From positions 9,997 through 73,996 of the forward strand of contig JAOZSR010000005.1 of the NCBI GenBank assembly GCA_029939575.1: a stretch of DNA of 64,000 bases. Direction: 5' to 3'. Source of the DNA: Fidelibacterota bacterium (GTDB taxonomy: Bacteria; Fidelibacterota; UBA2242; JAOZSR01). This document shows positions 1-64,000 of this stretch, piece after piece. The position numbers and the translations under genes were made by a program. The notes below the pieces were generated by a model. It searched no databases. It was not told the DNA's origin and saw only the letters and a list, made by a program, of their open reading frames with translations. Every line of letters begins with the position of its first letter. Within the stretch, counting starts at the first letter, position 1.

Positions 1-1
1 T

Positions 2-451
2 CTTGCAACATCTGAAAGTGCAATTGAGCATGGAATCAGGGAGATTGAAAAAGATGGCAGAGAATTAAATATTATTGCCTTTTTACAATGTACCAGCCCA
101 TATCGTCCGGATAATAGTTTAGAAAAGGCGGTTAGTAAATTTATTCATGGGGATTTTGATTCTCTTCTCACAATATCCCCAACACATAGGTTTTTTTGGA
201 AAATAGATGGGAAGAAAGCAATTCCGGAATATGATTTTATAAACAGACCTCGTAGGCAGGATTTAAAAGCAGAAGATATTCGATATATTGAAAATGGATC
301 TTTTTATTTATTCACAAGGAAGCATTTTATGGAAACAGGGAATCGGTTGGGCGGTAAAATGGGATATTATATAATGGATGAAGAATATTCCCTGGAAATT
401 GATACTGAATTAGATTTTCAATTATTAGAAAAATTGGCGGCAAAGGAATGA
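2..451 (+). CDS. neuA: CMP-N-acylneuraminate/KDN cytidylyltransferase (NeuA/CMAS family), 5'-truncated by window edge
   Basis: Manually translated frame 2: LQCTSPYR, NRPRRQD, YIENGSFY, GGKMGY, EIDTELDF; stop TGA 449-451 overlaps the next ATG (ATGA). Confidence 0.9.
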   Translation, partial: LATSESAIEHGIREIEKDGRELNIIAFLQCTSPYRPDNSLEKAVSKFIHGDFDSLLTISPTHRFFWKIDGKKAIPEYDFINRPRRQDLKAEDIRYIENGSFYLFTRKHFMETGNRLGGKMGYYIMDEEYSLEIDTELDFQLLEKLAAKE

Positions 452-2418
452 TTAGTTTGAAATTAAAGAAATTAATTAATTTTATTCCCTATAGTTTTTT
501 GTATTTAGCAGGTGCTTTTATCTCTATGATAATCTTGATCGCCTTATGGAGAGTTGCATTCTTGATTTCATTATCCGATCAGTTAAGTATATCAGAATTT
601 TTCTTATATCTTAAAGCTTTTTATATTGCACTCAGGTTGGATGGAGTTATTACTGCATATTTAGTTGCACCTATATCATTAATAATTTTCCTGCCCTGGA
701 TAGGATGGAATTCCCGATACTTTAAATTATTTAGTTTAATATATTTCGGTCTGGCTTTTACTGTACTTAATACTCTCTATTTAATTGATATTAATTTTTA
801 TAAAGAATTTGGTAATCATTTAAATTTTCAACTTTTTCAACCCTGTGTCAGGCAACATGATACTATTGAATTTTTTTTGAAAGAATATCCGGTTTTTCTA
901 TTTCTATTCATTATTATTTTGACTTCCTTTGTTGCAATTTTTTCATTTAGAAAGATATATTTTAAAGTAAAAAATCATGATTCAAAATGGTGGACAAATC
1001 TTTTGTTTTTACCAATAACTCTTATTTTATTGGTAATATTTGCCAGGGGTGGTTTGCAGCAGCGACCAATAGATTGGGGACATGCAATGTTTTGCAAAAG
1101 TAACCCGGCAAATCAAATTGCTTTGAATGGAGTATTTCTGTTAGGTCGTTCCTATATTGAGTTACATTCTGAAAAAAAAATCAAAGAATCCTTAACCTAT
1201 TTTAATTATGAAAAAGCTAAAAAAATTGCCAATGATCTTAATGAAACCACAATTGAGCATAAAGTATTGTATGATATTAATAAAAATAATCAACTGAAAA
1301 ATCCGAATGTTATTCTGATTATTTTGGAGTCTCATGTCGGAGCCTATTGTGGATATATTAATCCTGCAATGAAAGATGTAACACCGGTACTTGATTCATT
1401 GGCTCATAATGGCATTGGATTTACAAGATGTTTTGGAAATGGAAGACGTTCGGCTCATGGTATAGGATCAATTTTATGTTCTTATCCGGTTTTACCGGGA
1501 TTTCCGATTATTTCCCAAATTGAGGCTCAGCGAAATATGAAAACCGGTGGCTCTGTTTTTAAGGAATATGGTTATGAAACAACTTTTTTATATGGCGGTG
1601 ATGCAGACTTTGATAATATGAAAGGTTTTTTGAAATCAAATGGATTTGATAATATCATAGAAGAGGCTGCTTTTACAGAAGGTACTCCGGGAACTATGTG
1701 GGGAGTATACGATCATTATGCTTTTGATAAACTCTTGTCCCTTATGGATAATGGGAAGGGAAGAAAACAATTTATTTCTTTGTTCACAACAACAAACCAT
1801 CAACCCTGGGAGGTTCCTCCATCCTATGAATCCATTGTTCCTCAATTTACGAAGAAAGATGTAGAAAGACCTAAAACTTTACGCACAATGAATTATGTTG
1901 ATTTGGCTATTAAAGAATTTATGAAAAAGGCAAGATTAAGAGATTGGTTTGAAAATACTGTATTTCTGTTTATTTCGGATCATGGCTTGAGAATATTTCA
2001 TGACATGCCAGAAGATCCCAGGAATGGGCATATAGCCTTTGTAATTTATTCACCTGCTTATATAAATAATCCAGTTATTATTCCCAATATTGTAAGTCAG
2101 GTTGATCTTTTACCGACTTTATTGCATTTAATCAATAAAAAACCTGAGCCTGAATTTTTAGGGAGAAATATGATAGTTGATAAAACCGGTTTTGCCTGTC
2201 GTGTATCAAATGATAATTGTATATGGATTGAAAAAAACAGTATTTATTATGAAGTATTAAATCAGAATAATTATCTCTTTAAGTATAATGATATCTATGA
2301 ATATCCATACCAGGAAATACCAAAATCTGATAGTTTGTTTTCCATTATGCAGACAAGGTTTCGGGGTTATATTCAGTCAGCATATTTTAATTTTAAAGAT
2401 AAGATTGTAAAAAATTAA
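448..2418 (+). CDS. LTA synthase family (LtaS/alkaline-phosphatase superfamily) membrane phosphotransferase
   Basis: About 5 N-terminal TM segments, then ILIILESH metal site, NGRRSAHG nucleophile loop, TTTNHQPW, FISDHG, SQVDLLPTLL. Confidence 0.85.
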   Translation: MISLKLKKLINFIPYSFLYLAGAFISMIILIALWRVAFLISLSDQLSISEFFLYLKAFYIALRLDGVITAYLVAPISLIIFLPWIGWNSRYFKLFSLIYFGLAFTVLNTLYLIDINFYKEFGNHLNFQLFQPCVRQHDTIEFFLKEYPVFLFLFIIILTSFVAIFSFRKIYFKVKNHDSKWWTNLLFLPITLILLVIFARGGLQQRPIDWGHAMFCKSNPANQIALNGVFLLGRSYIELHSEKKIKESLTYFNYEKAKKIANDLNETTIEHKVLYDINKNNQLKNPNVILIILESHVGAYCGYINPAMKDVTPVLDSLAHNGIGFTRCFGNGRRSAHGIGSILCSYPVLPGFPIISQIEAQRNMKTGGSVFKEYGYETTFLYGGDADFDNMKGFLKSNGFDNIIEEAAFTEGTPGTMWGVYDHYAFDKLLSLMDNGKGRKQFISLFTTTNHQPWEVPPSYESIVPQFTKKDVERPKTLRTMNYVDLAIKEFMKKARLRDWFENTVFLFISDHGLRIFHDMPEDPRNGHIAFVIYSPAYINNPVIIPNIVSQVDLLPTLLHLINKKPEPEFLGRNMIVDKTGFACRVSNDNCIWIEKNSIYYEVLNQNNYLFKYNDIYEYPYQEIPKSDSLFSIMQTRFRGYIQSAYFNFKDKIVKN

Positions 2419-2543
2419 TAATAAGAATGTTTGGAATTTATTTTTTTTAGTTTATTCATTAATGTATATTCAGGACAGTGTTTTTGAATAAGATATTTTA
2501 ATGTAAGTAAATAGGAAAATAAGAATAAGAGTGAGTTGTTAAT

Positions 2544-3596
2544 ATGAAAAAAAATATAAGAATTGGTACCAGAATTATCAGCGAAAATCATCCGGCATTA
2601 ATTATTGCTGAAATTGGTATTAATCATCAGGGCGATGTGAATATTGCCAAAGAGATGATAAAAACCGCAAAAGAGTGTGGCGTTGATGCAGTAAAATTTC
2701 AAAAAAGAACCACTAATAAAGTTTTAACAAAAAAGGCCCTCCAAAGAAACTATGAAAACCGTAACAGTTTTGGAAAAACTTATGGTGAACATAGAGAGGC
2801 TTTAGAACTTTCCTATGAAGAATATTATGTTCTAAAAGAATATGCAGATAATATTGGAATACTATTTTCTGCTTCAGGATGGGATGCCGAGAGTGTTGAT
2901 TTTTTAGATAAACTAGGAGTACCTTTTTTCAAAGTTGCTTCAGGAGATTTGACAAATCTACCATTAGTTGAACATACGGCAAGAAAGAACAAACCTCTTA
3001 TTTTATCAACCGGGATGGCTGACATTGAGACTATAAAAAAAGTATATGAAACTACTGTTAAAATTAATGATTCTGTTGCAATCATGCACTGCACTTCCAG
3101 TTATCCAACACCTTTTAATGAAATCAACTTAAATGTTCTCAGTACATTTCAGAAAGAATTTCCAAAAGTGATTATCGGCTATTCCGGGCATGAACTTGGA
3201 ATTGCCATTCCACCGGTTGCTGTAGCCCTTGGTGCTAAAATTATAGAAAGACATTTTACACTTGATCGTACAATGCGAGGTGGAGATCATGCTGCTTCCC
3301 TGGAGCCACAGGGATTATCAAAAATGGTGAGGGATATCAGGCATATCGAAGAGGCTATGGGGAGTTTTGAAAAGAGAATCCAGGCATCTGAATTGAGTGT
3401 AAAAAAGAAATTAACCAAGAGTATTGTTGCATCCCGGGATATCAAACGTGGCGAAAGTATAACAGCAGATATGATAATAACCAAAAGTCCTGGTGAGGGA
3501 ATTTCTCCTTTAAGAATTACTGAAATTATTGGTAAACAGGCAAAAAATGACATAGAAAATGATACTGTGATTTATGAGAGTGATATAAAGTGGTAA
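2544..3596 (+). CDS. neuB: N-acetylneuraminate(-9-phosphate)/KDN-9-P synthase family with C-terminal SAF/AFP-like domain
   Basis: IIAEIGINHQGD, VKFQKR, FKVASGDLTN, HCTSSYPT, GYSGHE, IERHFTLD, DHAASLEP. Confidence 0.93.
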   Translation: MKKNIRIGTRIISENHPALIIAEIGINHQGDVNIAKEMIKTAKECGVDAVKFQKRTTNKVLTKKALQRNYENRNSFGKTYGEHREALELSYEEYYVLKEYADNIGILFSASGWDAESVDFLDKLGVPFFKVASGDLTNLPLVEHTARKNKPLILSTGMADIETIKKVYETTVKINDSVAIMHCTSSYPTPFNEINLNVLSTFQKEFPKVIIGYSGHELGIAIPPVAVALGAKIIERHFTLDRTMRGGDHAASLEPQGLSKMVRDIRHIEEAMGSFEKRIQASELSVKKKLTKSIVASRDIKRGESITADMIITKSPGEGISPLRITEIIGKQAKNDIENDTVIYESDIKW

Positions 3597-4090
3597 GCCG
3601 GGAGTTGATTAAAAAAATTGCCGGGATAAAAGTAGTCGCTACTGATATAGATGGCGTTTGGACTGATGGTAAAATGTATTATTCAGCCGATGGCGAATTT
3701 ATGAAAGCTTTTTCCACTTACGATGGTTTTGGAGCAAATTTGCTTGAACAGGCCGGATTTCCAGTAATTATTCTCACTGGCGAAAATTCAATGCCGGTAA
3801 AAAGCAGGATGGAAAAACTGGGTCTGAAGCATGTGTATTTAGGTGTAAAAGATAAATTATCCCTGGCTCGGGAAATATGTAAAAAATTCAATGTTAATTT
3901 ATCAGAAGTAGCTTATATAGGTGATGATTTAAATGACCTTGAATTATTAGCTAACGTAGGATTTTCTGCTATGGTTCCCAATAGTCCGGTATTATCACAA
4001 TTCAAGCCCGATTATCAGATTAAAAGATTTGGAGGCAATGGTGCCTTTAGAGAATTTGCTGATTTAATCTTAAAATACAACAAAAAATAA
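3590..4090 (+). CDS. kdsC: KdsC-family HAD phosphatase (Kdo-8-P/KDN-9-P phosphatase)
   Basis: DIDGVWTDG, ILTGE, AYIGDDLND, GGNGAFREFADLI; GTG start overlaps the neuB stop. Confidence 0.9.
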   Translation: MVSRELIKKIAGIKVVATDIDGVWTDGKMYYSADGEFMKAFSTYDGFGANLLEQAGFPVIILTGENSMPVKSRMEKLGLKHVYLGVKDKLSLAREICKKFNVNLSEVAYIGDDLNDLELLANVGFSAMVPNSPVLSQFKPDYQIKRFGGNGAFREFADLILKYNKK

Positions 4091-4104
4091 CCTAATGACA
4101 TAAC

Positions 4105-5373
4105 ATGATTGGATATTTTTTATATAATATAATTCTCTTGATTTTATTTCCCTTTATATACATCGGTTTTATTTTTCATAATAAAGGGCGCGAGCATCTT
4201 TTACAGCAGTTGAAATCTATTCGTGATGCAAAAAAAATCATGATAGAAAAAAAGAATTCACGTAAAGTTGTTATTTTTCATGCTGCTTCAGCCGGGGAGT
4301 TTGAGCAAATAAAGCCAATTCTTAAGAGAATAGACCGAGATAAATATTTTTTATTGCAAACCTTTTATTCACCAACAATTTATAATAAAGAGAAAAATAC
4401 AATATTAGCTGATGCGATTTGTTATCATCCGTTGGATTTCATTTGGTCTGCGATTTATTTTTTTTGGGTTTTTAAGCCTGATTTTTTTATTATCACCAGG
4501 CATGATATATGGCCAAATCATCTCATTTTTGCCAAATTATTTGGAGCCCGAACTCATTTAATCAATGCCAATCTTCATAAAGAATCTCTGAGATTAATTA
4601 GTGGATTTAAAGAGTCTAACAAGTGGCTTTTTAGAAAGTTTGATTCTATTTTAACAGGCTCTGAGAGATTAAAAAATAATTTAATGAAAATAGTTCGAAA
4701 AGGTAAAATTGAGGTTTCCGGGGATTCCAGATTTGATCAGATTATTGATAGAATAGGTGACCGTAATTCTGACTGTTTTCCAAAAGATATTTATAATAGT
4801 CAGAATATTATCCTGGGAAGTATTATCCCCTCAGATTATAATGTGATTTTCCAAGGGATTAAGAAATTTTTCCCACAGGGTAAGAAGTCTTTAGCCGAGC
4901 AAAAAAGAAGAATCATAATAGTTCCCCATGAAATACGCCCTCTTCACCTGAAAAAGATAGAAAAGGAACTAAATAAAATAGATATGCAATATGCCTATTT
5001 TTCCGATATAAAAAATAAAATACCAGAAAATATTATTATTGTTGATTCCGTTGGAATATTAGCTGATTTGTATAAATATGGAGATGTAGCTTATGTAGGA
5101 GCCGGATTTGGGGCTGGTGTACATTCGGTTATAGAACCTGCTGTTCACAAATGTGTTGTGTCTTTTGGACCTAATATAAGCATATTGGATGAAGCGATTT
5201 CTATGCATGATTTGCAGATTGGAATAATGGTAAAAAATGGGGAAGATTTTTTTGAATTTTTAAAAATTTTAGATAATCCTGAAGAATTAACAAAATTGAA
5301 AGAACAAACAACAAATTTTATTGATAAAAATATAAATAATTCCAATCATATCATTTCATTAATATTTGGTTAA
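4105..5373 (+). CDS. waaA: 3-deoxy-D-manno-octulosonic acid (Kdo) transferase, GT30
   Basis: N-terminal TM anchor, FHAASAGEF, GDSRFDQ, IVPHE, DSVGILADLY, VHSVIEPA. Confidence 0.88.
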   Translation: MIGYFLYNIILLILFPFIYIGFIFHNKGREHLLQQLKSIRDAKKIMIEKKNSRKVVIFHAASAGEFEQIKPILKRIDRDKYFLLQTFYSPTIYNKEKNTILADAICYHPLDFIWSAIYFFWVFKPDFFIITRHDIWPNHLIFAKLFGARTHLINANLHKESLRLISGFKESNKWLFRKFDSILTGSERLKNNLMKIVRKGKIEVSGDSRFDQIIDRIGDRNSDCFPKDIYNSQNIILGSIIPSDYNVIFQGIKKFFPQGKKSLAEQKRRIIIVPHEIRPLHLKKIEKELNKIDMQYAYFSDIKNKIPENIIIVDSVGILADLYKYGDVAYVGAGFGAGVHSVIEPAVHKCVVSFGPNISILDEAISMHDLQIGIMVKNGEDFFEFLKILDNPEELTKLKEQTTNFIDKNINNSNHIISLIFG

Positions 5374-5386
5374 AATTAAATAGTAT

Positions 5387-6058
5387 ATGTCCGCAATATT
5401 GTTACAAAATATTCTGTTTTCTTACATTGAAAATATGCAAAATTCATCATTTAGGATGGATATCAATTTAGAAATTCCGATTGCAAAGTGGGTAACAATA
5501 ACTGGTGATTGCGGATCAGGTAAAACAACTTTAATAAAATTATTGGCAGGACTGCTTAAACCTGGGAAAGGTAATATTTTTTATCCGGATAATCTTAATA
5601 ATGATATAGGCTATATTTTTCAGAATCCAGATAATCAGTTTGTTCATTTTAATATTGAACGGGATGTTGCCTATAAACTTGAAAATCAAGGAATGAAATT
5701 TTCTTATATGCGACCAAAAGTAAAAAAATCTCTAGAAGAGGTAAATCTCTGGGAACGGAGGAATGATTCCCCTAACCAGCTTTCCGGAGGTCAAAAACAG
5801 CAGTTAGCTTTAGCCGGAATGTTAATTTCTGATCCACAGGTAGTAATTTTTGATGAACCTACATCGTTTCTTGACATTGTTGCCAGGCAAAAATTATTTC
5901 AGAAAACCCGTAAATTAGTTAATGAAAAACGTAGTGTCATTTGGTCAACTCATGAAGAAGATGTAATCCGGCAATCAGATTATGTTATTGAGTTGAAAGC
6001 CGGAAAGGTGAGCTTTGCAGGGAAAAGCAGAAAATATTTGTGTCGAAAAAATGTATGA
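5387..6058 (+). CDS. ecfA1: Energy-coupling factor transporter ATPase A1 (CbiO/EcfA family)
   Basis: GDCGSGKT, IFQNPDNQF, LSGGQKQ, FDEPT, STHE. Confidence 0.8.
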   Translation: MSAILLQNILFSYIENMQNSSFRMDINLEIPIAKWVTITGDCGSGKTTLIKLLAGLLKPGKGNIFYPDNLNNDIGYIFQNPDNQFVHFNIERDVAYKLENQGMKFSYMRPKVKKSLEEVNLWERRNDSPNQLSGGQKQQLALAGMLISDPQVVIFDEPTSFLDIVARQKLFQKTRKLVNEKRSVIWSTHEEDVIRQSDYVIELKAGKVSFAGKSRKYLCRKNV

Positions 6059-6780
6059 AAAATAATAAATATATATCAATCGAGAATTTGAAATTTCGCT
6101 ACTCAGGACAGAATGATTTCCGGCTTAATATTGAAAATTGTGAAATTGTGAGAGATAACATATTAGGAATATATGGATTAGCCGGTTCAGGAAAAACCAC
6201 ATTGGGTAAACTCATAGCCGGAATGTTGACTCCGGAATCCGGATCTGTTTTTTATCGGGAAAATGGGATTGATAGTTCAATTTCAGGGAAAAATATTATC
6301 TACTCGATGCAATTCCCTGAAAATATATTCCTGGGTATTACCATTTATGAAACTGTAGAGAAATTAGTCAAAAATCATGAAAAGGGATCTGAAATAGAAA
6401 TAGATCTGCAAACATATCTGAAATTTTTTGATGTTGATTACGATTTAATAAAAAAACGAAATGGATATGAATTAAGTTCGGGAGAGTTAAGACGTTTTGC
6501 CCTTTGTTTGAGCCTGGCATGCAGTCCGGATTTGCTGATTTTGGATGAACCGACAATTGCTTTAGGACAAAAAGGAAAGAGGCAATTACAGAATTTAATA
6601 TTAGATTTAACCAAAAAACAGCAGGTGGTAATAATATCCCATGATTTTGAATTACTTCGGGAATGTTGTGATTATTTTTGGATTATTGACAATGGGGAAA
6701 TTGTTTTTAAAGGAAAAATTCCACAAATTAGGAACAATATTGAGCTTTTGAAAAGAACAGGGTTAATATATTATTTTTAA
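6055..6780 (+). CDS. ecfA2: Energy-coupling factor transporter ATPase A2
   Basis: GLAGSGKT, QFPE, LSSGELRR, LDEPT, ISHD; ATG 6055 forms an ATGA overlap with ecfA1 (ORF track uses GTG 6040). Confidence 0.75.
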   Translation: MKNNKYISIENLKFRYSGQNDFRLNIENCEIVRDNILGIYGLAGSGKTTLGKLIAGMLTPESGSVFYRENGIDSSISGKNIIYSMQFPENIFLGITIYETVEKLVKNHEKGSEIEIDLQTYLKFFDVDYDLIKKRNGYELSSGELRRFALCLSLACSPDLLILDEPTIALGQKGKRQLQNLILDLTKKQQVVIISHDFELLRECCDYFWIIDNGEIVFKGKIPQIRNNIELLKRTGLIYYF

Positions 6781-6820
6781 AACAATAACTACTGGTTGAT
6801 AAATTTTATAAAGGAAATAA

Positions 6821-8332
6821 ATGACTAATAAAGTTAGAGAAAGATACGAGCAAATACCTGTGAACAGAGTGGTCACAGTATCAAATATTATTTCAATATT
6901 AAGAGCAGCACTTGCTTTGCCAATTGTATATTTTTTAATTGAATCTCAGGAATTAATTGCATTTATATTGATAATTATTGCTATTGTATCAGATATGCTG
7001 GATGGATGGTTAGCCAGAATAAGTAATGATATCACTGAATTGGGTAAAATGCTTGATCCTTTGGCTGATAAAATTGTTATTTTTAGCATAATGCTCTATC
7101 TGATTTTTACCGATGTAATGCCAGTTGAATTTTTTGGCTTTTTATTGCTGCGAGATTTAACAATATCCCTTTTGGGAATATATATGTTAAATAATCGAAA
7201 CGTTTCTCCCAAATCTAATAAGATGGGTAAAGTTTCGGTTATTTTTACTACTGCTACAACATTGGTTTATTTATATTCTGAAAAATTTCCCGGGATACAG
7301 CAGGTTCAGATTCCTTTGGTATATATTTCTATAGTATTTCTATCTATATCCTGGATACAATATTGCTATTCATATATTGGTTTTTTTCAAAGAAAAATAT
7401 CTGGAATAAAATCAAAAGATAAATATGATAGATTAGCCAAGGGCTTATCAAAAACCGAAACCAGTTTGGCTGCAAAACTCCCTCTATTTGGAAAATTTTT
7501 TACTGTTGACGAGACAATTTTGGATGATATTGAAGCAGCCTTGCTATCTGCTGATATTGGGGTTGATCTGACTGAAGAATTGATTAAAAAATTAAAACTG
7601 GTAAAAAAATCAGAATCAACCAGGTTAAATGATATTTTGAAAGATGAATTAAAAACATTAATAAAACCCAAACAACATGAAGTCCAAAATGTAAAACCCA
7701 GGGTTATTTTGATGGTTGGAGTAAATGGAACTGGAAAGACGACAAGTATTGGTAAATTGTCATCATTATTTACAAAGCAGGGTAAAAATGTTTTAATAGC
7801 GGCAGCTGATACATTTCGGGCGGCCGCCTATGACCAACTAAAAATTTGGTCTGTCAGATCGGGAGTTGAATTTTTAGGTAATCCCCAGGGAAAAGATCCG
7901 GCGGCTGTTGCCTTTGATGCTGCAAGGTCAGCAGTTGCAAAAAACAAGGATGTGCTGATAATCGATACAGCCGGCCGTTTACATACAAAGTCAAATCTGA
8001 TGCAGGAACTTGCTAAAATGAAAAAGGTAATAAAAAAGGTTATACCTGAAGCCCCACATGATGTTTGGCTGGTTCTGGATTCTACTATCGGACAAAATTC
8101 GATTCTTCAGGCTCAGGAATTTACAAAATCAGTTGGAGTTACCGGGCTAATATTAACAAAATTAGATGGAACTGCAAAAGGGGGTGTTGTATTGGCAATT
8201 CATAAAAAACTTAACATTCCTATATATTATCTTGGAGTTGGAGAGCAATTGGACGATATGGTAGAATTTGATTCGGAAAAATTTATTAATGCGTTGTTAG
8301 ATGAACATACAAAATTAGGATTTCAAAAATGA
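6821..8332 (+). CDS. ftsY: Fusion: CDP-alcohol phosphatidyltransferase (PgsA-like, about aa 1-190) plus SRP receptor FtsY NG domain
   Basis: DMLDGWLARISNDITELGKMLDPLAD motif with multiple TMs, then GLSKT, GVNGTGKTT, DTFRAAA, DTAGR, TKLDGTAKGG in one frame. Confidence 0.9.
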   Translation: MTNKVRERYEQIPVNRVVTVSNIISILRAALALPIVYFLIESQELIAFILIIIAIVSDMLDGWLARISNDITELGKMLDPLADKIVIFSIMLYLIFTDVMPVEFFGFLLLRDLTISLLGIYMLNNRNVSPKSNKMGKVSVIFTTATTLVYLYSEKFPGIQQVQIPLVYISIVFLSISWIQYCYSYIGFFQRKISGIKSKDKYDRLAKGLSKTETSLAAKLPLFGKFFTVDETILDDIEAALLSADIGVDLTEELIKKLKLVKKSESTRLNDILKDELKTLIKPKQHEVQNVKPRVILMVGVNGTGKTTSIGKLSSLFTKQGKNVLIAAADTFRAAAYDQLKIWSVRSGVEFLGNPQGKDPAAVAFDAARSAVAKNKDVLIIDTAGRLHTKSNLMQELAKMKKVIKKVIPEAPHDVWLVLDSTIGQNSILQAQEFTKSVGVTGLILTKLDGTAKGGVVLAIHKKLNIPIYYLGVGEQLDDMVEFDSEKFINALLDEHTKLGFQK

Positions 8333-9630
8333 GAAAATCCAGAGCAAAAACATTTTCCATAATTTCGCTGGGGTGTCCTAAGAATACAGTTGATTCAGAA
8401 GTAATAAAAGGAGGATTGATTCAATCAGGATTAGAATATAAAAAGGAAGATGATAATTCTGATGTTGTTGTAATAAATACTTGTGGTTTTCTGGAGTCAG
8501 CCCGCGAAGAATCTGTGCAGACCATTTTGAATACGATAGAAAGAAAGAAGACAGGAGATATTAAAAAAGTTGTAGTTATGGGATGTATGGCCGAAAGATA
8601 TGCTGATGAATTAAAGGCAAACCTGAAGGAAGTTGACAATATTTTTGGGGTTAATGATCATAACGAAATAATTAACCAGATTGCAGAAAATACAGGTAGA
8701 TGTTTTGAGATGAAAGATAGTCGTTCTTTATTAACCAGAGATCATTTTGCGTACTTAAAAATTGCCGAAGGTTGTGATAATAAATGTTCATTTTGCTCTA
8801 TTCCTTTGATGCGTGGTAATCAGAAAAGTCGCTCTTTTGATGATATTTTATCTGAAGCAAAATATTTACACAATATTGGAGTTAAAGAACTTCTTCTGAC
8901 AGCTCAGGACCTAACCAGGTATGGATCAGATTTGAAATCTGGTCAAGATTTATATAATTTATTAGATGAATTGCTGGCCCGGGAGTTGTTTCCCTGGGTT
9001 AGGCTTATGTATTCAAATCCGGCTTTTTGGGATGCCCGGTTAACAAAATTATTTGGTAAATATAAAAGTTTATGTCCTTATATTGATATTCCTGTTCAAC
9101 ACTCATCTGATAAAATCTTGAAAAGTATGCGAAGAGGAATTGACAGGCAGGGTACTATTATGAAATTGAAGCAAATAAGGAATGAAATTCCGGATGTTGT
9201 TCTTAGAACATCGGTGATAGTTGGATTTCCCGGTGAGAGTAACCAGGATTTTAATAATCTGTTGGATTTTATTGAGGAACTGAAATTTGAACGGCTTGGT
9301 GTGTTTACTTACTCAGAAGAAGAAGATACACACGCCATTACGTTGCAGCCAAAAATTTCTCAAAAAACAATGAATCAGAGAGAAGAGATGATAATGGATA
9401 TTCAATATGATATATCCTCTGAATTTGCCAAAAGTAAAATTGGACAAAAACTGGAAGTGCTGATAGAAGATCAAAAAGATGGTAATTATATTGGCAGAAC
9501 TGTATGGGATGCTCCTGAAATAGATTGTAATATAATCGTTAAAAGTGATAAAAAATTGAAATCCGGCAACTTTTACAATGTTCGGGTTACGAATGCACAA
9601 GAATTTGACTTAAAGGGTATTGTTGAATAA
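8329..9630 (+). CDS. rimO: Ribosomal protein S12 methylthiotransferase
   Basis: SLGCPKNTVDSE, INTCGF, radical SAM CDNKCSFC, GRTVWDAPEID TRAM domain. Confidence 0.93.
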   Translation: MRKSRAKTFSIISLGCPKNTVDSEVIKGGLIQSGLEYKKEDDNSDVVVINTCGFLESAREESVQTILNTIERKKTGDIKKVVVMGCMAERYADELKANLKEVDNIFGVNDHNEIINQIAENTGRCFEMKDSRSLLTRDHFAYLKIAEGCDNKCSFCSIPLMRGNQKSRSFDDILSEAKYLHNIGVKELLLTAQDLTRYGSDLKSGQDLYNLLDELLARELFPWVRLMYSNPAFWDARLTKLFGKYKSLCPYIDIPVQHSSDKILKSMRRGIDRQGTIMKLKQIRNEIPDVVLRTSVIVGFPGESNQDFNNLLDFIEELKFERLGVFTYSEEEDTHAITLQPKISQKTMNQREEMIMDIQYDISSEFAKSKIGQKLEVLIEDQKDGNYIGRTVWDAPEIDCNIIVKSDKKLKSGNFYNVRVTNAQEFDLKGIVE

Positions 9631-10971
9631 TTGAGATGGCCTTTGATAAATAAAATAGAAACAGTTTCTTTAAAAACTTTAGGGTGTCGTTTAAATCAAT
9701 CTGAATCTGATTGCATACTTGACTCCTTGATTAAAAATGGATTAACCCACGTATCAGACGATCAAAATCCTGACCTGATAATTATTAACTCCTGTGCTGT
9801 TACCAAACAGGCAGAAGCAAAAACCAGAGGTGCTATAACAGCAGCCAAAAAAAAATCACCCATGGGGAAATTGGTTGTTGTTGGATGCTATCCCCAGGAA
9901 TCAGCAGAAAAAGTGTTGGCTATCCCTGAAGTGGATTTGGTTCTGGGGAATCATGAAAAATATAAGATAATTGATTATCTACCGAGTCTTGAAAAAATTT
10001 CCCATGAAGAAAAAGAACATTGTGTGAGTAATATGCTGGATAGCAATGTTGATAATTATACTTTTCCCATTGCCAATATTTGTTCTGCCGGGTCAACAAC
10101 CAGGGCTTTTATGAAAGTGCAGGATGGATGTGGATATTTTTGTTCTTACTGCATAATTCCCTATTTACGAGGATCGGTTAGAAGTCGAAATATCAGCGAT
10201 TGTATTGATGAAACCAAATTACTTGTTGATAAAGGATACAAAGAGATTGTGCTTTCCGGAATAAATCTTGGAACATATAAGGCTGAAACAGGTGAGAATC
10301 TGGCAGGATTATTAAAAAAAATGTTGGCAGAAACTGATATTAAAAGGATCAGATTAAGTTCAATTGAGCCTAACCTGATTAGTTCAGATCTACTGGAGAT
10401 AATTGCTCATGAAAAACGAATTTGTAGACAATTACATATTCCATTGCAACATGGTTCCGATAGAATTTTAAAACTTATGAATCGTAAATATAAATCTTCT
10501 GATTATAAATCTCTTATAGAGAAAATTAAAAACCAAATCCCAGATATTTGTATAGGGGCTGATGTTATTGTGGGTTTTCCCGGGGAACGGGATGATGATT
10601 TTTTTGAAATGCTAAAAATGTTAGAAGATTTGGCCTTGTCCTATTTGCATGTTTTCCGTTATTCAAAAAGACCCGGAACAAAGGCTAGCCAATTCAAGGA
10701 AAATGTGAAAAATAGTGTAAAAAAAGAACGTTCTAAAATACTACGTGATTTAAGTTTGAAGAAGCAGAAGAAGTTTTTTGATTCATTCGTTAATGAAAAA
10801 CTGGAAGTTTTGTTTGAGAAGAAAGATAAGCATGGATTTTATATTGGACATTCTGATAATTATATTGAAGTGGCGGTAAAAAATAATAAAAACTTGATTA
10901 ATCAAATTATTTACGTTAAAGTTTGTAAAGTTTTGGAGGATAAAGTAGAAGGAGAGTTATTAGTTGAGTAA
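9631..10971 (+). CDS. mtaB: tRNA t6A37 methylthiotransferase
   Basis: TLGCRLNQSES, INSCAVT, QDGCGYFCSYC, LHVFRYSKRPGT; TTG start. Confidence 0.88.
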   Translation: MRWPLINKIETVSLKTLGCRLNQSESDCILDSLIKNGLTHVSDDQNPDLIIINSCAVTKQAEAKTRGAITAAKKKSPMGKLVVVGCYPQESAEKVLAIPEVDLVLGNHEKYKIIDYLPSLEKISHEEKEHCVSNMLDSNVDNYTFPIANICSAGSTTRAFMKVQDGCGYFCSYCIIPYLRGSVRSRNISDCIDETKLLVDKGYKEIVLSGINLGTYKAETGENLAGLLKKMLAETDIKRIRLSSIEPNLISSDLLEIIAHEKRICRQLHIPLQHGSDRILKLMNRKYKSSDYKSLIEKIKNQIPDICIGADVIVGFPGERDDDFFEMLKMLEDLALSYLHVFRYSKRPGTKASQFKENVKNSVKKERSKILRDLSLKKQKKFFDSFVNEKLEVLFEKKDKHGFYIGHSDNYIEVAVKNNKNLINQIIYVKVCKVLEDKVEGELLVE

Positions 10972-11590
10972 AAAGAGGTATTTCGTTGGTATTGCGGGAA
11001 ATATCGGGGTTGGGAAAACCACCATGACAGATATAATCGCTGAGGAATTTGGTTGGAAATCATTTTATGAATCAGTAATAGATAATCCATACCTTGAAAA
11101 TTTTTATGATGATATGAAAAGATGGAGTTTTAATCTTCAGGTTTATTTTTTATCTCATAGGTTTGAAACTCATAAAAATATGACAGAGGGTGATTTTTCT
11201 TCAATCCAGGACAGAACAATATATGAAGATGTGGAAATATTTGCCAGGAATCTTTTTGAGATGGGAAATATGATAGAAAAAGATTGGAATAATTATCGTG
11301 CCCTGTTCAAAAGTATGACCTCTTATCTTAAAGAACCGGATTTAATTATTTATTTACAAGCCAGCGTAGATACTCTTTTGACAAGGATTAAAAAAAGATC
11401 TCGGGGATTTGAAAGAGAAATACCACCGGAGTATATTTATAGTTTGAATATTTTATATGATCGCTGGATAAAAAAAGAGCAGAAACAAAGAAATGTATTA
11501 GTTATAAAAACTGACGATTTTAATGTATTTGAAGATAAGAAAAAACTTACTGAATTATTGGAAAAGGTCAGGGAATATTGTCCTGAGTAA
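10964..11590 (+). CDS. Deoxynucleoside kinase
   Basis: GNIGVGKTT, NPYLENFY, IQDRTIYED, RSRGFE; TTG start. Confidence 0.9.
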   Translation: MSKKRYFVGIAGNIGVGKTTMTDIIAEEFGWKSFYESVIDNPYLENFYDDMKRWSFNLQVYFLSHRFETHKNMTEGDFSSIQDRTIYEDVEIFARNLFEMGNMIEKDWNNYRALFKSMTSYLKEPDLIIYLQASVDTLLTRIKKRSRGFEREIPPEYIYSLNILYDRWIKKEQKQRNVLVIKTDDFNVFEDKKKLTELLEKVREYCPE

Positions 11591-11786
11591 GGTTAATTTT
11601 TTTATTTTATAGATTCATTTTATTATACTAGTGTTGGTTAAAGTTATATAATTTAAAATGTTACGAAATGTTTTGAGTTTGTCTTAATTCTGTTAAAAAT
11701 GTCTTAAAAAATATAAAAATAACTAATTGCTTATACTTATAATATTAGGTAAATTTAGCGGATACTTTATTGATTAGAGGGTCTTC

Positions 11787-12407
11787 GTGAAAAAAATTGC
11801 AGTTTTTGTCTCTGGAAATGGATCAAATTTTAAATGTATTTTAGAGCATATCTCTAAAAGTAAAATAAAAGCAGAAGTGGTTTGTGTTGTTAGTAATCAC
11901 TCAAGACCGGGAGCTTTTTTAATCGCGAAAAAAAGTAACATCCCTACTCATCATGTTAATGTAAGACAATTTAAAAATGGAGATGAGTATACTCAATATC
12001 TGCTTGAATTATTAGAAAAATACAATGTTGATCTTGTCATATTAGCAGGATTTATGAAGTTGATTCCTGCTCCGGTTGTCAGAGCCTTTAAGAATTCCAT
12101 AGTAAACATTCATCCTGCCTTGCTTCCTAATTTTGGAGGTAAAGGTTATTATGGGATGAAAGTTCATGAGGCTGTAATCAAGTCAGGCATCAAAGTTACT
12201 GGTGTAACTGTACATTTTGTTGATGATCGCTATGATACAGGTCCGATTATTATTCAAAAAAAAGTCGAAGTTTTTCCGGAAGATACCGCGGAGGTTCTAG
12301 CGAAACGGGTTTTGAAATTAGAGCATAAAGTATATCCGGAAGTAATAAAAGCAATATGCGAAGATCAAATTGAAGTCAGAGGAAGGAAAGTAGTTTGGCA
12401 CAAATAG
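11787..12407 (+). CDS. purN: Phosphoribosylglycinamide formyltransferase
   Basis: VSGNGSNF, LAGFM, NIHPALLP, GVTVHFV, DTGPII. Confidence 0.95.
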   Translation: MKKIAVFVSGNGSNFKCILEHISKSKIKAEVVCVVSNHSRPGAFLIAKKSNIPTHHVNVRQFKNGDEYTQYLLELLEKYNVDLVILAGFMKLIPAPVVRAFKNSIVNIHPALLPNFGGKGYYGMKVHEAVIKSGIKVTGVTVHFVDDRYDTGPIIIQKKVEVFPEDTAEVLAKRVLKLEHKVYPEVIKAICEDQIEVRGRKVVWHK

Positions 12408-13954
12408 GAAATACTGAAGTTAAGAGAGCGATAATAAGCGTTTTTGATAAACAAGGGATTGTTCCGTTAGCCGAGAAATTATCCAGCCATGGTATTGAAA
12501 TATATTCAACAGGTGGTACTTATAAAAAATTGGAAGAGGCTGGAATAAAGGTTTTGAAAATATCAGAATTGACAAATTTTCCGGAAATTATGAATGGCCG
12601 GGTAAAAACTCTTCATCCAAAAGTTTTTGCGGGATTATTGGCAGATAGTTCAAACCCTGCCCACATGGAAGATCTTAATAATGTAGGTGTTGAGCCTTTT
12701 CAGTTAGTTGTAGTTAATCTTTATCCCTTTTCAGAAACCTATCGATCCGGTGAAAAACAGGAAGACGAAATTATTGAAATGATTGATATTGGTGGTCCAA
12801 GTATGTTACGGGCATCAGCCAAAAATTTTAAAAGTGTAGCAGTATTGTCTGATCCTGACCAATATACAGAGTTTATTGAACGCTTGGAAAATAATAATAT
12901 TGATATTTATTATAAGAAAAAACTTGCAGCTTCAGTATTTTTAAAAACAGCTTTATATGATGCTGAAATTATTGATTTCTTTGGCAAAACATCGGGAGAA
13001 ACATTTCCGGAAATATTGTTCCAGGCTCATAAAAAAAATAGTTCTCTGAGATATGGTGAAAATCCGGATCAGAAAGCGGCAATTTACTCACCAGCTAATC
13101 AGGTAGATTGGCAGGCTTTTGAACAATTACATGGGAAAGAAATTTCCTATAACAACTATATCGATTGTATTGCAGCTTATAAAATTGTGGCGGAAATGAA
13201 AAGTGAGACGCCGGTTTGTGCCAATATAAAACACACAAATCCTTGTGGAGTGGGACTTGGGAATTCCGGAGTAGAGGCTTATAAACGGGCTGTTAAGGCA
13301 GATTCTGTAAGTTATTTTGGTGGAATAGTCTCCACCAATGTAGAAATTGATAGAAAATTTGCATTAGAATTGAAAAAAAGTTTTTTGGAATGCATTATTG
13401 CACCTGCTTATACTGATGAAGCCCTTACTATTTTGACAAAAAAGAAAAACTTGAGATTATTAATTCCAAATGTACAGGGACTTCTTTCTGAAAAATGTAT
13501 CAGAGATTATGGAAAAGGAATTTTATTACAGGAAACACAAGATCCGGAAGATGATGAAAATAGTTGGCAGATTGTTACTGAAAGAAAGCCTGCTGAAAAA
13601 GATTTGGTTGCATTAAAATTGGGTTGGAAAATTGTTAAACAGGTTAAATCAAATGCAATTGTTATTGCTAATGATTCGGGTTCTGTAGGTATCGGAGCTG
13701 GCCAGATGTCACGAGTTGATTCCATGAAAGTCGCTGTCCGCAAATCCAGGGAAGCAGGAATTTCTTTAAAAAATACAATAATTGCATCAGATGCATTTTT
13801 TCCTTTTAGAGATTCGATTGATGTTGCTGCAGAGGCTGGGATAATTGGAGTTATTCAACCTGGTGGCAGTATTCGGGATGAGGAAGTGATTAAAGCGTGT
13901 AATGAAAAAAATATGTATATGATTTTTACAGGGAAAAGAGTTTTTAAACACTAA
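12395..13954 (+). CDS. purH: Bifunctional AICAR transformylase/IMP cyclohydrolase
   Basis: STGGT, GRVKTLHP, IDIGGPSMLRASAKN, LRYGENP, KHTNPCG, GQMSRVD, SDAFFPF. Confidence 0.95.
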   Translation: MAQIGNTEVKRAIISVFDKQGIVPLAEKLSSHGIEIYSTGGTYKKLEEAGIKVLKISELTNFPEIMNGRVKTLHPKVFAGLLADSSNPAHMEDLNNVGVEPFQLVVVNLYPFSETYRSGEKQEDEIIEMIDIGGPSMLRASAKNFKSVAVLSDPDQYTEFIERLENNNIDIYYKKKLAASVFLKTALYDAEIIDFFGKTSGETFPEILFQAHKKNSSLRYGENPDQKAAIYSPANQVDWQAFEQLHGKEISYNNYIDCIAAYKIVAEMKSETPVCANIKHTNPCGVGLGNSGVEAYKRAVKADSVSYFGGIVSTNVEIDRKFALELKKSFLECIIAPAYTDEALTILTKKKNLRLLIPNVQGLLSEKCIRDYGKGILLQETQDPEDDENSWQIVTERKPAEKDLVALKLGWKIVKQVKSNAIVIANDSGSVGIGAGQMSRVDSMKVAVRKSREAGISLKNTIIASDAFFPFRDSIDVAAEAGIIGVIQPGGSIRDEEVIKACNEKNMYMIFTGKRVFKH

Positions 13955-13972
13955 AATAGAATCGGAGAAACG

Positions 13973-14986
13973 ATGGGCTTTAAATTTTTTAATATGTTTA
14001 CAGGTGATATTGCAATTGATCTTGGAACTGCGAATACACTTATATATATGAAGGGAAGGGGAATCTTACTCAACGAACCGTCAATTGTGGCAAAATCCAC
14101 ACATAATGGCGAAGTGGTTGCCGTTGGTGATGAAGCTAAGGAAATGTTAGGTAAAACTCATAGCGAAATTACGACAATTCGTCCATTAAAAGACGGTGTG
14201 ATTGCTGATTTTGATATGTCAGATGCAATGATTCGTGGCTTTATTAGAAAAATTAATATGAGCCGTATCGCTCGCCCGAGGATAGTTGTTTGTATTCCTT
14301 CAGGAATTACTGAAGTGGAAAAAAGAGCAGTAAAAGATTCTGCTGACAGAGCAAATGCCAGAGAAGTATTTTTAGTAGAAGAGCCTGTTGCAGCAGCTAT
14401 TGGTATTGGAATTGATATTTCAAAACCTGTTGGTAATATTATTGTTGATATTGGTGGTGGAACCACGGAGATTGCAGTTATTGCGCTTAATGGGATCGTT
14501 ACAAAACAGGCCATACGTGTTGCCGGTGATGATATGGATGCTGCGATTGTTCAATATTTTAAAAATGAACATAATTTACTGATAGGTGAAAGAACTTCTG
14601 AATGGATCAAGTGTACTGTTGGTTCTGCTATGCCTATTAATGATACAACAGTAGCAGTAAAAGGTAGGAGCCTGGTAGCCGGAATTCCAAAAACTATTGA
14701 AGTATCTTCTGTTGAAATCAGGGAATGTCTTAAAGACACTGTTGACCAAATTGCTCAGGCTATTAAACAAGCATTAGAAATGACACCACCCGAGCTTTCT
14801 TCTGATATTTTGGATCGAGGTATTATTTTAGCTGGTGGAGGTGCTTTGCTAAAAGGATTGGACCAGAGGATTCGTGTTGAAACTGATTTACCTGTAAATG
14901 TAGCCGAAGATCCTTTATTATCAGTAGTAAAGGGTACTGGTGTCATAATCGAAGATATTGAAAAATATAAAGAGGTATTGGTATAA
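13973..14986 (+). CDS. mreB: Rod shape-determining protein MreB
   Basis: IDLGTAN, RPLKDGVIADF, VDIGGGTTE, GGGALL. Confidence 0.97.
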   Translation: MGFKFFNMFTGDIAIDLGTANTLIYMKGRGILLNEPSIVAKSTHNGEVVAVGDEAKEMLGKTHSEITTIRPLKDGVIADFDMSDAMIRGFIRKINMSRIARPRIVVCIPSGITEVEKRAVKDSADRANAREVFLVEEPVAAAIGIGIDISKPVGNIIVDIGGGTTEIAVIALNGIVTKQAIRVAGDDMDAAIVQYFKNEHNLLIGERTSEWIKCTVGSAMPINDTTVAVKGRSLVAGIPKTIEVSSVEIRECLKDTVDQIAQAIKQALEMTPPELSSDILDRGIILAGGGALLKGLDQRIRVETDLPVNVAEDPLLSVVKGTGVIIEDIEKYKEVLV

Positions 14987-14991
14987 GCTAA

Positions 14992-15798
14992 ATGTTGCGG
15001 AAAATATTTAATTTTCTCTTTGATTCTAGTGAATACATATTATTAATAATACTTATAATAGCATCATTTATCATATTAACGACGAATGAGGTTGATCAAA
15101 TTAGATCTCTGCAAGGTGATATAGCAGACATTTTTAGTTTTGTGCATTATCCAAGACAAACTTTGGACAGGTTATCAAATTTGGTCAATGAAAATAAAAG
15201 TTTAAAAGAAAAAAACGTGCAGTTATTTCTTCTAAATTCTGAAATGAAAGAGGCGTACTTAGAGAATATTCGCTTAAGGAATTTGTTAAATTTCCAGGAT
15301 TCTACAAATTTTAAATTAGTTGCTGCTGAAATACTTAATGTTGGGACTACACCAATTTTTAATTCTTTCCTGGTTGATGTTGGAAAAAATAGTGGAGTAA
15401 AACCGGACATGGCTGTCATTACAGGTGAGGGTGTAATAGGAAAAACTGTTGCCGTTGGCGATAACTCAACAATTGTCCAGAATATGAAAGATTCAAATTA
15501 CCGTTTAAGTATTAAATTTCAATCAAGCCGGGTAACGGGAATTTTAAAATGGTATAATGGAGAAGAATTTATTGTAGATGAAATACCCAAGACATCAGTT
15601 GTGTTGCCGGGCGATAAAGTTATTACATCCGGATACAGTGATATATATCCCGGTGGAATAGAGGTTGGGGTTGTGCTAAGAGTAGAAAATTCTGAAAATG
15701 GATTACATCAGAACGCCTATGTAATGCCTAATGTTAATACTAATTCTGTTGAAGAACTTTTTATAATTATTGAATCAAAATGCTACGAAAAACAATAA
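14992..15798 (+). CDS. mreC: Rod shape-determining protein MreC
   Basis: N-terminal TM, coiled coil ENIRLRNLL, GDKVITSG, YPGGIEVG; synteny. Confidence 0.92.
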   Translation: MLRKIFNFLFDSSEYILLIILIIASFIILTTNEVDQIRSLQGDIADIFSFVHYPRQTLDRLSNLVNENKSLKEKNVQLFLLNSEMKEAYLENIRLRNLLNFQDSTNFKLVAAEILNVGTTPIFNSFLVDVGKNSGVKPDMAVITGEGVIGKTVAVGDNSTIVQNMKDSNYRLSIKFQSSRVTGILKWYNGEEFIVDEIPKTSVVLPGDKVITSGYSDIYPGGIEVGVVLRVENSENGLHQNAYVMPNVNTNSVEELFIIIESKCYEKQ

Positions 15799-16259
15799 TA
15801 TTAATTGGAATAAGTCTATTCGTCTTACTTCTCCAGACTATATTTTCTCCCTGGATGATGATAGGAGAGATTCGTCCGGATTTTGTTTTGATCATGGTTC
15901 TGTTTGTAGGCAGAATGAACGGAAGAGTATATGGACAGTTATTTGGATTTTCTTTTGGTCTTATTATAGATTTTATAGGAATTGGTTCATTTGTCGGGCT
16001 TTCAGCTTTAGCAAAAACAATCGCTGGATTTCTTTCGGGATATTTAGTGCGGAAAAAAGGCAGGCTTAGCCTTTTTTCATTTCATTCAATTAACTTTGTA
16101 ATTATGTTCATCCATTTTTCAATAATTTTTTTAGTAAATTTTAAAAATATTGATATTGAACTTCAGTTTATTTTACTACGATATGCTTTGCCATCAACAA
16201 TTTATTCAGGGATTATTTATTTTTTGTTAGATTATATTCTACCTATTGATAATGAATAA
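15780..16259 (+). CDS. mreD: Rod shape-determining protein MreD
   Basis: Hydrophobic, IRPDFVLI, FGLIID; lies between mreC and mrdA. Confidence 0.85.
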   Translation: MLRKTIILIGISLFVLLLQTIFSPWMMIGEIRPDFVLIMVLFVGRMNGRVYGQLFGFSFGLIIDFIGIGSFVGLSALAKTIAGFLSGYLVRKKGRLSLFSFHSINFVIMFIHFSIIFLVNFKNIDIELQFILLRYALPSTIYSGIIYFLLDYILPIDNE

Positions 16260-16261
16260 TA

Positions 16262-18073
16262 ATGTTTAAAAATCCAAATAAAATAAATAGAGCCCGAATA
16301 ACCATAATGATGGTTATGGTTATGATTTTATTTTCCATATTAGTAATAAAATTGTACCATATTCAAATATTACAATATGATAGATTTGCCGGTATTGCTG
16401 ATGCAAATATGATTCGGGTTGTTCCTTTGGAAGCTCCGAGAGGGATAATTTTTGATAGAAACGGGATAATTATTGCGGATAATAAATCTCAATATAATGT
16501 AAATATTATTCCCTTTGCCTTACCCTCGTCAAAAGATACTTATACTCAGCTTGGAAAAATTTTGGATATAAGTCCGGAGAAAATTAAAGAACGGGTTAGG
16601 AAAAATTGGCATGGAAGATTTTCTCCGGCCAGAGTTGCTGAAGATATTGATTTTCAGGTTCTCACCAAAATTGAAGAACATCGGTTAGATTTGCCGGGTG
16701 TAATCTCTTCTATTGAGCCTTTACGCTCTTTTCCATCAAATGCAAATCTATCCCATGTAATCGGGTATCTCAGAGAAGTTAGTGATCGGGATCTGAACAG
16801 ACTCAAACAACATGGATATAAACAAGGTGATTTGATTGGCTGGAAAGGTATCGAACGAGAATATGAAGAAATATTAAAAGGAACCAGAGGGTATGAATAT
16901 CTCCAGGTTGATGCACTTGGCAGAGAGGTTGGTCGACTTGAAAGCCGACAGAATATTGAATCCAAACCGGGAAATGACATTTATCTTTCCATCGATTTAA
17001 GATTGCAGGAATATTCTGAAAAGTTATTAGAAGATAAAAGAGGTGTTGTGCTTGTAATGGATTCCAATAATGGTGAATTGCTAGCTTGTGTTAGCAAACC
17101 CGATTATTCTCCTAATATTTTTTCCGGTATTGTTGAACCTGATGACTGGAATAAATTACGTGATGATCCTGAGCGTCCATTATACAACAGATTCGCAACC
17201 GGACTATATCCACCAGGTTCAACTTATAAAATGATTGCAACAATTACTGCTGTGGAAAAGAATATATTAGATACAAATGCTACTTTTAATTGTTCCGGTG
17301 TTTACAAATTAGGACGTAGACAATTTAAATGTTGGAATCTGGCAGGACATGGAAAAATGGACATGCATTCTGCTATAGTAAATTCGTGTAATGTTTATTT
17401 TTATAATTTAATCAGGCGCGTGGAATTACACGATTGGGTTGAAACAGGCAGAATATTTGGATTTGGGGAAAAAACCGGAATTGACTTGCCAAATGAAAGT
17501 GTTTCTCCTATACCGGACAAGCAATTTCTTGACAATAAATATGGGAAAAGAAAGTGGACCACCGGGAATTTATTGAATATGGTGATAGGGCAGGGTGATG
17601 TGTTAGTTACACCGATACAGGTTGTAAAATATATAGCATGTATAGGAACAAAAGGTAAACTTGTTCAGCCTCATCTTGGTTTGCGATACTTTGATAAAGA
17701 TGAAAATAAATTTATAAAATTTATAGCCCAAACTGACTCTGTGACACAAATTTCAGATAAAACCTGGGCCTTTGTAAACAGAGCATTATATGGTGTTGTA
17801 AATGATGCACATGGAACTGCGAAATCTGCCAAAACCAAAGGTTTGGATGTATTCGGAAAAACCGGAACTGCCCAAAATCCACATGGCGAACCCCATGCCT
17901 GGTTTGCAGGCAATGGCAAAGCGGAAAACCAAATGATTTCAGTCGTTGTTTTGCTTGAAAATACAGGTGGAGGGGGACATTTTGCCGCACCAATTGCAGG
18001 TAAATTATTCCAGTATTACCGGAAGCATATTAATCCGATTAAAAAAAATGAAAGTATAGATGTTAAAGGGTGA
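16262..18073 (+). CDS. mrdA: Penicillin-binding protein 2
   Basis: APRGIIFDRNG, YPPGSTYK (SxxK), SCN (SxN), GKTGTAQ (KTG). Confidence 0.95.
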   Translation: MFKNPNKINRARITIMMVMVMILFSILVIKLYHIQILQYDRFAGIADANMIRVVPLEAPRGIIFDRNGIIIADNKSQYNVNIIPFALPSSKDTYTQLGKILDISPEKIKERVRKNWHGRFSPARVAEDIDFQVLTKIEEHRLDLPGVISSIEPLRSFPSNANLSHVIGYLREVSDRDLNRLKQHGYKQGDLIGWKGIEREYEEILKGTRGYEYLQVDALGREVGRLESRQNIESKPGNDIYLSIDLRLQEYSEKLLEDKRGVVLVMDSNNGELLACVSKPDYSPNIFSGIVEPDDWNKLRDDPERPLYNRFATGLYPPGSTYKMIATITAVEKNILDTNATFNCSGVYKLGRRQFKCWNLAGHGKMDMHSAIVNSCNVYFYNLIRRVELHDWVETGRIFGFGEKTGIDLPNESVSPIPDKQFLDNKYGKRKWTTGNLLNMVIGQGDVLVTPIQVVKYIACIGTKGKLVQPHLGLRYFDKDENKFIKFIAQTDSVTQISDKTWAFVNRALYGVVNDAHGTAKSAKTKGLDVFGKTGTAQNPHGEPHAWFAGNGKAENQMISVVVLLENTGGGGHFAAPIAGKLFQYYRKHINPIKKNESIDVKG

Positions 18074-19301
18074 TTTTACATTTACAAATTTTAAAAGCAA
18101 TTTATATCTATTGCTAATTCCAATTGTAGCAGCTTTATGTTTTATTGGACTAATAGCATTATACAGTTCCTCTCAGCATGTTGAAGGTTCCTTTTTTCAA
18201 AAAGTAATTGGTAAGCAGCTTTTGAGAATGATTCTAGGACTTTTTATAGCTATTGGGGTATTTTTCGTCCAAAAACGTTTAGTTTATGATATGGCTTATT
18301 TTATGTATAGTTTTGGTGTGTTTTTACTCCTGTTACCTTTTATTCTTGGCTTTTCATCAGCAGGAACCAGTCGTTGGTTAATGTTTGGTGGTGCGAATTT
18401 TCAACCCTCTGAGATCATGAAAATATTTGTGGTGATTGTAATTGCAAAATATCTTTCCGCAACCAGAATACCAATTTCTGATTTTAAAATATTTATTATT
18501 CCCTTTTTGTTATTATTATTACCTATGTTAATAGTCTTAAAACAACCTGATTTGGGAACTTCCATGATATTTTTATCAATAATATTCCCAATGTTATTTT
18601 GGGCTGGTGTTAGAATTTTTCATATATTTATTATCATAGCCCCAATAATCAGTATTTTAACAGCGTTTAATTTTTATACATTTTTTATTTGGGTAATTTT
18701 ACTAATAATTGTTTTATATTTAGTTAAACAAAAAAATATAATAATGATAGTTTTAGGAATTTTTAATCTTTCGTTGGGATTTCTTACTCCAATATTATGG
18801 AATGGATTAAAAACATATCAACAAAATCGTATTTTAACTTTATTTAATGTAAATGTGGATCCACAGGGTGCCGGATACCAGGTTATTCAATCTCAAATTG
18901 CGATTGGATCAGGTGGATTGTTTGGGAAAGGATTTGGACATGGAACCCAAACCCAGTTAAAATTTTTACCGGAACAGCATAATGATTTTATTTTTTCGGT
19001 AATAGGTGAAGAATATGGCTTTGCCGGGGTTTTGACTGTACTGGCATTATTTCTCATATTAATTTTTATTTGTATTTATTCTGCAAGCCATTTAAAGGAT
19101 AAGTTCAGTTCTCTGGTGGTGATTGGATTAAGTAGCATTATTTTGTTTCATGTAGTAATAAATGTCGCTATGACTATTGGATTAATGCCTGTTACAGGTT
19201 TGCCTTTACCTTTTATCAGTTACGGAGGTTCATTCATCTTATCCTGTTTTCTGATGATTGGTTTAATTATGAATTTTAGTGTTGATAGACGCAGATCGTA
19301 A
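18060..19301 (+). CDS. rodA: Rod shape-determining protein RodA (SEDS)
   Basis: FQPSEIMK, QPDLGT, AIGSGG, LPEQHNDFIF, GLPLPFISYGGS. Confidence 0.95.
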   Translation: MLKGDFTFTNFKSNLYLLLIPIVAALCFIGLIALYSSSQHVEGSFFQKVIGKQLLRMILGLFIAIGVFFVQKRLVYDMAYFMYSFGVFLLLLPFILGFSSAGTSRWLMFGGANFQPSEIMKIFVVIVIAKYLSATRIPISDFKIFIIPFLLLLLPMLIVLKQPDLGTSMIFLSIIFPMLFWAGVRIFHIFIIIAPIISILTAFNFYTFFIWVILLIIVLYLVKQKNIIMIVLGIFNLSLGFLTPILWNGLKTYQQNRILTLFNVNVDPQGAGYQVIQSQIAIGSGGLFGKGFGHGTQTQLKFLPEQHNDFIFSVIGEEYGFAGVLTVLALFLILIFICIYSASHLKDKFSSLVVIGLSSIILFHVVINVAMTIGLMPVTGLPLPFISYGGSFILSCFLMIGLIMNFSVDRRRS

Positions 19302-19382
19302 AATTGAGTTGGTTTATAGAAGAAATTGTAGTATTTTTAACGATTATATTTTGATTGTTGTTTTGTATAAATTGAGTGTTTT

Positions 19383-20264
19383 ATGAATTTAAAAAATGTT
19401 AAGAAAATAAGAATATCTTTGATAGTTGTTATTGTAGTACTTATGACAACTTCTTTGATCTACGCAGACTCTATTTTTGGGAAATCTGAGGATGCAGAAG
19501 TAAAATTAAAGAAACAGGTTAATGAATTAGAATTAAAAATAAATACCTTGAATAATAAATTTGAGAGGGTATTTGTTAAGCTTGACAAAATTAATACTAG
19601 AATTGATTCTGTCGCTCAAATTAACCGAATCAGCAATATGCAGGGAATTACTGAAAACAGTCTTGGGCAAATAGTTTCTGAATTGGAAAGTATTGTTAAG
19701 GTTTTAAGTTCTGACGTATTGAATTTAAAAAGCCAATTTAAATTGTTTAAAAATCGTGTTGGGTATGCTGATAGTGTAAATTATGAAATCCTTTCCCAGT
19801 TAATGGCGCTTGAAAGTCGAATTCTTTCGTTATCTGATAATTTAAAGGTATATGGTGGTCAATCATTGGAAACCGATCAGATTGAACCAGAAAAAAGTGC
19901 GACATCCTATAAAGAAAAATATTTACAAGGATTATCATATCATCAGAATGGTAAGCACGATGAAGCAATCGAAATATTTAAACAACTATTAGAGCGTGAT
20001 ATCAATAATGAATATTCCGATAACGCACAGTTCTGGATTGGTGAATGTTATTTTTCTTTGAAACTTTATAGTGCGGCGATTGTTGAATTTAAAAAAGTCT
20101 TCAATTTTCCTAATTCAAATAAAGGTGATGATGCACAATATAAATTAGGAGTATGTTATTTTGCATTAGGAGATGAAGGTAAAGCGAGATTAGCTTTTCA
20201 AAAATTAAAAGAGAATTACCCAAGAAGTGAATTTATAGTAAAAATTAATAGATTGTTGAAATAA
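19383..20264 (+). CDS. cpoB: YbgF/CpoB-like coiled-coil plus TPR periplasmic protein
   Basis: Signal peptide, long heptad region, C-terminal TPRs (NAQFWIGECY, DAQYKLG, YPRS). Confidence 0.7.
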   Translation: MNLKNVKKIRISLIVVIVVLMTTSLIYADSIFGKSEDAEVKLKKQVNELELKINTLNNKFERVFVKLDKINTRIDSVAQINRISNMQGITENSLGQIVSELESIVKVLSSDVLNLKSQFKLFKNRVGYADSVNYEILSQLMALESRILSLSDNLKVYGGQSLETDQIEPEKSATSYKEKYLQGLSYHQNGKHDEAIEIFKQLLERDINNEYSDNAQFWIGECYFSLKLYSAAIVEFKKVFNFPNSNKGDDAQYKLGVCYFALGDEGKARLAFQKLKENYPRSEFIVKINRLLK

Positions 20265-20266
20265 TT

Positions 20267-21109
20267 ATGATTAAAAGAATTTATTTTTTAACACCAGAAA
20301 TCGTTCCTTTTGCAGAATCATCAGGATTGGCAGAGTATTCTAAAGAAGTACCTGTAGTTTTTATTGACAGGAAATTTGATTTTAGAGTTATGATGCCTAA
20401 ATATGAATTTATTAGTGAAAGGCGATACATTTTACGTGAAGTTATTAGATTGCGTGACATGGAACTTCTTTATAAAGACCAGGCTATAAAAGCCTCAGTA
20501 AAGTCAGCTTTTATCCCAAACACTAAAGTCCAGGTATATTTCCTTGAAAATGAAAGTTTATATGATACAATTGATTCTGATTTATATCCAGATAAAGTAA
20601 AGCCCGATGACATACTAAACTCTAACCGTTTTGCTTATTTTGCTTCCGGTGCGTTAACCACGCTAAATTATTTACGCTGGAAACCTGATGTTATAATTTG
20701 TAATGATTGGCAAATGAGTATGATACCTCTTTTTATAAAATCAGGTCTTTTGGACAAAACTTATTTTGAAGGTGTAAAAATTGTCCAGATTATTCATTCC
20801 AAAACAGAGTCGTCAAAATTTAATTTGTCAGAGTATGAGGATGTAGGACTTACGAATCTTGATAAGACTTATAGTGAAGACAATACATTAGATTGTATTG
20901 CTGCTTCAATTCCATGTAGCGATCATGTTATTTTTCTGGATAATGATGATGATATGAGTCTGTTGGAAAAATATAAAGAAAATGCTCAAATGGGAAAAGT
21001 TTTAGAAATGGAAAAAGGAAAAATTTCAACCTATAAGATAAATAATAATACACCAGAGGAATGGCAGAAATTTGCAGATGAGTTTATTAAAATTGTACAA
21101 AAACTATAG
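20267..21109 (+). CDS. Glycogen/starch synthase N-terminal domain-only protein (Glyco_transf_5)
   Basis: TPEIVPF, RVMMPKY, PDVIICNDWQ resemble the GlgA N-domain; 280 aa with no C-terminal domain. Confidence 0.75.
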   Translation: MIKRIYFLTPEIVPFAESSGLAEYSKEVPVVFIDRKFDFRVMMPKYEFISERRYILREVIRLRDMELLYKDQAIKASVKSAFIPNTKVQVYFLENESLYDTIDSDLYPDKVKPDDILNSNRFAYFASGALTTLNYLRWKPDVIICNDWQMSMIPLFIKSGLLDKTYFEGVKIVQIIHSKTESSKFNLSEYEDVGLTNLDKTYSEDNTLDCIAASIPCSDHVIFLDNDDDMSLLEKYKENAQMGKVLEMEKGKISTYKINNNTPEEWQKFADEFIKIVQKL

Positions 21110-22379
21110 ATATAAAATTAAAAATGGACAAATAGTCCTTAATTCAAAAATAGTATCAAAAACTAACATAATATTCATAATGGCATTAGTTTTGGTTTTT
21201 CTGACTGGCTGTGAAGAAAAAGTTCCAACTCTTCCTTCACAATCATTGTTTGACCCAGACTCCTCTTTTTTAACCTACAGGATTGATGATATTATTTCAG
21301 ATACCACTTTTACTGTTGATCCTAAAATTGGAACCAGTAAAATATTAATTCTTGGTGAAGACGATTGGTGCTCCTCATATAGTTTGTTGAAATTTTCATC
21401 AATGCCGGAGTTAGATGGCAGTATTGATGTAATAAAGGAATTTAAACTTAATCTTTTTGCTGCTGATACTTTAGAAGATATTAGCGGTAAACTTGCCCTT
21501 TATTTAATTGACATGGCTAATGAAGGTGAGTGGAATGAAGATTCCTCAAATATTAATAACTTCAATCTGGATGAGTTAATTTATACACAACAAGATGGTG
21601 AGCTATTTCAAGATACTTTATCGCAATATGGGTTTAACCTGGATTTTGATATTTATCCTGATGATACACTAAATTCTTCACTGGAATTTGCATTAAAAGG
21701 AAAATCAGCCGAAATATTTAATATTACATCAGGGGAAAGTAGCCTGTATCCACGAATTAAATTAGTATATGCACATACTGATACTAATTATTATACTGTT
21801 TCCGGTACTGATACTACATTTAAAGATACTACCTATGATGTGACCAGCACTATAATAGTAAGCAGTGATATTTCCATCATTGATTTTAAACAGTTACCAG
21901 AACAAAATGAGCGGTTATATCTTTGTAATGGTGCAAGGAAGCATACATTTATTAAATTTGATTTATCTGAGGATATTCCTGATACAAATACTCTTATTGT
22001 AAAAATTAAATTGCATTTGTCAATTGATAATGATAATAGTTACAATAATTATGAAACAAATACAGATATCAAAGTAAACTGGGCTAATCCGGATACTCTT
22101 TCATGGCAGGATTCATTATATCTTCCTACAGTGAATAATTATTATGGCGCTTATAGTCCTGTATCAATTTTATCAGATACTGCAGTAGTTATTGACATTT
22201 TAAATAATATTAATGGAAACACACCAGGACCAACAGGAATAAAGGACTATGAAATTTTTCTTAGCCCTTCAGATATGAATGAATTGGACTTATTAAGCCT
22301 GTATAGTAGTTCGTGTCTTGATGAAACAAAACGCCCCTGGCTTGAAATATTGACCTTAAAGGAACAGATAAAAGAATGA
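21072..22379 (+). CDS. Acidic lipoprotein (DUF4270-like); true start uncertain, probably downstream of 21072
   Basis: Lipobox LVFLTGC, D/T/S-rich beta-type sequence; follows truncated glgA as in Bacteroidota. Confidence 0.55.
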   Translation: MQMSLLKLYKNYRYKIKNGQIVLNSKIVSKTNIIFIMALVLVFLTGCEEKVPTLPSQSLFDPDSSFLTYRIDDIISDTTFTVDPKIGTSKILILGEDDWCSSYSLLKFSSMPELDGSIDVIKEFKLNLFAADTLEDISGKLALYLIDMANEGEWNEDSSNINNFNLDELIYTQQDGELFQDTLSQYGFNLDFDIYPDDTLNSSLEFALKGKSAEIFNITSGESSLYPRIKLVYAHTDTNYYTVSGTDTTFKDTTYDVTSTIIVSSDISIIDFKQLPEQNERLYLCNGARKHTFIKFDLSEDIPDTNTLIVKIKLHLSIDNDNSYNNYETNTDIKVNWANPDTLSWQDSLYLPTVNNYYGAYSPVSILSDTAVVIDILNNINGNTPGPTGIKDYEIFLSPSDMNELDLLSLYSSSCLDETKRPWLEILTLKEQIKE

Positions 22380-23575
22380 GATATTTTTTAGCATATTTAA
22401 CATTTTCAATGACAATTTTATTAGGACAAACATCTAATTATTCTGCCTATGGTTTTGGAATGGAATGTAACACCCAATCTGTTAGGTCTATGGGTATTGG
22501 ATATACGGGAAGTGCTGTCAAAGATTCAGTAGCTTTAAATTCGTTAAATCCTGCTCTTTGGACCGGATTTTTTACTACATCCTTAAGTGGTCAGATAAAT
22601 TCAGATTATTTGATGTCTTCCGGTGATTACACCGATAGTTATCTGACAAAATTAAATGGATTTACTACTAAATTTCCGGTGGGAGAATATCTTGGTGTTG
22701 CTATTGGTATTGTTCCCAGAACGCGAATAAATAGTGTTGGGTCTACCTTGGATTCGGTTGCTTTTTATGATAATTTTGTAAATTATGAATCAATTATGCA
22801 AATCAAAGGTGGTATTTCTGAAATCTTTTTTGGAGCAGGATACCAGATAAGTCCTCAAATTAGTGTTGGACTGAAAAACAGATTGTTCTTTGGTGAATTT
22901 GTTACAAAAATTAATTCTGATTTTGATCTAACCGGGAATCTTGATAGTCAATTTCAAAGAAGAACAAAGGTCAAAGCTTCTCAATTGGGGATTGGAGTGG
23001 CCTGGCATAATATTAACAAATCCATGGGGGCTGCTGCTTATTTTAACAAAAATCTTGTTTTTAAATATAAACATGTAGAATTTTTTGAAGCCGGACCTGA
23101 ATATACTTATGATGAAAAAACAGCGGAATATCCTGATTTTATAAGGTTAGGACTCTATAAATCAACTCCATCAAAAATTAATTTTACAGTTGATTTTGAA
23201 TACTCTTTTATTTCCTCAGATGTTTTTAATGATTTTTATTTTATTAAGCCCATAGATGCTAAAAATTTCAGTTATTTTGGAATGGGAGTAGAGAAGAATT
23301 CAATTAATAACACTAAACGATTTTTGAATAAATTATCTTATCGCGCTGGTTTATATTATAAAAGTTATCCAATCAGTAATCCGGATAATTTGAAAGAAAC
23401 AGGTGTTAGTATTGGATTGGGAATTCCATTTTATCAGAATTTAAATAGAATTGATATTTCATTATCCATGGCTAACAGAAACGGATTTATAGAAAATTAT
23501 GAAGAAAAAGTAATTTCACTAAATATCGGAGTTACTACTGGTGGATTGTGGTTTAGGAGTTTTAGAAGGTATTAA
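22376..23575 (+). CDS. Outer-membrane beta-barrel protein (FadL/PorV-like superfamily)
   Basis: Signal peptide, RSMGIGYTG, LNPA, alternating beta-strand pattern, C-terminal LWFRSFRRY. Confidence 0.65.
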   Translation: MRYFLAYLTFSMTILLGQTSNYSAYGFGMECNTQSVRSMGIGYTGSAVKDSVALNSLNPALWTGFFTTSLSGQINSDYLMSSGDYTDSYLTKLNGFTTKFPVGEYLGVAIGIVPRTRINSVGSTLDSVAFYDNFVNYESIMQIKGGISEIFFGAGYQISPQISVGLKNRLFFGEFVTKINSDFDLTGNLDSQFQRRTKVKASQLGIGVAWHNINKSMGAAAYFNKNLVFKYKHVEFFEAGPEYTYDEKTAEYPDFIRLGLYKSTPSKINFTVDFEYSFISSDVFNDFYFIKPIDAKNFSYFGMGVEKNSINNTKRFLNKLSYRAGLYYKSYPISNPDNLKETGVSIGLGIPFYQNLNRIDISLSMANRNGFIENYEEKVISLNIGVTTGGLWFRSFRRY

Positions 23576-23592
23576 AAATTAGGGGGATTGAT

Positions 23593-24873
23593 ATGAAAAG
23601 AATGAATTTTAAAACCGGGTTGCTAATTATTTTGTTATTAATTAGTTTTTTGTTAATGAATTGTGTTCCACCTCCGGTAGAATCAGAAGAAAGTACAAAA
23701 GCGGCTGAAAAAGAAGTTTCAAATGTAGATAAAAGTAAATGTGATCGATATCTAAGTTTTGCATACAGTTATTATCAAAACTCAGATTGGGCAGGAACAA
23801 TAAAAAATTATAAACGCATGTTCGACTATAACTGTCTTGAAGATTATGCTGCGGATATTTTTCCATATATGGGAAGAGCCTATTTACAAATGGCAAAAGA
23901 AAATTCTGTATACCTGGATAGTGCGCTGTATATTTATCAACACGGTACAGAATATCTGCCGGAGAGAGAATCTTTACACGAAAGTATAGCATACATTTAT
24001 CGGAGACAGGGTAAAACTGATCTAGAGATTAGAGAATATGAAATAATGGCAGAAAGAAACCCATCTAATATTGAATTTTATAAAACTCTAATCAAACTCT
24101 ATTTCAAAGTTGATCGTTTTGACGATGTACTTTGGGCTATTGAAAAGATATTAGAAATTGATCCAGAAAATCAAGAAGTTATTAATGATAGATTAACAGT
24201 TTATCAAAAGCAGGGAAAAGATGTTATTGTAGTCCAACAAGAAGCCTGGGAAAACGATCCATCAACTCGTACAGGTCTTGATTATGCTAATGCTCTAACA
24301 GATAAGATGGAATATGCACTTGCTATTGCTGTTTTAGAAAAAGTTACTTTGGCGGACAGAAATAATATGGAAGCCTGGAATAAATTGGCAGATTTATATA
24401 AAACCACTGGAGATATTGATAAATCAATTACTACAAATATTCATATAATTAAGGCAATAGCACCTAAAAATATTGATATTTTTAAAAATATTATAGTTGG
24501 CTATAGTGATATGGCAAATTTTGAAGAAGCTTTTAAATGGGCAAGCAAAGCTGTCGAAACAATAGGTTCACCACAATCATATAAACTGAGAGGTGATATT
24601 TACTACGCAACTGCAGATTTTAATGCCAGTAGTGGGAAATTAACTTTTGAAGATAAATTAGTTTATAAATTAGCTTATGATGATTACCGTAAAGCTCTAA
24701 GTGGCGGTGAATCAAGTGTCCAGACTCGCATTGACTATTTAAAGGAGTACTTAATTCCTACAAGTGAAAATTGGTTTATGAACAGGTATAATGCTGATGG
24801 TAGTAAACGTGCAAATTTTCGTCCAAGAGGAGATGCTTATAATTGGATTACAGAAAGCGCGAAGAAAAACTAA
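23593..24873 (+). CDS. TPR-repeat lipoprotein
   Basis: Lipobox FLLMNC, repeated helical TPR-like segments. Confidence 0.7.
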   Translation: MKRMNFKTGLLIILLLISFLLMNCVPPPVESEESTKAAEKEVSNVDKSKCDRYLSFAYSYYQNSDWAGTIKNYKRMFDYNCLEDYAADIFPYMGRAYLQMAKENSVYLDSALYIYQHGTEYLPERESLHESIAYIYRRQGKTDLEIREYEIMAERNPSNIEFYKTLIKLYFKVDRFDDVLWAIEKILEIDPENQEVINDRLTVYQKQGKDVIVVQQEAWENDPSTRTGLDYANALTDKMEYALAIAVLEKVTLADRNNMEAWNKLADLYKTTGDIDKSITTNIHIIKAIAPKNIDIFKNIIVGYSDMANFEEAFKWASKAVETIGSPQSYKLRGDIYYATADFNASSGKLTFEDKLVYKLAYDDYRKALSGGESSVQTRIDYLKEYLIPTSENWFMNRYNADGSKRANFRPRGDAYNWITESAKKN

Positions 24874-25310
24874 TAAAAATTGGATTCGGTTCTGATCATG
24901 GTGGTGTGAAACTAAAGAGCGAATTAATTAGATTTGCATCTGAATCCGGATTTCAAACTGAAGATTATGGTACATATACAACAGATTCGGTAGATTATCC
25001 CGATTTTGCTGAAAAAGTATGCGTAAGCCTAATTAATAAAGAGATAGATTTCGGGCTATTAATTTGTCGTACCGGGATTGGTATGAGTATGGCTGCCAAT
25101 AAATATAAAGGAGTCCGTGCTGCATTATGTTATAATCTTGAAGTTACAAAACTTACAAGACAACATAATGACGCTAATGTTATTTGCTTACCAGCGGATT
25201 TTATACAAATTGATATGGCTAAAGAAATGCTCAAAAGTTTTGTAGAATCAAAATTTGAAGCTGGGCGGCATCAAAAGAGAGTAAAAAAAATTCATAAACC
25301 GGAGGTATAA
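24873..25310 (+). CDS. rpiB: Ribose-5-phosphate isomerase B (start ambiguous: ATA 24873 or TTG 24843)
   Basis: GSDHGG, VDYPDFA, ICRTGIGMSMAANK, RQHNDANV, FEAGRHQKRV. Confidence 0.92.
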   Translation: MKIGFGSDHGGVKLKSELIRFASESGFQTEDYGTYTTDSVDYPDFAEKVCVSLINKEIDFGLLICRTGIGMSMAANKYKGVRAALCYNLEVTKLTRQHNDANVICLPADFIQIDMAKEMLKSFVESKFEAGRHQKRVKKIHKPEV

Positions 25311-26609
25311 GTGGATTTTAAAATTTTAGAGCAACAAGATCACGAAGTCATGGCTTCGATTAAGGCAGAATTAAAAAGAGAAAGAGGAACATTAGAATTA
25401 ATAGCATCTGAAAATTTTGTCAGTTCAGCTGTTCTTGAAGCAGCTGGCTCGATCATGACAAATAAATATGCTGAAGGTTATCCGGGGAAAAGATATTATG
25501 GCGGATGTGATGCTGTAGATACGGCAGAAAATTTAGCCAGAGATCGTGTTAAAGAGCTTTTTAACGCCGAATATGCAAATGTACAACCTCATTCCGGTTC
25601 CCAGGCTAATATGGCAGTTTATTTCTCCCTTCTAAAACCGGGAGACACTGTACTGGGAATGGACCTTGCTCATGGTGGTCATTTAACTCATGGAAGCCCG
25701 GTCAATTTTTCAGGGAAATTATTTAATATTGTTTCCTATGGAGTTAGATCTGACACTGGTAGAATAGATTATGACCAGTTAGCCAGGCAGGCAAAAGAAC
25801 ATAAACCAAAAATGATTATTGCCGGTGCCAGTGCGTATCCAAGATTTATTGATTTTGCAAAATTTCGTGAAATAGCAGATAGTGTAGGTGCTTTTTTAGT
25901 AACAGATATGGCTCATCCTGCAGGATTAATTGCTACAGGAATTCACCCATCGCCATTACCTCATTGTCATGTTGTTACTTCAACAACCCACAAAACTCTT
26001 CGCGGACCAAGAGGCGGATTAATATTAATGGGAAAAGATTTTGAAAACCCATTTGGTATTGTTGCCCCAAAATCTGGTCGCACAAAGATGATGTCAGAAA
26101 TAATAGATTCAAATGTTATGCCCGGAATACAGGGTGGCCCATTGATGCACGTTATTGCTGCCAAAGCGGTTGCTTTTAAAGAAGCGCTGCAGCCATCATT
26201 TAAAAAATATACTCAGCAAATTGTCAAAAACGCTAAGGAATTAGCAGAACAGCTGATGAAAAAGGATTTTAATTTAATATCCGGTGGTACAGATAATCAT
26301 CTTATCTTAATTGATTTAACTAATAAAAATATTTCGGGCAAAAAAGCTGAAAATGCTTTGGAAGAATCTGGAATAACAACCAATAAAAACATGGTTCCTT
26401 TTGATAAAAGAAGTCCATTTATCACAAGTGGAATAAGAATGGGTACAGCAGCAATGACAACACGCGGAATGAAAGAACCTGAGATGATAGTTATTGCGGA
26501 ATTAATTGACAGAGTAATTAGTAATTATAAAGATACAACAGAAAAAGAAAAAGTATATATGGAAGTCAAAAATCTTTGTGACCAATTTCCATTATATGCT
26601 GATCATTAG
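25311..26609 (+). CDS. glyA: Serine hydroxymethyltransferase
   Basis: [40 protein letters not shown]. Confidence 0.97.
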
Positions 26610-26623
26610 AAAACGGGTGATTT

Positions 26624-27073
26624 ATGAAGTGTCCTTTTTGTAGTTCAACTGAAACAAAAGTTGTCGATTCCAGAACAGCACAAAAAAGCAATGCAATCAG
26701 AAGGCGTAGAGAATGTTTAGATTGCAGACAGAGATTTACAACCTATGAATACATTGTTGAGCACCCTCTTGTTATTATCAAAAATGATGGACGGCGTGAA
26801 GAATATAGTCGGGAGAAATTATATAATAGTGTAAAAATTGCCTGTAATAAACGTCCAATTCCGGTTGATAAAATTGATTCTATTGTAATGGATGTGGAAA
26901 AAGAGCTGGAAGAGGTGAGCGGAGCAGAAGTTATATCTCATTTCGTTGGGGAATTAGTTATTAAACATTTAAAGGATGTTGATGAAATAGCCTATATTCG
27001 ATTTGCTTCAGTTTATAAAAAATTTAAAGATCTTGACGAGTTTATGAGTCAGATTGAAAACATATCCGAATAA
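26624..27073 (+). CDS. nrdR: Transcriptional repressor NrdR
   Basis: MKCPFC, VVDSR, RRRRECLDCRQRFTTYE, ATP-cone, AYIRFASVY. Confidence 0.96.
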   Translation: MKCPFCSSTETKVVDSRTAQKSNAIRRRRECLDCRQRFTTYEYIVEHPLVIIKNDGRREEYSREKLYNSVKIACNKRPIPVDKIDSIVMDVEKELEEVSGAEVISHFVGELVIKHLKDVDEIAYIRFASVYKKFKDLDEFMSQIENISE

Positions 27074-27166
27074 AAATTTAATTGTTGTTTGGAACAAATA
27101 TTTTCAATCACTGTAAAAAGAATGTCCATCATGTGGATTTATTGAAGTTGTGAAAAGAAAAAATCT

Positions 27167-27331
27167 ATGTTATCTGAAAAAATATTAGATATTTTAGTTT
27201 GTCCAAAATGTAAATGTAAACCTGAATACGAAACAAAAAAAGATTTGCTTATTTGCAAAAGATGTCAGTTAAAATTTTTAATAAAGGATAATATTCCAAT
27301 TATGCTAATTGAAGAGGCAGAAAAATATTAA
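27167..27331 (+). CDS. Trm112 family protein (54 aa, absent from the ORF track)
   Basis: Manual translation MLSEKILDILVCPKCKCKPEYETKKDLLICKRCQLKFLIKDNIPIMLIEEAEKY. Confidence 0.88.
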   Translation: MLSEKILDILVCPKCKCKPEYETKKDLLICKRCQLKFLIKDNIPIMLIEEAEKY

Positions 27332-27463
27332 GGTTTTTATTGGAAAATGAGTTTAATCAAATTAAGTTATGCGGTCTTATTGGAGAGATAATAAATAGAA
27401 AATTGTTAACCATCTGAAAATTAAAATAAAATTTTATAAAGATTTAAAACTATTATTCTACAT

Positions 27464-27500
27464 AAAGCCGAATGCCTTTTTGTTATTCGGTTTTTACTTT
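27464..27500 (+). terminator. Terminator-like hairpin directly upstream of the porV ribosome-binding site
   Basis: AAAGCCGAAT-(11 nt)-ATTCGGTTTT, then TACTTT, then AGGAGG at 27501-27506. Confidence 0.45.
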
Positions 27501-27511
27501 AGGAGGAAGAA

Positions 27512-28738
27512 ATGAAAAAAATATTTTTATTTATCGTTATATTAATAAGCACGAATTGTGCTTTATTCGCACAAAGTGAAGCTGGTGCGATTTGGCTATT
27601 GATAAATCCCGGTGCCAGGTCTTGCGGAATGGGTGAAACAGGTGCTGCTATTGCGAATGATACTTATGCTACATATTTTAATGCTGCGGGATTAGGCTTT
27701 CTAAAAGGTCATGAAATATCAGCCATGCATACAAACTGGTTGCCAAATCTGGCAAGTGATATGTATTATGATTTTATTGGTGGTAGAATGTATATCGAAA
27801 ATGTGGGTACTGTAGGAGCTAATATTACCATGATGAATCTTGGTACACAAACTGCTACAGATGAACAGGGCAATGTTTTAGGAGAATTTGATTCATATAT
27901 GTTAGCTGCCACTGCATCTTATGGCTCTAGATTATCAAGAACTACTTCTTTTGGTATAAATATTAAAATGATCCATCAGCACCTGACAGATTTCCTTGCC
28001 GGAGCAGAAAAAGGGAAAGGTGCTTCAACTAATTTTGCTTTTGATGTTGGCTATATGAAAAAAGAATTTTTATTGAAAAATCTCATATTGGGAGCTTCAA
28101 TCTCTAATATTGGACCAAAAATTTCGTTTATTGATGTTGCTCAGGCTGACCCAATGCCTACTAATTTAAAATTGGGATTTAATTTTCGGGCTATTGACCA
28201 GGAATATAATAAATTATCGATCACCTATGATATGAACAAACTGTTAGTTGCTTCATATCCAGACCGGGATATTGATGGCGATGGAGAAGTCGGGCAATAT
28301 AATGAAGACGGATTGCCTTTTCCGGGTGGGGAATATAATAAAGATGGAAAAAGAGAGCATGCTCATTCAGAAGAATGGTATACTGGTATTTTTACTTCAT
28401 GGATTGATGATTGGTTTTTATTAAAAGATTCTGCAGCAGACGGAATTGGTGATAAAGATAAAGATGGTGATACAAACGACGGTTCTCTGTCAAAAGAGAT
28501 AGAAAAACTTACTCATAATTTTGGTGTTGAATATTGGTACTCCAACCTGTTTGCAATTCGCTGTGGTTTTATCTATGATAAACCCGGGAAAATTTTGATG
28601 AAAGATAAATATCCTGTTCCGACTTTTGGAGCCGGATTGCGTTATGCCGGAATGGGTTTTGATTTTGGATATACTTATGGAGATCAGGGACATCCAAGAG
28701 CAAATACAATGCATTTTTCTATTAATATGAAATTTTAG
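27512..28738 (+). CDS. porV: PorV/PorQ family outer-membrane barrel (T9SS shuttle-like)
   Basis: INPGARSCGMGE, NAAGL, HTNWLPNLASDMYY, PTNLKLG, GVEYWY, C-terminal FSINMKF. Confidence 0.82.
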   Translation: MKKIFLFIVILISTNCALFAQSEAGAIWLLINPGARSCGMGETGAAIANDTYATYFNAAGLGFLKGHEISAMHTNWLPNLASDMYYDFIGGRMYIENVGTVGANITMMNLGTQTATDEQGNVLGEFDSYMLAATASYGSRLSRTTSFGINIKMIHQHLTDFLAGAEKGKGASTNFAFDVGYMKKEFLLKNLILGASISNIGPKISFIDVAQADPMPTNLKLGFNFRAIDQEYNKLSITYDMNKLLVASYPDRDIDGDGEVGQYNEDGLPFPGGEYNKDGKREHAHSEEWYTGIFTSWIDDWFLLKDSAADGIGDKDKDGDTNDGSLSKEIEKLTHNFGVEYWYSNLFAIRCGFIYDKPGKILMKDKYPVPTFGAGLRYAGMGFDFGYTYGDQGHPRANTMHFSINMKF

Positions 28739-28744
28739 GAAATA

Positions 28745-31700
28745 ATGAAAAAAAATATTCTTAGTTTACTGATAATATTAACAGTTACAGTTGGGTTATA
28801 TGCCAACAATCCTGTGAATAATATAAAATTATCCTTTTTGAATAAAAAAACAGTTTCAAAGCAAGTCGCTAAAAATTTGAGAAGCATCAAAATTTGCGCC
28901 CTGAGAGTTTCTTTTCAGAGTGATGAAAATGATGGTACTACCGGTGATGGTGATTTTCTGAAAAATGAAATTACCGATACATTATGTAATAATATCTGGA
29001 TAGACCCTCCTCCTCATAATCGCAGTTATTTTAAAGCACATATTAAATCTCTTTCAAACTATTATAAACAGGTTTCCAGGGGTAATTTTAATATTGACAC
29101 AATGAATTCGGAGATATTTCCTCTTGAAGAGAATAAAAGTTTTCAACTTTCCCATAAAATGGATTATTATCACCCATTTTTAGAGAAAGATTCAATTGAT
29201 GTGAGATTAGCCAGGCTTTTTACTGAATCTATTATTTTAGCCGATTCAGACATTAATTATTCTGATTATGACCTTGTAGTTATATTTCATGCCGGTGTTG
29301 GACAGGACTTTTCCATTCAACTTGACCCTACTCCTTATGATATTCCTTCTGCTTATATGAATATTAATGATATTCGACTTGGAATGAACTCTGACAATGA
29401 TGATCTCCCAGGAATTTCAGTTGATAATGGAAGTCATTTGATCTCAGATGGAATTATTTTACCGGAAAGTCAAAATCATTTGATCTATGACAATTGGGAA
29501 GATGTTTTTGGTAGTTCTGCTAATCCCTGTGAATACCAGATGGGATTGAATGGTACTTTTGCTTTTATGGTTGGATTTTATTTAGGATTACCCGGATTAT
29601 ATGATACTAATACCGGTGATACCGGGATTGGAAAATTTGGTCTGATGGATCAGGGTTCAGCAAATTTGAATGGTCTGGCAGCCGCTGTTCCTACTGCCTG
29701 GTCAAGATATTTTTTGGGATGGGTTGAGCCTGTAGTTGCCGGATCTTTCCAGGAAGTTAGTCTGCACCATGCAGAATCAAATTCTGATACTTTAATGTGG
29801 AAGATCCCAATTAATAATCATGAGTATTTCCTGGTTGAAAATCGCTATGCAAATGTGAGACCCGGAGTCAGTCTTGACAGTATTCAATATAGAATTTATG
29901 TGGAAAATGGTGAAGATGAATGGCCTCCATTATTACCATTGATCAAAGACTCGGCAAACACAGAATTTTGTGAAGAAACCGGTGTTCTAATGTCAATGGA
30001 AAACTATGATGTCGGTTTACCGGGATCTGGTTTGCTAATCTGGCATATTGACGAAAATATTATTAATGCAAACCTGTCTGACAATACTGTAAATGTAGAT
30101 AAAGAAAATCGCGGTGTTGATCTGGAAGAAGGAGATGGAGCACAGGATTTGGGTTATCCTGCTATGATGTTTGGCTCACCTGTTGATATTGGTTGGTTTT
30201 TTGACCCGTGGTTTGCCGGGAATGATGGTTTCTGGGAATTAAATCCTGATTTTCCTGAAGATAGCATTAAAAGTGTATCTTTTACGGATTATTCTAATCC
30301 TTCATCCAGAGCAAATGATTTAACTAATACCGGAATTAAGATCGAAAAAATCGGGCATGCAGGCAAAATAATGAATTTTGTAATTTCAAGAGAAAATAAT
30401 GTTGATAATTATCCTCTTGCCACTAATTTTCCAAATGCTCACATAACCGGATGTGATCTGGATGATACAGATAATTCCGAAGAATTTATCCTGATTACCG
30501 ATTCACTTTACCTTTACAATAGTTTAGGTGAATTATATACAAAAACTTCCCTGGCAATTCCCACTGATAGTCTATGTTGGTCAAAAGGTCTTGTTGTTAA
30601 TAATGATGACAAAAATTTACTTTTTCTTTTTTCCCGAAAAATTGACTCTACCAGCGTAATTAGTTACTGGGAAGTAAGTGAAACTGATATAAACTTAATA
30701 AAATGTGTATTTATCGGTGATATTCGATTAACCGGAAATTTATTTCCACGAGTTAATGAAATACTTTTTGGGGGATTTGATTCTGAAAATAAACTTTTCA
30801 GTTATTCCCTGATTGAACATACTTTTAAACCGGTTAACAACAACTATAAAATTGGACATATTGCAGGTATGGAAAATAAGACATTTGCTATTGCCGATGA
30901 TAATATTTTGGTAACTATTGACGGTGATTATCAAATTGATGAGATTGAAGAATTACCCGGTTTAAGCAATAATATTGTAGTTGGTTACATTAATGAAAAT
31001 AACAGCCCTGATATAGTTGTTAGCAGTGACAATTCTATAATACTTTTTACTGATCCACTAACCGAAGAAATGAATAAAATCAGCAGAATTTCTGATTTTT
31101 CAGGTAGATATCCGATTTTGTCTGATATTGATGCTGATGGACGGGTTGAAATTATTGTCAGAGATAGTTTAAGAATTTTTTCCTTAAATGAAAATTTAGT
31201 TATTGAAGAAAACTTTCCTGTTACTATTCCAAATATTTATAGTACTAAATATTTTAATTCTCTGTTATTTACAACTGATATTGATGGTGATGGTGTTTTG
31301 GATATTGTTACTAATATTCAGGATGTAGGGACTGTGTCCTATGATTATAAAGGAAATATGGTAGAAAATTTTCCACTTGTTTTTGCAAATCATAACAAGT
31401 TTGACCAGATTTTAATCAATTCTTCAAATGGAGTATATAACCTGGCAATAAATAATGATAACCGGGAATTAATTTGTCAAAAAATTTCTGATGAATATTT
31501 ATCAGAAAATTCCTGGAATGCCTTTGGTGGAAATAAGATAAATAATTTTTATTATAGTCCGATTTCGGGAAATACTCTATCATTATCAGGTGAACTTCTA
31601 AATAAGCAAAAAACCTTTAACTGGCCAAATCCGGTAAAAGGAACAAATGTGACATTTATCAGGTATTATACTGAAAAAGATTGTGAAATTGATATTGACA

Positions 31701-31882
31701 TTTTTGATTTAGCTGGTGATTTTATAACCTCCTTTCATGATTCAAATCCAAAAATTGCTGAGTACAATGAGAAAAAATGGAATGTTTCCGGAGTAGAGAG
31801 TGGAGTTTATTTTGCAGTTGTCAAAGCAATTTCCGGATCAGAAACAGAGACAAAAATTGTTAAAATAATGGTTATAAAATAA
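28745..31882 (+). CDS. M6 (immune inhibitor A)-like pseudo-metalloprotease with FG-GAP-like repeats and T9SS-type C-terminal sorting domain
   Basis: IFHAGVGQD, GTFAFMVGFYLGLPGLYD (no HExxH), EYFLVENR, GLLIWHID, DIDADG/DIDGDG, NWPNP..IFDLAG..SGVYF..KIVKIMVIK. Confidence 0.78.
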   Translation: MKKNILSLLIILTVTVGLYANNPVNNIKLSFLNKKTVSKQVAKNLRSIKICALRVSFQSDENDGTTGDGDFLKNEITDTLCNNIWIDPPPHNRSYFKAHIKSLSNYYKQVSRGNFNIDTMNSEIFPLEENKSFQLSHKMDYYHPFLEKDSIDVRLARLFTESIILADSDINYSDYDLVVIFHAGVGQDFSIQLDPTPYDIPSAYMNINDIRLGMNSDNDDLPGISVDNGSHLISDGIILPESQNHLIYDNWEDVFGSSANPCEYQMGLNGTFAFMVGFYLGLPGLYDTNTGDTGIGKFGLMDQGSANLNGLAAAVPTAWSRYFLGWVEPVVAGSFQEVSLHHAESNSDTLMWKIPINNHEYFLVENRYANVRPGVSLDSIQYRIYVENGEDEWPPLLPLIKDSANTEFCEETGVLMSMENYDVGLPGSGLLIWHIDENIINANLSDNTVNVDKENRGVDLEEGDGAQDLGYPAMMFGSPVDIGWFFDPWFAGNDGFWELNPDFPEDSIKSVSFTDYSNPSSRANDLTNTGIKIEKIGHAGKIMNFVISRENNVDNYPLATNFPNAHITGCDLDDTDNSEEFILITDSLYLYNSLGELYTKTSLAIPTDSLCWSKGLVVNNDDKNLLFLFSRKIDSTSVISYWEVSETDINLIKCVFIGDIRLTGNLFPRVNEILFGGFDSENKLFSYSLIEHTFKPVNNNYKIGHIAGMENKTFAIADDNILVTIDGDYQIDEIEELPGLSNNIVVGYINENNSPDIVVSSDNSIILFTDPLTEEMNKISRISDFSGRYPILSDIDADGRVEIIVRDSLRIFSLNENLVIEENFPVTIPNIYSTKYFNSLLFTTDIDGDGVLDIVTNIQDVGTVSYDYKGNMVENFPLVFANHNKFDQILINSSNGVYNLAINNDNRELICQKISDEYLSENSWNAFGGNKINNFYYSPISGNTLSLSGELLNKQKTFNWPNPVKGTNVTFIRYYTEKDCEIDIDIFDLAGDFITSFHDSNPKIAEYNEKKWNVSGVESGVYFAVVKAISGSETETKIVKIMVIK

Positions 31883-31883
31883 T

Positions 31884-34800
31884 ATGAATATATTAAAAAG
31901 ACACGTATTATGCGTTTTACTCATAATCTTAATAATAATTCCGGCAAATAGTTTTGCACAATTTTCAATTTTTAGATATAATCATCCGGAATTAGAGTGG
32001 AAAACATTTGAAACAAAACATTTTAGTGTTCATTATCATGAAGGTGCAGAATGGACAGCACAACAAAGTGCTGAGATCGCTGAGTCGATTTATGAACCTG
32101 TTACATCATATTATGATTTTCAACCTGATAAAAAAACTGATTTAGTTATCAAAGATACTGATGATGTTTCCAACGGAGCAGCATATTATTATGATAATAA
32201 AATAGAAATATGGGCTTCACCTTTAAATTTTTTATTACGCGGGAATCACAGCTGGTTACGTGATGTAATCACCCATGAATTTTCTCATATTGTATCACTT
32301 CAAAAGGGGATGAAATTTTCCCGTAATATACCGGGATTTTACTTCCAGGCAATTGGTTATGAAAAAGAAAAAAGAGATGATGTGATCTATGGTTACCCTT
32401 CGATTATCGCCTCTTATCCGATGCCCGGTTTGGTGATACCTATGTGGCTGGCCGAAGGAATTGCACAAAATATGTACCCTGGTTGCGGAAATGATCTCTG
32501 GGATACACATAGAGATATGTTAATGAGAGACAGAGCTTTATATGACAATATCCTTTCTCTTAACCAAATGGGCTCGTTTGGGAAACGGGGAATAGGAAAT
32601 GAAACTGTTTATAATCAGGGATATGCATTTGTACGTTATTTAAATAAGAGATTTGGAGATAATATTTGTCCTGATTTAATGGATAGAATATCGACACCAT
32701 TGCAAATTTCTATTAGTAATGCTCTAAAAAAAGAGACAGGGATTTCCGGATATAAAATTCATGAAGAGTGGAAAAAACAAATAACAGATAATTATAATGA
32801 ATTAACAAAAACTATCCGGGAGAATTCTGTTATTGGGGATATTTTGGAAAAAGGTGCTACTACCCAGATTTATCCTCAATGGTCTGGAGATTCTTTATTA
32901 TATTTTCTCTCCAATAAAGGGATGGATTCATTTTATTATACATCTCTTTATGTTTATAATACTAAAACTCAAAAGTCTGAATTAATAAAAGAAAATGTTC
33001 GTTCCAGGGTTTCTCCTTCACCGGATGGGAAATATATTTATTATTCAAGAAAAAGTTTACCAAACAAAGTCGGGTCAATATTTTATGACATTTATCGCTT
33101 GAATCTTGTTGACAAAGAAGAGGAACAGATTACTTTTTTTCGCCGGGCAATAAACCCTATACTTTCTCCCTGTGGAGAAAAAATTGTTTTTGTTACGATT
33201 AAAGATGGAAATTCAAATCTTGTAATCAGGAACCTTGATGAAGAAGGAAAAGAAACTGTTATAACTGATTTTTCTAATGGTGAACAACTTTTTGCTGCAA
33301 ATTTTTCACCTGATGGTAAAAAAATTGTCTTTGATTATTCTATAAATCATGGGCGTGATATTTTTGTTTATGAAATTGAATCGGAAAAAATCAGTTTGTT
33401 GGTTAATGGAGATTACGATTCACGTAATCCTTTTTATAGTCCTGATGGGAAATGGCTTTATTATTCATCTGACCAAACCGGAATTTTTAATATTTATCGC
33501 AAATCACTTGATAATAGCGAAACGCAACTTCTTACAAATGTACTTGGTGGGGCTTTTATGCCAACTGTAAATGAACAAGGAGTTTTGTGCTTTTCCCTTT
33601 TTAATGAATCAGAATATAGAATAAGTGTTTTGGAGAATCCCAAACCCTTAGATATTAGTCTATCCAGATATAAACCTGAGTATAAGGAAAATATTCCTGA
33701 AATGTCATATGTTGCTTCATTAAATAATTTAGAGGAAACAAAGTATAAAGACCGCTTTTCCAAATATTTTTTAATGCCGAAATTAATGCTTGATTATGGA
33801 ACTGTAAAACCGGGGTTGTATTTTTTTTCTAATGAAATAATAGACAGGTTTAATGTTTTTGGAGCAATTGCCGGAAATATACAAGGTGACAAAGACCTGG
33901 CAATGTTAGTTGAATATCATCAATGGACACCAACTTTTTATTTTGAAATTTATAGTATGAGTCGCAGTAAATTTGGTATCCAGGATACTATTAGTTCTTA
34001 TCCAATAGAATTTGATTATACATTTCATCTAATCCAATCTGTACTGGGTGCGTCATTGCCATCAAAAGGATTTAACAAATTTCGTTTTGATATGATATTA
34101 TCTAAGTTTCGTACTGCCACGGATGAAAGAATTCCAGAAGAAGGTATTTATCAAAATGGTTTTACTTATGATTATTATAAGGGTATAAATTTTAAACTTG
34201 ACTGGATTTTTAAAAAAATAATGTATTCGGTTAACCAGGAAACTAATCCAAATAACGGGATGCAGATAACAACTAGTATTTACAGAAATTATGACCGTTT
34301 CATTGAGGGTTTTGATGTTAATGGAAGTTATGGAACTTTGGAAACTCAATTTAGCAAAAATTATTATTGGAAATTAGAGCAGGAAGGTGTTGTGCATCAT
34401 AAGATACCTGTTATTTCGGATTTGATTGGGAATTTTAAATGGAAAGCCGGTTGGATATCAAATCGGAATATTGATTCATTCTTCAATTTTTTCGGTGGAG
34501 GATTACCTGGTTTGCGTGGATATCCTTTTTATAGTATTGAGGGTAGAAACCTTTTGAGTTTTCATTATACATTGAGGTATCCGATATTTTTAGAAAAGGA
34601 TATTCAGATAGGACCTTTTAATTTGCAGAATAGTATTTTGGGGCTATTTGTTGAATCCGGAAATGCCTTTGATGATATTCAGGGTTATCCTGATTTGAAA
34701 TGGGATGAATTTAAATCGTCACCAATAGATGTGATTTCAAATATTGGGAAAGATTTTAAAAGTGATGTTGGGATTGAATTAAAATTTAGTGGCTTTTCTT

Positions 34801-34937
34801 TTTATGCCTATCCGACAGCTATTAGTTTTGATTGTGTTTATGGATTGGATAAATTCAAAATTGAAGACAATCAATATCAGCAATTGGAATATGGTAGAGA
34901 ATGGCGAACATATTTGACAATTTTATTTGGTTTATAA
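31884..34937 (+). CDS. MA-clan metallopeptidase plus PD40/TolB propeller plus Omp85(BamA/TamA)-like barrel
   Basis: THEFSH, WLAEG, repeated SPDGK, GGLPGLRGY loop-6 motif, C-terminal YLTILFGL. Confidence 0.78.
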   Translation: MNILKRHVLCVLLIILIIIPANSFAQFSIFRYNHPELEWKTFETKHFSVHYHEGAEWTAQQSAEIAESIYEPVTSYYDFQPDKKTDLVIKDTDDVSNGAAYYYDNKIEIWASPLNFLLRGNHSWLRDVITHEFSHIVSLQKGMKFSRNIPGFYFQAIGYEKEKRDDVIYGYPSIIASYPMPGLVIPMWLAEGIAQNMYPGCGNDLWDTHRDMLMRDRALYDNILSLNQMGSFGKRGIGNETVYNQGYAFVRYLNKRFGDNICPDLMDRISTPLQISISNALKKETGISGYKIHEEWKKQITDNYNELTKTIRENSVIGDILEKGATTQIYPQWSGDSLLYFLSNKGMDSFYYTSLYVYNTKTQKSELIKENVRSRVSPSPDGKYIYYSRKSLPNKVGSIFYDIYRLNLVDKEEEQITFFRRAINPILSPCGEKIVFVTIKDGNSNLVIRNLDEEGKETVITDFSNGEQLFAANFSPDGKKIVFDYSINHGRDIFVYEIESEKISLLVNGDYDSRNPFYSPDGKWLYYSSDQTGIFNIYRKSLDNSETQLLTNVLGGAFMPTVNEQGVLCFSLFNESEYRISVLENPKPLDISLSRYKPEYKENIPEMSYVASLNNLEETKYKDRFSKYFLMPKLMLDYGTVKPGLYFFSNEIIDRFNVFGAIAGNIQGDKDLAMLVEYHQWTPTFYFEIYSMSRSKFGIQDTISSYPIEFDYTFHLIQSVLGASLPSKGFNKFRFDMILSKFRTATDERIPEEGIYQNGFTYDYYKGINFKLDWIFKKIMYSVNQETNPNNGMQITTSIYRNYDRFIEGFDVNGSYGTLETQFSKNYYWKLEQEGVVHHKIPVISDLIGNFKWKAGWISNRNIDSFFNFFGGGLPGLRGYPFYSIEGRNLLSFHYTLRYPIFLEKDIQIGPFNLQNSILGLFVESGNAFDDIQGYPDLKWDEFKSSPIDVISNIGKDFKSDVGIELKFSGFSFYAYPTAISFDCVYGLDKFKIEDNQYQQLEYGREWRTYLTILFGL

Positions 34938-34951
34938 TGGAGGTATAGATA

Positions 34952-35860
34952 ATGAAAAAAAATAATTTTAAAATATTTGGGATAATTTTCTTATTATCTG
35001 CAATTGGATTTGGACAGGTGATGAGTAGCGGATCTGTTCTGCAACCATCATCTGAACAAAGTATGCTGCTTGGTTCTATAAAATATGGAAGAATGCAGGA
35101 TGAATTCAAAGCTGATAGTATTGATTTTACTTATGAAAAATCTCCCGGATTAGCATTTTTAATGTCAATAGTGCTTCCCGGAGCCGGAGAATTCTATTCC
35201 GGAAAAAAAATGCGGGCATTAGGTTTTTTTGGAGCAGAGGCATTATTTTGGGCAGGATATTTTTCTCAGAAAAATAAAGGACAGAATATCAAAGATAAAT
35301 ATGAAAATTATGCTGATGAAAATTGGAGCCTGGCTGAATGGCTTACTATAAGTAATACCAATGACTATTCTTTTTGTGGGATAGAAGGATCACATAGCAT
35401 TTGGGTTGAATATAATAACAATGCTTATATGGCTAATGATTCACTGGAATTTTACACAGGCAAAAATACATTTGAATTGATTAATCTTGCAGAAAACGGA
35501 CAACTTACACCTGTAAAAACCAGGGATTATTATGAAAATATTGGGAAATACCACCAGTTTTCCTGCGGATGGGATGATTTTAAAGATTTTCATAGTGTTG
35601 GTGATACTGTATGTGTTGTATCAGATAACCGGGATTATTATCTTTCAGAAAGAGAAAAATCTAACAAATCTTTGAAAATGGCAACTAATTTTGCCACTGC
35701 TGTTATGTTTAATCATTTATTTAGCGCCCTGCATGCCCAGATAGCAGCAAAACAATATCGATCGGAAGAAGCCAGCAAAGTAAGTTGGGATATGGGATTA
35801 ATGACAGATGTCCGGTATAAAAATTTCGTTCGCGGAGTTAAATTTTCATTACTTTTTTAG
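34952..35860 (+). CDS. Exported DUF5683-like hypothetical protein
   Basis: Signal peptide, KSPGLAFLMSIVLPGAGEFY hairpin, C-terminal GVKFSLLF. Confidence 0.55.
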   Translation: MKKNNFKIFGIIFLLSAIGFGQVMSSGSVLQPSSEQSMLLGSIKYGRMQDEFKADSIDFTYEKSPGLAFLMSIVLPGAGEFYSGKKMRALGFFGAEALFWAGYFSQKNKGQNIKDKYENYADENWSLAEWLTISNTNDYSFCGIEGSHSIWVEYNNNAYMANDSLEFYTGKNTFELINLAENGQLTPVKTRDYYENIGKYHQFSCGWDDFKDFHSVGDTVCVVSDNRDYYLSEREKSNKSLKMATNFATAVMFNHLFSALHAQIAAKQYRSEEASKVSWDMGLMTDVRYKNFVRGVKFSLLF

Positions 35861-35933
35861 TTTGAAAAATTATTAGAGTGAAAATATTTTACTTTTATAA
35901 TAGATAAAAAAAATTGACAATAGGAGAAATAGA

Positions 35934-36770
35934 GTGAAATTTGATAAATTGAAATTTATCTGCTTAACTTTACTATTATTGATATTAACAGGATGTGGTT
36001 CTAAACAACCGGAACTATATAATGATTATTCAAAGTATTTTGAAGAAGGCGAAATTGCTTTTAAGAAAAAGAAATATGAAAAAGCGATTGAAAAATTTAG
36101 CATGGTTATTTTAAACAGCCCGGGTGGTGATCTGGCTGATGATTCACAATTTTATCTTGGCGAATGTTATTTTCAAAAGAAAGAATACTTGCTGGCAATT
36201 TCGGAATATGAACAATTAATTCAGCGTTATTCTTATAGTCCTCTGGTGGAAGAATCATATTACAAAATCGCGATTTCTTATATCAATCATGCTCCAAAAT
36301 ATCAATTGGATCAGGAAAGTACTCATAAGGCATTCCAGAGATTACAGGAGTTTGTAGATACTTTTCCACATAGTAAATTTTTACCGGATGCTGAGATTAA
36401 AATAGAGGAAGTACGAAATAAGCTTGCCAGAAAATTGTATGAAAGTGGACGCCTTTATCGGAAATTAAATGAATATAATTCAGCAATTATATATTTTGAT
36501 AAAATGTTGAAAAAATATTATGATACTGATTGGGCATATTTAGCCAAGGTGGAAAAAGCCCGTTGTTTAATCCAATTGAGAAAGTTTGAAGAATATCAAA
36601 AACTTTATGCCAAAGTTAATAGAGAAAAAGATGAAATTATAAACAGCCAGGATTCAAAGTTAAAATCCTTAATAAATCCCGGCGAAAAAATTGAATTATT
36701 AGATAAATTATATAAAAAAGAACTTGCTGAAATCGAAAAAGAAAAGAAAAAAACGGAAAAACGTTGGTAA
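35934..36770 (+). CDS. bamD: Outer membrane protein assembly factor BamD
   Basis: Lipobox ILTGC, TPRs, YQLDQEST, RNKLARKLYESGRLY. Confidence 0.88.
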   Translation: MKFDKLKFICLTLLLLILTGCGSKQPELYNDYSKYFEEGEIAFKKKKYEKAIEKFSMVILNSPGGDLADDSQFYLGECYFQKKEYLLAISEYEQLIQRYSYSPLVEESYYKIAISYINHAPKYQLDQESTHKAFQRLQEFVDTFPHSKFLPDAEIKIEEVRNKLARKLYESGRLYRKLNEYNSAIIYFDKMLKKYYDTDWAYLAKVEKARCLIQLRKFEEYQKLYAKVNREKDEIINSQDSKLKSLINPGEKIELLDKLYKKELAEIEKEKKKTEKRW

Positions 36771-37354
36771 ATATTTGTCTTTTCGGTGGAACATTTGATC
36801 CACCTCATTTTGCCCATTTATCTCTTGCTGAAACAGTTTTAAGAACTACAGTAGTTGATAAGGTGGTTTTTATACCTGCTTTTTTACCTCCTCATAAATC
36901 AAACAAATCCTATTCTAATATTCAACATCGGATAAATATGCTTGATCTTGCCCTGGAAAATCGGGATGAGTTTGAGATTTCTGAAATTGAATCTGAAAGA
37001 AAGGGAAAGTCGTATACTGTCGATACACTTAAAGAATATCAGAAACAATTCAATATTAAAAAGGAAAATCTTTTTTTTTTAATAGGAAGTGATAGCCTGG
37101 TAAATTTTCATGCCTGGAGAAAACCGGATGAAATATTAAACCTGGCTCAAATACTTGTTGTACTTAGGCCCACTTTTTCTAAAAATAGTGTTGATTCTCA
37201 ACTTTTAAAACAGGTTAAATTTCTGGATTCCCCTCTATCAGATATTTCTTCCAGCATGATTCGGCAATATCTAAAAGCAGGAAGATCGGTTAAACATTTG
37301 ATTCCTGAAAAAGTGCTGACTTATATCCGCCGAAATGAATTGTACACATTCTAA
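36764..37354 (+). CDS. nadD: Nicotinate-nucleotide adenylyltransferase
   Basis: FGGTFDPPHFAH, PPHK, SYTVDTL, FLIGSDS, ISSSMIR. Confidence 0.95.
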   Translation: MVNICLFGGTFDPPHFAHLSLAETVLRTTVVDKVVFIPAFLPPHKSNKSYSNIQHRINMLDLALENRDEFEISEIESERKGKSYTVDTLKEYQKQFNIKKENLFFLIGSDSLVNFHAWRKPDEILNLAQILVVLRPTFSKNSVDSQLLKQVKFLDSPLSDISSSMIRQYLKAGRSVKHLIPEKVLTYIRRNELYTF

Positions 37355-37480
37355 ATAGAGTCAGAAAACCTGTGTTGTTTATGAACTCTTTTGTTAAATT
37401 GCTAACCTGATAAAAATATTGATGTTACCCATTGATTAAACAGATAAATATTCAATGGATTTTCATTACTTTTCCAAATA

Positions 37481-37513
37481 AAAAAAGGCTGTCTTAATCA
37501 GACAGCCTTTTTT
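37481..37513. terminator. Bidirectional rho-independent terminator between nadD and the TonB-dependent receptor
   Basis: Perfect 14-bp inverted repeat AAAAAAGGCTGTCT-taatc-AGACAGCCTTTTTT between convergent genes. Confidence 0.9.
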
Positions 37514-37535
37514 GTAATCTATGGTTTATTTGTAA

Positions 37536-40500
37536 TTAGAAAATATAACTTAATCCAATCTGCATCTGCCATTTTGAAAGCACAGATACATCATCAATAT
37601 AGGAATCTTTAAGATTTGTATTAAAACCAAAGTATGGAGTTCCATTAGCATCTACGCCATTTACTGAAATTGGATTATAGGTATTAGGTAGTTGACGTAC
37701 TCCAAAATTTGAACTGATCATATTTCCAAAATTTAAAATATCAAATGATAGACGGATTGTATGATCTCTGTCAGCAAAATTTAATTTTACATCCTGCATA
37801 ACTCTTACGTCAATCTGACTGAACCATGGTAAAGTTGCGCCATGACGTTCTGCATAATCGCCTCTTCTTTCTTTCAGGTAATCATCCTGTTCAATAAAAG
37901 CATCCAGAGCAGCCCACTGAGCAGCAGCATCAGAAGCTTCTGTTGCGATACCATCTGTAACACTACCAAAATGTATATCGCTTGCGTTTTCAGGCACATA
38001 AAGAAGATCATTATTAGCAATACCGTCCTGATTTAAATCACCTGCGTATGTAAAGGAATATCTGTTACCTTTACCTGCTTCAAAGAATACAGCAACGGAA
38101 GTTTTCATGTTTTTGTACTCTTTATTATACATTAATGAAGAAATAATTCTGTGATTCAGTCCATAACGAGAATGAGTAAACATAGGATCATTTGGATTAC
38201 CGACAATAGGATTACGCTGGAAAGCATCAGCTGCAATTTCTGCAGGAATTGAAGTCAAATCTTTTGATTCCATATATGTATATGCTACATTTGCTTTTAA
38301 ACCAAAAGTAAAGTTCTTTTCCAGTTTTCCGGTAAAGTTATATTGATGTCCTTTTTTTGTATTATCAAGAATAATTACTCCTGCGTCAAGAAAACCAATA
38401 GAATTTGCACTGGCTGAATAAATATTTGATTCATTAAAACCTGCAAACATTTCCCTTGTATCACCAGTTCCGGTTAATTGACCGGAAGGTGGTAACATAT
38501 TATAATTACGATGGACTACAGCGTTGATATCTTTTGAGATCAATCCTTCAAAAGTAGCAATCCAACCGTCACCAAAGGATTTGTCAACTGCAATATTGTT
38601 TTTCCAAACCTGTGGAAAATGAAAACCTTCAGAAGTTGCATTTACCTGGAATTCATAACCGGGATCAATTCTTGAATTTGTTGATTGATTACCAAGCCAT
38701 ACAAAAGGAATGCGGCCAGAGAAAATACCAGATCCACCACGAACCTGCATACTTCTGTCGCCATATACATCCCAGTTAAATCCAAAACGTGGAGCCCATA
38801 AAGGATTGGCTGAAGGCCATTGTGAAGGATCAAGTTTTACTGATTCGCCATCTTCATTTACCCAACCATCAAAGTCTTTAACTTCATCATTAGGATCAAT
38901 TTCATTCATGTAGATAGGTAGATCCATTCTTAAGCCAAAAGTAAGTTTAAGATTGTCCTTATATTTATAATCATCCTGAATATAGAGACCTAATTGAGCA
39001 ACATCTACATAAGCCCATGCATAATCATTTTGCTGAGCAGCTGCAACCTGTGCATCAAAATCAATATCATCCCTGGTTGTACTTAAAAAATGATCAACGC
39101 TTTCGAAAGTATTCCATGGATAATAGAAAAGATTGAAGGAGTTATCAAATTTAAACATTTCAAAATTTATCCCGGCAGTAAAAGTGTGTCTGTCTTTATA
39201 GTATGATAGATTATTGGTAAACTGAAAAACATCCTGATATAATCTATTATGAGTTGAAAACATTTCTGAACCCATTGTAATTGCAAGATTTCCGTTTGCA
39301 TCAAAAATATCAAGTACTGGATATGGTTTAGAATGAGGATTTCTTTCATCTCTAAAAATAGTGTATCCAATTAACATATCATTTGACAGATTACTGGAAA
39401 AACGTGAGTGTAATTCTGATACTACTGAATGAATTTTATTGGCAATTGTATAAGATGAGTTTTCAAAAGGAAGGCGATAACTTGTAGGACCACGACCAAT
39501 AATAGCTTCCGGATGTGGAAGGATATCTTTCCACGCATCAAGATAATTATATCTGAAGGAAAAATTATGAATATCAGAAATATTCCAATCAACTTTTAGA
39601 AGGAATTTATTGTTATAAGTTTCGTGATTGTATCCTTGATAATCACCAGGTTCATATCCCCAGTAATCTCTTAATCTGTTTTGTACTGCCTGAATATCAG
39701 CCTCATTTACACTTGTTACATTTGCACCTGTATGATTTGCATCTTTTTTTGCTACAAAACCATGTGCCAATTCATCGCGACGTTCTGCTTCAGCATTAAC
39801 AAAAACAAATAATTTGTTTTTAATAATTGGTGCACCCAAGCTGAAACCGGTCTGAGTTGTATTAAAATCAAGATTTTCAGTTTCAGTATCACCAACTTTT
39901 TTCCCAATCATGGCTTCATTTCTTTGATAGTGATATACTTTTCCTTTAATCTGGTTTGTGCCGGATTTTGTAACTGCATTAACACCAGCCCCGGTAAATC
40001 CACTTTCACGGATATCAAAAGGAGCCAGTGAAACCTGTATCTGTTCAATAGCATCAAGTGATACCGGTTGTGCATCTGCCTGACCACCCGGAGTCGCATA
40101 ATCCAAACCAAATGAATTATTAAAAATTGATCCGTCTAAAGAAAAGTTATTATAAAGATTGTTACGTCCTCCAAAACTGTTTCCGTCAGATTCCGGTGTC
40201 AGCCTGGTGAGATCTTTTGCACTTCTTGCAATAGTTGGCATACTTTCCAGGTCTTCACTTTTTATAAAAGTGGCTGAGCCTGTACGATCCGCATTGATCA
40301 CGCCATCTTTGTTAGCTGTAACAACTACTTCATCCATTTCTACTGTTTTCTGTTCTAGAGTAATGTTAACTGTGTAATCTTCACCTACTTTAAGAAAAAT
40401 GTTTTCTAACCTTGCGGTTACATATCCAATGTAACTGACTTTTACTTCATAAGGTCCGCCTACACGAACATTTGATACATTGAAAAAACCATCTTCACGT

Positions 40501-40679
40501 GTTGAACTTCCATATACCGTTCCTGATGGTATATGAGTAATTACAATATTTGTCCCCAAAAGTCCTGTTCCGTCGGTATCTGTGATTCTGCCGTCAAAAC
40601 TCGCTGTTGTTACACCCTGTGCTAATACTAATACAGGAATCAACATAATTAATAAAGTAAAAAGTCCTCTTAACTTCAT
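37536..40679 (-). CDS. TonB-dependent receptor (Oar-like) with N-terminal carboxypeptidase-regulatory-like domain
   Basis: GRITD..GPYEVKVSYIGY, plug SLDAIEQIQV..GAGVNAVTKSGTN, C-terminal QIGLSYIF; ATG 40679 preceded by GGAGG. Confidence 0.9.
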   Translation of the reverse strand: MKLRGLFTLLIMLIPVLVLAQGVTTASFDGRITDTDGTGLLGTNIVITHIPSGTVYGSSTREDGFFNVSNVRVGGPYEVKVSYIGYVTARLENIFLKVGEDYTVNITLEQKTVEMDEVVVTANKDGVINADRTGSATFIKSEDLESMPTIARSAKDLTRLTPESDGNSFGGRNNLYNNFSLDGSIFNNSFGLDYATPGGQADAQPVSLDAIEQIQVSLAPFDIRESGFTGAGVNAVTKSGTNQIKGKVYHYQRNEAMIGKKVGDTETENLDFNTTQTGFSLGAPIIKNKLFVFVNAEAERRDELAHGFVAKKDANHTGANVTSVNEADIQAVQNRLRDYWGYEPGDYQGYNHETYNNKFLLKVDWNISDIHNFSFRYNYLDAWKDILPHPEAIIGRGPTSYRLPFENSSYTIANKIHSVVSELHSRFSSNLSNDMLIGYTIFRDERNPHSKPYPVLDIFDANGNLAITMGSEMFSTHNRLYQDVFQFTNNLSYYKDRHTFTAGINFEMFKFDNSFNLFYYPWNTFESVDHFLSTTRDDIDFDAQVAAAQQNDYAWAYVDVAQLGLYIQDDYKYKDNLKLTFGLRMDLPIYMNEIDPNDEVKDFDGWVNEDGESVKLDPSQWPSANPLWAPRFGFNWDVYGDRSMQVRGGSGIFSGRIPFVWLGNQSTNSRIDPGYEFQVNATSEGFHFPQVWKNNIAVDKSFGDGWIATFEGLISKDINAVVHRNYNMLPPSGQLTGTGDTREMFAGFNESNIYSASANSIGFLDAGVIILDNTKKGHQYNFTGKLEKNFTFGLKANVAYTYMESKDLTSIPAEIAADAFQRNPIVGNPNDPMFTHSRYGLNHRIISSLMYNKEYKNMKTSVAVFFEAGKGNRYSFTYAGDLNQDGIANNDLLYVPENASDIHFGSVTDGIATEASDAAAQWAALDAFIEQDDYLKERRGDYAERHGATLPWFSQIDVRVMQDVKLNFADRDHTIRLSFDILNFGNMISSNFGVRQLPNTYNPISVNGVDANGTPYFGFNTNLKDSYIDDVSVLSKWQMQIGLSYIF

Positions 40680-41065
40680 CCAACCTCCATTTTTTTGTGA
40701 AATTTCTTTCACTTCTGTTAAAATAACTACCTCAAAATTTGAATATTCAATTTGACAAAAAAATAGTTGAAAAAAATATGTAATACAAATGTTATCTTCA
40801 TTCTATTTAAATAAAATAAAGATATTGTAACTAATTGGAAAAATTGAGATTAGAATAGTAGATTGTATTTCTATTTATTTCTTATTTGATGTTTTTAAAA
40901 AGTTAAGATTTTGTGTAATTGGAGATCAAAAATTGAATAGTATTTTGACTTATTTTCTGGTTTATGTAAGAGATTATAAACACATTTTAATTACCTGTGA
41001 TTTTTTGAAAAATGCTATGGAAAATAGCTTTTCAATCCGTTTCGGTTGTTTTATATTTATAGGCT

Positions 41066-42862
41066 ATGGAAATGAACGTAAGAAACTTCTCGATAATTGC
41101 ACATATAGACCACGGAAAATCAACTTTAGCTGATAGAATGTTGGAATTTACTCACACTATCAGCAAGAGAAAAATGCAGGAACAGGTTCTCGATGATATG
41201 GAACTTGAGCGTGAACGTGGAATTACAATCAAATCTCATCCTATCAGGATGAATTATAAACATCTTGATGAACAAGAATATATTCTAAATTTGATAGATA
41301 CGCCGGGGCATGTTGATTTTTCGTATGAAGTTTCCCGTAGTTTGGCTGCTTGTGAAGGTGCTTTGCTATTAGTCGATGCAGCCCAGGGTGTGGAAGCTCA
41401 AACTGTAAGTAATGCTTACCTTGCTATTGAGAATGATTTGGAGATTATTCCTGTTATAAATAAAATTGATTTGCCAAGTGCTATGATAGAAGATGTCAAG
41501 TCTCAGGTAATTGAACTTGTGGGCTGTGAAGAAAGTGATATTATCCTGACAAGTGCTAAGGCAGGAACAGGGATTCAGGAACTTTTTAATGCAATAATTG
41601 AGCGTATTCCGGCACCTGTTTCAAATCCTCAGGATTTTCTTAAAGCTCTCATTTTTGACTCAAACTATGATTCCTACCGAGGAGTTGTTCCCCATGTAAG
41701 AGTGTTTGATGGTGAGATAAAGGCCGGGGAACAGGTTAAGTTTTTTGCTAATAATCTTTCTTTTGAAGTTGCAGAAGTTGGCTATTTTAAAATGGGAAAA
41801 GTAGCAACTGAAAAATTGGTTTCCGGTGATGTGGGATATATAATGTGCGGAATCAAAGATATTTCCAATATAGAAGTTGGAGATACTATTACTCATCTGA
41901 AAAAATCTGCCAATGAACCTTTAGCCGGATATCGTCCTATTAAGCCAATGGTTTTTAGTGGCATGTTTCCAACAGATAGTGATGATTTTGAAAATTTGCG
42001 TAGTGCCTTAGAAAAAATGAAATTAAATGATTCTGCTTTGGAATATGAGGCCGAAACTTCTATTGCACTTGGATTTGGATTCCGTTGCGGATATTTAGGA
42101 CTTTTACATATGGAAGTTGTTCAGGAGAGAATGGAAAGAGAATTTGATCTTGATCTTGTGACCACTATGCCAAATGTAAAATATGAATGTTTTTTGCATA
42201 ATGGCGAAATTCTGGAGATTGAAAATCCTTCAGAAATGCCTGCAGCCGGAGATATTAAGGAAATCAGAGAGCCTTATGTAAAAGCCGAAATTTTTGTACC
42301 TTCTGATTTTGTTGGCGCTGTTTTAAAACTTTGCCAGGAAAAAAGAGGGAAATATATTACTACCCACTATATGGACGGGAAAAAGGTTCAGGTAATTTAT
42401 GAATTACCTCTTGGTGAAATTGTATACGATTTTTATGATAAATTAAAATCATCTACAAAAGGCTATGCATCTTTTGATTATGAACAAATAGGATTTATAA
42501 AAAGTGACCTGGTAAAATTAGATATTTTAATAAATACTGATCCGGTTGATGCTTTATCAGTTATTATTCATCGCGAAAAATCCTATTATTTTGGTCGTGA
42601 TCTTTGTAGAAAATTAAAAGAATTGATCCCACGTCAAATGTTTGAAGTAGCCATTCAGGCTGCCATTGGAAGTAAAGTAGTTGCCAGAACTACTGTTAAA
42701 GCCCTCAGGAAAAATGTAACCGCTAAATGTTATGGTGGCGATATTTCCAGGAAAAGAAAGCTTCTGGAAAAACAGAAAGAGGGAAAACGCAGAATGAAAA
42801 ATATCGGAAAAGTTGAAGTACCTCAGGATGCTTTTTTGGCAGTTCTAAAAATGGATCAGTAA
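41066..42862 (+). CDS. lepA: Translation elongation factor 4
   Basis: [49 protein letters not shown]. Confidence 0.98.
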
Positions 42863-42968
42863 ATTTCGACATTGTGAAAACTTTTAAAAATCCTTAAATG
42901 TTAATTCTAAACCAAATTTTCCCCAAAATTCTAATACTTAATCATTTTATTGTTTATCTACTTTATTC

Positions 42969-43841
42969 ATGACTTGTTTGTCAAGTTTAGGTTGGGAAAT
43001 AAAATTCCATAAGTTTAAATTGAGTAGATTTAAAAAGGAGTACAAAATCTTGAATTTGAATCTTTTTCCAAATGATAATTATCATACAAATAAAGATAAG
43101 CCTCGATTATTTTTTGACAGACTGCTATTCAATACACGGGTGGTTTTTTTGAGTAAATTCATTGCAAACGTATTAAGAAGTAGAAAAAATGCAATTAAGG
43201 GAAATTATGATACAAGAGCCTGGGCATTATCTTCTTACGAAGTCTTTCAATTAATAGAAAATTGTGGTGGTCGGTTTGAAATTACAGGCTTAAATAACAT
43301 CAGGCAAAGTCAAAAACCGATTGTGTTTATCAGTAATCACATGAGCACATTAGAGACAATGGTATTTCCCTGCATCATAGCACCTATAACTGATGAAGCC
43401 ACTTTTGTTGTTAAAAATAGTCTTGTAGAACATCCGTTTTTTGGCCCAATAATGCGTTCAAGAAATCCGATTGTTGTAAATAGAAAAAACGCAAGAGACG
43501 ATTTTAGAACAGTTATGAATAAGGGACAGGAGTATTTATCCCAGGGGAGATCAGTAATTATTTTTCCTCAAAGTACAAGAAGAGTTAAGTTTAATCCAAA
43601 AGAGTTTAATTCATTGGGAGTAAAATTAGCCAAAAAAGCAGGCGTCTCAGTTATTCCTGTTGCTATTAAGACTGATTTTTGGGGGAATGGAAAATTGATC
43701 AAGGATTTAGGACCTATTCATAGGGAAAAACCAATAAAAATGAAATTCGGAGAACCAATATTAATTGAAGGTTCAGGTAAAGAGGAAAATTTAAAAATTA
43801 TTGAATTTATTTCATCAAATCTGAACAGATGGACAAAATAA
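42969..43841 (+). CDS. plsC: Lysophospholipid acyltransferase (PlsC family); start uncertain
   Basis: SNHMSTLE (HxxxxD/E), FVVK, IIFPQSTR, PVAI. Confidence 0.8.
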   Translation: MTCLSSLGWEIKFHKFKLSRFKKEYKILNLNLFPNDNYHTNKDKPRLFFDRLLFNTRVVFLSKFIANVLRSRKNAIKGNYDTRAWALSSYEVFQLIENCGGRFEITGLNNIRQSQKPIVFISNHMSTLETMVFPCIIAPITDEATFVVKNSLVEHPFFGPIMRSRNPIVVNRKNARDDFRTVMNKGQEYLSQGRSVIIFPQSTRRVKFNPKEFNSLGVKLAKKAGVSVIPVAIKTDFWGNGKLIKDLGPIHREKPIKMKFGEPILIEGSGKEENLKIIEFISSNLNRWTK

Positions 43842-43856
43842 AGAAAAGAGGTTAAA

Positions 43857-45458
43857 ATGATCTATAGATTATATGAAGTAAAAGTTCAATTAGATTATAA
43901 AGAAAAACATATTTTAAGTTATATTCTTCAGAATACAGGAATTAAAAAAGAGGATATTGAATCTTTCAAAGTAGTCAAAAGATCCATTGACGCCAGGCAT
44001 ACTCCAAAATATAATCTTACTATTGAGATTGTCAGCAAATCCGGATTTGTCCCAAAAAAATCAAAACATTTGCAGATTTATAACCCGCCAAAGATTAGTA
44101 ATGATAATTTTAATATTATCAATTATAAAGGATTATCGCCGATTATAATCGGTGCTGGTCCGGCTGGTTTAATGGCAGCTCTGGTATTGGCAGAAAATGG
44201 TCTTAAACCTGTGATTTATGAACGGGGAGCAGACACGGAAACCAGAACTAAACAGGTAAATGATTACCTGGCAACCGGAAATCTCAATCCGGAGAGTAAT
44301 ATAATGTATGGTGAAGGTGGAGCAGGACTGTTTTCCGACGGAAAATTAACAGCCAGAAGTAAAGAGGCCGGAGCCATTAAATATTTTCTTGAAACATTAG
44401 TAAAATGTGGCGCACCTGAATCAATATTACTTGATGCTGAGCCTCATTTAGGGAGTGACCTTTTATCAGAAATTATTCCGGTCTTAAGAAAATTAATTAT
44501 TTCCAAAGGTGGAGAGATTCATTTTAATTCGAGGGTATCAGACCTGGAAATTAAAAATAATGAAATAACCGGTGTAGTTGTAAATAATAATCTTATAAAT
44601 ACAAATCATTGCATTCTGGCGACCGGACATAGTGCCAGGGATATGTACAAACTTCTTTCGGAGAAAAAAATCAGCATGAAGGAAAAATCTTTTGCAATGG
44701 GTGTAAGGTTGGAAATTCCTCAGGAATTTATCAATAAATCTCAATATGGGAAATATTTTAATCATCCGGGATTAGGAGCTGCTTCTTTTAGGCTAACCAG
44801 GCGACCGGAAAAATCATTTCGGGCCTGTTACACTTTCTGTATGTGTCCTGGCGGGGAAATCTTGCCCTGTTCATCATCAGAAGGAATGTTAACTTCTAAC
44901 GGAATGAGTCTTTCAAAACGTGATGGAAAATACGCAAATGCTGCATTTATAGTTCCTGTTAACCCTGATGATTATAAGAAATATAGACGGGATGAATATC
45001 CGAATCTCGGGGGTGTTTTTTTTCAGGAGCATTATGAAAGGAAAGTATTTAAAAATGGTGGTGAAAATTATTCATTACCAGCTTCAAGATTAAGTGATTT
45101 TCTCGGGAAACAAGGAAGTACATCTCTTCCTGATGATACTCAATGTAAAAGAGTAGTGGCTACTGATATTCATACTCTTCTACCAAAGTTTATTAATAAA
45201 ACATTGAGATATTCTATTCCGAAAATGGTACCAAAGTTTGGCAGAATGAATTTTGAAGATATTTCTGTTTATTGTGCAGAAACCAGGAGTTCCAGCCCGG
45301 TTAGAATTGAGAGAGATAAAGATCAATTAATGTCAACAAGTACAAAGGGGCTGTTTCCTTGTGGAGAAGGTTCCGGATATACCGGTGGAATCGTTAGTTC
45401 TGCTTTGGATGGGATCAAAATTGCAAAATCAATTTTAAAAAATTACATTAAAGTTTAA
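43857..45458 (+). CDS. Uncharacterised FAD-dependent oxidoreductase (COG2509-like)
   Basis: IIGAGPAG, GEGGAGLFSDGKL, TFCMCPGG, ETRSSSPV, GEGSGYTGGIVSSA. Confidence 0.85.
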   Translation: MIYRLYEVKVQLDYKEKHILSYILQNTGIKKEDIESFKVVKRSIDARHTPKYNLTIEIVSKSGFVPKKSKHLQIYNPPKISNDNFNIINYKGLSPIIIGAGPAGLMAALVLAENGLKPVIYERGADTETRTKQVNDYLATGNLNPESNIMYGEGGAGLFSDGKLTARSKEAGAIKYFLETLVKCGAPESILLDAEPHLGSDLLSEIIPVLRKLIISKGGEIHFNSRVSDLEIKNNEITGVVVNNNLINTNHCILATGHSARDMYKLLSEKKISMKEKSFAMGVRLEIPQEFINKSQYGKYFNHPGLGAASFRLTRRPEKSFRACYTFCMCPGGEILPCSSSEGMLTSNGMSLSKRDGKYANAAFIVPVNPDDYKKYRRDEYPNLGGVFFQEHYERKVFKNGGENYSLPASRLSDFLGKQGSTSLPDDTQCKRVVATDIHTLLPKFINKTLRYSIPKMVPKFGRMNFEDISVYCAETRSSSPVRIERDKDQLMSTSTKGLFPCGEGSGYTGGIVSSALDGIKIAKSILKNYIKV

Positions 45459-45474
45459 TAAAATTTTTTGGTTA

Positions 45475-46095
45475 TTACAGATTCATTCTATCTATTATTA
45501 TTTCTAATTTTTTGAAAGTATCAACTGAATACATTAAGATAATATTTCCGGTGATATTTAAATCTTTTACAATAAATTTTGTATCGGCAAATATTATTAC
45601 TGTATTCTTATCGGTTATTTCAATCCTAAGGATATTTTTATGATCACCTTCAAAATATTCTAATGGTGTATATTCAACATGCCCATTTATAAGGTTTGTT
45701 ATAGATCCCATGACACCGTTCAAAATAATATTTCCAACCTCGGAAACTGTCCCGGCTTTTAAGTCAACTACTTCATCATTTGTTGGAATTTCTCCAATTA
45801 GAGATGAAACAAGATGAGAGGCGCTATCCTGTGGAAAAATTAATTCTGCACATCCGTTTAAAGAACCATGAAAATTCATTTTTACAGCAGATAATTGAGA
45901 TTTGTCGATTGAATTAGTATTTAATAATAAATCAGTACATTCGTCTATTGATTGTACTGCAATTTTTGGAACAGACAGGTCAATATGAGATTGGAGCATT
46001 TCATTTAATGTGGCTGCTGATTTACCAACACCAATATTGATAATTTCTTTCAAAGTATCATATTGTTTTTGTGTTAAGTCCATATTATTTATCAT
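45475..46095 (-). CDS. cheC: CheC-family phosphatase
   Basis: Two E-x2-N sites: LKEIINIG and SEVGNIILN; LSVP. Confidence 0.82.
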   Translation of the reverse strand: MINNMDLTQKQYDTLKEIINIGVGKSAATLNEMLQSHIDLSVPKIAVQSIDECTDLLLNTNSIDKSQLSAVKMNFHGSLNGCAELIFPQDSASHLVSSLIGEIPTNDEVVDLKAGTVSEVGNIILNGVMGSITNLINGHVEYTPLEYFEGDHKNILRIEITDKNTVIIFADTKFIVKDLNITGNIILMYSVDTFKKLEIIIDRMNL

Positions 46096-46453
46096 TTGAT
46101 AATAGTGCTCGGTTAATTGTATTTATTAAAGATTCTTTTTCAGGTGGCTTATTAAGAAAATCAAAGGCACCCAGATCCATACATTTCTTTTTTGTAGTCT
46201 TTTGAATATCTGCAGATAATATAATAATAGGTATGTTGATATTTTTAGATTTTGCCTGCTCAAGAAAATACATTCCATCATATTCAGGCATAAGTAAGTC
46301 TAGTATAATGCAATCCGGAGGAGTTTGATTAATTTCATCTAAAGCTAGTTTTCCATTTGCTGCTTCTATAATATCATAATCAGTTTCTTTTAGAATATCT
46401 TTTACCCATCTTCGTAAGATAAAAGAGTCGTCAACAATAAGTAATTTTGCCAT
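46085..46453 (-). CDS. Single-domain CheY-like response regulator
   Basis: LLIVDDS, ILDLLMPEYDG, ILSAD, LNKP. Confidence 0.9.
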   Translation of the reverse strand: MAKLLIVDDSFILRRWVKDILKETDYDIIEAANGKLALDEINQTPPDCIILDLLMPEYDGMYFLEQAKSKNINIPIIILSADIQKTTKKKCMDLGAFDFLNKPPEKESLINTINRALLSNDK

Positions 46454-46529
46454 TTCTTCTCCATTATAATAATTAATAAAAATTACTTTTTTTTATCTTT
46501 ATTGCGAAGTTAAATATTATATAACCAGT

Positions 46530-47753
46530 TTAATAAACCCTAATTCCTTTTTTCCAAACTTCCTTAATTGAATTGGCAGCAAGAAAATATGGAATAGACT
46601 GGTAATTATCAAAATCCCAGATTACAAAATCGGCCAATTTGTTGTTTTCAAGACTGCCAACCAAGTGGTTTATTTTTAAAGATTTTGCTCCGTTTATAGT
46701 CGCAGCCTGTAATGCCTCAAGAGGTGTTAGTTTTAATTTAAGACAGGCAGTAGTTATCACAAAAGCCATAGATTGAGTATGGGAACTTCCAGGGTTAAAG
46801 TCTGTAGCCAGAGCTACAGGTAAACCGAGGTCCCACATTTTTCGACCTGGCGCATAATGATCTGATCCCAGGAAAAATGTTGTTGCCGGAAGTAATACGG
46901 GTACAACATTGCCGTCAATTAAAGATTTAATACCTTCATCAGTAATTGCCGTTAAATGGTCTGCTGATAAAGCTCCTAATTTTGCGGCTAATTGTACTCC
47001 TCCAAGTGGTTTAAATTCATCAGCATGAATTCTCAGACCCAGTCCTAAATACTTGGCAACCTCCATCACTCGTCTGGATTCTTCTACATTAAACACACCT
47101 TCTTCACAAAAAACATCACAGTAGTCAGCAAGATTTTCTCGTGCCACCGTTGGTAGCATTTCATTGATAATTTTATCTATATATCCATCATGATCGTTCC
47201 TGTATTCATCAGGGTATTCATGAGCTCCCAGGAATGTGCATTTTATATCCAGAGCATGAGTTTTGTCTAATTCCTTTAGTAAACGTAAAGAATCCAATTC
47301 TGTTTGTGTGGACAAACCGTATCCGCTTTTAGCTTCGATGGTTGTTATGCCGAATTTTAAAAAATTATCGAGCCGGATTTTTACCCTGTTTTTTAATTTT
47401 ATAGGGTCTGCGTTTCTTAGGCTTTTTACGCTTGACCTGATGCCTCCACCGGCTTTGGCAATTTCCATATAATTTTTACCCATAATACGCATTTCATATT
47501 CTTTTTCTCGTGTATCATAAAATACAGGGTGTGTATGAGCGTCAACAAATCCCGGAGTAACTAATTTCCCTTCTGCATTAACGGTTTGATAGTCAGCAGA
47601 AGGAATATTTTGACCAATTCTTTCAATTTTTCCCTCGGATATTGCCATATCAACATTACTGCTAACTTGCATTTTATTGATATCATCCCGAAAGGTTACT
47701 AATTGTCCAATGTTAGTGATTAACACCTTATGATTTTTTATTGTTTTAATCAT
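46530..47753 (-). CDS. hutI: Imidazolonepropionase
   Basis: PGFVDAHTHPVF, EAKSGYGL, DVFCEEG, HADE, SADHL, LATDFNPGS. Confidence 0.95.
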   Translation of the reverse strand: MIKTIKNHKVLITNIGQLVTFRDDINKMQVSSNVDMAISEGKIERIGQNIPSADYQTVNAEGKLVTPGFVDAHTHPVFYDTREKEYEMRIMGKNYMEIAKAGGGIRSSVKSLRNADPIKLKNRVKIRLDNFLKFGITTIEAKSGYGLSTQTELDSLRLLKELDKTHALDIKCTFLGAHEYPDEYRNDHDGYIDKIINEMLPTVARENLADYCDVFCEEGVFNVEESRRVMEVAKYLGLGLRIHADEFKPLGGVQLAAKLGALSADHLTAITDEGIKSLIDGNVVPVLLPATTFFLGSDHYAPGRKMWDLGLPVALATDFNPGSSHTQSMAFVITTACLKLKLTPLEALQAATINGAKSLKINHLVGSLENNKLADFVIWDFDNYQSIPYFLAANSIKEVWKKGIRVY

Positions 47754-48284
47754 TTATTTCCTTGTTTGTTATAAAGTTTGTTAAAGTACCAAAACAATTG
47801 ATATAGGAATATATTTGCTGAATGAACATTTTCGCAATTATATCTTTAATATTTTTCTATATGAAATTTTCATAAAGTAAAATTCATTTATTCCAGTATA
47901 AACCTAATATATTTTCTTAATCTATTCAAGTGACTTCTTGATTTTTTGGCTGCTGGTGGCTAATTACCAACTGCTTGTAAGTAAGTGTAGATTTTGTATA
48001 TTCAATGTTGAATAGAGAAATTGTTTTAATAGAAAATTACTCCTAATATCTCAAAGAAATTGTTAAAAAAAATAAGACATATTAATCAATCTTGTAAAGG
48101 GAATTCATTCTGAGGTCAATAAAGAGAAGTTCTGTTTTGATAAAATCATAAGGACTTTTATGGAATTACCTGATATTTTAAATACAACACCAAAACTATT
48201 TTTTCAAAAATCTAATGCAATAACTGAAGAAGAAGTGAAAAGAGGAGTGTAACGCAATTTTAAGAAGATAATCAGGAATTGTCA

Positions 48285-48630
48285 ATTCCTGATGTCGAAG
48301 ATAGGAAACTGTATTTAAATAATACAAATTAATGTGTGATTTTTAAATAATAAACAATTAACTGTTGATATGCTGCAGAAAAATTATTATAATCTAATGT
48401 TCCTTGATATGTAAATGCCTGTTATGGATGGTCTCTAAATGTTAAAATCCATAAAAATGATTCGAATTTTTTTAAAAAACTGTAATTATTGCGCTAATCG
48501 CTACGGAAATGAAAGGTTATATGGGTAAATATTTATTTACCGGATTTGCTGATTATAAATTAAACCACTCGATATTGGCATATTGGAAGGTAAAATACAA
48601 ATTGTTAAAACAAAATTTAATTTAAGTTAG
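48285..48630 (+). pseudogene. Degraded receiver (REC) domain, probably the C-terminus of a hybrid sensor kinase; relic may extend upstream to about 48010
   Basis: VDMLQKNYYNLMFLDM*MPVMDGL*MLKSIK (TAA at 48412 and 48436), frameshift, TVIIALIATEMKG..GFADY, frameshift, KPLDI..NLS*. Confidence 0.8.
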
Positions 48631-48635
48631 ATATT

Positions 48636-49802
48636 ATGAAAATAATAGCAATTGATGATCAGTTAGTAAATTGTCAGATTTTAAAAGCTTATTTGAAAAA
48701 ATGGGGATATGATGCAGATATTTTTTCAGATAGTCTCAAAGGATTTGAGGCTCTTAAAAATTTAAAAGAGCCAACCCTGGCAATCGTGGACTGGATGATG
48801 CCGGAAATGGATGGGCTGGAAATTTGTACGAAAATTAAAGAAAATCCTCCTGAATTTCCAATTTACCTTATGATGCTAACTGCAAAATCTTCAATAGAAG
48901 ATATTTCTGACGGATTGATTTCAGGTGCAGATGATTATGTGAGTAAGCCATTTAATGAGAAAGAACTGAAGAGCAGAATTTTTGCCGGTGTCAGGGTTTT
49001 GGATTTACAAACAAAAGTTCTGGATCAAAAGAATGAGTTGGAAGTAATTAATAAGCAGTTAAATAAATCATTAACAATAATTAAACGGGATGAAGAGGCT
49101 GGCAGGACGATTCAGTTTAAATTACTTCCTAAAAACAATAAAAATTTTGATGATTATCATTTTGCTCATCATCTTTCTCCTTCTTTATATTTAAGTGGTG
49201 ATTTTCTGGATTATTTTAAAATTGATAAAAATCATATTTGTTTTTATTTTGCAGATGTTTCAGGGCATGGTGCTTCATCAGCATTTATTACTGTATTACT
49301 AAAAAGTTATATTAGTAAATATATTGAGCAGTTTAATTCAGTAAAAGACCAGACAATATTAAGACCTAAAGGAATATTAGAGCAAATAAATCAGGAAATA
49401 ATTAAGGCGAATCTTGATAAACATTTGACACTATTTTATGGAATCATCGATATTGAAAAGAATTTACTAACTTATTCGAATGGTGGTCAATTTCCTTTTC
49501 CGATTATCTATGATTATGACAAGCCAAAATATATCAATGCCAAAAGTCTTCCTCTTGGTTTGATGGATATTGCTACTTTTGAAGAGAATTCCCTTAAATT
49601 GCCTGCCAGGTTTAAATTGTTTCTGTTTTCTGATGGCATTCTGGAAATTTTATCTATGAAAGACCTTAATGAGCAACAAGAATATTTACTTTCATCTGTT
49701 TCTACTCCTGATGTTGACATTTCAAAATTATTAAAAATAATAAAGTTGCCTTCCGAGGAATTACCGGATGATATAACGATGTTAATTTTAACAAAAAACT
49801 AA
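48636..49802 (+). CDS. Response regulator with PP2C/SpoIIE phosphatase output (RsbU/RssB-like)
   Basis: IAIDD, VDWMMPEMDG, LSGDFLDY, ADVSGHG, FSDG, PDDITM. Confidence 0.88.
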   Translation: MKIIAIDDQLVNCQILKAYLKKWGYDADIFSDSLKGFEALKNLKEPTLAIVDWMMPEMDGLEICTKIKENPPEFPIYLMMLTAKSSIEDISDGLISGADDYVSKPFNEKELKSRIFAGVRVLDLQTKVLDQKNELEVINKQLNKSLTIIKRDEEAGRTIQFKLLPKNNKNFDDYHFAHHLSPSLYLSGDFLDYFKIDKNHICFYFADVSGHGASSAFITVLLKSYISKYIEQFNSVKDQTILRPKGILEQINQEIIKANLDKHLTLFYGIIDIEKNLLTYSNGGQFPFPIIYDYDKPKYINAKSLPLGLMDIATFEENSLKLPARFKLFLFSDGILEILSMKDLNEQQEYLLSSVSTPDVDISKLLKIIKLPSEELPDDITMLILTKN

Positions 49803-49813
49803 AAGGATTTATA

Positions 49814-50293
49814 GTGGGAGATTATCAAGTTGCATACTCGGATAATAAATACTTTTTTAAACTTTCAGGTCAATTAAAATATTCAACAAGCACCAACTTT
49901 TGTGCATTTCTGGATAAAATTTATTCAGAAAATAACTATTCTGATATCCTAGTTGATTTATCTGATGCTGAATATTTAGATAGTACAAACCTGGGGATTT
50001 TAGCAAAATTAGCCTGTCATGTTTTGAAAAAATTCCATCATAAACTCACGGTTGTTTCAACAAATAATGATGTTACAGATTTGTTAATTAATATAGGTTT
50101 TGAAAAGTTATGTGTTTTAATTCGTCAACCCATGGAATTTGAAAAAGATCTGAATCAAATTAACGATTTAGATGATTCACAAAAAAATCTGGCAAAAGTG
50201 ATGTTAGATGCTCATAAAACATTGATGGAAATGAATGATAAAAATCGGGAAACTTTTAAAGATGCTGTAGATTTATTAAAGAAAGAAGTTTAA
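49814..50293 (+). CDS. STAS-domain anti-sigma-factor antagonist
   Basis: VDLSDAEYLDSTNLGILA (phospho-Ser in DST), C-terminal LDAHKTLMEMNDKN. Confidence 0.85.
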   Translation: MGDYQVAYSDNKYFFKLSGQLKYSTSTNFCAFLDKIYSENNYSDILVDLSDAEYLDSTNLGILAKLACHVLKKFHHKLTVVSTNNDVTDLLINIGFEKLCVLIRQPMEFEKDLNQINDLDDSQKNLAKVMLDAHKTLMEMNDKNRETFKDAVDLLKKEV

Positions 50294-50383
50294 TCTACCT
50301 TATTTTTAGCTGTTGATGATATATGAAAATTGAAAAGCGCTCTTAAACTTGAAAAATGTCAATAATTTTAACAGGAAAATATT

Positions 50384-51670
50384 ATGAAAAATGACGCAAT
50401 TAAATTTGAAATTGAAAAGATAGGGAAATGCAAAATACCTTCACCGATGACTAGAGTTAAGTTTATTTCAGATGACAAACATGTAATTTATAAACCAAAT
50501 CTGAAATTAATAAAGACTTATCTGGATGCAAATATGGAAGTACCAGTATTTGAGATGGCTGGTCCCAGGGAAAAGATATATTTTGATCCCTCCAAACTAA
50601 AATGTGGTATCGTATCTTGTGGTGGTCTCTGCCCTGGATTGAATGATGTAATAAGGGCGGTTGTTTTTAGTCTTCATCATCATTACAAGGTAAAGTCAAT
50701 TTTTGGATTTAAATATGGATTTGAGGGCCTTTCATATAAATATCAACATTCTCCTATAGAATTAACACCGGAATATGTTTCTGATATCCATCTAAAAGGC
50801 GGAACAATTCTTAGTTCTTCAAGAGGCGAGCAGGATTCCGGAGATATAGTTGATACTTTAGAGCAGATGAATATTAATTTATTATTTGTAATTGGAGGAG
50901 ACGGAACTTTACGTGGAGGTCGTGATATTGCGGAAGAAATTAAAAAGCGGAAACTTAAGATCAGTGTAATAGGAATTCCAAAAACTATTGATAATGATAT
51001 TTCTTATGTTCAACGTTCTTTTGGGTTTGAAACTGCTGTTTCGGAATCAAAAGTTGCTATCTATTCTGCTCATGTAGAAGCCAGGGGAGCCAGGAATGGT
51101 GTTGGATTAGTCAAATTAATGGGGCGTCATTCGGGATTTATTGCTGCAAATGCCACTTTAGCAACCAGTGATGTAAATTATTGTTTAATACCTGAAGTCG
51201 ATTTTACTCTTGATGGATTTTTAAAATCATTGAAACAACGGCTTGAGCGACGTCATCACGCCGTTATAGTTGTTGGTGAAGGTGCAGGGCAGAAACTTAT
51301 TAAAGCAACAAATAGCACAGATCGCTCCGGAAATACAAAACTTAGCGATATTGGTGTTTTTCTCAGAGATGAAATAAAAAAGTTTTTTTATGAATGCGCT
51401 ATAGAAGTGAATATGAAATATATCGATCCTAGTTATATGTTAAGAAGTGTACCGGCAAATCCTAACGACTCAGTGCTGTGTTTGTTATTAGGACATAACG
51501 CTGTTCATGCCGGAATGACAGGTCGAACAAATATGGTTGTTGGGCTGTGGAATAATGAATTCACCCATTTACCAATTCCCCTGGCAGTTTCAAAACGGAA
51601 AAAGATTGATATAAATGGTACTTTATGGAATTCTGTTTTGGCTAGTACCGGGCAACCATCTAAAATGTAA
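50384..51670 (+). CDS. pfkA: ATP-dependent 6-phosphofructokinase (long, group X type)
   Basis: AGPRE, CGGLCPGLN, IGGDGT, PKTIDND, FGFET, MGRHSG. Confidence 0.9.
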   Translation: MKNDAIKFEIEKIGKCKIPSPMTRVKFISDDKHVIYKPNLKLIKTYLDANMEVPVFEMAGPREKIYFDPSKLKCGIVSCGGLCPGLNDVIRAVVFSLHHHYKVKSIFGFKYGFEGLSYKYQHSPIELTPEYVSDIHLKGGTILSSSRGEQDSGDIVDTLEQMNINLLFVIGGDGTLRGGRDIAEEIKKRKLKISVIGIPKTIDNDISYVQRSFGFETAVSESKVAIYSAHVEARGARNGVGLVKLMGRHSGFIAANATLATSDVNYCLIPEVDFTLDGFLKSLKQRLERRHHAVIVVGEGAGQKLIKATNSTDRSGNTKLSDIGVFLRDEIKKFFYECAIEVNMKYIDPSYMLRSVPANPNDSVLCLLLGHNAVHAGMTGRTNMVVGLWNNEFTHLPIPLAVSKRKKIDINGTLWNSVLASTGQPSKM

Positions 51671-51709
51671 TAAATTAATTAAGATGGAATCGTAAAAAGG
51701 TCCGAAGTT

Positions 51710-51812
51710 GTCTTTTTGAGGCAGCGTAGCAACAAAGAATCTCGTCGATAATTGTAGGAGATTCTTTCAGTCAAAAACCTGATTGTAAACATTCGTACCT
51801 CATTCAGAATGA
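51710..51812. repeat. REP-like palindromic extragenic element
   Basis: AAAGAATCTC(51734-43)..GAGATTCTTT(51758-67) perfect inverted repeat plus TCATTCAGAATGA end; single copy in window. Confidence 0.45.
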
Positions 51813-51865
51813 TAGCAAATTTACTTTTTACGGAATTGTCAATTAAAGTTAATTTGAGAGGGAAT

Positions 51866-52393
51866 ATGAACTGGTATATAGAATTAGTTCAGGCAAAACC
51901 AATTATAACAGCAATGATTCAATTCGCCTTACTCGGAACTTTTGGCGATGTGATTTCCAAATGGATTATTAATAAAAAAATATTTGCCCCATTTAATTTA
52001 ATTACAATGATATTGAAAATGGTTGAGTGGGCCTTTTTGGCAGTTTGTATAAAATATGCATTTATTGGATTTCATGGCTTTATTGATAGCCTGACAGACT
52101 ACGCTTTTTTACCGGAGTTGAATAAGGTTTCTTATGCTTTTGCAATATCTTTGTCCATGAACTTGCAGTTTGGACCGTTTCTGGTAATTGCCCATCGCTT
52201 ACTGGATAATTTCATTGACGGCAAAAAAAACTGGGATAATCTTGATAAAGGGTTTTATTCCTTACTATGGTTTTGGATACCGGCCCATACTGTTACATTT
52301 ATTTTACCTAAACCTTTTCAGATTGGACTTGCTGCGCTTTGGTCAATAGTTTTAGGAATAATTCTGGGTTTTTATAATCAAAAAAAGTCATAG
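51866..52393 (+). CDS. Mpv17/PMP22 family membrane protein
   Basis: TAMIQFALLGTFGDVISK, FWIPAHTVTFILP, about 4 TMs; ATG 51866 follows GAGAGGG. Confidence 0.72.
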   Translation: MNWYIELVQAKPIITAMIQFALLGTFGDVISKWIINKKIFAPFNLITMILKMVEWAFLAVCIKYAFIGFHGFIDSLTDYAFLPELNKVSYAFAISLSMNLQFGPFLVIAHRLLDNFIDGKKNWDNLDKGFYSLLWFWIPAHTVTFILPKPFQIGLAALWSIVLGIILGFYNQKKS

Positions 52394-52761
52394 AGAGACA
52401 AAATCACAACTAAAATAGAGTTAAAATCGCATTAATGATATGGATTTTTGCGTATTCTTTATTAATTACAATAATCCAAATTTTCAAGGTTAAATTCATT
52501 TTAGAATCCTGTCATTTTCATTGTTTTCACATTATTATTGGAATGAACTGATCATTGATTTTAGACATTAAAGTGTAACTTTCTGGTTTGGAACATTATA
52601 TAAAGATTATTAACTTCCTGTTAATATTTTGAGGTTTTTACAGCATTCTGAACTCCATACCCTGTTCATTGATTGAAGTCCGGTCTGCTTAAGGAAAAAA
52701 GATAATATCTATGAAATATAATCTAATTTAATATGGCAGTTTAAATAAATAATTGGAGTTG

Positions 52762-54069
52762 ATGATGAAAATTACAAAAGAAATGAAACAAATGACTCAG
52801 GATCTAATGAATTTTTTAGATGCATCACCTACAGCAAGTTATGCAGTTGTGAATGTTATTGATGAATTGAAAAAAAACGGCTTCAGGGAATTACGTGAAG
52901 ATCAAAAATGGAAATTGGAATCCGGTGATAAATTTTATGTTAAAAGAGGTGAAACCGCAATAGTAGCCGGGATTGCCGGTAAAGATGTATGTGAAAGTGG
53001 TTTTCGTGTAATTGGCGCTCATACTGATTCTCCGGGATTTCGTGTTAAAAATAATAGTGTTTTCGAAAAAGTTGGTTGTGTTCAATTAGGTGTTGAAGTA
53101 TATGGTGGTCCACTTTTGGCATCCTGGACTGACCGTGATTTGACTTTGGCAGGCAGAATTGTTATTGATAATAACGGAAAATCTGAATCAGTTTTATGGA
53201 AATGTGACAAAGTTATTGCCAGAATTCCCCAATTACCTATTCATATGAACAGAGAAGTAAATGAAAAAGGTTTAGTTCTTAATCCTCAAAAACACGTATA
53301 TCCTATTCTGGCAATGGCTGGAGAAAAGAAATTTACCGAAGATAATTTAAAAAATATTATTGCTGAGGATTTAAAAATTGCTATTGATTCTATTAAAGGA
53401 TTTGAACTTGAATTAGTTGATACTCAAAAAGCATCATTTTATGGAATTAATGATGAGTTTTTTGTTTCCGGTAGAATTGATAATCTTATGATGTGCCATG
53501 CAGGCATCAAAGCATTAACATCAATGGAAGATGTTCCGGGCAAAACTTCTTTGATTATACTTTTTGACAATGAAGAAATTGGTTCCTCTACAATGAATGG
53601 AGGTGCATCGCCATTACTGGATAATATTATTGAAAGAGTTGTAATTACCACCAATGCTGACAGGGAAAGTCTTTTAATCGCCAAAGCAAAATCCATGGTG
53701 CTGTCTGCTGATGGAGCTCACGCTGTGCATCCAAATTATATAGATAATTGGGACGAGCATTATCAAAATAAACTGAATGACGGACCGGTTATTAAAATAA
53801 ATGCCAAACAAAGATATGCTTCAAGTGTGGAAACAACCAGTTTCTTTGAAGATCTGTGTAAAAAGGCAGAAATTCCGGTTCAAAAATATATCCATAGAAA
53901 TGATAAACCCTGCGGTTCAACTATTGGGCCGATAACAGCAACCAGAACAGGCATCTTAACAATGGATATTGGACATCCAATGTTTTCAATGCATTCTATT
54001 AGAGAAATGGCTGGCACTGCTGATCAAACATATATGGTAAAAGTTATGAAGGAATTTTTGAATAGTTAA
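52762..54069 (+). CDS. apeB: M18 family (aspartyl) aminopeptidase
   Basis: GAHTDSP, EVYGG, RIDNL, FDNEEIGS, SADGAHAVHPN, MHSIRE. Confidence 0.92.
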   Translation: MMKITKEMKQMTQDLMNFLDASPTASYAVVNVIDELKKNGFRELREDQKWKLESGDKFYVKRGETAIVAGIAGKDVCESGFRVIGAHTDSPGFRVKNNSVFEKVGCVQLGVEVYGGPLLASWTDRDLTLAGRIVIDNNGKSESVLWKCDKVIARIPQLPIHMNREVNEKGLVLNPQKHVYPILAMAGEKKFTEDNLKNIIAEDLKIAIDSIKGFELELVDTQKASFYGINDEFFVSGRIDNLMMCHAGIKALTSMEDVPGKTSLIILFDNEEIGSSTMNGGASPLLDNIIERVVITTNADRESLLIAKAKSMVLSADGAHAVHPNYIDNWDEHYQNKLNDGPVIKINAKQRYASSVETTSFFEDLCKKAEIPVQKYIHRNDKPCGSTIGPITATRTGILTMDIGHPMFSMHSIREMAGTADQTYMVKVMKEFLNS

Positions 54070-54082
54070 AAATGAGGGACAT

Positions 54083-55486
54083 TTGAAAATAAAATCATTC
54101 AAAGCGCCGAACACTTATTTATTGATATTTTCCATTATTATTTTTATGGCGATTATGACCTGGATCGTTCCAAGTGGAGAATATGACAGAACTCTTGTGA
54201 ATAATCGACAGGTTGTTGTAGCTGATTCTTATCATGCAACTGAATCCAACCCCCAGGGAATTGGTGCGGTTTTGACTGCGCCTATTCGGGCTTTTACAGA
54301 TCATAGCGCCGCTCTGATTGTGGGCTTTGTTCTGATTGTTGGTGGAATATTTGGAGTGATGGAGAAAACAAAAGCCATAGATTCCGCAATTAAATCGGTA
54401 GCCAAAGCTCATGAAAAATCCAGGGCAATAGAAATTCTTTTTATTCCGATTTTCATGATAATTTTCTCTCTTGGAGGTGGAAGTTTTGGAATGGGTGAGG
54501 AGGTTATACCATTTATCCTGATTTTTGTGCCTCTGGCTTTAGCTTTGGGATATGATTCAATTGTTGGAGTGGCGATTCCTTTTGTCGGCGCCGGTGCCGG
54601 ATTTGCCGGTGCGTTTTTGAACCCCTTTACGATTGGAATTGCCCAAGGAATTGCCGGATTACCGCTTTTTTCCGGAATTATATACAGGCTTTTTACATGG
54701 GTTATATGTACAGCCATAGCTATTATTTTTGTCATGTTATATGCAAATAAAATTCGGAAAAATCCTGAAAAGAGTATCACTTTTGAAATAGATGAAAAGA
54801 AACGTGACGATTTGGATTTTAGTGATATTAAGAATTTTAAAGGAGCAACGAAAAGGCATAAATTTGCACTTTGGACATTTACTGCCGGAATGCTTGTTAT
54901 GGTGATTGGAGTTCTTCAGTTTGAATGGTACATTGAGGAAATATGCGCTGTGTTTTTTGCAACCGGCCTGGTGGTTGGAGTTGTTGGTAAGTTGAGTGTA
55001 AAAGATTTTACTGATTCTTTTATTTCCGGGGCAAAAGACATGATGGGTACAGCTTTTGTCATAATTCTTGCCCGTGGTATCTTGATAATTGCGGAAGATG
55101 GATATATTATCGACACAATGTTAAACTCACTTGCCGGTTTGATCAAGAATTTTCATCCTATTGTATCTTCACAGGCGATGTTTGTAATCCATTCGATTGT
55201 TAATTTTTTCGTACCATCCGGGAGTGCTAAAGCAGCCCTTACAATGCCAATAATGATTCCTTTGGCTGATCTGGTGGGAGTGACAAAACAGACTGCTGTT
55301 TTGGCTTTCCAGTTTGGTGATGGTTTCAGTAATATGATAATCCCTACATCGGGAATTACGATGGGTGTATTATCTTTGGCCGATATTTCCTGGGAAAAAT
55401 GGGCAAAGTGGCTTTTACCACTGGAAATCATATTTTTAATTGTAGGATTTATTTTGCTGATACCACCATATTTAATGAATTGGTGA
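54083..55486 (+). CDS. YfcC family transporter (C4-dicarboxylate anaerobic carrier/ArcD-like)
   Basis: MTWIVPSGEY, GMGEE, NPFTIGIAQ, VPSGSAKA, FQFGDG; about 12 TMs. Confidence 0.9.
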   Translation: MKIKSFKAPNTYLLIFSIIIFMAIMTWIVPSGEYDRTLVNNRQVVVADSYHATESNPQGIGAVLTAPIRAFTDHSAALIVGFVLIVGGIFGVMEKTKAIDSAIKSVAKAHEKSRAIEILFIPIFMIIFSLGGGSFGMGEEVIPFILIFVPLALALGYDSIVGVAIPFVGAGAGFAGAFLNPFTIGIAQGIAGLPLFSGIIYRLFTWVICTAIAIIFVMLYANKIRKNPEKSITFEIDEKKRDDLDFSDIKNFKGATKRHKFALWTFTAGMLVMVIGVLQFEWYIEEICAVFFATGLVVGVVGKLSVKDFTDSFISGAKDMMGTAFVIILARGILIIAEDGYIIDTMLNSLAGLIKNFHPIVSSQAMFVIHSIVNFFVPSGSAKAALTMPIMIPLADLVGVTKQTAVLAFQFGDGFSNMIIPTSGITMGVLSLADISWEKWAKWLLPLEIIFLIVGFILLIPPYLMNW

Positions 55487-55563
55487 TGTCTGAAATAATT
55501 ATAATATTTGTAACTAAATTATTACTAGGATAATTCTGGGCATAAAACTGTATTAAGAAATGA

Positions 55564-56745
55564 TTAACAATATTTATTAGCATTTTGTAAAAAACTTAAT
55601 GTTGCGGAATCATAAACTATTTTCAGAGACACATTGTTTTCTTTTGCACATTTTTTACAGTCTTCAAATTCCGGTGAATATTTAATCATTTTTCCATTTA
55701 AATATCCGACCTTAATATTTATTTCTCCATATTCAGTTTCTACTGTAAATATTTTTCTGTTTAGTTCAGTCCTGGAAAATGGATATTCTCTGATTCCAAA
55801 AGTTGTAGTTTCCCTAAATATAATATTTTTCAGTTTTTGTTGGTGATCTGCTTTACAAATTATTGATAATTTGATTCCTGGTCGGTTTTTTTTCATTATA
55901 ATATTGTCAAACCAAATATCTAAAGCATCGTTTTCAAAGAGTTTTTCAAAAAGGTAAGAATAGATTTCAGGATTCATATCGTCAATATTGGTAACTAATT
56001 CAATAAATTGGTCTTTGCTTTCATCAATTTCTGCCAGTAGAACCCGGAGAACAGCCGGAATTTCCAGATTACGGCTTCCTGCTCCATATCCGGTTTTTAA
56101 TATTTTTAATCCTGGCATTTTTTTGAACTCGGTAACCAGTGTTTTCAATATTGTAGCTCCGGTTGGTGTTGTTAGTTCATTTGGAATTTCTGTGAAGTTA
56201 ATAGGAATATTTTTTAAAATTTCTAAAGTGGCGGGCGAAGGAACCGGAATTTTTCCATGAGCGCATTTTACAAATCCTTTTCCACATGAAGCAGGAGATG
56301 AATAAATCTTGTCAACTTTTAATTCATCAATGCAAAATGCGACACTCAGAATATCAATAATTGAATCAATTGCTCCGACTTCGTGAAAATGGATTTTGTT
56401 TATTGATGTATCATGGATTTTTGCCTCTGCTCTGGCAATATTTGAAAACATTTTTAACGCCATATCTTTCACATTTTCATTAAAGTTGGAGTTAGTAATT
56501 ATTTTCTCAATATCCTGAAGATTTCGATGTATATGTTCATGCTGTTCCAGGTTGACATCAAATTTTAAAGCTGAAATACTATTTTTTTTCACCTTTCTTA
56601 GATCAAGATTATAACCATTAATTCTAAGTTCGTTTAATTTGGATTTTAATTTTTCAAAATCAACCCCCAAATCTATCAGGGCTGCTACAGTCATATCACC
56701 GCTAATTCCGGCAAAACAATCAAAATATAATATTCGTTGTTTCAT
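55564..56745 (-). CDS. larC: Nickel-pincer cofactor nickel insertase
   Basis: FDCFAGISGDM, HFHEVGAIDSI, AHGKIPVP, TPTGA, GYGAG, TNIDD, KKNRP, PEFED. Confidence 0.93.
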   Translation of the reverse strand: MKQRILYFDCFAGISGDMTVAALIDLGVDFEKLKSKLNELRINGYNLDLRKVKKNSISALKFDVNLEQHEHIHRNLQDIEKIITNSNFNENVKDMALKMFSNIARAEAKIHDTSINKIHFHEVGAIDSIIDILSVAFCIDELKVDKIYSSPASCGKGFVKCAHGKIPVPSPATLEILKNIPINFTEIPNELTTPTGATILKTLVTEFKKMPGLKILKTGYGAGSRNLEIPAVLRVLLAEIDESKDQFIELVTNIDDMNPEIYSYLFEKLFENDALDIWFDNIIMKKNRPGIKLSIICKADHQQKLKNIIFRETTTFGIREYPFSRTELNRKIFTVETEYGEINIKVGYLNGKMIKYSPEFEDCKKCAKENNVSLKIVYDSATLSFLQNANKYC

Positions 56746-56825
56746 AATATTTTCCTATTTTCAACAGGATTGGATATTTATTTCTATAATTCTTTCCACT
56801 TAATTATGGTAATCCCGTCTTTTTT

Positions 56826-57623
56826 TTATTGTTTATTATCAATTATTTTATTAGCGAGATTCTCGATTTGCTTGTTTATCAATCCCGCCGCGTAACCAGC
56901 GCCAAATCCATTATCAATATTCACAACAGTAATTCCACCGGCACAGGAATTTAGCATTGTCAAAAGCGCAGACACGCCTTTGAAATTCGCACCATATCCA
57001 ATCGAGGTTGGAACTGCTATTACCGGTTTGTCATTTAATCCGCCAACCACGCTGGCTAGCGCTCCTTCCATGCCGGCTACTGCTATAATGACTGTGGCTT
57101 CATCAATTAATTTTAAATGAGAAAGAAGTCTGTGAAGTCCGGCGACTCCAACATCATAAAGTCTTTCAACTCTATTTCCCATTGCTTCTGCTGTGAGAGC
57201 GGCTTCTTCTGCTACAGGAATATCTGAAGTTCCGCCTGAAACTATCAGGATCATGCCTCGGTTTTTAGTAAATTGTTTCCTGTTAATGATTGCAATTCTG
57301 GCATCGTTATTATATTCTATTTTAATGGATAATTTTCTTAAAACCTCAACTTTTTCAATGTCAATTCTGGTAGCGATGATGTTGTAAGTGTCAGGAATCA
57401 GGCGAGTTATTATTTCTGATATCTGGTTTGAATTTTTGTTTTCACAATATATAACTTCCGGATGCCCTTTTCTGATAGCCCGGTGGCGATCAATTAAAGA
57501 GTGGTTAAACTTTTCAAGGGGTTCTAGTTTAATTTTGGATAATGCCTGGTCAACTGTCAGTTCTTTATCCTGTACCTGTTGCAATAATTCTATTAAAATT
57601 TCTCTATTCATCATTTCCCCCAT
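56826..57623 (-). CDS. larB: Nickel-pincer cofactor carboxylase/hydrolase
   Basis: HPEVIYC, GTSDIPVAEEA, DVGVAGLHR, AGMEGAL, PTSIGYG, LNSC, VNIDNGFGA. Confidence 0.95.
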   Translation of the reverse strand: MGEMMNREILIELLQQVQDKELTVDQALSKIKLEPLEKFNHSLIDRHRAIRKGHPEVIYCENKNSNQISEIITRLIPDTYNIIATRIDIEKVEVLRKLSIKIEYNNDARIAIINRKQFTKNRGMILIVSGGTSDIPVAEEAALTAEAMGNRVERLYDVGVAGLHRLLSHLKLIDEATVIIAVAGMEGALASVVGGLNDKPVIAVPTSIGYGANFKGVSALLTMLNSCAGGITVVNIDNGFGAGYAAGLINKQIENLANKIIDNKQ

Positions 57624-57642
57624 TATTTCTTAAAATCAATCG

Positions 57643-58443
57643 TCACCTAACTCCAACATCCATACTCCCGCTTCTAAAACCTTCCAGATCAAGGGTTATG
57701 TAATCAAAACCGAGATTTTTTAGTTTTTTTATAATTACTTTTTGTAATTTCGGATCATTAAATTTTTTCATATCAGGTAAATCAATTTCAATTCGCGCTA
57801 AGTTATTATGTGATCTTACTCTAATTTTTTTAAAACCTTGTTGATGAAAAAAAAGTTCTGCTTTTTTAACCTGTTCAATTTTTTTTGAAGTTAATTTTTC
57901 ATAATATGGGAATCGGGTTGCAAAGCAGGAAAAGGATGGTAATTCTGCAAAAGAAAGGTTAAAAGATCTACACAATTGGCGGATTTCATTTTTAGAAATT
58001 TGGGCCTCTTTAATGGGGCTTTTTATGCCGAGTTCTTCAATTGCTTTTAGTCCCGGTCTGTAGGAAAAACTATCATCAAAAGTAGTCCCGTCGAAGACAA
58101 CGTCAAAATTATTTTCCCTGGCATATTTGGAAATTGTTGTAAAGTTTTCCTTTTTACAAACATAGCATCGGTCAGTGGGATTTGTCTCAATTAGTTGAAG
58201 ATGTTTTTTACCAATATCTATGAGGAAATTGTTTAGTCCTGTATTTTTGGCAATATTAATTGCGCGGAGAATTTCGCTATCCGGGAAAAAAGGAGATTTT
58301 AAGGTAATACTTTCACCATTGACTCCCGATTCCTTGATTGAATAAGCAAGGAATGAACTGTCTAAACCACCGGAAAGCGCCAATAGAGGTTTTCTGTAGT
58401 TTTGAATAAATTTTAGTAATCTTTGATATTTTTTGAAAATCAT
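57643..58443 (-). CDS. larE: ATP-dependent sulfur transferase for nickel-pincer cofactor
   Basis: PP-loop SGGLDS, NPTDRCYVCK, RPGL, PSFSCFATRFPY, RVR, LDLEGFRSGSM. Confidence 0.93.
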   Translation of the reverse strand: MIFKKYQRLLKFIQNYRKPLLALSGGLDSSFLAYSIKESGVNGESITLKSPFFPDSEILRAINIAKNTGLNNFLIDIGKKHLQLIETNPTDRCYVCKKENFTTISKYARENNFDVVFDGTTFDDSFSYRPGLKAIEELGIKSPIKEAQISKNEIRQLCRSFNLSFAELPSFSCFATRFPYYEKLTSKKIEQVKKAELFFHQQGFKKIRVRSHNNLARIEIDLPDMKKFNDPKLQKVIIKKLKNLGFDYITLDLEGFRSGSMDVGVR

Positions 58444-58454
58444 ATTTAATATTG

Positions 58455-59648
58455 TTATTTTTTTACTTTCATAAATTTTTTCATTATCCAGATTAAAGGT
58501 TTTGTAAGAATCCCTTCAAATTCGTTTTTAACATCTTTTAACAGAGTTGGAATTGGTAGGTTTTGGGGACATTTTTCCAAACAAATATTGCAGGAAGTGC
58601 ATTGTGATGCTAAGGCCGGTTTTCCGGTAACTCCTCCATTTTGGAGGAGATACATGAATTTTGCACTTTTATCTTTAAAAGCATGATATGAATTATAAGT
58701 GTTTAGGCAAATTGGAATATTTACGCCATGTGGACAAGGCATACAATATTGACAACCGGTACATGCTGATTTCATGATTGTCCGAAATTTTTCTGATGCC
58801 TGCTCTACTATTTTTAAATCATAATCTGATAGTGAACCGGAATAAGAATCTGATGCAATTTTGATATTTTCGGTAACATGGTCATCGTGATTCATTCCGG
58901 AAATGATTGATGTCACTTCCGGATGATTCCATATCCAACGTAAAGCCCAATCAACGGCGGTACGTTTGTTTTCTGATTTATCCCAAATTGCCTGAATTTC
59001 TTTGGGTGGATTTTTTGCCAGATTTCCACCTCTCAGTGGTTCCATTATGATTATGGCTAAATTTTTAGATGCTGCATATTCCAAACCTGCTCTACCTGCC
59101 TGGTAGTTTGTATCTAAGTAATTATATTGAATCTGGCAAAATGTCCAGTCATATTCATCTACAATTGTATTAAAATCTTCGGTTGAGCCATGATAAGAAA
59201 ATCCGGCATTGATAATTTTTCCCGATGCTAAGGCTCCATCTAAAAACTCAATTACTCCTTTTTCTTTACATTTTTGCCAGGCTGGTCCATCCAAAGCATG
59301 GATTAAATAATAATCTATATGATCGGTTTGTAATTTTTCTAACTGCTCATCAAGAATTTTGTCCATCTCCTCTTTGTTTTTAGTTGCCCAGTGAGGAAGT
59401 TTTGTAGCAAGTTTTACTTTATTGCGATATCCGTTTTTTGAGAGAATTGATCCCAAAAAAGGCTCGCTTTTGCCACCATGATAGGGATAGGCTGTATCAA
59501 TATAATTCACGCCCTGATCTATAGCAGAATAAATTTGTTTAGTTGCTTTTTCACGATCAATATTGCCCATATTACCGGGTAATCGCATAGCGCCAAACCC
59601 TAATATTGATAGTTTATCTTGATTTTTTGGAACTTGCCTGTATAGCAT
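58455..59648 (-). CDS. Aldo/keto reductase with C-terminal 4Fe-4S dicluster
   Basis: LGFGAMRLP, YIDTAYPY, ATKLP, QIQYNY, MEPLRGG, CTGCQYCMPCP, CTSCNICLEKCP. Confidence 0.9.
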   Translation of the reverse strand: MLYRQVPKNQDKLSILGFGAMRLPGNMGNIDREKATKQIYSAIDQGVNYIDTAYPYHGGKSEPFLGSILSKNGYRNKVKLATKLPHWATKNKEEMDKILDEQLEKLQTDHIDYYLIHALDGPAWQKCKEKGVIEFLDGALASGKIINAGFSYHGSTEDFNTIVDEYDWTFCQIQYNYLDTNYQAGRAGLEYAASKNLAIIIMEPLRGGNLAKNPPKEIQAIWDKSENKRTAVDWALRWIWNHPEVTSIISGMNHDDHVTENIKIASDSYSGSLSDYDLKIVEQASEKFRTIMKSACTGCQYCMPCPHGVNIPICLNTYNSYHAFKDKSAKFMYLLQNGGVTGKPALASQCTSCNICLEKCPQNLPIPTLLKDVKNEFEGILTKPLIWIMKKFMKVKK

Positions 59649-59676
59649 TGTTAATCCTTAAAGTTTATATATTGGT

Positions 59677-60573
59677 TTATAATGATTTCCCGACTGATTT
59701 TTTTTCAATTATCCAGACTAAACAAAATCCTATAACCATCAGGATTAGTGCTAAACCGGTTTCAATAGATAAATTTGGTAAAAAATAGTCATATCCGATA
59801 ATTTTTTCCTTTGAGCCAAATAAATTGATAATTGGATTTTTCCATGGCCATAATATCTGAAGAGAACCAAGGATAAATCCGGTTAAAATCGCGATTGTTT
59901 GATTATGAAATTTGGCAAAAACCCAGGAAAGGAAATGAGAAAAAATCAGGAGTCCGCCAATTGCACCCAGGATAACCGGAAACAGGATTTCAACCCGTAA
60001 ATGGGAAACAGCATCTAACATAAGTTGGTAATTTCCCATTAAAACAAGTACAAAGGAGCCGGATAAACCGGGTAAAATCATGCTACACATTGCAACGACT
60101 CCACAAATTATGAGATAAAATAGAGCATCATTTTCAGTAGCTGGTTTTAGGTTTGCAATAAACAAAGCGATGACTGTGCCTAGGAGAAAAGTACCTATTA
60201 CTGAAAGAGAAATTTTTTTAATTGAATTTCCAATGAACCAGATCGAGGCCAGAATCAGTCCGAAAAAAAAGGACCAGACGTAGACTTCATGGTGCTCAAA
60301 TAAATATTCAAGAAGACGCGCCAGGGATAAAATACTGATGGCTGCTCCACCAAAAACAGCCACTAAAAATGATAAATTAATATAGTCAGCAAACTCTTTC
60401 CATTTACCTGAGAAAAATAACTTTATCGCTGTAATATCAAAAGATTTAATTGAATTAATTAATTTTTCAAATATTCCGGTCAGCAAGGCGATTGTTCCAC
60501 CCGATACACCCGGGATCACATTGGCTGCTCCCATGAGTCCGCCTTTGATTCCATTCATAAAATGTTGATGCAT
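59677..60573 (-). CDS. DUF368 family membrane protein (PopT-type undecaprenyl-phosphate translocase)
   Basis: GAANVIPGVSGGTIA, AMILPGLSGS, LWPW. Confidence 0.88.
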   Translation of the reverse strand: MHQHFMNGIKGGLMGAANVIPGVSGGTIALLTGIFEKLINSIKSFDITAIKLFFSGKWKEFADYINLSFLVAVFGGAAISILSLARLLEYLFEHHEVYVWSFFFGLILASIWFIGNSIKKISLSVIGTFLLGTVIALFIANLKPATENDALFYLIICGVVAMCSMILPGLSGSFVLVLMGNYQLMLDAVSHLRVEILFPVILGAIGGLLIFSHFLSWVFAKFHNQTIAILTGFILGSLQILWPWKNPIINLFGSKEKIIGYDYFLPNLSIETGLALILMVIGFCLVWIIEKKSVGKSL

Positions 60574-60800
60574 ATTTTGTCCTTTTTAATAATTAATTGA
60601 GATCTATATTTTACTTGAAAATATATTAGTATAAGTTTTCTAAGACAACTATTATATTTTATTTTCATTTTGATCTGCCTGAATCTGTAAAACTGATAAA
60701 ATTCAAAAATTAGTATTATATTGGATTTAAAGAAATATTCTGATATATTCATTTAATATTATAGTAGTTATGAATTGTTAAGTTTATGGAGAAAAATTAA

Positions 60801-61865
60801 ATGAACTTAGAGGATTTGGGATTTAATAAAAATCTGGAAAATTTTCGAAACGAGCAATCTTTGGCATCTTTTGGAATCGGAAGGGTCATTGCCGAACATA
60901 AAGCGAGTTATATAGTCAAAACAGAAAATGGTGAATTCTGTGCTGAGATGATTGGAAACTTAAGGCATTCTGCAACCAACAGGTCAGATTTTCCTGTAGT
61001 TGGAGATTGGGTTGCGATTTCTGAACATGGTAACAATAGGGCTATGATTCAGTCGATTTCTCCCAGGAAAACTGTAATAGAGAGATTAGCAGTTGGAAAA
61101 TATGCTAAAAAACAAATCATTGCCTCAAACATTGATTATGCTTTAATAGTCCAGGCAGTTGATAGAGATTTTAATATAAACAGGATTGAACGTTATCTAA
61201 CAATTTGTAATATTGCCGGAGTTAAACCAATTATTATCCTTAGTAAAATTGATTTAATAAGCCCGTCATGTCTTGCTGATTTTCAAAATGAAGTCAGGGA
61301 AAGGATTAAATCTATTCAGGTTATTTCTATTAGTAATAAAACAAATATTGGATATGATGAACTAACCTCAATGATCGAAAAAGGTAAAACTTACTGTCTC
61401 CTGGGTTCCTCAGGTGTTGGCAAATCTACTCTGTTAAATAACATTTCCGGAAAAGAACTGATGAAAACAGGTACTATAAGTATGAGTACAAAAAAAGGCA
61501 GACATGTTACGAGTCATCGTGAATTGGTTGTTCTGAAAATGGGTGGAATTTTAATTGATAATCCGGGAATGCGGGAGGTTGGAATCACAGATTCAGAAAG
61601 TGGTATGGAAAATACATTTGATTCCATTATTAAATTATCTGAAAATTGTAAATTCAGGGATTGTACACATATTCATGAAAAAAATTGTGCAGTAAAAATG
61701 GCTGTTGAATCCGGTGAACTTGATCGCAAATCTTATGAAAATTTTTTAAAGTTGGAAAAAGAAAAGGCGCATTTTGAATCAACTACATTGGATAGGCGGA
61801 AAAAAGATAAAAATTTCGGTAAAATGATTAAAAATTTTAAGAAGAATAAAAGAAGTAAAAAATAA
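60801..61865 (+). CDS. rsgA: Small ribosomal subunit biogenesis GTPase
   Basis: SKID, GSSGVGKS, GRHVT, DNPGMRE, CKFRDCTH..C. Confidence 0.92.
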   Translation: MNLEDLGFNKNLENFRNEQSLASFGIGRVIAEHKASYIVKTENGEFCAEMIGNLRHSATNRSDFPVVGDWVAISEHGNNRAMIQSISPRKTVIERLAVGKYAKKQIIASNIDYALIVQAVDRDFNINRIERYLTICNIAGVKPIIILSKIDLISPSCLADFQNEVRERIKSIQVISISNKTNIGYDELTSMIEKGKTYCLLGSSGVGKSTLLNNISGKELMKTGTISMSTKKGRHVTSHRELVVLKMGGILIDNPGMREVGITDSESGMENTFDSIIKLSENCKFRDCTHIHEKNCAVKMAVESGELDRKSYENFLKLEKEKAHFESTTLDRRKKDKNFGKMIKNFKKNKRSKK

Positions 61866-61885
61866 AAGCAAGGAGTAATTTCTTT

Positions 61886-62797
61886 ATGTTTCTCTCTAAA
61901 ATTATTCAGCGGATATTTTTAATACTTGTATTCATTTGTTTTATTAATTCATGTAGTCAGAACCCTGTTGAAAATACTGAGTGGGAATTAGTCGGTTCCG
62001 GTTACAGTTTTCCGGAGGGACCAACCTGGCACCCCGACGGTATTCTGTATTTTTCCAATTGTCATGGAAATTGGATAACAAAATATCAAAATAATAAAAT
62101 TGATACTTTTCTTATTTCCTCTGATCAGACATTTTCAAAAACCAATGGTATGTTTGTGGCAGCAGATGGGTATATTTATGCTTGTGATTTTGGAAAGGGA
62201 ATGATATTAAGATTTTCTACACTAGGGGAAGTTGATACTGTTATTTCAAAATTTCAGGGTGTCGCTTTAAACCGGCCTAATGATTTAATAGTTCTCAAAA
62301 ATGGAGATATATATTTTACAGATCCATCAAATTATGATAGGTCAAAATTTCATGGAAGATTGTTTTATTTTAACAGGGATTCCGACAAATTGCATTTGAT
62401 TGCAGACAGTCTGGCTTTTCCCAATGGATTGGGAATTTCACCTTTTGATTCTAAATTGTATGTATGTGAATCCATGAAGAACCTTATTCTCAGATTTGAA
62501 ATATCAGATTATGGGATACCAACAAATAGGGAAATATTTATCCAACTACCAGGTGGTGATCCGGATGGGATAGATTTTGATATAAAAGGAAATATGTATG
62601 TAGCTCATTTTGGTACTGGAACTGTTTTTGTAATTTCACCAGACGGTAAAATTATTCAGCGTATAAAAACTCCGGGAAAGAATCCCAGTAACGTCGAATT
62701 TGGCGGTAAGGATTTGAAAACTCTTTATATTACTGAAGACGAAACAAATTGTGTATATAAAATTCAGGTAAACAATAGTGGTTATAAATATAAATAA
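61886..62797 (+). CDS. SMP-30/gluconolactonase/LRE family lipoprotein
   Basis: Lipobox FINSC, FPEGP, RPND, FPNG, PDG, FGG. Confidence 0.88.
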   Translation: MFLSKIIQRIFLILVFICFINSCSQNPVENTEWELVGSGYSFPEGPTWHPDGILYFSNCHGNWITKYQNNKIDTFLISSDQTFSKTNGMFVAADGYIYACDFGKGMILRFSTLGEVDTVISKFQGVALNRPNDLIVLKNGDIYFTDPSNYDRSKFHGRLFYFNRDSDKLHLIADSLAFPNGLGISPFDSKLYVCESMKNLILRFEISDYGIPTNREIFIQLPGGDPDGIDFDIKGNMYVAHFGTGTVFVISPDGKIIQRIKTPGKNPSNVEFGGKDLKTLYITEDETNCVYKIQVNNSGYKYK

Positions 62798-62917
62798 TTA
62801 AGATAGCACTATTTTTTTTGATTATATAAAATTTGTTTTTGTATCTTTTCTCCTAATAATAGCGTATTTTATAAAGCTGTATTGAATATTAAGAAAACAA
62901 AATGAAAAGAGAAAAAA

Positions 62918-64000
62918 ATGACAGATAAAAAAACATTTAATGATCTCGGCCTTTCCGCCGAAATGATAGATGCAATAAATAGAAAAGGTTTTGAAGAACC
63001 AACAGCAATTCAGGCCATGACTATTCCATTGATGCTTAAAAATAACACTAATATTATTGCCCAGGCTCAGACTGGAACAGGTAAAACAGCTGCTTTCGGA
63101 TTACCTCTGATACAAATGATTGACGCAAATGCCAATACTGTGCAGGCATTAATTCTCGTTCCTACCCGTGAACTTGCTATACAGGTATCCGAAGAAATTA
63201 ATTCTCTCAGAGGGAATAAAAATCTCAGAATAGTACCTATATATGGAGGTCAGGCAATAGACCAGCAATTACGCCGTTTAAAACGGGGTGTACATATTGT
63301 GGTTGGTACTCCGGGAAGAGTAATTGACCATTTAAAAAGGAAAACTCTGAAACTAAAAATAATTGACCATCTTATACTCGATGAGGCTGATGAAATGCTT
63401 AATATGGGTTTTATTGAGGATATGGAAGAAATTATGAAGCACACAAATCCTGATAAGAAGACCTTACTTTTTTCTGCTACAATTCCCAAAAAAATCCAGG
63501 AACTTGCTCATAAATATATGGATGGATATAAACTTTTATCAGTCAAGAAAAAACAATTGACTTCAAACCTGACAGAACAAATATATTTTGAAGTTAAAAT
63601 GTCTGATAAATTTGAGGCATTATGCAGGATAATTGATATAGAAGATGGCTTCTATGGTTTAGTCTTTTGTCGGACAAAGAGCGATGTTGATACAGTAGCA
63701 TCACAATTGTCAGGCCGGGGATATGATGCCGAGGCAATTCATGGTGACATTACTCAAACTCAGAGAGAACGAACTTTAACAAAATTCAGGAATCAAAAGA
63801 CAAATATTTTAATTGCGACAGATGTGGCAGCCAGGGGAATTGATGTCAACAATTTAACTCATGTTATTAATTATTCACTGCCTCAGGATCCGGAATCCTA
63901 TGTTCATCGAATAGGTCGTACCGGCAGGGCCGGAAATGAAGGAACTGCTATTACATTTATCACTCCAAGTGAATATAAACGACTTATGTTTATTCAACGA
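62918..64000 (+). CDS. deaD: DEAD-box RNA helicase (DeaD/CshA type), 3'-truncated by window edge
   Basis: Manual translation: GFEEPTAIQ, QTGTGKT, PTRELA, TPGR, DEAD, SAT, ARGID, HRIGRTGR. Confidence 0.93.
   Translation, partial: MTDKKTFNDLGLSAEMIDAINRKGFEEPTAIQAMTIPLMLKNNTNIIAQAQTGTGKTAAFGLPLIQMIDANANTVQALILVPTRELAIQVSEEINSLRGNKNLRIVPIYGGQAIDQQLRRLKRGVHIVVGTPGRVIDHLKRKTLKLKIIDHLILDEADEMLNMGFIEDMEEIMKHTNPDKKTLLFSATIPKKIQELAHKYMDGYKLLSVKKKQLTSNLTEQIYFEVKMSDKFEALCRIIDIEDGFYGLVFCRTKSDVDTVASQLSGRGYDAEAIHGDITQTQRERTLTKFRNQKTNILIATDVAARGIDVNNLTHVINYSLPQDPESYVHRIGRTGRAGNEGTAITFITPSEYKRLMFIQR

Follow-up and report, generated by a model that had tools for sequence, protein, structure and literature searches.

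A predicted CMP-Kdn pathway encoded beside the lipid A glycosyltransferase gene waaA in a Marinimicrobia-related bacterium

Directly before the gene for the enzyme that adds the first sugar to lipid A, both in this organism and in its relatives, lie genes predicted to make CMP-Kdn, which suggests that Kdn probably belongs to the innermost core of the LPS; it might even replace Kdo, a supposedly universal component. The source is an uncultured, Marinimicrobia/SAR406-related bacterium (FCB group) from hydrothermal or marine sediment. Within the window, the 64,000-nucleotide stretch that was analyzed, the region from 2 to 5373 carries its genes on the + strand throughout (Table 1). The same sequence is present in two independent assemblies (ENA and JGI) and, at a word share of 0.99 to 1.00, in Logan contigs from two runs, and thus the locus is not an assembly artifact.

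Table 1. Genes at the left end of the window
Feature	Position	Strand	Supporting match
CMP-Kdn synthetase gene (CMAS/NeuA type), 3' part, 149 codons (predicted)	2..448	+	Pfam CTP_transf_3 on full gene
LtaS-like membrane protein, 656 aa	448..2418	+	Pfam Sulfatase, 123 bits
NANS-type NeuB + SAF, predicted Kdn-9-phosphate synthase	2544..3596	+	Pfam NeuB, 295 bits, + SAF
KdsC-family type C0 HAD, predicted Kdn-9-phosphate phosphatase	3590..4090	+	NCBIfam KDN-9-PPhBT, 175.3 bits
GT30 (WaaA/KdtA family), predicted lipid IVA ulosonate transferase	4105..5373	+	Pfam Glycos_transf_N, 106 bits

The cytidylyltransferase, synthase, HAD phosphatase, and WaaA genes named in the original prediction were all found in place and co-oriented, with the motifs claimed for them; its gene list was incomplete, however, as the LtaS-like gene between the cytidylyltransferase gene and neuB had been left out. 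The genes are tightly packed: the start of the LtaS-like gene overlaps the cytidylyltransferase stop (ATGA), the GTG start of the HAD gene lies inside the 3' end of neuB (7-nt overlap with the neuB stop), the HAD stop is followed by the WaaA start after 14 nt, and no terminator-like site was found between the genes of 2 to 5373. The edge of the window splits the cluster, and its 5' part lies outside. The full cytidylyltransferase gene encodes 226 aa (L001:9324-10004) and starts ∼230 nt to the left of the window; the genes farther 5' encode a DUF6716 protein, an ATP-grasp-like protein, a GT4 enzyme, a GT29 sialyltransferase-like protein, and MsbA. The whole is best explained as a conserved LPS inner-core operon, of which the window holds the downstream half.

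This organization is widespread among relatives. Of 74 related loci whose flanks are long enough, 68 have the HAD gene directly 5' of waaA (median gap, 15 nt), a linkage far beyond chance that persists down to 34% WaaA identity, and the order NeuB-HAD-WaaA occurs in 51 of 71. The neuB-kdsC-waaA linkage, whose absence from related genomes would have spoken against the original prediction, is thus kept. The LPS setting follows from the GT30 gene, from the ABC exporter upstream, whose best match is MsbA (502 bits), and from the lpx genes downstream in relatives: no fewer than 10 related loci have lpxD, lpxC/fabZ, lpxA, skp, and bamA 4 to 8 kb farther 3', and the lpxA/C/D genes of these bacteria are canonical. 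The GT29 sialyltransferase-like protein is short (196 aa; Pfam match of 55 bits against a cut-off of 23). In many related loci its gene is directly 5' of the CMAS gene, an adjacency that marks a submodule typical of a sialyltransferase and its own donor synthetase.

The phosphatase points to Kdn. Against NCBIfam it scores higher with KDN-9-PPhBT (just under the cut-off of 180) than with KdsC (143.6 bits), and its best PDB match is the Kdn-9-P phosphatase BT1713 of Bacteroides thetaiotaomicron (3E81; 132 bits), which bears out the parallel with the Kdn pathway of that species drawn earlier. Glu56 and Lys67 of BT1713 have their counterparts in Glu65 (codon 3782) and Lys76 (codon 3815), and each of these two residues is present in 72 of 73 WaaA-linked HAD homologs. 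The lone exception, from locus L069, has Arg and is of the KdsC type.

The cytidylyltransferase, with its RPRRQD, ENGSFY, and GGKM motifs, is of the CMAS rather than the KdsB type, as had been proposed: it scores 118 bits with the CMP-Kdn synthetase of Prymnesium and 115 with mouse CMAS but 81 with the Neisseria enzyme and ∼36 with KdsB, and its best PDB matches, PpNeuA (9t4z) and mouse CMAS (1QWJ), are far above KdsB. The codon at 344 to 346 (CGG) encodes an Arg at the position of Arg196, the Kdn gatekeeper of Prymnesium PpNeuA; this Arg is kept in 54 of 54 relatives, and mouse CMAS has Leu. Arg196 sets the Kdn specificity of PpNeuA, where it clashes sterically with the 5-N-acetyl group, and the R196L exchange turns the enzyme to Neu5Ac (PMC12934254).

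The synthase carries KFQK at amino acid 51 and KALQRNYENRNSFGKTYGEH. It is NANS-like rather than Neisseria-like, in agreement with the original prediction: it matches human NANS at ∼48% identity and 338 bits, versus 190 bits for N. meningitidis NeuB; with TIGR03569 it scores 374 bits, under the cut-off of 399.65. We predict that it is a Kdn-9-phosphate synthase using PEP and mannose-6-P. A characterized NANS-type Kdn-9-P synthetase takes Man-6-P as its sole substrate, with 0% conversion of Ara-5-P (PMC6200933). One residue points elsewhere. Where human NANS has Met42, the synthase has Thr, and the human M42T enzyme reportedly loses Kdn-9-P synthase activity. Together with the ability of NANS-type enzymes to use ManNAc-6-P, this would fit Neu5Ac, or a different 5-N-acyl sialic acid, as the product, whichever enzyme transfers it. 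We consider such a product quite improbable, given the conserved gatekeeper Arg, the BT1713-type phosphatase, and a cluster in which no ManNAc-forming gene (UDP-GlcNAc 2-epimerase, ManNAc kinase, or NanE) was found.

CMP-Kdn, made by the phosphorylated route of animals and Bacteroides, is thus the well-supported candidate product of the cluster, as judged from the Glu/Lys pair of the BT1713-like HAD, the gatekeeper Arg, the lack of a ManNAc-forming gene in the cluster, and the Man-6-P specificity of the characterized synthetase. NeuB would convert PEP and mannose-6-phosphate to Kdn-9-P, the HAD phosphatase would release Kdn, and the CMAS-type enzyme would use CTP to form CMP-Kdn; these genes would be cotranscribed with those for lipid A glycosylation, decoration, and export (GT30, LtaS-like, MsbA, GT4, DUF6716, and GT29). 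The original prediction had also allowed that the NANS-fold enzyme replaces KdsA. In its full form, the synthase, HAD, and CMAS would be nonorthologous replacements of KdsA, KdsC, and KdsB that make CMP-Kdo from arabinose-5-phosphate, in keeping with the position of the three genes where Kdo synthesis is expected in such an operon and with the lack of kds genes nearby. We regard this as highly unlikely, since both the phosphatase and the cytidylyltransferase carry Kdn-type specificity residues: the former has the Glu/Lys pair and not the Arg of KdsC, and the latter retains nonulosonate-binding residues, including the Kdn-specific Arg (PMC12934254). The lack of Ara-5-P conversion by the characterized synthetase argues in the same direction.

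As had been noted, kdsA, kdsB, and kdsD are missing from the window: tblastn with the E. coli proteins gave no match at an E value of ≤0.01, and Pfam tables covering most of the window likewise contained none. A DAHP_synth_1 gene ∼6 kb past the right end is not kdsA but encodes an AroF-type DAHP synthase (430 bits). Among the related loci, 79 of 80 have no canonical kdsA, kdsB, or kdsD within ∼10 kb of waaA, including those that have msbA and lpxA/C/D alongside; the same tblastn detects LpxA at 45% identity and, elsewhere, a KdsB at 34%. This search covered 20-kb neighborhoods, and as kds genes are often scattered, absence from them says little. In a Gemmatimonadota locus (L079), a genuine kdsA (99 bits with the KdsA model, 39 with DAHPS) lies ∼1.8 kb from MsbA-CMAS-NeuB-HAD-WaaA.

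Which sugar does WaaA transfer? The GT30 protein has an N-terminal hydrophobic helix, its motifs HAASAGE, VPHE, and GVHSVIEP line up with those of WaaA, and its sole PDB match is Aquifex WaaA (2XCI). To our knowledge, all characterized GT30 enzymes transfer Kdo or a Kdo derivative, and we know of no GT30 with a nonulosonate donor and of no analyzed LPS that lacks Kdo. The reading that we prefer, to which we give about an even chance of being correct, is that WaaA adds Kdo and that Kdn is added next; besides the donor of known GT30s, it draws on the GT29 gene beside the CMAS gene, on the kdsA of L079, and on precedent in marine proteobacteria (PMC5811610). WaaA would place Kdo, from CMP-Kdo made by kds genes assumed to lie elsewhere in the genome, onto lipid IVA; the GT29-like enzyme, possibly along with the putative glycosyltransferase DUF6716, would then join Kdn to the lipid A-proximal core. 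MsbA would next flip the lipid A that bears this Kdo-Kdn inner core, and the LtaS-like enzyme would decorate it once it is in the periplasm.

Several observations count against Kdo followed by Kdn and favor instead a GT30 that is a CMP-Kdn:lipid IVA Kdn transferase in an organism without a Kdo pathway, in which a second Kdn, possibly attached by the GT29-like enzyme, would give Kdn2-lipid A, an analog of Kdo2-lipid A. Among 60 related loci for which 5 kb or more of upstream sequence is available, only 30 have the GT29 gene, and the closest linkage is that of NeuB-HAD-WaaA rather than of the Kdn genes with GT29. In streamlined, low-GC lineages, (NeuB)-CMAS-HAD-WaaA stands by itself amid housekeeping genes, and its vicinity encodes no further glycosyltransferase. 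The Kdn-linked WaaAs, including that of the window, form one clade, and its sister is L069, which is paired with a KdsC-type phosphatase, a pattern expected from a donor switch. The kds genes are not found near WaaA, msbA, or lpxA/C/D in nearly all loci, and CMAS and HAD occupy the places of kdsB and kdsC in other LPS clusters. Even so, we hold replacement of Kdo by Kdn to be a tentative and rather doubtful alternative. It goes against the known donors of GT30s and the presence of Kdo in LPS analyzed so far, L079 retains kdsA beside the same cluster, and the neighborhoods searched tell little of scattered kds genes. Transfer of a 9-carbon ulosonate by WaaA, as raised in the original prediction, is also weakened by the GT29 gene just 5' of the window, outside the sequence on which that prediction was based, whose product could be a conventional user of CMP-Kdn.

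The same linkage would also fit a GT30 that is a specialized paralog transferring Kdn to a lipid or core acceptor, with a canonical WaaA and kdsA/kdsB elsewhere making Kdo-lipid A. Such a paralog would be compatible with the kdsA of L079, and the scan patterns used for WaaA relatives are clade specific, so that they would miss any canonical WaaA that these genomes encode. We think it unlikely: no second GT30 was found in any related locus or in the known 82 kb of this genome, and in several genomes the lpxA/C/D cluster adjoins this GT30, as suits a primary WaaA. One metagenome-assembled genome has two WaaA loci, but both are Kdn linked, and it is probably a mixed bin, since the remaining species have one type or the other.

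The cluster combines features of several known systems. B. thetaiotaomicron, also of the FCB group, is reported to have a Kdn-9-P synthase (BT1714), the phosphatase BT1713, and a CMP-Kdn synthetase, and the three-step phosphorylated route and the Glu/Lys pair are shared with it. The Bacteroides Kdn genes are not known to be linked to waaA or msbA, unlike here, where the predicted pathway is joined to a lipid A core operon, a linkage kept across the group. The affinity of the CMAS to PpNeuA and mouse CMAS, with the gatekeeper Arg, recalls the sets of Prymnesium parvum (PMC6200933, PMC12934254) and vertebrates, and the similarity of the synthase to human NANS (∼48%) and the GT29-type gene alongside recall the vertebrate NANS/NANP/CMAS/GT29 set. 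In contrast to these, the genes form a bacterial operon with LPS as the predicted acceptor, the phosphatase is of the KdsC family rather than the NANP type, and the GT29 protein is short. With the E. coli Kdo pathway (KdsD, KdsA, KdsC, KdsB, WaaA, MsbA) the cluster shares the logic of synthase, phosphatase, CMP activation, GT30, and MsbA flipping, as well as recognizable GT30, MsbA, and LpxA/C/D homologs, but the synthase is of the NeuB family instead of KdsA, the activating enzyme is of the NeuA/CMAS type instead of KdsB, and the phosphatase residues are of the Kdn type.

The lipid A-proximal ulosonate is variable: Ko in Acinetobacter and Burkholderia and 8-amino-Kdo (Kdo8N) in Shewanella are variants of Kdo at this position, and WaaA can take a modified donor (CMP-Kdo8N). 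Both are Kdo derivatives with 8 carbons, and their synthesis runs via KdsA, whereas Kdn has 9 carbons, and we found no report of a 9-carbon Kdn at the lipid A-proximal position in the literature searched. Bacterial GT29 genes are described from marine alpha-, gamma-, and epsilonproteobacteria, along with an LPS core bearing neuraminic acid on Kdo (PMC5811610). That system, with its GT29-like enzyme, Gram-negative marine host, and inner-core nonulosonate (predicted in our case), is the model for our preferred reading of Kdo followed by Kdn; the report does not include the Marinimicrobia group, Kdn specificity, or an operon link to waaA (PMC5811610).

The LtaS-like gene makes up 37% of the region from 2 to 5373; of 60 related loci, 14 have it at the equivalent place. 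Its product has five predicted N-terminal transmembrane helices and an extracytoplasmic sulfatase-fold domain; it matches OpgB and LtaS weakly in NCBIfam, and its PDB matches are VP1736 (152 bits) and Listeria LtaP/LtaS. We predict that it transfers a phospho-polyol, such as glycerol phosphate, onto the core in the periplasm.

Five co-oriented genes at the left edge of the window are predicted, on sequence grounds, to form an operon that ties CMP-Kdn (Kdn being a 9-carbon sugar) to lipid A core assembly and export. The neuB and phosphatase genes overlap by 7 nt, a spacer of 14 nt separates the phosphatase gene from waaA, and a sequence scan found no terminator-like sites between the cluster genes. 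The original prediction was correct about the genes that it named, the motifs that it quoted, and both of these junctions, which are confirmed and extended here; it omitted the LtaS-like gene that overlaps the cytidylyltransferase stop codon, and its interpretation is supported in part. A scan for promoters and terminators was uninformative (the genome is AT-rich and of the FCB type), and the whole window gave no Rfam matches. When we sought evidence of cotranscription, the runs holding the cluster sequence proved to be DNA only, with no RNA-seq. Two independent assemblies contain the same sequence, as do contigs from two further runs; every one of these sources is a hydrothermal-vent or marine-sediment metagenome. 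The cluster extends to the left of the window, and the 10 kb upstream on the same contig were examined as well.

Genes of the cluster and its surroundings, in contig order. L001 is the window's own contig region; coordinates without this prefix are window positions.
Feature	Coordinates	Strand	Basis and remarks
TatC			
Polyprenyl synthase			
DUF6716 gene adjoining the gene of a 352-aa ATP-grasp-like protein	L001:3505-5606		
GT4			
GT29 sialyltransferase family protein, 196 aa	L001:6847-7437, ~2.7 kb left of window base 1		Pfam Glyco_transf_29, 55.2 bits (gathering cut-off 23), profile positions 59-269 covered
MsbA-type ABC exporter			Best model MsbA, 502 bits
CTP_transf_3 cytidylyltransferase, last 149 codons	2..448	+	Full gene of 226 aa, L001:9324-10004
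LtaS-like protein, 656 aa	448..2418	+	Five predicted N-terminal TM helices (hydropathy scan); predicted extracytoplasmic sulfatase-fold domain, Pfam 123 bits
NeuB + SAF domain	2544..3596	+	NeuB TIM-barrel domain, Pfam 295 bits; C-terminal SAF/AFP-like domain, Pfam 45 bits
KdsC-family HAD phosphatase	3590..4090	+	NCBIfam models; PDB
GT30 WaaA	4105..5373	+	Glycos_transf_N, Pfam 106 bits (cut-off 23.9); sole PDB relative Aquifex WaaA (2XCI), 67 bits over residues 49-389
Two ECF-transporter-type ABC ATPases	5387-6780	+	
PgsA-FtsY fusion, single 503-aa ORF	6821-8332	+	
PorV, then two ORFs of >1000 aa each	27512-34937	+	

The PorV and Por_Secre_tail genes of the window suggest a host of the FCB group. 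WaaA homologues with 45 to 68% identity come from metagenome-assembled genomes (MAGs) named "Candidatus Marinimicrobia" and "FCB group," and the 80 related loci are labelled mostly Neomarinimicrobiota/Fidelibacterota. The host assignment is thus one by best hits rather than by phylogenomics. The cultured member of the phylum has been reported to possess an outer membrane bearing an LPS layer (PMC11652737). In at least 10 related loci, lpxD, lpxC/fabZ, and lpxA (36 to 45% identical to their E. coli counterparts), skp, and bamA lie 4 to 8 kb from WaaA; no lpx genes were seen in the 82 kb known of this genome. Judged by gene content, these bacteria make lipid A, which means that the acceptor is available.

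Three enzymes bear on the identity of the sugar. The phosphatase passes the model of the KdsC/YrbI subfamily, TIGR01670 (142 bits; cut-off, 107), and its catalytic DxD aspartates are invariant. Its best-scoring model is NF058599, the NCBIfam Kdn-9-P phosphatase, at 175.3 bits, a narrow miss of the cut-off of 180, versus 144 bits for the KdsC model, and its best structure match in the PDB is BT1713, the Kdn-9-P phosphatase of Bacteroides thetaiotaomicron. Glu65 and Lys76 fall in the columns of BT1713 Glu56 and Lys67, each kept in 72 of 73 WaaA-linked homologues; E. coli KdsC and the related locus L069 have Arg at position 56 (BT1713 numbering). Lu in 2009 and Daughtry in 2013 are said to have identified Glu56 and Lys67 as specificity residues, and PDB entry 4HGQ is the E56A mutant of BT1713.

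The cytidylyltransferase (CMAS) matches PpNeuA, the CMP-Kdn synthetase of Prymnesium parvum, at 118 bits, mouse CMAS at 115, and the N. meningitidis enzyme at 81 in the PDB, versus at most 36 bits, over the N-terminal part only, for KdsB; it is thus vertebrate-CMAS-like rather than of the KdsB type, as had been proposed. Within its GNRLGGKM motif, an Arg (codon 344-346) occupies the position of PpNeuA Arg196. This gatekeeper Arg is kept in 54 of 54 relatives and is Leu in mouse CMAS. Arg196 has been described as confined to Kdn-specific enzymes, and R196L turns PpNeuA to Neu5Ac (PMC12934254).

The synthase, too, was rightly described as nearer to animal NANS than to bacterial NeuB: it scores 338 bits with 48% identity against human NANS (a reconstructed reference sequence) versus 190 bits against N. 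meningitidis NeuB, and 374 bits on TIGR03569 (NeuB_NnaB), below the cut-off of 399.65. A phosphorylated substrate for this enzyme would fit with the 9-P-type phosphatase encoded next to it, and the cluster holds no ManNAc-forming gene. One point argues against Kdn as the product: the synthase has Thr at the position of human NANS Met42, and the M42T substitution reportedly abolishes the Kdn-9-P synthase activity of the human enzyme. Because the phosphatase markers, the CMAS Arg, and a NANS-like synthase without a ManNAc-forming gene coincide, we predict CMP-Kdn as the product of the pathway. The option that the NANS-fold enzyme instead replaces KdsA, raised in the original prediction, is highly unlikely.

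The cluster proteins and the E. coli Kds and Lpx proteins were compared by tblastn with 80 loci of ~20 kb each, centred on WaaA relatives; the set was found with a WaaA alignment as the query, a single WaaA protein having given no match. The linkage of neuB, kdsC, and waaA on which the original prediction depended is conserved, with a NeuB-HAD-WaaA arrangement in 51 of 71 loci. Upstream sequence of 600 nt or more was available for 74 loci. In 68 of these, HAD (the phosphatase) lies directly upstream of WaaA in the same direction, with a median gap of 15 nt, and in 2 more it lies on the opposite strand no more than 2 kb away; the remaining 4 are L069 and three Chlorobium/Bacteroidales loci. Where at least 5 kb upstream was available (60 loci), CMAS was found in 45 and GT29, conserved as its neighbour, in 30; MsbA was present in 17 and the LtaS-like gene in 14. 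Two submodules recur, GT29-CMAS and NeuB-HAD-WaaA, and the cluster is also found in high-GC Gemmatimonadota (L044 and L079), a Chitinispirillum MAG (L038), and "Eisenbacteria" MAGs (L011 and L013). A reverse scan of metagenomes anchored on CMAS, a generic pattern, returned 80 loci that were mostly unrelated NeuA clusters, with six close relatives informative. WaaA stood beside the pathway only in close relatives (at least 49% identity), and more distant NeuA-KdsC-like-NeuB clusters had no adjacent WaaA.

A neighbour-joining tree puts the Kdn-linked WaaAs into a single clade of 73 members, with the Chlorobium, Bacteroidales, and E. coli WaaAs outside it. The sister of this clade is L069, whose WaaA instead precedes a KdsC-type phosphatase and lptB. 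The best NCBIfam WaaA equivalog score of the window's enzyme, 136 bits, is below the cut-off of 363. We considered this as a mark of new specificity and take it as evidence neither way: Chlorobium WaaA reaches only ~155 bits, so the NCBIfam models do not cover FCB-group enzymes.

Some SAR406 genomes of very low GC (26 to 29%; L040 to L043, L074, and L081) carry a variant module that ends in WaaA and has housekeeping genes around it (ATP synthase, a MutY-like gene). Its NeuB has 289 aa and no SAF domain, its CMAS is only ~36% identical to that of the window, and in its HAD two extra residues precede the specificity Glu. Two loci of the MAG CAYVBB01, L041 and L060, hold different Kdn-linked WaaAs at the same GC of 0.26. 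We rejected these as a sign of paralogous modules; because all other species show only one WaaA type, the bin probably mixes two SAR406 lineages.

Which donor the WaaA uses is a separate matter. We see about an even chance that it adds Kdo, the usual lipid A-proximal sugar, and that Kdn is added next by the GT29 or DUF6716 protein. To our knowledge, the donor of every characterised GT30 enzyme is Kdo or a Kdo derivative, and kds genes are usually scattered in genomes. The GT29 sialyltransferase-like enzyme, often immediately beside CMAS, would be a conventional consumer of CMP-Kdn. Bacterial GT29 genes, previously reported from proteobacteria only, and an LPS core bearing sialic acid on Kdo have been described (PMC5811610). 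A genuine kdsA (99 bits on the KdsA model versus 39 for DAHPS) also speaks for Kdo: in L079, from a high-GC Gemmatimonadota genome, it sits beside pyrG, ~1.8 kb from an MsbA-CMAS-NeuB-HAD-WaaA cluster, with pyrG and kdsA (L079:15-2110, minus strand) divergent to that cluster.

L079 is, however, the only locus of the 80 with a canonical Kdo gene beside the Kdn-WaaA cluster. In the other 79, tblastn with the E. coli Kds proteins found no kdsA, kdsB, or kdsD within ~10 kb of WaaA, nor did it find kds genes in the window or its flanks. This absence favours a WaaA that adds Kdn in cells without Kdo, as do the very tight and ancient adjacency of HAD, or of NeuB and HAD, to WaaA, the stand-alone (NeuB)-CMAS-HAD-WaaA module of streamlined low-GC SAR406 genomes, and the single clade of Kdn-linked WaaAs with its KdsC-linked sister. 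Marinimicrobia (SAR406/Fidelibacterota) and some FCB relatives would then link core to lipid A through Kdn in place of Kdo and lack KdsA, KdsB, and KdsD; the GT30 enzyme would be a CMP-Kdn:lipid IVA Kdn transferase, its donor supplied by the NANS-type synthase, the Kdn-9-P phosphatase, and the CMAS-type synthetase. We regard this as possible but doubtful, and a GT30 paralogue specific for Kdn, with a canonical WaaA elsewhere in the genome, as improbable.

Whether Kdn follows Kdo or replaces it, the literature searched held no papers tying Kdn to WaaA or lipid A, or on Kdo genes in Marinimicrobia; within it, the waaA-Kdn gene linkage and a Kdn-lipid A are undescribed. Kdo is regarded as the one invariant sugar of LPS, and WaaA as essential and strictly Kdo-specific. 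SAR406/Marinimicrobia are abundant worldwide and nearly uncultured, and a eukaryote-like Kdn pathway appears hard-wired to their WaaA and MsbA, a coupling shared by some Gemmatimonadota and Fibrobacterota. At a minimum, we predict a Kdn-bearing inner core in highly abundant dark-ocean and sediment bacteria, which would touch phage receptors, grazing, surface charge, and endotoxin recognition. The maximum case, if true, would be the first natural Kdo-free LPS, together with the first GT30 enzyme to take a nonulosonate as its donor. One bacterial cluster here unites a NANS-like synthase, a CMAS-like synthetase, and a transferase of GT29 type, which also bears on the origin of eukaryotic sialylation, and the cultured Fidelibacter multiformis makes the donor question directly testable.

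Other genes hint at further modification of the core. The nearest structures to the LtaS-like protein are VP1736 (152 bits) and Listeria LtaP/LtaS (48 to 50 bits). Some relatives carry, between MsbA and GT29, genes for a TagF-like glycerophosphotransferase and an IspD-SDR fusion that resembles the CDP-ribitol enzymes TarI/TarJ (L018:2681-5099, in a related locus). Together, the TagF-like, IspD-SDR, and LtaS-like genes are hints of a teichoic-acid-like polyol-phosphate decoration of the LPS core. Upstream, the GT29 protein has only marginal PDB matches (E about 0.5), and the DUF6716 protein, a putative glycosyltransferase, weakly matches the BFO_1060 transferase family. Its 352-aa neighbour has weak ATP-grasp similarity (D-Ala-D-Ala ligase/RimK) and might attach amino acids to sugar acids.

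Downstream of waaA lie the two ECF-type ATPase genes, the PgsA-FtsY fusion, and RimO/MiaB. The first ATPase gene starts 13 nt past waaA and the two overlap by 19 nt; neither a T nor an S component of an ECF transporter is evident near them. A DAHP_synth_1 gene ~6 kb to the right of the window was tried as a KdsA candidate and is actually AroF. The first of the >1000-aa ORFs after PorV has a weak Por_Secre_tail match, a feature of type IX secretion cargo. In the fusion ORF, a PgsA-like CDP-alcohol phosphatidyltransferase with five predicted TM helices is joined to an entire FtsY NG domain (the JGI assembly version has 462 aa at 92% identity by tblastn), and the PgsA-like enzyme appears to replace the usual membrane-anchoring N terminus of FtsY.

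What the first reader, a model, noticed from the sequence alone, without database searches (positions are those of the whole stretch)
6821..8332. In-frame fusion of a PgsA-like phospholipid synthase to the SRP receptor FtsY
Seen: a complete CDP-alcohol phosphatidyltransferase motif (D-x2-DG-x2-AR-x8-G-x3-D-x3-D) and multi-TM domain joined without a stop to a full FtsY NG GTPase lacking the acidic A domain. There is no in-frame ATG/GTG/TTG between the last TM and the RLAKGLSKT helix, so FtsY has no independent start. Known: FtsY is normally peripheral and is activated by anionic phospholipids (PG/cardiolipin). Inference: a polytopic integral-membrane SRP receptor that physically couples anionic lipid synthesis to co-translational membrane protein insertion. 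I know of no described example.
Basis: partly seen in the sequence, partly recalled or inferred. Interest (0 to 1): 0.82.

Follow-up and report, generated by a model that had tools for sequence, protein, structure and literature searches.

The report
Lipid synthase fused to SRP receptor
In a group of uncultured marine bacteria (Marinimicrobia), the receptor that brings ribosomes making membrane proteins to the membrane is made as one protein with a six-helix membrane enzyme of phospholipid synthesis, so it is built into the membrane instead of binding it reversibly; the fusion is real and conserved, but a working link between the two halves is not shown.

Summary
Window 6821-8332 (+) is one 503-aa ORF. 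It has an N-terminal CDP-alcohol phosphatidyltransferase (CAP) domain with a complete catalytic motif and six TM helices. A short basic linker joins it to a full FtsY NG GTPase. No canonical in-frame start lies between them.

It is not an assembly error. Two independent metagenome assemblies reproduce the region. About 50 protein clusters at 54-62% identity share the architecture, as do 19 GTDB species representatives, and the catalytic residues of both halves are invariant. All named carriers are Marinimicrobia (Fidelibacterota).

Relatives have separate CAP and ftsY genes at the same locus, some overlapping by 8 nt. One such pair is a single A away from an in-frame fusion. The fusion therefore arose from an older operon pair, and at least one lineage split it again.

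The "PgsA" label is not secure. PgsA is the best match, but the score is below the curated cut-off. Two basic residues that bind the glycerol-3-phosphate phosphate in S. aureus PgsA are replaced.

Most likely this is a bifunctional, permanently anchored SRP receptor, a natural counterpart of the engineered NG-membrane-protein chimera of 1997. Coupling of lipid synthesis to targeting is plausible but untested. I found no published description. It is a new variant of a known kind, of moderate interest.

The parts
6821..8332 (+). Whole fused ORF, 503 aa plus stop: CAP-family phospholipid synthase, linker and FtsY NG. The stop overlaps the ATG of the next gene (ATGA at 8329-8332).
   Evidence: identical protein P0001 on a 189-kb ENA contig
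6821..7399 (+). CAP domain, residues 1-193: N-terminal amphipathic helix (2-10) and six TM helices (20-40, 44-68, 73-96, 102-126, 134-151, 157-193). Positive-inside charge pattern gives N-in/C-in.
   Evidence: Pfam PF01066; AlphaFold2 model, pLDDT about 90 over most of the TM core; only PDB sequence hit is S. aureus PgsA 7DRJ, E 8.9e-18
6992..7069 (+). CAP catalytic motif D58-x2-D61-G62-x2-A65-R66-x8-G75-x3-D79-x3-D83.
   Evidence: all eight residues invariant in 34 fused homologues
7381..7387 (+).
   Evidence: present; reproduced without indel in two independent assemblies
7400..7432 (+). Flexible basic linker, residues 194-204 (ISGIKSKDKYD). Variable in length and sequence among homologues, up to about 35 residues and K/E-rich in some. 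No start codon.
   Evidence: pLDDT below 50 for residues 194-202; variable alignment columns about 200-235; start-codon scan
7433..7456 (+). Remnant of the FtsY alpha-N1 lipid-binding helix, L205-x2-G-L209-x-K-T212 (RLAKGLSKT). The aromatic residue upstream, which is essential in E. coli NG+1, is not conserved.
   Evidence: L205, L209 and T212 invariant, G208 and K211 at least 90% conserved; role of alpha-N1 from PMC5533587
7433..7690 (+). FtsY N domain (helical bundle), residues about 205-290.
   Evidence: Pfam PF02881; Foldseek matches to FtsY structures
7691..8299 (+). FtsY G domain, residues 291-493. G1 GVNGTGKTT (300-308, nt 7718-7744), DTFRAAA (330-336), G3 DTAGR (382-386), G4 TKLD (446-449), GVGE (472-475).
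   Evidence: Pfam PF00448, E 9.8e-75; motifs invariant; Foldseek to T. maritima FtsY 1vma, TM 0.89
5387..6780 (+). Two overlapping ABC-type ATPase genes (5387-6058 and 6040/6055-6780) directly upstream. Same order in fused and unfused relatives.
   Evidence: synteny
8329..10971 (+). Two radical-SAM methylthiotransferase genes downstream: RimO/MiaB-like at 8329-9630 and at 9631/9643-10971. The first is conserved downstream of ftsY in all relatives.

Best explanation
The ORF encodes one bifunctional inner-membrane protein. Residues 1-193 form a six-TM CDP-alcohol phosphatidyltransferase with both ends in the cytoplasm. It belongs to the PgsA/cardiolipin-synthase branch and its active site is intact. 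A disordered basic tether of 10-35 residues links it to a complete FtsY NG GTPase on the cytoplasmic face.

The enzyme replaces the A domain and most of the amphipathic membrane-targeting helix. The SRP receptor is therefore permanently anchored in the membrane rather than cycling on and off, and it is made 1:1 with the lipid synthase.

The gene arose in Marinimicrobia from an older operon pair (CAP gene, then ftsY) whose stop and start overlap, by a one-nucleotide frame change. The main advantage is probably tethering and co-expression. The fusion is tolerated because NG works when attached to any membrane protein, and it has been undone in at least one lineage.

Shown: the gene structure, its conservation, its origin and the intact motifs. 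Inferred: the topology, both activities, and expression as a single polypeptide.
For: Domains and motifs.

Not an artefact: two independent assemblies are identical across the junction. About 50 clusters at 90% identity, 54-62% identical to the window protein, have the same architecture. 19 of 25 related GTDB species representatives are fused. A deep fused lineage, P0122 (42% identity), has the same synteny in three assemblies.

Both halves are under constraint: the CAP motif plus K84, R111 and Y181, and all FtsY G motifs, are invariant in 34 sequences.

Origin: separate CAP and ftsY genes sit at the syntenic locus in other Marinimicrobia, with a 106-nt gap or an 8-nt overlap. Removing one A from an A5 run in L001 gives a 504-aa fusion. 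CAP-ftsY adjacency also occurs in loci labelled Ignavibacteria, Melioribacteraceae, Gracilimonas and Bacteroidota, but in only 1 of 80 FtsY loci from other bacteria.

Topology and linker: AlphaFold2 gives 6 TM helices, then a linker with pLDDT below 50, then an NG fold matching FtsY structures.

Precedent: membrane-tethered FtsY derivatives work in vivo, and natural TM-anchored FtsYs exist (PMC2780400, citing Zelazny 1997).

Splitting: L169/P0067 has FtsY with its own single TM helix and nests inside fused sequences with 99% bootstrap support. Fused forms were monophyletic in 0 of 300 replicates.
Against: There is no protein-level evidence that the 56-kDa product accumulates uncleaved. E. coli FtsY is known to be cleaved near its N-terminal anchor (Weiche 2008, cited).

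Whether the genome holds another ftsY or another PgsA-type gene could not be checked. Only 64 kb of this genome is in hand, with no second copy in it.

The acceptor substrate is unknown: the PgsA equivalog cut-off is not reached, and the R118, K137 and T138 equivalents are replaced.

Unfused 294-aa FtsYs, placed among the fused ones in the NJ trees, have neither a TM helix nor a full amphipathic helix. Tethering is therefore not indispensable in this clade, unless those proteins bind the CAP protein non-covalently.
Confidence: 0.6

Rival explanations
1. The anchor makes anionic phospholipid (PG-phosphate, PG or cardiolipin) right beside the NG domain. This creates a local anionic-lipid patch that activates FtsY and SecYEG, so membrane growth and co-translational insertion are linked in space and in stoichiometry.
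For: FtsY strongly prefers PG and cardiolipin in its stable, active membrane mode, and so does SecYEG (PMC5533587; PMC2928010, abstract). CAP-ftsY adjacency is conserved across several FCB lineages before the fusion and is rare elsewhere, 1 of 80. That is the usual sign of a functional link. Catalytic residues stay invariant in the fused proteins. The tether is short, so NG sits within a few nanometres of the active-site opening.
Against: Lipids diffuse laterally very fast, so a single enzyme is unlikely to hold a local patch (general membrane biophysics; inference). The alpha-N1 helix that senses anionic lipid is truncated and its aromatic residue is not conserved. The fusion has been undone in at least one lineage. 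The product of the enzyme is not known. Operon adjacency could reflect only co-regulation of envelope genes.
Confidence: 0.2
2. The fused ORF is only a quirk of gene structure. The polypeptide is cut in the linker, or NG is made from a non-canonical internal start, and the cell contains a separate lipid synthase and a separate short FtsY, as its unfused relatives do.
For: The linker is disordered, basic and variable, which makes it a plausible protease site. E. coli FtsY is processed near its N terminus (Weiche 2008, cited). Unfused relatives do well with a 294-aa FtsY that starts four residues before GLxKT.
Against: There is no in-frame ATG/GTG/TTG between TM6 and codon 216, and no conserved Met or Val in the linker of 34 homologues. 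No conserved cleavage motif is visible. The frame has been kept open over a divergence down to 42% identity.
Confidence: 0.12
3. The CAP domain is an inactive relic that serves only as a polytopic membrane anchor for FtsY.
For: The PgsA cut-off is not reached, and three head-group contact residues of S. aureus PgsA are replaced.
Against: All eight metal- and CDP-binding motif residues, plus K76, K84, R111, N133, K137 and Y181, are invariant across 34 fused sequences at about 55-60% identity. The free-standing ftsY-adjacent CAP proteins of other phyla have the same replacements at the three contact positions, so these belong to the subfamily and are not decay after fusion.
Confidence: 0.05
4. 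A frameshift or chimeric assembly error falsely joined two genes.
For: Such artefacts occur. P0090/L004 is one: the C-terminal half of its CAP domain is in another frame and its FtsY has its own start, and a related genome has two genes.
Against: Two independent assemblies from different studies are identical across the junction. Dozens of diverged homologues have an open frame and different linker sequences.
Confidence: 0.01

Closest known systems
[quoted passage not shown]
   Same: The NG domain has no A domain, is tethered covalently to a membrane protein and faces the cytoplasm. The chimera was reported as fully functional in vivo, which shows that permanent tethering is compatible with SRP receptor function.
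   Different: That chimera was artificial and its anchor had no related function. Here the fusion is natural and conserved in a clade, and the anchor is a complete phospholipid-synthesis enzyme with an intact active site.
Naturally TM-anchored FtsY of Gram-positive bacteria and archaea, such as Streptomyces lividans (Maeda 2008, cited; statement in PMC2780400)
   Same: The SRP receptor is anchored as an integral membrane protein instead of by peripheral A-domain and amphipathic-helix binding. The P0067/L169 lineage within this clade has exactly this form, a single N-terminal TM helix.
   Different: Those have one hydrophobic helix with no enzymatic role. Here the anchor is six helices forming a CAP enzyme of about 190 residues.
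E. coli FtsY (A-N-G), peripheral and activated by lipid
   Same: The NG core has all GTPase motifs, passes the FtsY equivalog model and has a fold match with TM about 0.8-0.89. The L-x2-(G/S)-L-x-K-T part of alpha-N1 is retained.
   Different: There is no acidic A domain and no alpha-A1 motif. The aromatic start of alpha-N1 is not conserved. Membrane attachment is covalent, so the two-step dynamic-then-stable binding described in PMC5533587 cannot work in the same way.
Eukaryotic SRP receptor SR-alpha/SR-beta
   Same: The SRP-binding GTPase is held permanently at the membrane by an integral membrane partner (PMC2780400).
   Different: There the anchor is a separate subunit, itself a GTPase, bound non-covalently. 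Here it is a lipid synthase in the same chain.
S. aureus PgsA (PDB 7DRJ/7DRK; PMC8640168)
   Same: It is the only solved structure hit by the CAP-domain profile, E 8.9e-18. It shares the six-TM architecture and the identical catalytic motif. K83, R110 and Y181 are conserved as K84, R111 and Y181.
   Different: R118, K137 and T138, which contact the glycerol-3-phosphate-derived head group, are G, S and V/I in the fused family and in all ftsY-adjacent relatives. The PgsA equivalog score is 88-92 bits against a cut-off of 109.1.
CAP-type cardiolipin synthase (actinobacterial ClsA model NF053678; eukaryotic Crd1/CRLS1)
   Same: It is the second-best NCBIfam match in every case (75-84 bits). An uncharged lipid acceptor (PG) would fit the loss of the two basic head-group ligands; this is inference.
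   Different: The score is far below the cut-off of 240. The family signature here, GK-[VI]-[STA]-[VI], matches neither the PgsA form GKxKT nor the SKxNT form seen in several proteobacterial relatives.

Membership tests
FtsY (SRP receptor, NCBIfam TIGR00064 equivalog) | Whole-protein score above the curated equivalog cut-off | tested here: met
   328.6 bits against a cut-off of 260.7, covering profile positions 2-279 of 279
FtsY (SRP receptor) | N-domain helical bundle plus SRP54-type G domain with G1-G5 and the insertion-box DTFRAAA motif | tested here: met
   PF02881 and PF00448; motifs invariant in 34 homologues; Foldseek TM 0.80-0.89 to FtsY structures
FtsY (SRP receptor) | GTP-dependent heterodimer with Ffh and delivery of ribosome-nascent-chain complexes to SecYEG | not testable with these tools
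   Needs biochemistry or genetics
FtsY (SRP receptor) | The only ftsY of the genome, sitting at the orthologous locus | tested here: inconclusive
   Same synteny as the free-standing ftsY of relatives. No second SRP-type GTPase in the 64-kb window. The rest of the genome is not available.
CDP-alcohol phosphatidyltransferase family (Pfam PF01066) | Signature D-x2-D-G-x2-A-R-x8-G-x3-D-x3-D on TM2-TM3 | tested here: met
   Exact match at residues 58-83; invariant in the family; Pfam 98.2 bits against a cut-off of 22
CDP-alcohol phosphatidyltransferase family (Pfam PF01066) | Six-TM core with the active site at the cytoplasmic face | tested here: met
   AlphaFold2 model with six helices; the positive-inside charge pattern, read from the sequence, gives N-in/C-in
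PgsA (PGP synthase, NCBIfam TIGR00560 equivalog) | Score above the curated equivalog cut-off (109.1 bits) | tested here: not met
   88.4 bits for the whole protein and 91.6 for the CAP domain alone. It is still the best-scoring family. Of six ftsY-adjacent free-standing CAPs scanned, only one, from an Ignavibacteriaceae MAG, passes (112.5).
PgsA (PGP synthase) | Residues that bind the 3'-phosphate and 2'-OH of the glycerol-3-phosphate head group (S. aureus K83, R110, R118, K137, Y181, T138) | tested here: not met
   K83, R110 and Y181 are conserved. R118 is G, K137 is S and T138 is V/I, in the fused family and in all ftsY-adjacent relatives.
PgsA (PGP synthase) | CDP-DAG + glycerol-3-phosphate gives PGP + CMP | not testable with these tools
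   Enzyme assay or complementation needed
CAP-type cardiolipin synthase (NCBIfam NF053678 ClsA) | Score above the cut-off (240 bits) | tested here: not met
   74.7-77.7 bits
Integral-membrane (TM-anchored) FtsY variants | Hydrophobic membrane-spanning segment N-terminal to NG in the same polypeptide, with no A domain | tested here: met
   Six TM helices precede NG. The anchor differs in kind: it is an enzyme, not a single helix.

The most novel reading that the evidence does not exclude
The fusion is a 'Rosetta stone' for a real physical partnership. In these bacteria, and non-covalently in the Ignavibacteria, Balneolales-type (Gracilimonas) and Marinimicrobia lineages that keep the two genes adjacent, the SRP receptor docks on a dedicated PgsA/Cls-type lipid synthase. 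New anionic phospholipid is then made at the sites where membrane proteins are inserted. The lipid product, or the enzyme's catalytic state, tunes FtsY GTPase activation. This would also explain how the unfused 294-aa FtsYs, which lack both a TM helix and a full amphipathic helix, reach the membrane.
Probability: 0.15. Interest if true: 0.85.

Novelty: new variant of a known kind. Interest (0 to 1): 0.55.

Why it matters
How the bacterial SRP receptor finds and is activated at the membrane is a long-studied question. In E. coli the answer involves reversible, two-step binding to anionic lipids (PMC5533587).

This clade shows a natural alternative. The receptor is an integral polytopic protein whose anchor is itself an enzyme of the branch that makes anionic phospholipids. 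It is nature's version of the 1997 NG-membrane-protein chimera.

The clade also offers a ready-made comparison set within one phylum and one locus: a fused gene, an overlapping gene pair, a separated gene pair, and a split form with its own TM helix.

The set can test two things. One is whether permanent tethering costs targeting fidelity. The other is whether lipid synthesis and protein insertion are physically linked.

It is also an annotation point. These proteins are filed in databases simply as 'FtsY', so a phospholipid-synthesis gene is hidden in metabolic reconstructions of Marinimicrobia.

Tried and rejected
(1) Assembly or frameshift artefact: rejected for the window.

(2) P0090 (504 aa, 38% identity) as an independent fusion in another phylum: rejected. 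The second half of its CAP domain lies in another frame (L004 6359-6562), its FtsY has its own 'MVFGNALKK' start, and a related complete MAG has two genes.

(3) Searching GTDB genomes with the full-length alignment and with the CAP alignment. A hand-made degenerate DNA pattern for D-x-LDGWLAR-I/M worked instead.

(4) Internal start for FtsY: none found.

(5) A second CAP or SRP-GTPase gene: none in the window or in 280 kb of related loci. This says little about whole genomes.

(6) A single origin of the fusion: not supported. Fused sequences were never monophyletic in 300 NJ bootstraps of either half. These are distance trees on short alignments, so the number and direction of events beyond the L169 split remain open.

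(7) Polar-lipid data for the cultured phylum member Fidelibacter multiformis: none in its description paper. Whether it carries the fusion was not determined.

(8) Foldseek with the whole model returned only FtsY structures in the top 50. The CAP half was identified by sequence profile instead.

(9) The 187-nt 'joint' and the depth spike at 8116-8233 come from short contigs with mismatches. I read them as cross-mapping of other organisms' conserved ftsY motifs, not as variants of this gene.
Full report
OBSERVATION. Window 6821-8332 (+) is a single 503-codon ORF with an ATG start. Pfam finds a CDP-alcohol phosphatidyltransferase (CAP) domain at residues 19-172 (E 7.9e-28), the SRP54 N domain at 227-277 and the SRP54-type GTPase at 293-493 (E 9.8e-75). 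The NCBIfam FtsY equivalog is passed, 328.6 bits against 260.7. The CAP signature D-x2-DG-x2-AR-x8-G-x3-D-x3-D is present exactly at residues 58-83. No in-frame ATG, GTG or TTG lies between codon 166 (inside the last TM helix) and codon 216 (after RLAKGLSKT). There is no acidic A domain: residues 191-204 are a short basic stretch.

NOT AN ARTEFACT. The 1.75-kb region, including the T7 run at 7381-7387, is reproduced without gaps in long contigs assembled independently from two studies. One is a hydrothermal-vent metagenome (0 differences, depth about 17). The other is a marine-sediment metagenome (one substitution at 8134, depth about 15).
- A search of 5.8 billion proteins returned about 50 clusters of 470-510 residues with the same Pfam architecture at 54-62% identity. 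Those that carry a name are labelled Candidatus Marinimicrobia or Neomarinimicrobiota.
- An exhaustive HMMER scan of 1.84 billion 50%-identity representatives found three that cover both halves. They are the main family (P0032), a deep branch (P0122, 525 aa, 42% identity) and a 288-aa fragment (P0124). P0122 lies in the same gene order in three assemblies.
- A degenerate DNA pattern for the family's D-x-LDGWLAR-I/M peptide picked up 25 related loci among GTDB species representatives. Of these, 19 are fused, 4 have a separate ftsY directly downstream and 2 are cut by contig ends.
- One apparent fusion in another phylum (P0090) is a frameshift artefact.

ORIGIN. In unfused Marinimicrobia the same locus (two ABC ATPases, CAP gene, ftsY, RimO-like radical-SAM enzyme) holds two genes. 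In one lineage they are 106 nt apart (L086). In others the ftsY ATG overlaps the CAP stop by 8 nt (ATGATTAA in L001, ATGCCTGA in L229). Deleting one A from an A5 run in L001 gives a 504-aa in-frame fusion reading ...NLSKMINFGLNKT..., so fused and split states are one nucleotide apart.

A CAP gene directly upstream of ftsY also occurs in MAGs labelled Ignavibacteria, Melioribacteraceae, Gracilimonas and Bacteroidota. It occurs in only 1 of 80 FtsY-centred loci from other bacteria. The neighbourhood therefore appears to be older than the fusion and lineage-specific.

In bootstrapped NJ trees of either half, fused sequences were never monophyletic (0 of 300). The unfused L169/P0067 FtsY groups with fused L230 and L247 at 99%. 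In that lineage an unrelated 210-aa gene separates a divergent CAP gene from an FtsY that has its own single N-terminal TM helix. At least one secondary split is thus well supported. The number of other events is open.

ANATOMY. An AlphaFold2 model built on 34 fused homologues has mean pLDDT 80.7. It shows an N-terminal amphipathic helix, six TM helices (20-40, 44-68, 73-96, 102-126, 134-151, 157-193), a linker with pLDDT below 50 (194-202) and an NG fold. The NG fold matches FtsY crystal structures, with TM up to 0.89.

Lys and Arg cluster in the N terminus, the TM2-3 and TM4-5 loops and the C-terminal linker. The other loops have almost none. This gives N-in/C-in, as in solved CAP enzymes, with NG in the cytoplasm (read from the sequence).

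Across 34 fused proteins the invariant residues are:
- in the CAP half: D58, D61, G62, A65, R66, G75, K76, D79, D83, K84, R111, N133, K137 and Y181;
- in the FtsY half: the P-loop, DTFRAAA, DTAGR, TKLD and GVGE motifs.

The linker varies in length (about 10-35 residues, K/E-rich in some) and has no conserved Met. Only the C-terminal part of the alpha-N1 helix, L-x2-G-L-x-K-T, is conserved. The aromatic residue needed in E. coli NG+1 is not, as expected if a covalent anchor makes lipid binding by that helix dispensable.

WHICH ENZYME. PgsA is always the best family match but falls below the curated cut-off, at 88-92 bits against 109.1. The actinobacterial CAP-type cardiolipin synthase is second, at 75-78 bits against 240. 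The only solved structure hit by the domain profile is S. aureus PgsA, E 8.9e-18.

In that enzyme K83, R110, R118, K137 and Y181 hold the 3'-phosphate of the product, and T138 binds its 2'-OH (PMC8640168). The fused family keeps K83, R110 and Y181. It has G at R118, S (or T/A) at K137 and V/I at T138. Every ftsY-adjacent CAP protein in other phyla has small replacements of the same kind. The canonical RE...R...GKxKT pattern appears only in non-adjacent CAP genes.

The domain is therefore a distinct subfamily within the PgsA/Cls branch. Its acceptor may be glycerol-3-phosphate bound differently, or an uncharged alcohol such as PG. Any likely product of this branch is an anionic lipid (inference).

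HOW IT MOST LIKELY WORKS. The protein is a permanently anchored SRP receptor whose anchor is an active lipid synthase, made in 1:1 ratio. This is compatible with function:
- FtsY derivatives tethered by a TM domain work in vivo, and natural TM-anchored FtsYs exist (PMC2780400, citing Zelazny 1997).
- Predominant membrane localisation is reported as an essential feature of the receptor (title of PMC2780400).

I rate 'bifunctional fusion selected mainly for tethering and co-expression' at 0.6. Several points count against it: fast lateral diffusion of lipids, the truncated alpha-N1 helix, the reversibility of the fusion and the unknown product. I rate it 0.2. Processing into two proteins is rated 0.12, a dead anchor domain 0.05 and an artefact 0.01.

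Two further inferences have not been tested. The receptor must itself be inserted by the SRP pathway. And if the CAP domain dimerises like S. aureus PgsA, two NG domains would sit side by side.

COMPARISON AND NOVELTY. The closest known cases are the engineered NG-membrane-protein chimera, the single-TM FtsYs of Gram-positive bacteria and archaea, and eukaryotic SR-alpha/SR-beta. This one differs in that the anchor is a complete, conserved enzyme in the same chain.

Full-text searches for FtsY with CDP-alcohol phosphatidyltransferase, PgsA or Marinimicrobia found no description. Public annotations call these proteins simply 'FtsY'. I class it as a new variant of a known kind, with interest 0.55.

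LIMITS. There is no whole genome for this organism, so I cannot say whether a second ftsY or pgsA exists. There are no protein-level data. The trees are distance-based. The fusion status of the only cultured member of the phylum, Fidelibacter multiformis IA91 (PMC11652737), was not determined.

Noticed in passing
P0002 (JGI contig, 462 aa), corresponding to window about 7406-7528: A protein otherwise identical to the window's has an in-frame 41-residue deletion (ISGI/EAALL). It removes the linker end, the alpha-N1 remnant and the start of the N domain. It is seen in one assembly only and not in runs X1 or X2. It could be a natural variant or an assembly collapse.
   Followed up: partly
L001 5370-6008, L229, L236 (CAP genes of the unfused 294-aa-FtsY lineage): In this split lineage the CAP protein has lost two residues that are invariant or nearly so in the fused family. 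K84 (S. aureus K83, a product-phosphate ligand) is S, G or A, and D112 is Y. The catalytic motif is kept. This suggests the enzyme's constraints changed in the split lineage.
   Followed up: no
P0053-P0082, L001 6001-6885, L229, L236: The free-standing FtsY of these Marinimicrobia starts only four residues before GLxKT (MINFGLNKT, MPDWGLKKT, MLNFGLGKT). It has no A domain, no TM helix and no full amphipathic targeting helix. How it reaches the membrane is unexplained; binding to the adjacent CAP protein is one possibility.
   Followed up: partly
L169 3551-5999, L170: In the lineage where the fusion was split again, a 210-aa predicted membrane protein with no Pfam match lies between a highly divergent CAP gene (11-residue spacer in the motif instead of 8) and an FtsY with its own single TM helix.
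   Followed up: partly
L004 6001-7515 (P0090): This annotated 504-aa 'fusion' in a non-Marinimicrobia contig is a frameshift artefact. The C-terminal TM half of its CAP domain reads in another frame (6359-6562). The complete MAG at L023 has two separate genes.
   Followed up: yes
P0121 (449 aa): An FtsY representative with an internal tandem duplication of about 150 residues of the G domain (GERVGVPVVKQKMGADPASV... occurs twice). It is probably an assembly repeat artefact.
   Followed up: no
window 8329-10971: Two consecutive radical-SAM methylthiotransferase genes (UPF0004 + Radical_SAM + TRAM; RimO/MiaB-like) follow the fusion. The first starts inside the fusion's stop codon (ATGA), which suggests translational coupling along the operon.
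   Followed up: no
L132 (Bacteroidota MAG), CAP gene upstream of ftsY: In my alignment this ftsY-adjacent CAP shows non-consensus residues at most catalytic positions (S, N, G, A, L, G, T, Q, D, T). It may be a pseudogene or an extraction or alignment error.
   Followed up: no
L101, L119, L129, L150, L154, L158, L163 (proteobacterial CAP genes): These share a third signature, S-K-x-N-T, where PgsA has G-K-x-K-T. From memory this resembles eukaryotic-type (CAP) cardiolipin synthases. I did not verify that here.
   Followed up: no

Follow-up and report, generated by a model that had tools for sequence, protein, structure and literature searches.

The described systems closest to the present locus are the attachment complex PorU-PorV-PorZ-PorQ of Porphyromonas and Flavobacterium, the BAM complex with the protease BepA, and the Omp85 enzyme fusion PlpD. 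In the attachment complex, PorU is a C25 sortase and PorZ is a double propeller. PorU acts at the cell surface, where CTD cleavage takes place, and to our knowledge neither an Omp85-type barrel nor a DUF5683-like protein belongs to the complex. BepA is a zinc protease that works next to the Omp85 of BAM, and BamD docks on BamA at POTRA5. In PlpD, the enzyme domain fused to the Omp85 barrel is periplasmic (PMC11116518). Two catalogue entries are also pertinent. Heinz and Lithgow (2014) listed an architecture named “WD40-like Omp85”, with aminopeptidase-like, TolB-like propeller and BamA/TamA barrel matches, in Caldithrix abyssi (H1XQ58), Rhodothermus, Salinibacter, Cloacimonas and others (PMC4104836, Table S3); they gave it no function or genomic context, speculated on a BamA-BamB fusion and made no mention of a link to the genes discussed below, and POTRA-less subfamilies count in their survey as accepted members of the Omp85 superfamily. 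The NCBIfam model NF052323 (1043 positions) carries the name “T9SS-dependent M6-like inactivated metalloprotease”, and its neighbouring models are NF052324 (PorU2) and NF052325 (PorV2).

The locus lies in a 64-kb stretch of DNA, analysed as a whole and here called the window, whose sequence turns up only in DNA metagenome runs. Five ORFs, called porV, M6i, P3, P4 and bamD, share one orientation and are separated by 6, 1, 14 and 73 nt (Table 1); when their coordinates were re-derived they agreed exactly with the original prediction, and NCBIfam and Pfam scores bear out its domain calls. The same prediction had noted an absence of T9SS core genes, and the ORF scans agree: no NCBIfam model for porK/L/M/N, sprA or porU was matched among the 46 larger window ORFs (a small ORF at 46085-46453 was left out), and a Pfam scan of further window ORFs gave no T9SS core domains. 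SprA/Sov, PorK/L/M/N and PorU were likewise not found in the 64-kb window extended by 10-kb flanks on either side. The contig also codes for a further CTD protein, which favours a link to the T9SS. Envelope genes abound in the neighbourhood; besides bamD they include one BamG-like and one CpoB-like gene.

Table 1. Genes and sequence features of the locus (nucleotide positions in the window)
Feature	Position	Strand	Description
porV	27512..28738	+	PorV/PorQ-family outer-membrane barrel, nearest to PorV; NF033709, PF19572
M6i (1045 aa)	28745..31882	+	Exported dead M6-like protein; NF052323
Destroyed zinc site of M6i	29564..29605	+	FMVGF replaces HExxH; G284 replaces Asp ligand
M6i type A CTD	31622..31858	+	aa 960-1038; PF18962 43.5 bits, TIGR04183 34.9 bits, both above threshold
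P3 (1017 aa)	31884..34937	+	“WD40-like Omp85” architecture; AF2 model, TamA/PF01103 matches in relatives
Intact metallopeptidase motif of P3	32274..32459	+	HEFSH aa 131-135, WLAEG aa 188-192 (E191)
Omp85 L6-like loop of P3, FFNFFGGGLPGLRGYPFYS	34479..34535	+	Between barrel strands 11 and 12 (AF2)
P4 (302 aa)	34952..35860	+	DUF5683-like protein
bamD	35934..36770	+	Lipoprotein; TIGR03302; outside conserved core
nadD	36764..37354	+	TIGR00482, 194 bits; overlaps bamD by 7 nt

Gene order was compared in a sample of 80 species-level GTDB loci, with denominators that vary by neighbour. P3 is preceded by M6i in 66 of 67 loci and by PorV in 57 of 58, and it is followed by P4 in 71 of 72. The order porV-M6i-P3-P4 is common to Marinimicrobia, KSB1, Calditrichota, LCP-89 and further unlabelled bacteria, and the cassette is also present in two loci (L089 and L090) with a P3 identity of about 31%. 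Its flanks vary, with glyA/nrdR, gcvH/gcvP or porU upstream and bamD/nadD, rmlD-like or other genes downstream. Because the order holds over at least four named phylum-level lineages while the flanks differ, the objection that gene order is not conserved fails; the predicted envelope module linked to the T9SS is upheld by this cross-phylum order, and its description as lineage-specific was too narrow for a cassette found in several phyla. Gene overlaps and median intergenic gaps of 0-33 nt within the cassette suggest co-translation or an operon.

The fifth gene has a different distribution. Together with nadD, bamD follows P4 wherever the locus is of the Marinimicrobia type (46 of 46, or 46/66 overall); next to the cassette in the remaining 20 loci, from KSB1, Calditrichota, LCP-89 and others, it is absent. 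The gene itself is a clear bamD (TIGR03302, 149.9 bits against a cut-off of 81.4; lipobox LTGC). Its companion nadD is a housekeeping gene, and the unrelated housekeeping genes nadD and glyA in the conserved neighbourhood show that in Marinimicrobia gene order can persist for long between genes of no common function, a caution for any functional reading of the cassette. The conserved unit is four genes, porV, M6i, P3 and P4, not five, and bamD is a neighbour in one phylum only, outside the conserved core.

Paralogues of P3 at 25-29% identity are without PorV, M6i and P4 beside them, so the tie to porV belongs to this P3 orthologous group and not to the whole Omp85 subfamily. These distant paralogues stand alone or adjoin other uncharacterised OMP-like genes, as would be expected if P3 and P4 were a general device for outer-membrane biogenesis or quality control, an Omp85 paralogue with a BepA/TolB-like periplasmic module that has no specific T9SS role and adjoins porV because envelope genes are regulated together or were inherited as a cluster. 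Such a device would also fit the wealth of envelope genes in the window and the occurrence of the architecture beyond T9SS phyla, in Anaeromyxobacter, Sorangium, Sideroxydans and Geobacter (PMC4104836, Table S3). It is nevertheless unlikely: in the P3 group, at identities of at least about 31%, M6i and porV stay in place as other neighbours change, the tight spacing points to joint expression, and porU joins the same gene string in four loci.

The window PorV matches PF19572 at 86 bits and the PorV/PorQ-family model NF033709 at 262.8 bits (cut-off 90). It falls below the cut-off of the PorV equivalog NF033710 (203.6 vs 250 bits), and that model outscores those for PorQ (64 bits) and PorV2 (51 bits); cassette PorV is not PorV2-like (51 vs 325 bits). 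The PorV of the L083 cassette clears the equivalog cut-off of 250 at 261.5 bits. An Asp/Gly-rich insertion occupies aa 240-330 of the window protein.

M6i aligns with NF052323 from end to end (aa 5-1045 against model positions 4-1043) at 538.3 bits, which is under the cut-off of 600, whereas relatives in the same cassette exceed it, with 883 bits in L083 and 638 bits in L067. A signal peptide is present, as are an FG-GAP/propeller region and an M6-like domain spanning roughly aa 46-553; the type A CTD is also matched by profile to the CTDs of PorU (6za2) and PorZ (5m11). The link between M6i and the T9SS is supported by the CTD, the NF052323 family and this match to PorU and PorZ. InhA (4yu5) is matched with an E value of 3.4e-5 by a profile built from 24 M6i orthologues, and in this alignment the HxxxH...D stretch of InhA, FAHAFGHDLGLPDEYD, stands opposite FAFMVGFYLGLPGLYD of the window protein; the two His and the Asp ligand are thus gone, and Met occupies the position of the catalytic Glu. 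Orthologues carry LLMGS, FMMGF and similar sequences at the former zinc site, and an HExxH anywhere in the protein occurs in just 1 of 59. The protease was therefore rightly called dead, and the pseudo-protease is conserved; window M6i combines the traits of NF052323, an M6 fold with HExxH...D lost and a type A CTD. As in the attachment complex, a PorV-family barrel gene lies beside a gene for a large protein with a CTD and a propeller, and the M6i CTD resembles those of PorU and PorZ. LPS attachment is no part of the likeness drawn here. The difference is that M6i is a dead M6 metalloprotease, in contrast to the PorU sortase and the PorZ propellers.

After its signal peptide, P3 is made up of a gluzincin-like peptidase domain (aa 39-315) followed by a TolB-like propeller (aa 319-583) and a C-terminal barrel, in an AF2 model with a pLDDT of 86.6 and a pTM of 0.85. 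No variation is seen at H131, E132, H135 and E191 among 34 homologues, nor across 19 sequences that include distant paralogues. The HExxH...E motif is kept in 76 of 78 P3 orthologues, and the intact protease motif that had been predicted on an Omp85-type barrel is thus real and conserved. The Peptidase_MA_2 match is weak (28.1 bits against a cut-off of 32.4), and a profile search with the peptidase domain matched no solved peptidase. PD40/TolB repeats were matched, and a fold search with the whole model returned TolB and S9-peptidase propellers. These PD40/TolB matches, the weak Peptidase_MA_2 match with its HExxH...E motif, and the barrel make up the “WD40-like Omp85” architecture. A P3 orthologue is present in the Caldithrix locus L061, and H1XQ58 is likened to P3 by its listed architecture only.

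The modelled barrel has 16 main strands (aa 629-1015). The loop between strands 11 and 12 holds GGGLPGLRGY, a match to the Omp85 L6 motif with LRGY at aa 877-880, and aligns with FFAGGDRSIRGY of TamA; F866, F867, G872, G876, G879 and Y880 are invariant among homologues. The C-terminal profile of P3 matches TamA barrels at the L6 motif (E 0.015-0.05), and PF01103 is matched in 3 of 20 P3 orthologues (best E 2.8e-6) as well as in several database homologues. The model and these weak profile scores give P3 the two Omp85 hallmarks, a 16-strand C-terminal barrel and an L6 (V/I/L)RG(F/Y) motif. The predicted Omp85-type barrel thus stands on the strand count, the L6 motif and the matches in relatives and not on a Pfam match in the window protein itself, where PF01103 gave none; the assignment is supported, not proven. 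P3 has no PF07244 (POTRA) match, and in the model the propeller is joined to the barrel by a poorly structured stretch of no more than about 45 residues (aa 584-628). Having no POTRA domains, P3 lacks the usual substrate-handling arm. It resembles BAM with BepA in placing a putative zinc protease next to an Omp85, and PlpD in combining an Omp85 barrel with a hydrolase, periplasmic in PlpD. It differs from them in being POTRA-less and in having a peptidase outside family M48, and handling of barrel substrates is not indicated for P3.

The retained L6 motif bears on a further explanation, a BAM-like machine of the Bacteroidota type, in which the P3 Omp85 would pair with PorV as a FadL-type barrel, in the manner of BamA and BamG, and M6i, brought out by the T9SS, would form an extracellular cap where BAM has the BamH-K lipoproteins, so that special surface proteins are inserted or assembled. 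BamA of Flavobacterium binds the FadL-like BamG and has an extracellular canopy (PMC12611786, PMC12578637). Profiles of PorV and BamG-like proteins align over about 287 columns (E 8.6e-4), but the hhalign probability is only 23.6%. Given also that POTRA domains are missing from P3 and that a separate BamG-like gene is present in the same window, such a machine is very improbable.

The match of P4 to DUF5683 (PF18935) is weak, at 18 bits (E 0.003) against a gathering score of 26.7 bits. About a third of the P4 homologues listed, all annotated as hypothetical, bear a precomputed PF18935 match, and “DUF5683-like” is a fair label because the domain, below threshold in P4, is carried by these homologues. 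Its features are a signal peptide, long helices, a hydrophobic helical hairpin that is conserved (KSPxxA..S..PGxGxxY...E) and, at the C terminus, a beta-hairpin with a terminal aromatic residue. A PDB fold search with its AF2 model (pLDDT 80.3) gave no match. Outside Marinimicrobia, two tandem P4 paralogues occur.

A canonical PorU (NF033707, 743 bits against a cut-off of 420) is encoded directly upstream of porV-M6i-P3 in L077, and PorU relatives occupy the same place in L067, L083 and L079. In these four loci porU adjoins porV, which it does not in the window, and in some lineages the string reads porU-porV-M6i-P3-P4, a further likeness to Bacteroidota with their porU-porV operon. This arrangement bears directly on the reading drawn from the original prediction, a five-gene, lineage-specific machine in which P3 stands in for PorU or assists it in processing or anchoring CTD cargo, with M6i as scaffold and BamD dedicated to the P3 barrel. 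Such a machine would agree with the intact, invariant metallopeptidase site of P3, with the porV and CTD-protein genes beside it, with the constancy of bamD in Marinimicrobia-type loci, and with a PorU-seeded search, bounded by its word index, that gave no Marinimicrobia-labelled match. However, bamD is missing from all 20 other loci and always accompanies nadD, a gene of the cytoplasm, and P3 has no POTRA to bind BamD, which removes BamD from the module. Canonical PorU coexists with the cassette and adjoins it in the four loci. The P3 protease should, moreover, face the periplasm by analogy with Omp85 topology and PlpD, where N-terminal enzyme domains lie on the periplasmic side; PorU, in contrast, acts at the surface. 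Because of this topology and the adjoining porU genes, P3 is unlikely to replace PorU in CTD cleavage, and the five-gene machine as a whole is quite improbable.

The reading preferred here, held with guarded confidence and built on sequence comparison and analogy, is that porV-M6i-P3-P4 forms a T9SS-linked unit with M6i on PorV, a periplasmic P3 peptidase and P4 as a partner. M6i would be exported via the T9SS and stay on the cell surface, where PorV would hold it through its CTD, an anchorage like that of PorU and PorZ on PorV and PorQ in Porphyromonas; as a subunit without catalysis it would serve there for binding or as a scaffold. P3 would be an outer-membrane protein whose zinc peptidase and TolB-like propeller lie on the periplasmic side, and it would trim or degrade polypeptides associated with the complex, for instance CTD remnants or CTD proteins that have stalled or failed to be exported, in a manner comparable to BepA beside BAM. 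P4 would be a membrane-associated helical partner of P3, perhaps docked onto the P3 barrel by the aromatic beta-hairpin at its terminus. Synteny here speaks for linkage and not for mechanism, and the role of P3 on CTD cargo is putative.

Most single parts of the cassette are already catalogued, and to call the locus undescribed was an overstatement: the P3 architecture appears in PMC4104836, and M6i belongs to a curated NCBIfam family. The linkage of porV, M6i, P3 and P4 appears to be undescribed in the literature searchable here. Carried by several bacterial phyla related to Bacteroidota, the cassette provides the first functional context for a long-orphan Omp85 subfamily, the “WD40-like Omp85” proteins.

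All five co-oriented genes of the original prediction appear in the ORF list at the stated coordinates (see the table) and with the stated intergenic gaps of 6, 1, 14 and 73 nt; the end of bamD is overlapped 7 nt by nadD. Profile searches confirmed all domain calls for the five genes. PorV matches PF19572 at 86 bits and the PorV/PorQ family model NF033709 at 263 bits (cut-off 90), and reaches 204 bits on the PorV equivalog model, under the cut-off of 250. M6i is covered end to end by NF052323, a model named “T9SS-dependent M6-like inactivated metalloprotease” (538 bits, cut-off 600), and its type A CTD (aa 960-1038) lies above the Pfam and TIGRFAM thresholds. P3 contains HEFSH, WLAEG further downstream, and PD40/TolB repeats, P4 matches DUF5683 weakly (E 0.003), and BamD matches TIGR03302 at 150 bits and carries the lipobox LTGC. 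Promoter and terminator counts were the same as in shuffled sequence, so no operon boundaries were obtained, and a search for RNA evidence found the sequence in DNA metagenomes only, those of hydrothermal vents and marine sediment.

Coordinates of the genes and features discussed, in the window or in a fetched locus
Feature	Sequence	Coordinates	Strand	Remarks
porV	window	27512-28738	+	
M6i	window	28745-31882	+	1045 aa
P3	window	31884-34937	+	1017 aa
P4	window	34952-35860	+	302 aa
bamD	window	35934-36770	+	
nadD	window	36764-37354		
PorV Asp/Gly-rich insertion	window	28229-28501	+	PorV aa 240-330
Signal peptide, PorV	window	27512-27577	+	
Signal peptide, P3	window	31884-31961	+	
Signal peptide, P4	window	34952-35017	+	
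Trio with BamG-like gene	window	21072-24873	+	
BamG-like outer-membrane protein	window	22376-23575	+	
Trm112-like zinc-ribbon ORF	window	27167-27331	+	54 aa
TonB-dependent-receptor-like protein	window	37536-40712	-	1058 aa
Small ORF outside T9SS model scan	window	46085-46453		
RssB-like and RssC-like pair	window	48636-50293	+	
Second Por_Secre_tail CTD protein	L092	12657-13736		359 aa
Extra PorV/PorQ-family gene	L057 (KSB1)	8687-9943		
Exported protein before P3 paralogue	L085	132-1340		
Exported protein before P3 paralogue	L087	5946-7028		
Exported protein before P3 paralogue	L088	7048-8004		

Several features of these and neighboring genes stand apart from the main argument. PorV has an Asp/Gly-rich insertion relative to its model (DRDIDGDGE...DKDKDGDTNDGS) that looks like calcium-binding loops, and the PorV proteins of marine Marinimicrobia are longer still (452-526 aa). 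In PorV, P3 and P4 the predicted signal-peptide cleavage exposes Gln (…FA|Q, …FG|Q), which resembles the Bacteroidetes “Q-rule”. The Q-rule is reported for Bacteroidetes and is said not to apply throughout the FCB group. Between nrdR and porV, a gap of 439 nt contains a Trm112-like ORF that is also called as a gene in the relative L001. Just past nadD, and convergent with it, lies an outer-membrane protein with CarboxypepD_reg and OMP_b-brl_4 domains. Elsewhere in the window, genes for a response regulator resembling RssB (312 bits against the Pseudomonas RssB model, under its cut-off) and for an RssC-like anti-sigma-factor antagonist are adjacent, a pairing unexpected for the phylum.

When one genome was scanned for each GTDB species, at least 585 genomes contained a P3 relative, and the best 80 loci were fetched. 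Neighbors were counted by tblastn with the window proteins among loci with enough flank; these counts replace an ORF-based count that was too low because of start-codon and nesting artefacts. M6i lies immediately upstream of P3 in 66/67 loci, PorV upstream of M6i in 57/58, and P4 downstream of P3 in 71/72, and a single locus, L075, is the sole exception in each case. The loci are labeled Marinimicrobia/Neomarinimicrobiota/Fidelibacterota, KSB1, Caldithrix, and LCP-89 (an FCB-group phylum), or belong to unlabeled MAGs. Marinimicrobia have nrdR/glyA or a TRAP transporter on the upstream flank, and KSB1 and Caldithrix have accC-gcvH-gcvP there; the third alternative is porU. Downstream, bamD is present with nadD in 46 of 66 loci, all of Marinimicrobia type, and in 0/20 of the others, where an rmlD-like gene or other genes follow. 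A divergent locus with about 31% P3 identity (L090) retains an intact PorV-M6i-P3-P4a-P4b series with overlapping genes, and another (L089) retains M6i-P3; P3 paralogues at 25-29% identity occur in unrelated contexts without PorV, M6i or P4. Given these counts, the variable flanks and the paralogues that lack the cassette, the conserved unit is four genes, confined to one orthologous branch of the Omp85 subfamily. Of the five-gene synteny proposed originally, porV-M6i-P3-P4 is thus kept across phyla, whereas bamD belongs to Marinimicrobia-type loci only.

Two variations in gene neighborhood were also observed. In one KSB1 locus (L057), M6i and P3 are separated by an additional PorV/PorQ-family gene that has diverged strongly (41 bits to NF033709). 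Ahead of each of the distant cassette-less P3 paralogues in L085, L087 and L088 there is an exported protein of 320-400 aa that carries no annotation; 2/3 of these end in Phe, two are homologous to each other (E 2e-11), and the genes upstream of the distant paralogues matched no NCBIfam family. These exported proteins may represent a different barrel partner for the Omp85 subfamily.

The protease site of M6i is destroyed, as had been proposed: both zinc-binding His residues and the Asp ligand are lost, and Met occupies the position of the catalytic Glu. A profile of 24 M6i orthologues matches Bacillus InhA (4yu5; E 3.4e-5), aligning InhA FAHAFGHDLGLPDEYD onto FAFMVGFYLGLPGLYD of the window protein; the M6 domain was unmatched when the single M6i sequence was searched against the PDB, and the match came from the profile only. 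Orthologues carry LLMGS, FMMGF and similar sequences at the dead site, and just 1/59 has HExxH anywhere in the protein. A profile of the M6i CTD finds the corresponding domains of PorU (6za2) and PorZ (5m11) as well.

The metalloprotease motif of P3, by comparison with that of M6i, is intact. Residues H131, E132, H135 and E191 are invariant among 34 homologues and remain so when paralogues of 25-30% identity are added, and the motif is found in 76/78 orthologues. The specific peptidase family is weakly assigned (Peptidase_MA_2, 28 bits vs a cut-off of 32), and the peptidase-domain profile matched no solved peptidase. The AlphaFold2 model (pLDDT 86.6, pTM 0.85) begins with a signal peptide, after which come a peptidase domain of alpha/beta fold (aa 39-315) and a propeller (aa 319-583); a stretch of about 45 residues without a POTRA fold then leads into a barrel with 16 main strands (aa 629-1015). 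Between modeled barrel strands 11 and 12, a long loop contains FFNFFGGGLPGLRGYPFYS, which corresponds in position and sequence to the (V/I/L)RG(F/Y) signature of the Omp85 L6 loop, and six loop residues are invariant. A profile of the C-terminal 417 residues matches TamA barrels exactly at the L6 loop (E 0.015-0.05). PF01103 is not detected by Pfam in the window protein and is found in 3/20 orthologues and several database homologues. The model, the L6 loop, the TamA matches and PF01103 in orthologues together support the predicted identity of P3 as an Omp85-type barrel protein. A whole-protein fold search against the PDB was dominated by propellers and returned only those of TolB and S9 peptidases; a single-sequence search against the PDB left the barrel unmatched, its match coming from the profile only. 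The P3 architecture is already known as the “WD40-like” Omp85 subfamily of Heinz & Lithgow 2014 (PMC4104836), whose Table S3 gives every member three hits, to a BamA/TamA barrel, to TolB and to an aminopeptidase. The subfamily takes in proteins of Caldithrix abyssi, Rhodothermus, Salinibacter, Cloacimonas, Chlorobi and several Proteobacteria (PMC4104836). The family is large: the P3 profile matches 2085 clusters at 50% identity (E ≤ 1e-30).

Every P4 homologue is annotated as hypothetical, with PF18935 present in about a third of them. Family motifs include a hydrophobic hairpin (KSPxxAxLxSxxxPGxGxxYxG...F...E...W), YYExIGKYxQFxxGW and NHxxSAxxA, and the last strand ends in W or F. Structural work on P4 was based on database homologues; the AF2 model (pLDDT 80) consists mainly of long helices with a C-terminal beta-hairpin of lower confidence, and a fold search against the PDB gave nothing better than E ≈ 1. 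Outside Marinimicrobia there are two tandem paralogues, P4a and P4b, of about 250-290 aa each. Such tandem pairs lie downstream of P3 in L019, L024, L029, L047, L058, L061, L067, L077, L078, L090 and other loci, and P4b is without the middle segment and has an extra insert ahead of the conserved GW motif.

In some lineages the cassette lies next to porU. A canonical PorU is encoded directly upstream of porV in the LCP-89 locus L077 (NF033707, 743 bits, cut-off 420), and PorU relatives occupy the same position in L067 (KSB1), L083 and L079. In L083 the cassette PorV passes the PorV equivalog at 261.5 bits and M6i reaches 883 bits vs NF052323. The adjacent accessions NF052323 (M6i), NF052324 (PorU2) and NF052325 (PorV2) suggest that NCBIfam curators already see M6i as belonging with PorU- and PorV-like proteins. 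In line with the original prediction, no T9SS core or porU model matched in the other larger ORFs of the window; genes called within 10 kb of either window end, on the 189-kb source contig, gave no match either. A protein search seeded with PorU returned no match labeled as Marinimicrobia; the protein P0336, considered as a Marinimicrobia PorU candidate, is an unrelated C25 peptidase encoded at another locus. On the same contig, about 1.7 kb past the right end of the window, a second Por_Secre_tail CTD protein is encoded, and hence the organism encodes other type A CTD cargo.

On balance, the cassette genes are probably linked in function, while any specific biochemical role is proposed with low confidence. 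By analogy with PorU-PorV and PorZ-PorQ, M6i would be exported by the T9SS and held on the surface by PorV via its CTD. P3 would be an outer-membrane barrel with the N-terminal peptidase and propeller facing the periplasm, an orientation suggested by Omp85 topology and by PlpD, whose enzyme domain has been shown to be periplasmic (PMC11116518); P4 may be a membrane-associated partner of P3. P3 had been proposed to process, anchor or quality-control CTD cargo, with M6i as a scaffold. A quality-control or trimming role next to the PorV/M6i complex is favored, since a periplasmic protease could not easily remove surface CTDs and PorU coexists with the cassette. The suggested partnership of BamD with P3 is unlikely because P3 is without a POTRA domain and bamD adjacency is lineage-specific.

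A more ambitious reading, which is rather improbable, is that the cassette would be an unrecognised outer-membrane machine of non-Bacteroidota FCB phyla. A POTRA-less P3 would be coupled to PorV and a T9SS-delivered M6i cap, and type IX secretion would be connected, through the periplasmic zinc protease/propeller and the membrane partner P4, with Omp85-mediated surface-protein insertion or quality control. P3, PorV and M6i would then mimic BamA, BamG and the canopy of the Bacteroidota BAM, in which an Omp85 protein is paired with a FadL-like barrel and an extracellular canopy (PMC12611786, PMC12578637). The PorV profile aligns weakly with a BamG-like profile (probability 23.6%, E 8.6e-4). Separately, the window encodes a BamG-like protein (NF053685, 137.6 bits, cut-off 250, full-length alignment) whose gene is flanked by an unknown 435-aa ORF on one side and a TPR protein on the other. 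All three genes keep their synteny in close Marinimicrobia relatives, and they may represent the accessory set of the FCB-type BAM that was described in 2025.

Every part of the cassette belongs to a catalogued family, and nothing in it is categorically new. Literature searches covering the T9SS in Marinimicrobia or FCB phyla, DUF5683, and PorV together with Omp85 found no description of the cassette. What did not appear there, and is apparently new, is the conserved tie of a WD40-like Omp85 peptidase and a DUF5683-like protein to porV, M6i and sometimes porU across several phyla. The cassette is rated as a probable T9SS accessory module, and bamD is corrected from a subunit to a neighbor. The “WD40-like” Omp85 proteins, common yet without a function since they were catalogued in 2014, now gain a concrete, testable context from a conserved operon arrangement that pairs them with PorV, with a pseudo-protease presumably exported by the T9SS and, in some lineages, with PorU. 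Outside Bacteroidota, in abundant ocean and sediment groups (e.g., Marinimicrobia), the type IX system may have accessory parts that are missing from the Porphyromonas and Flavobacterium models.
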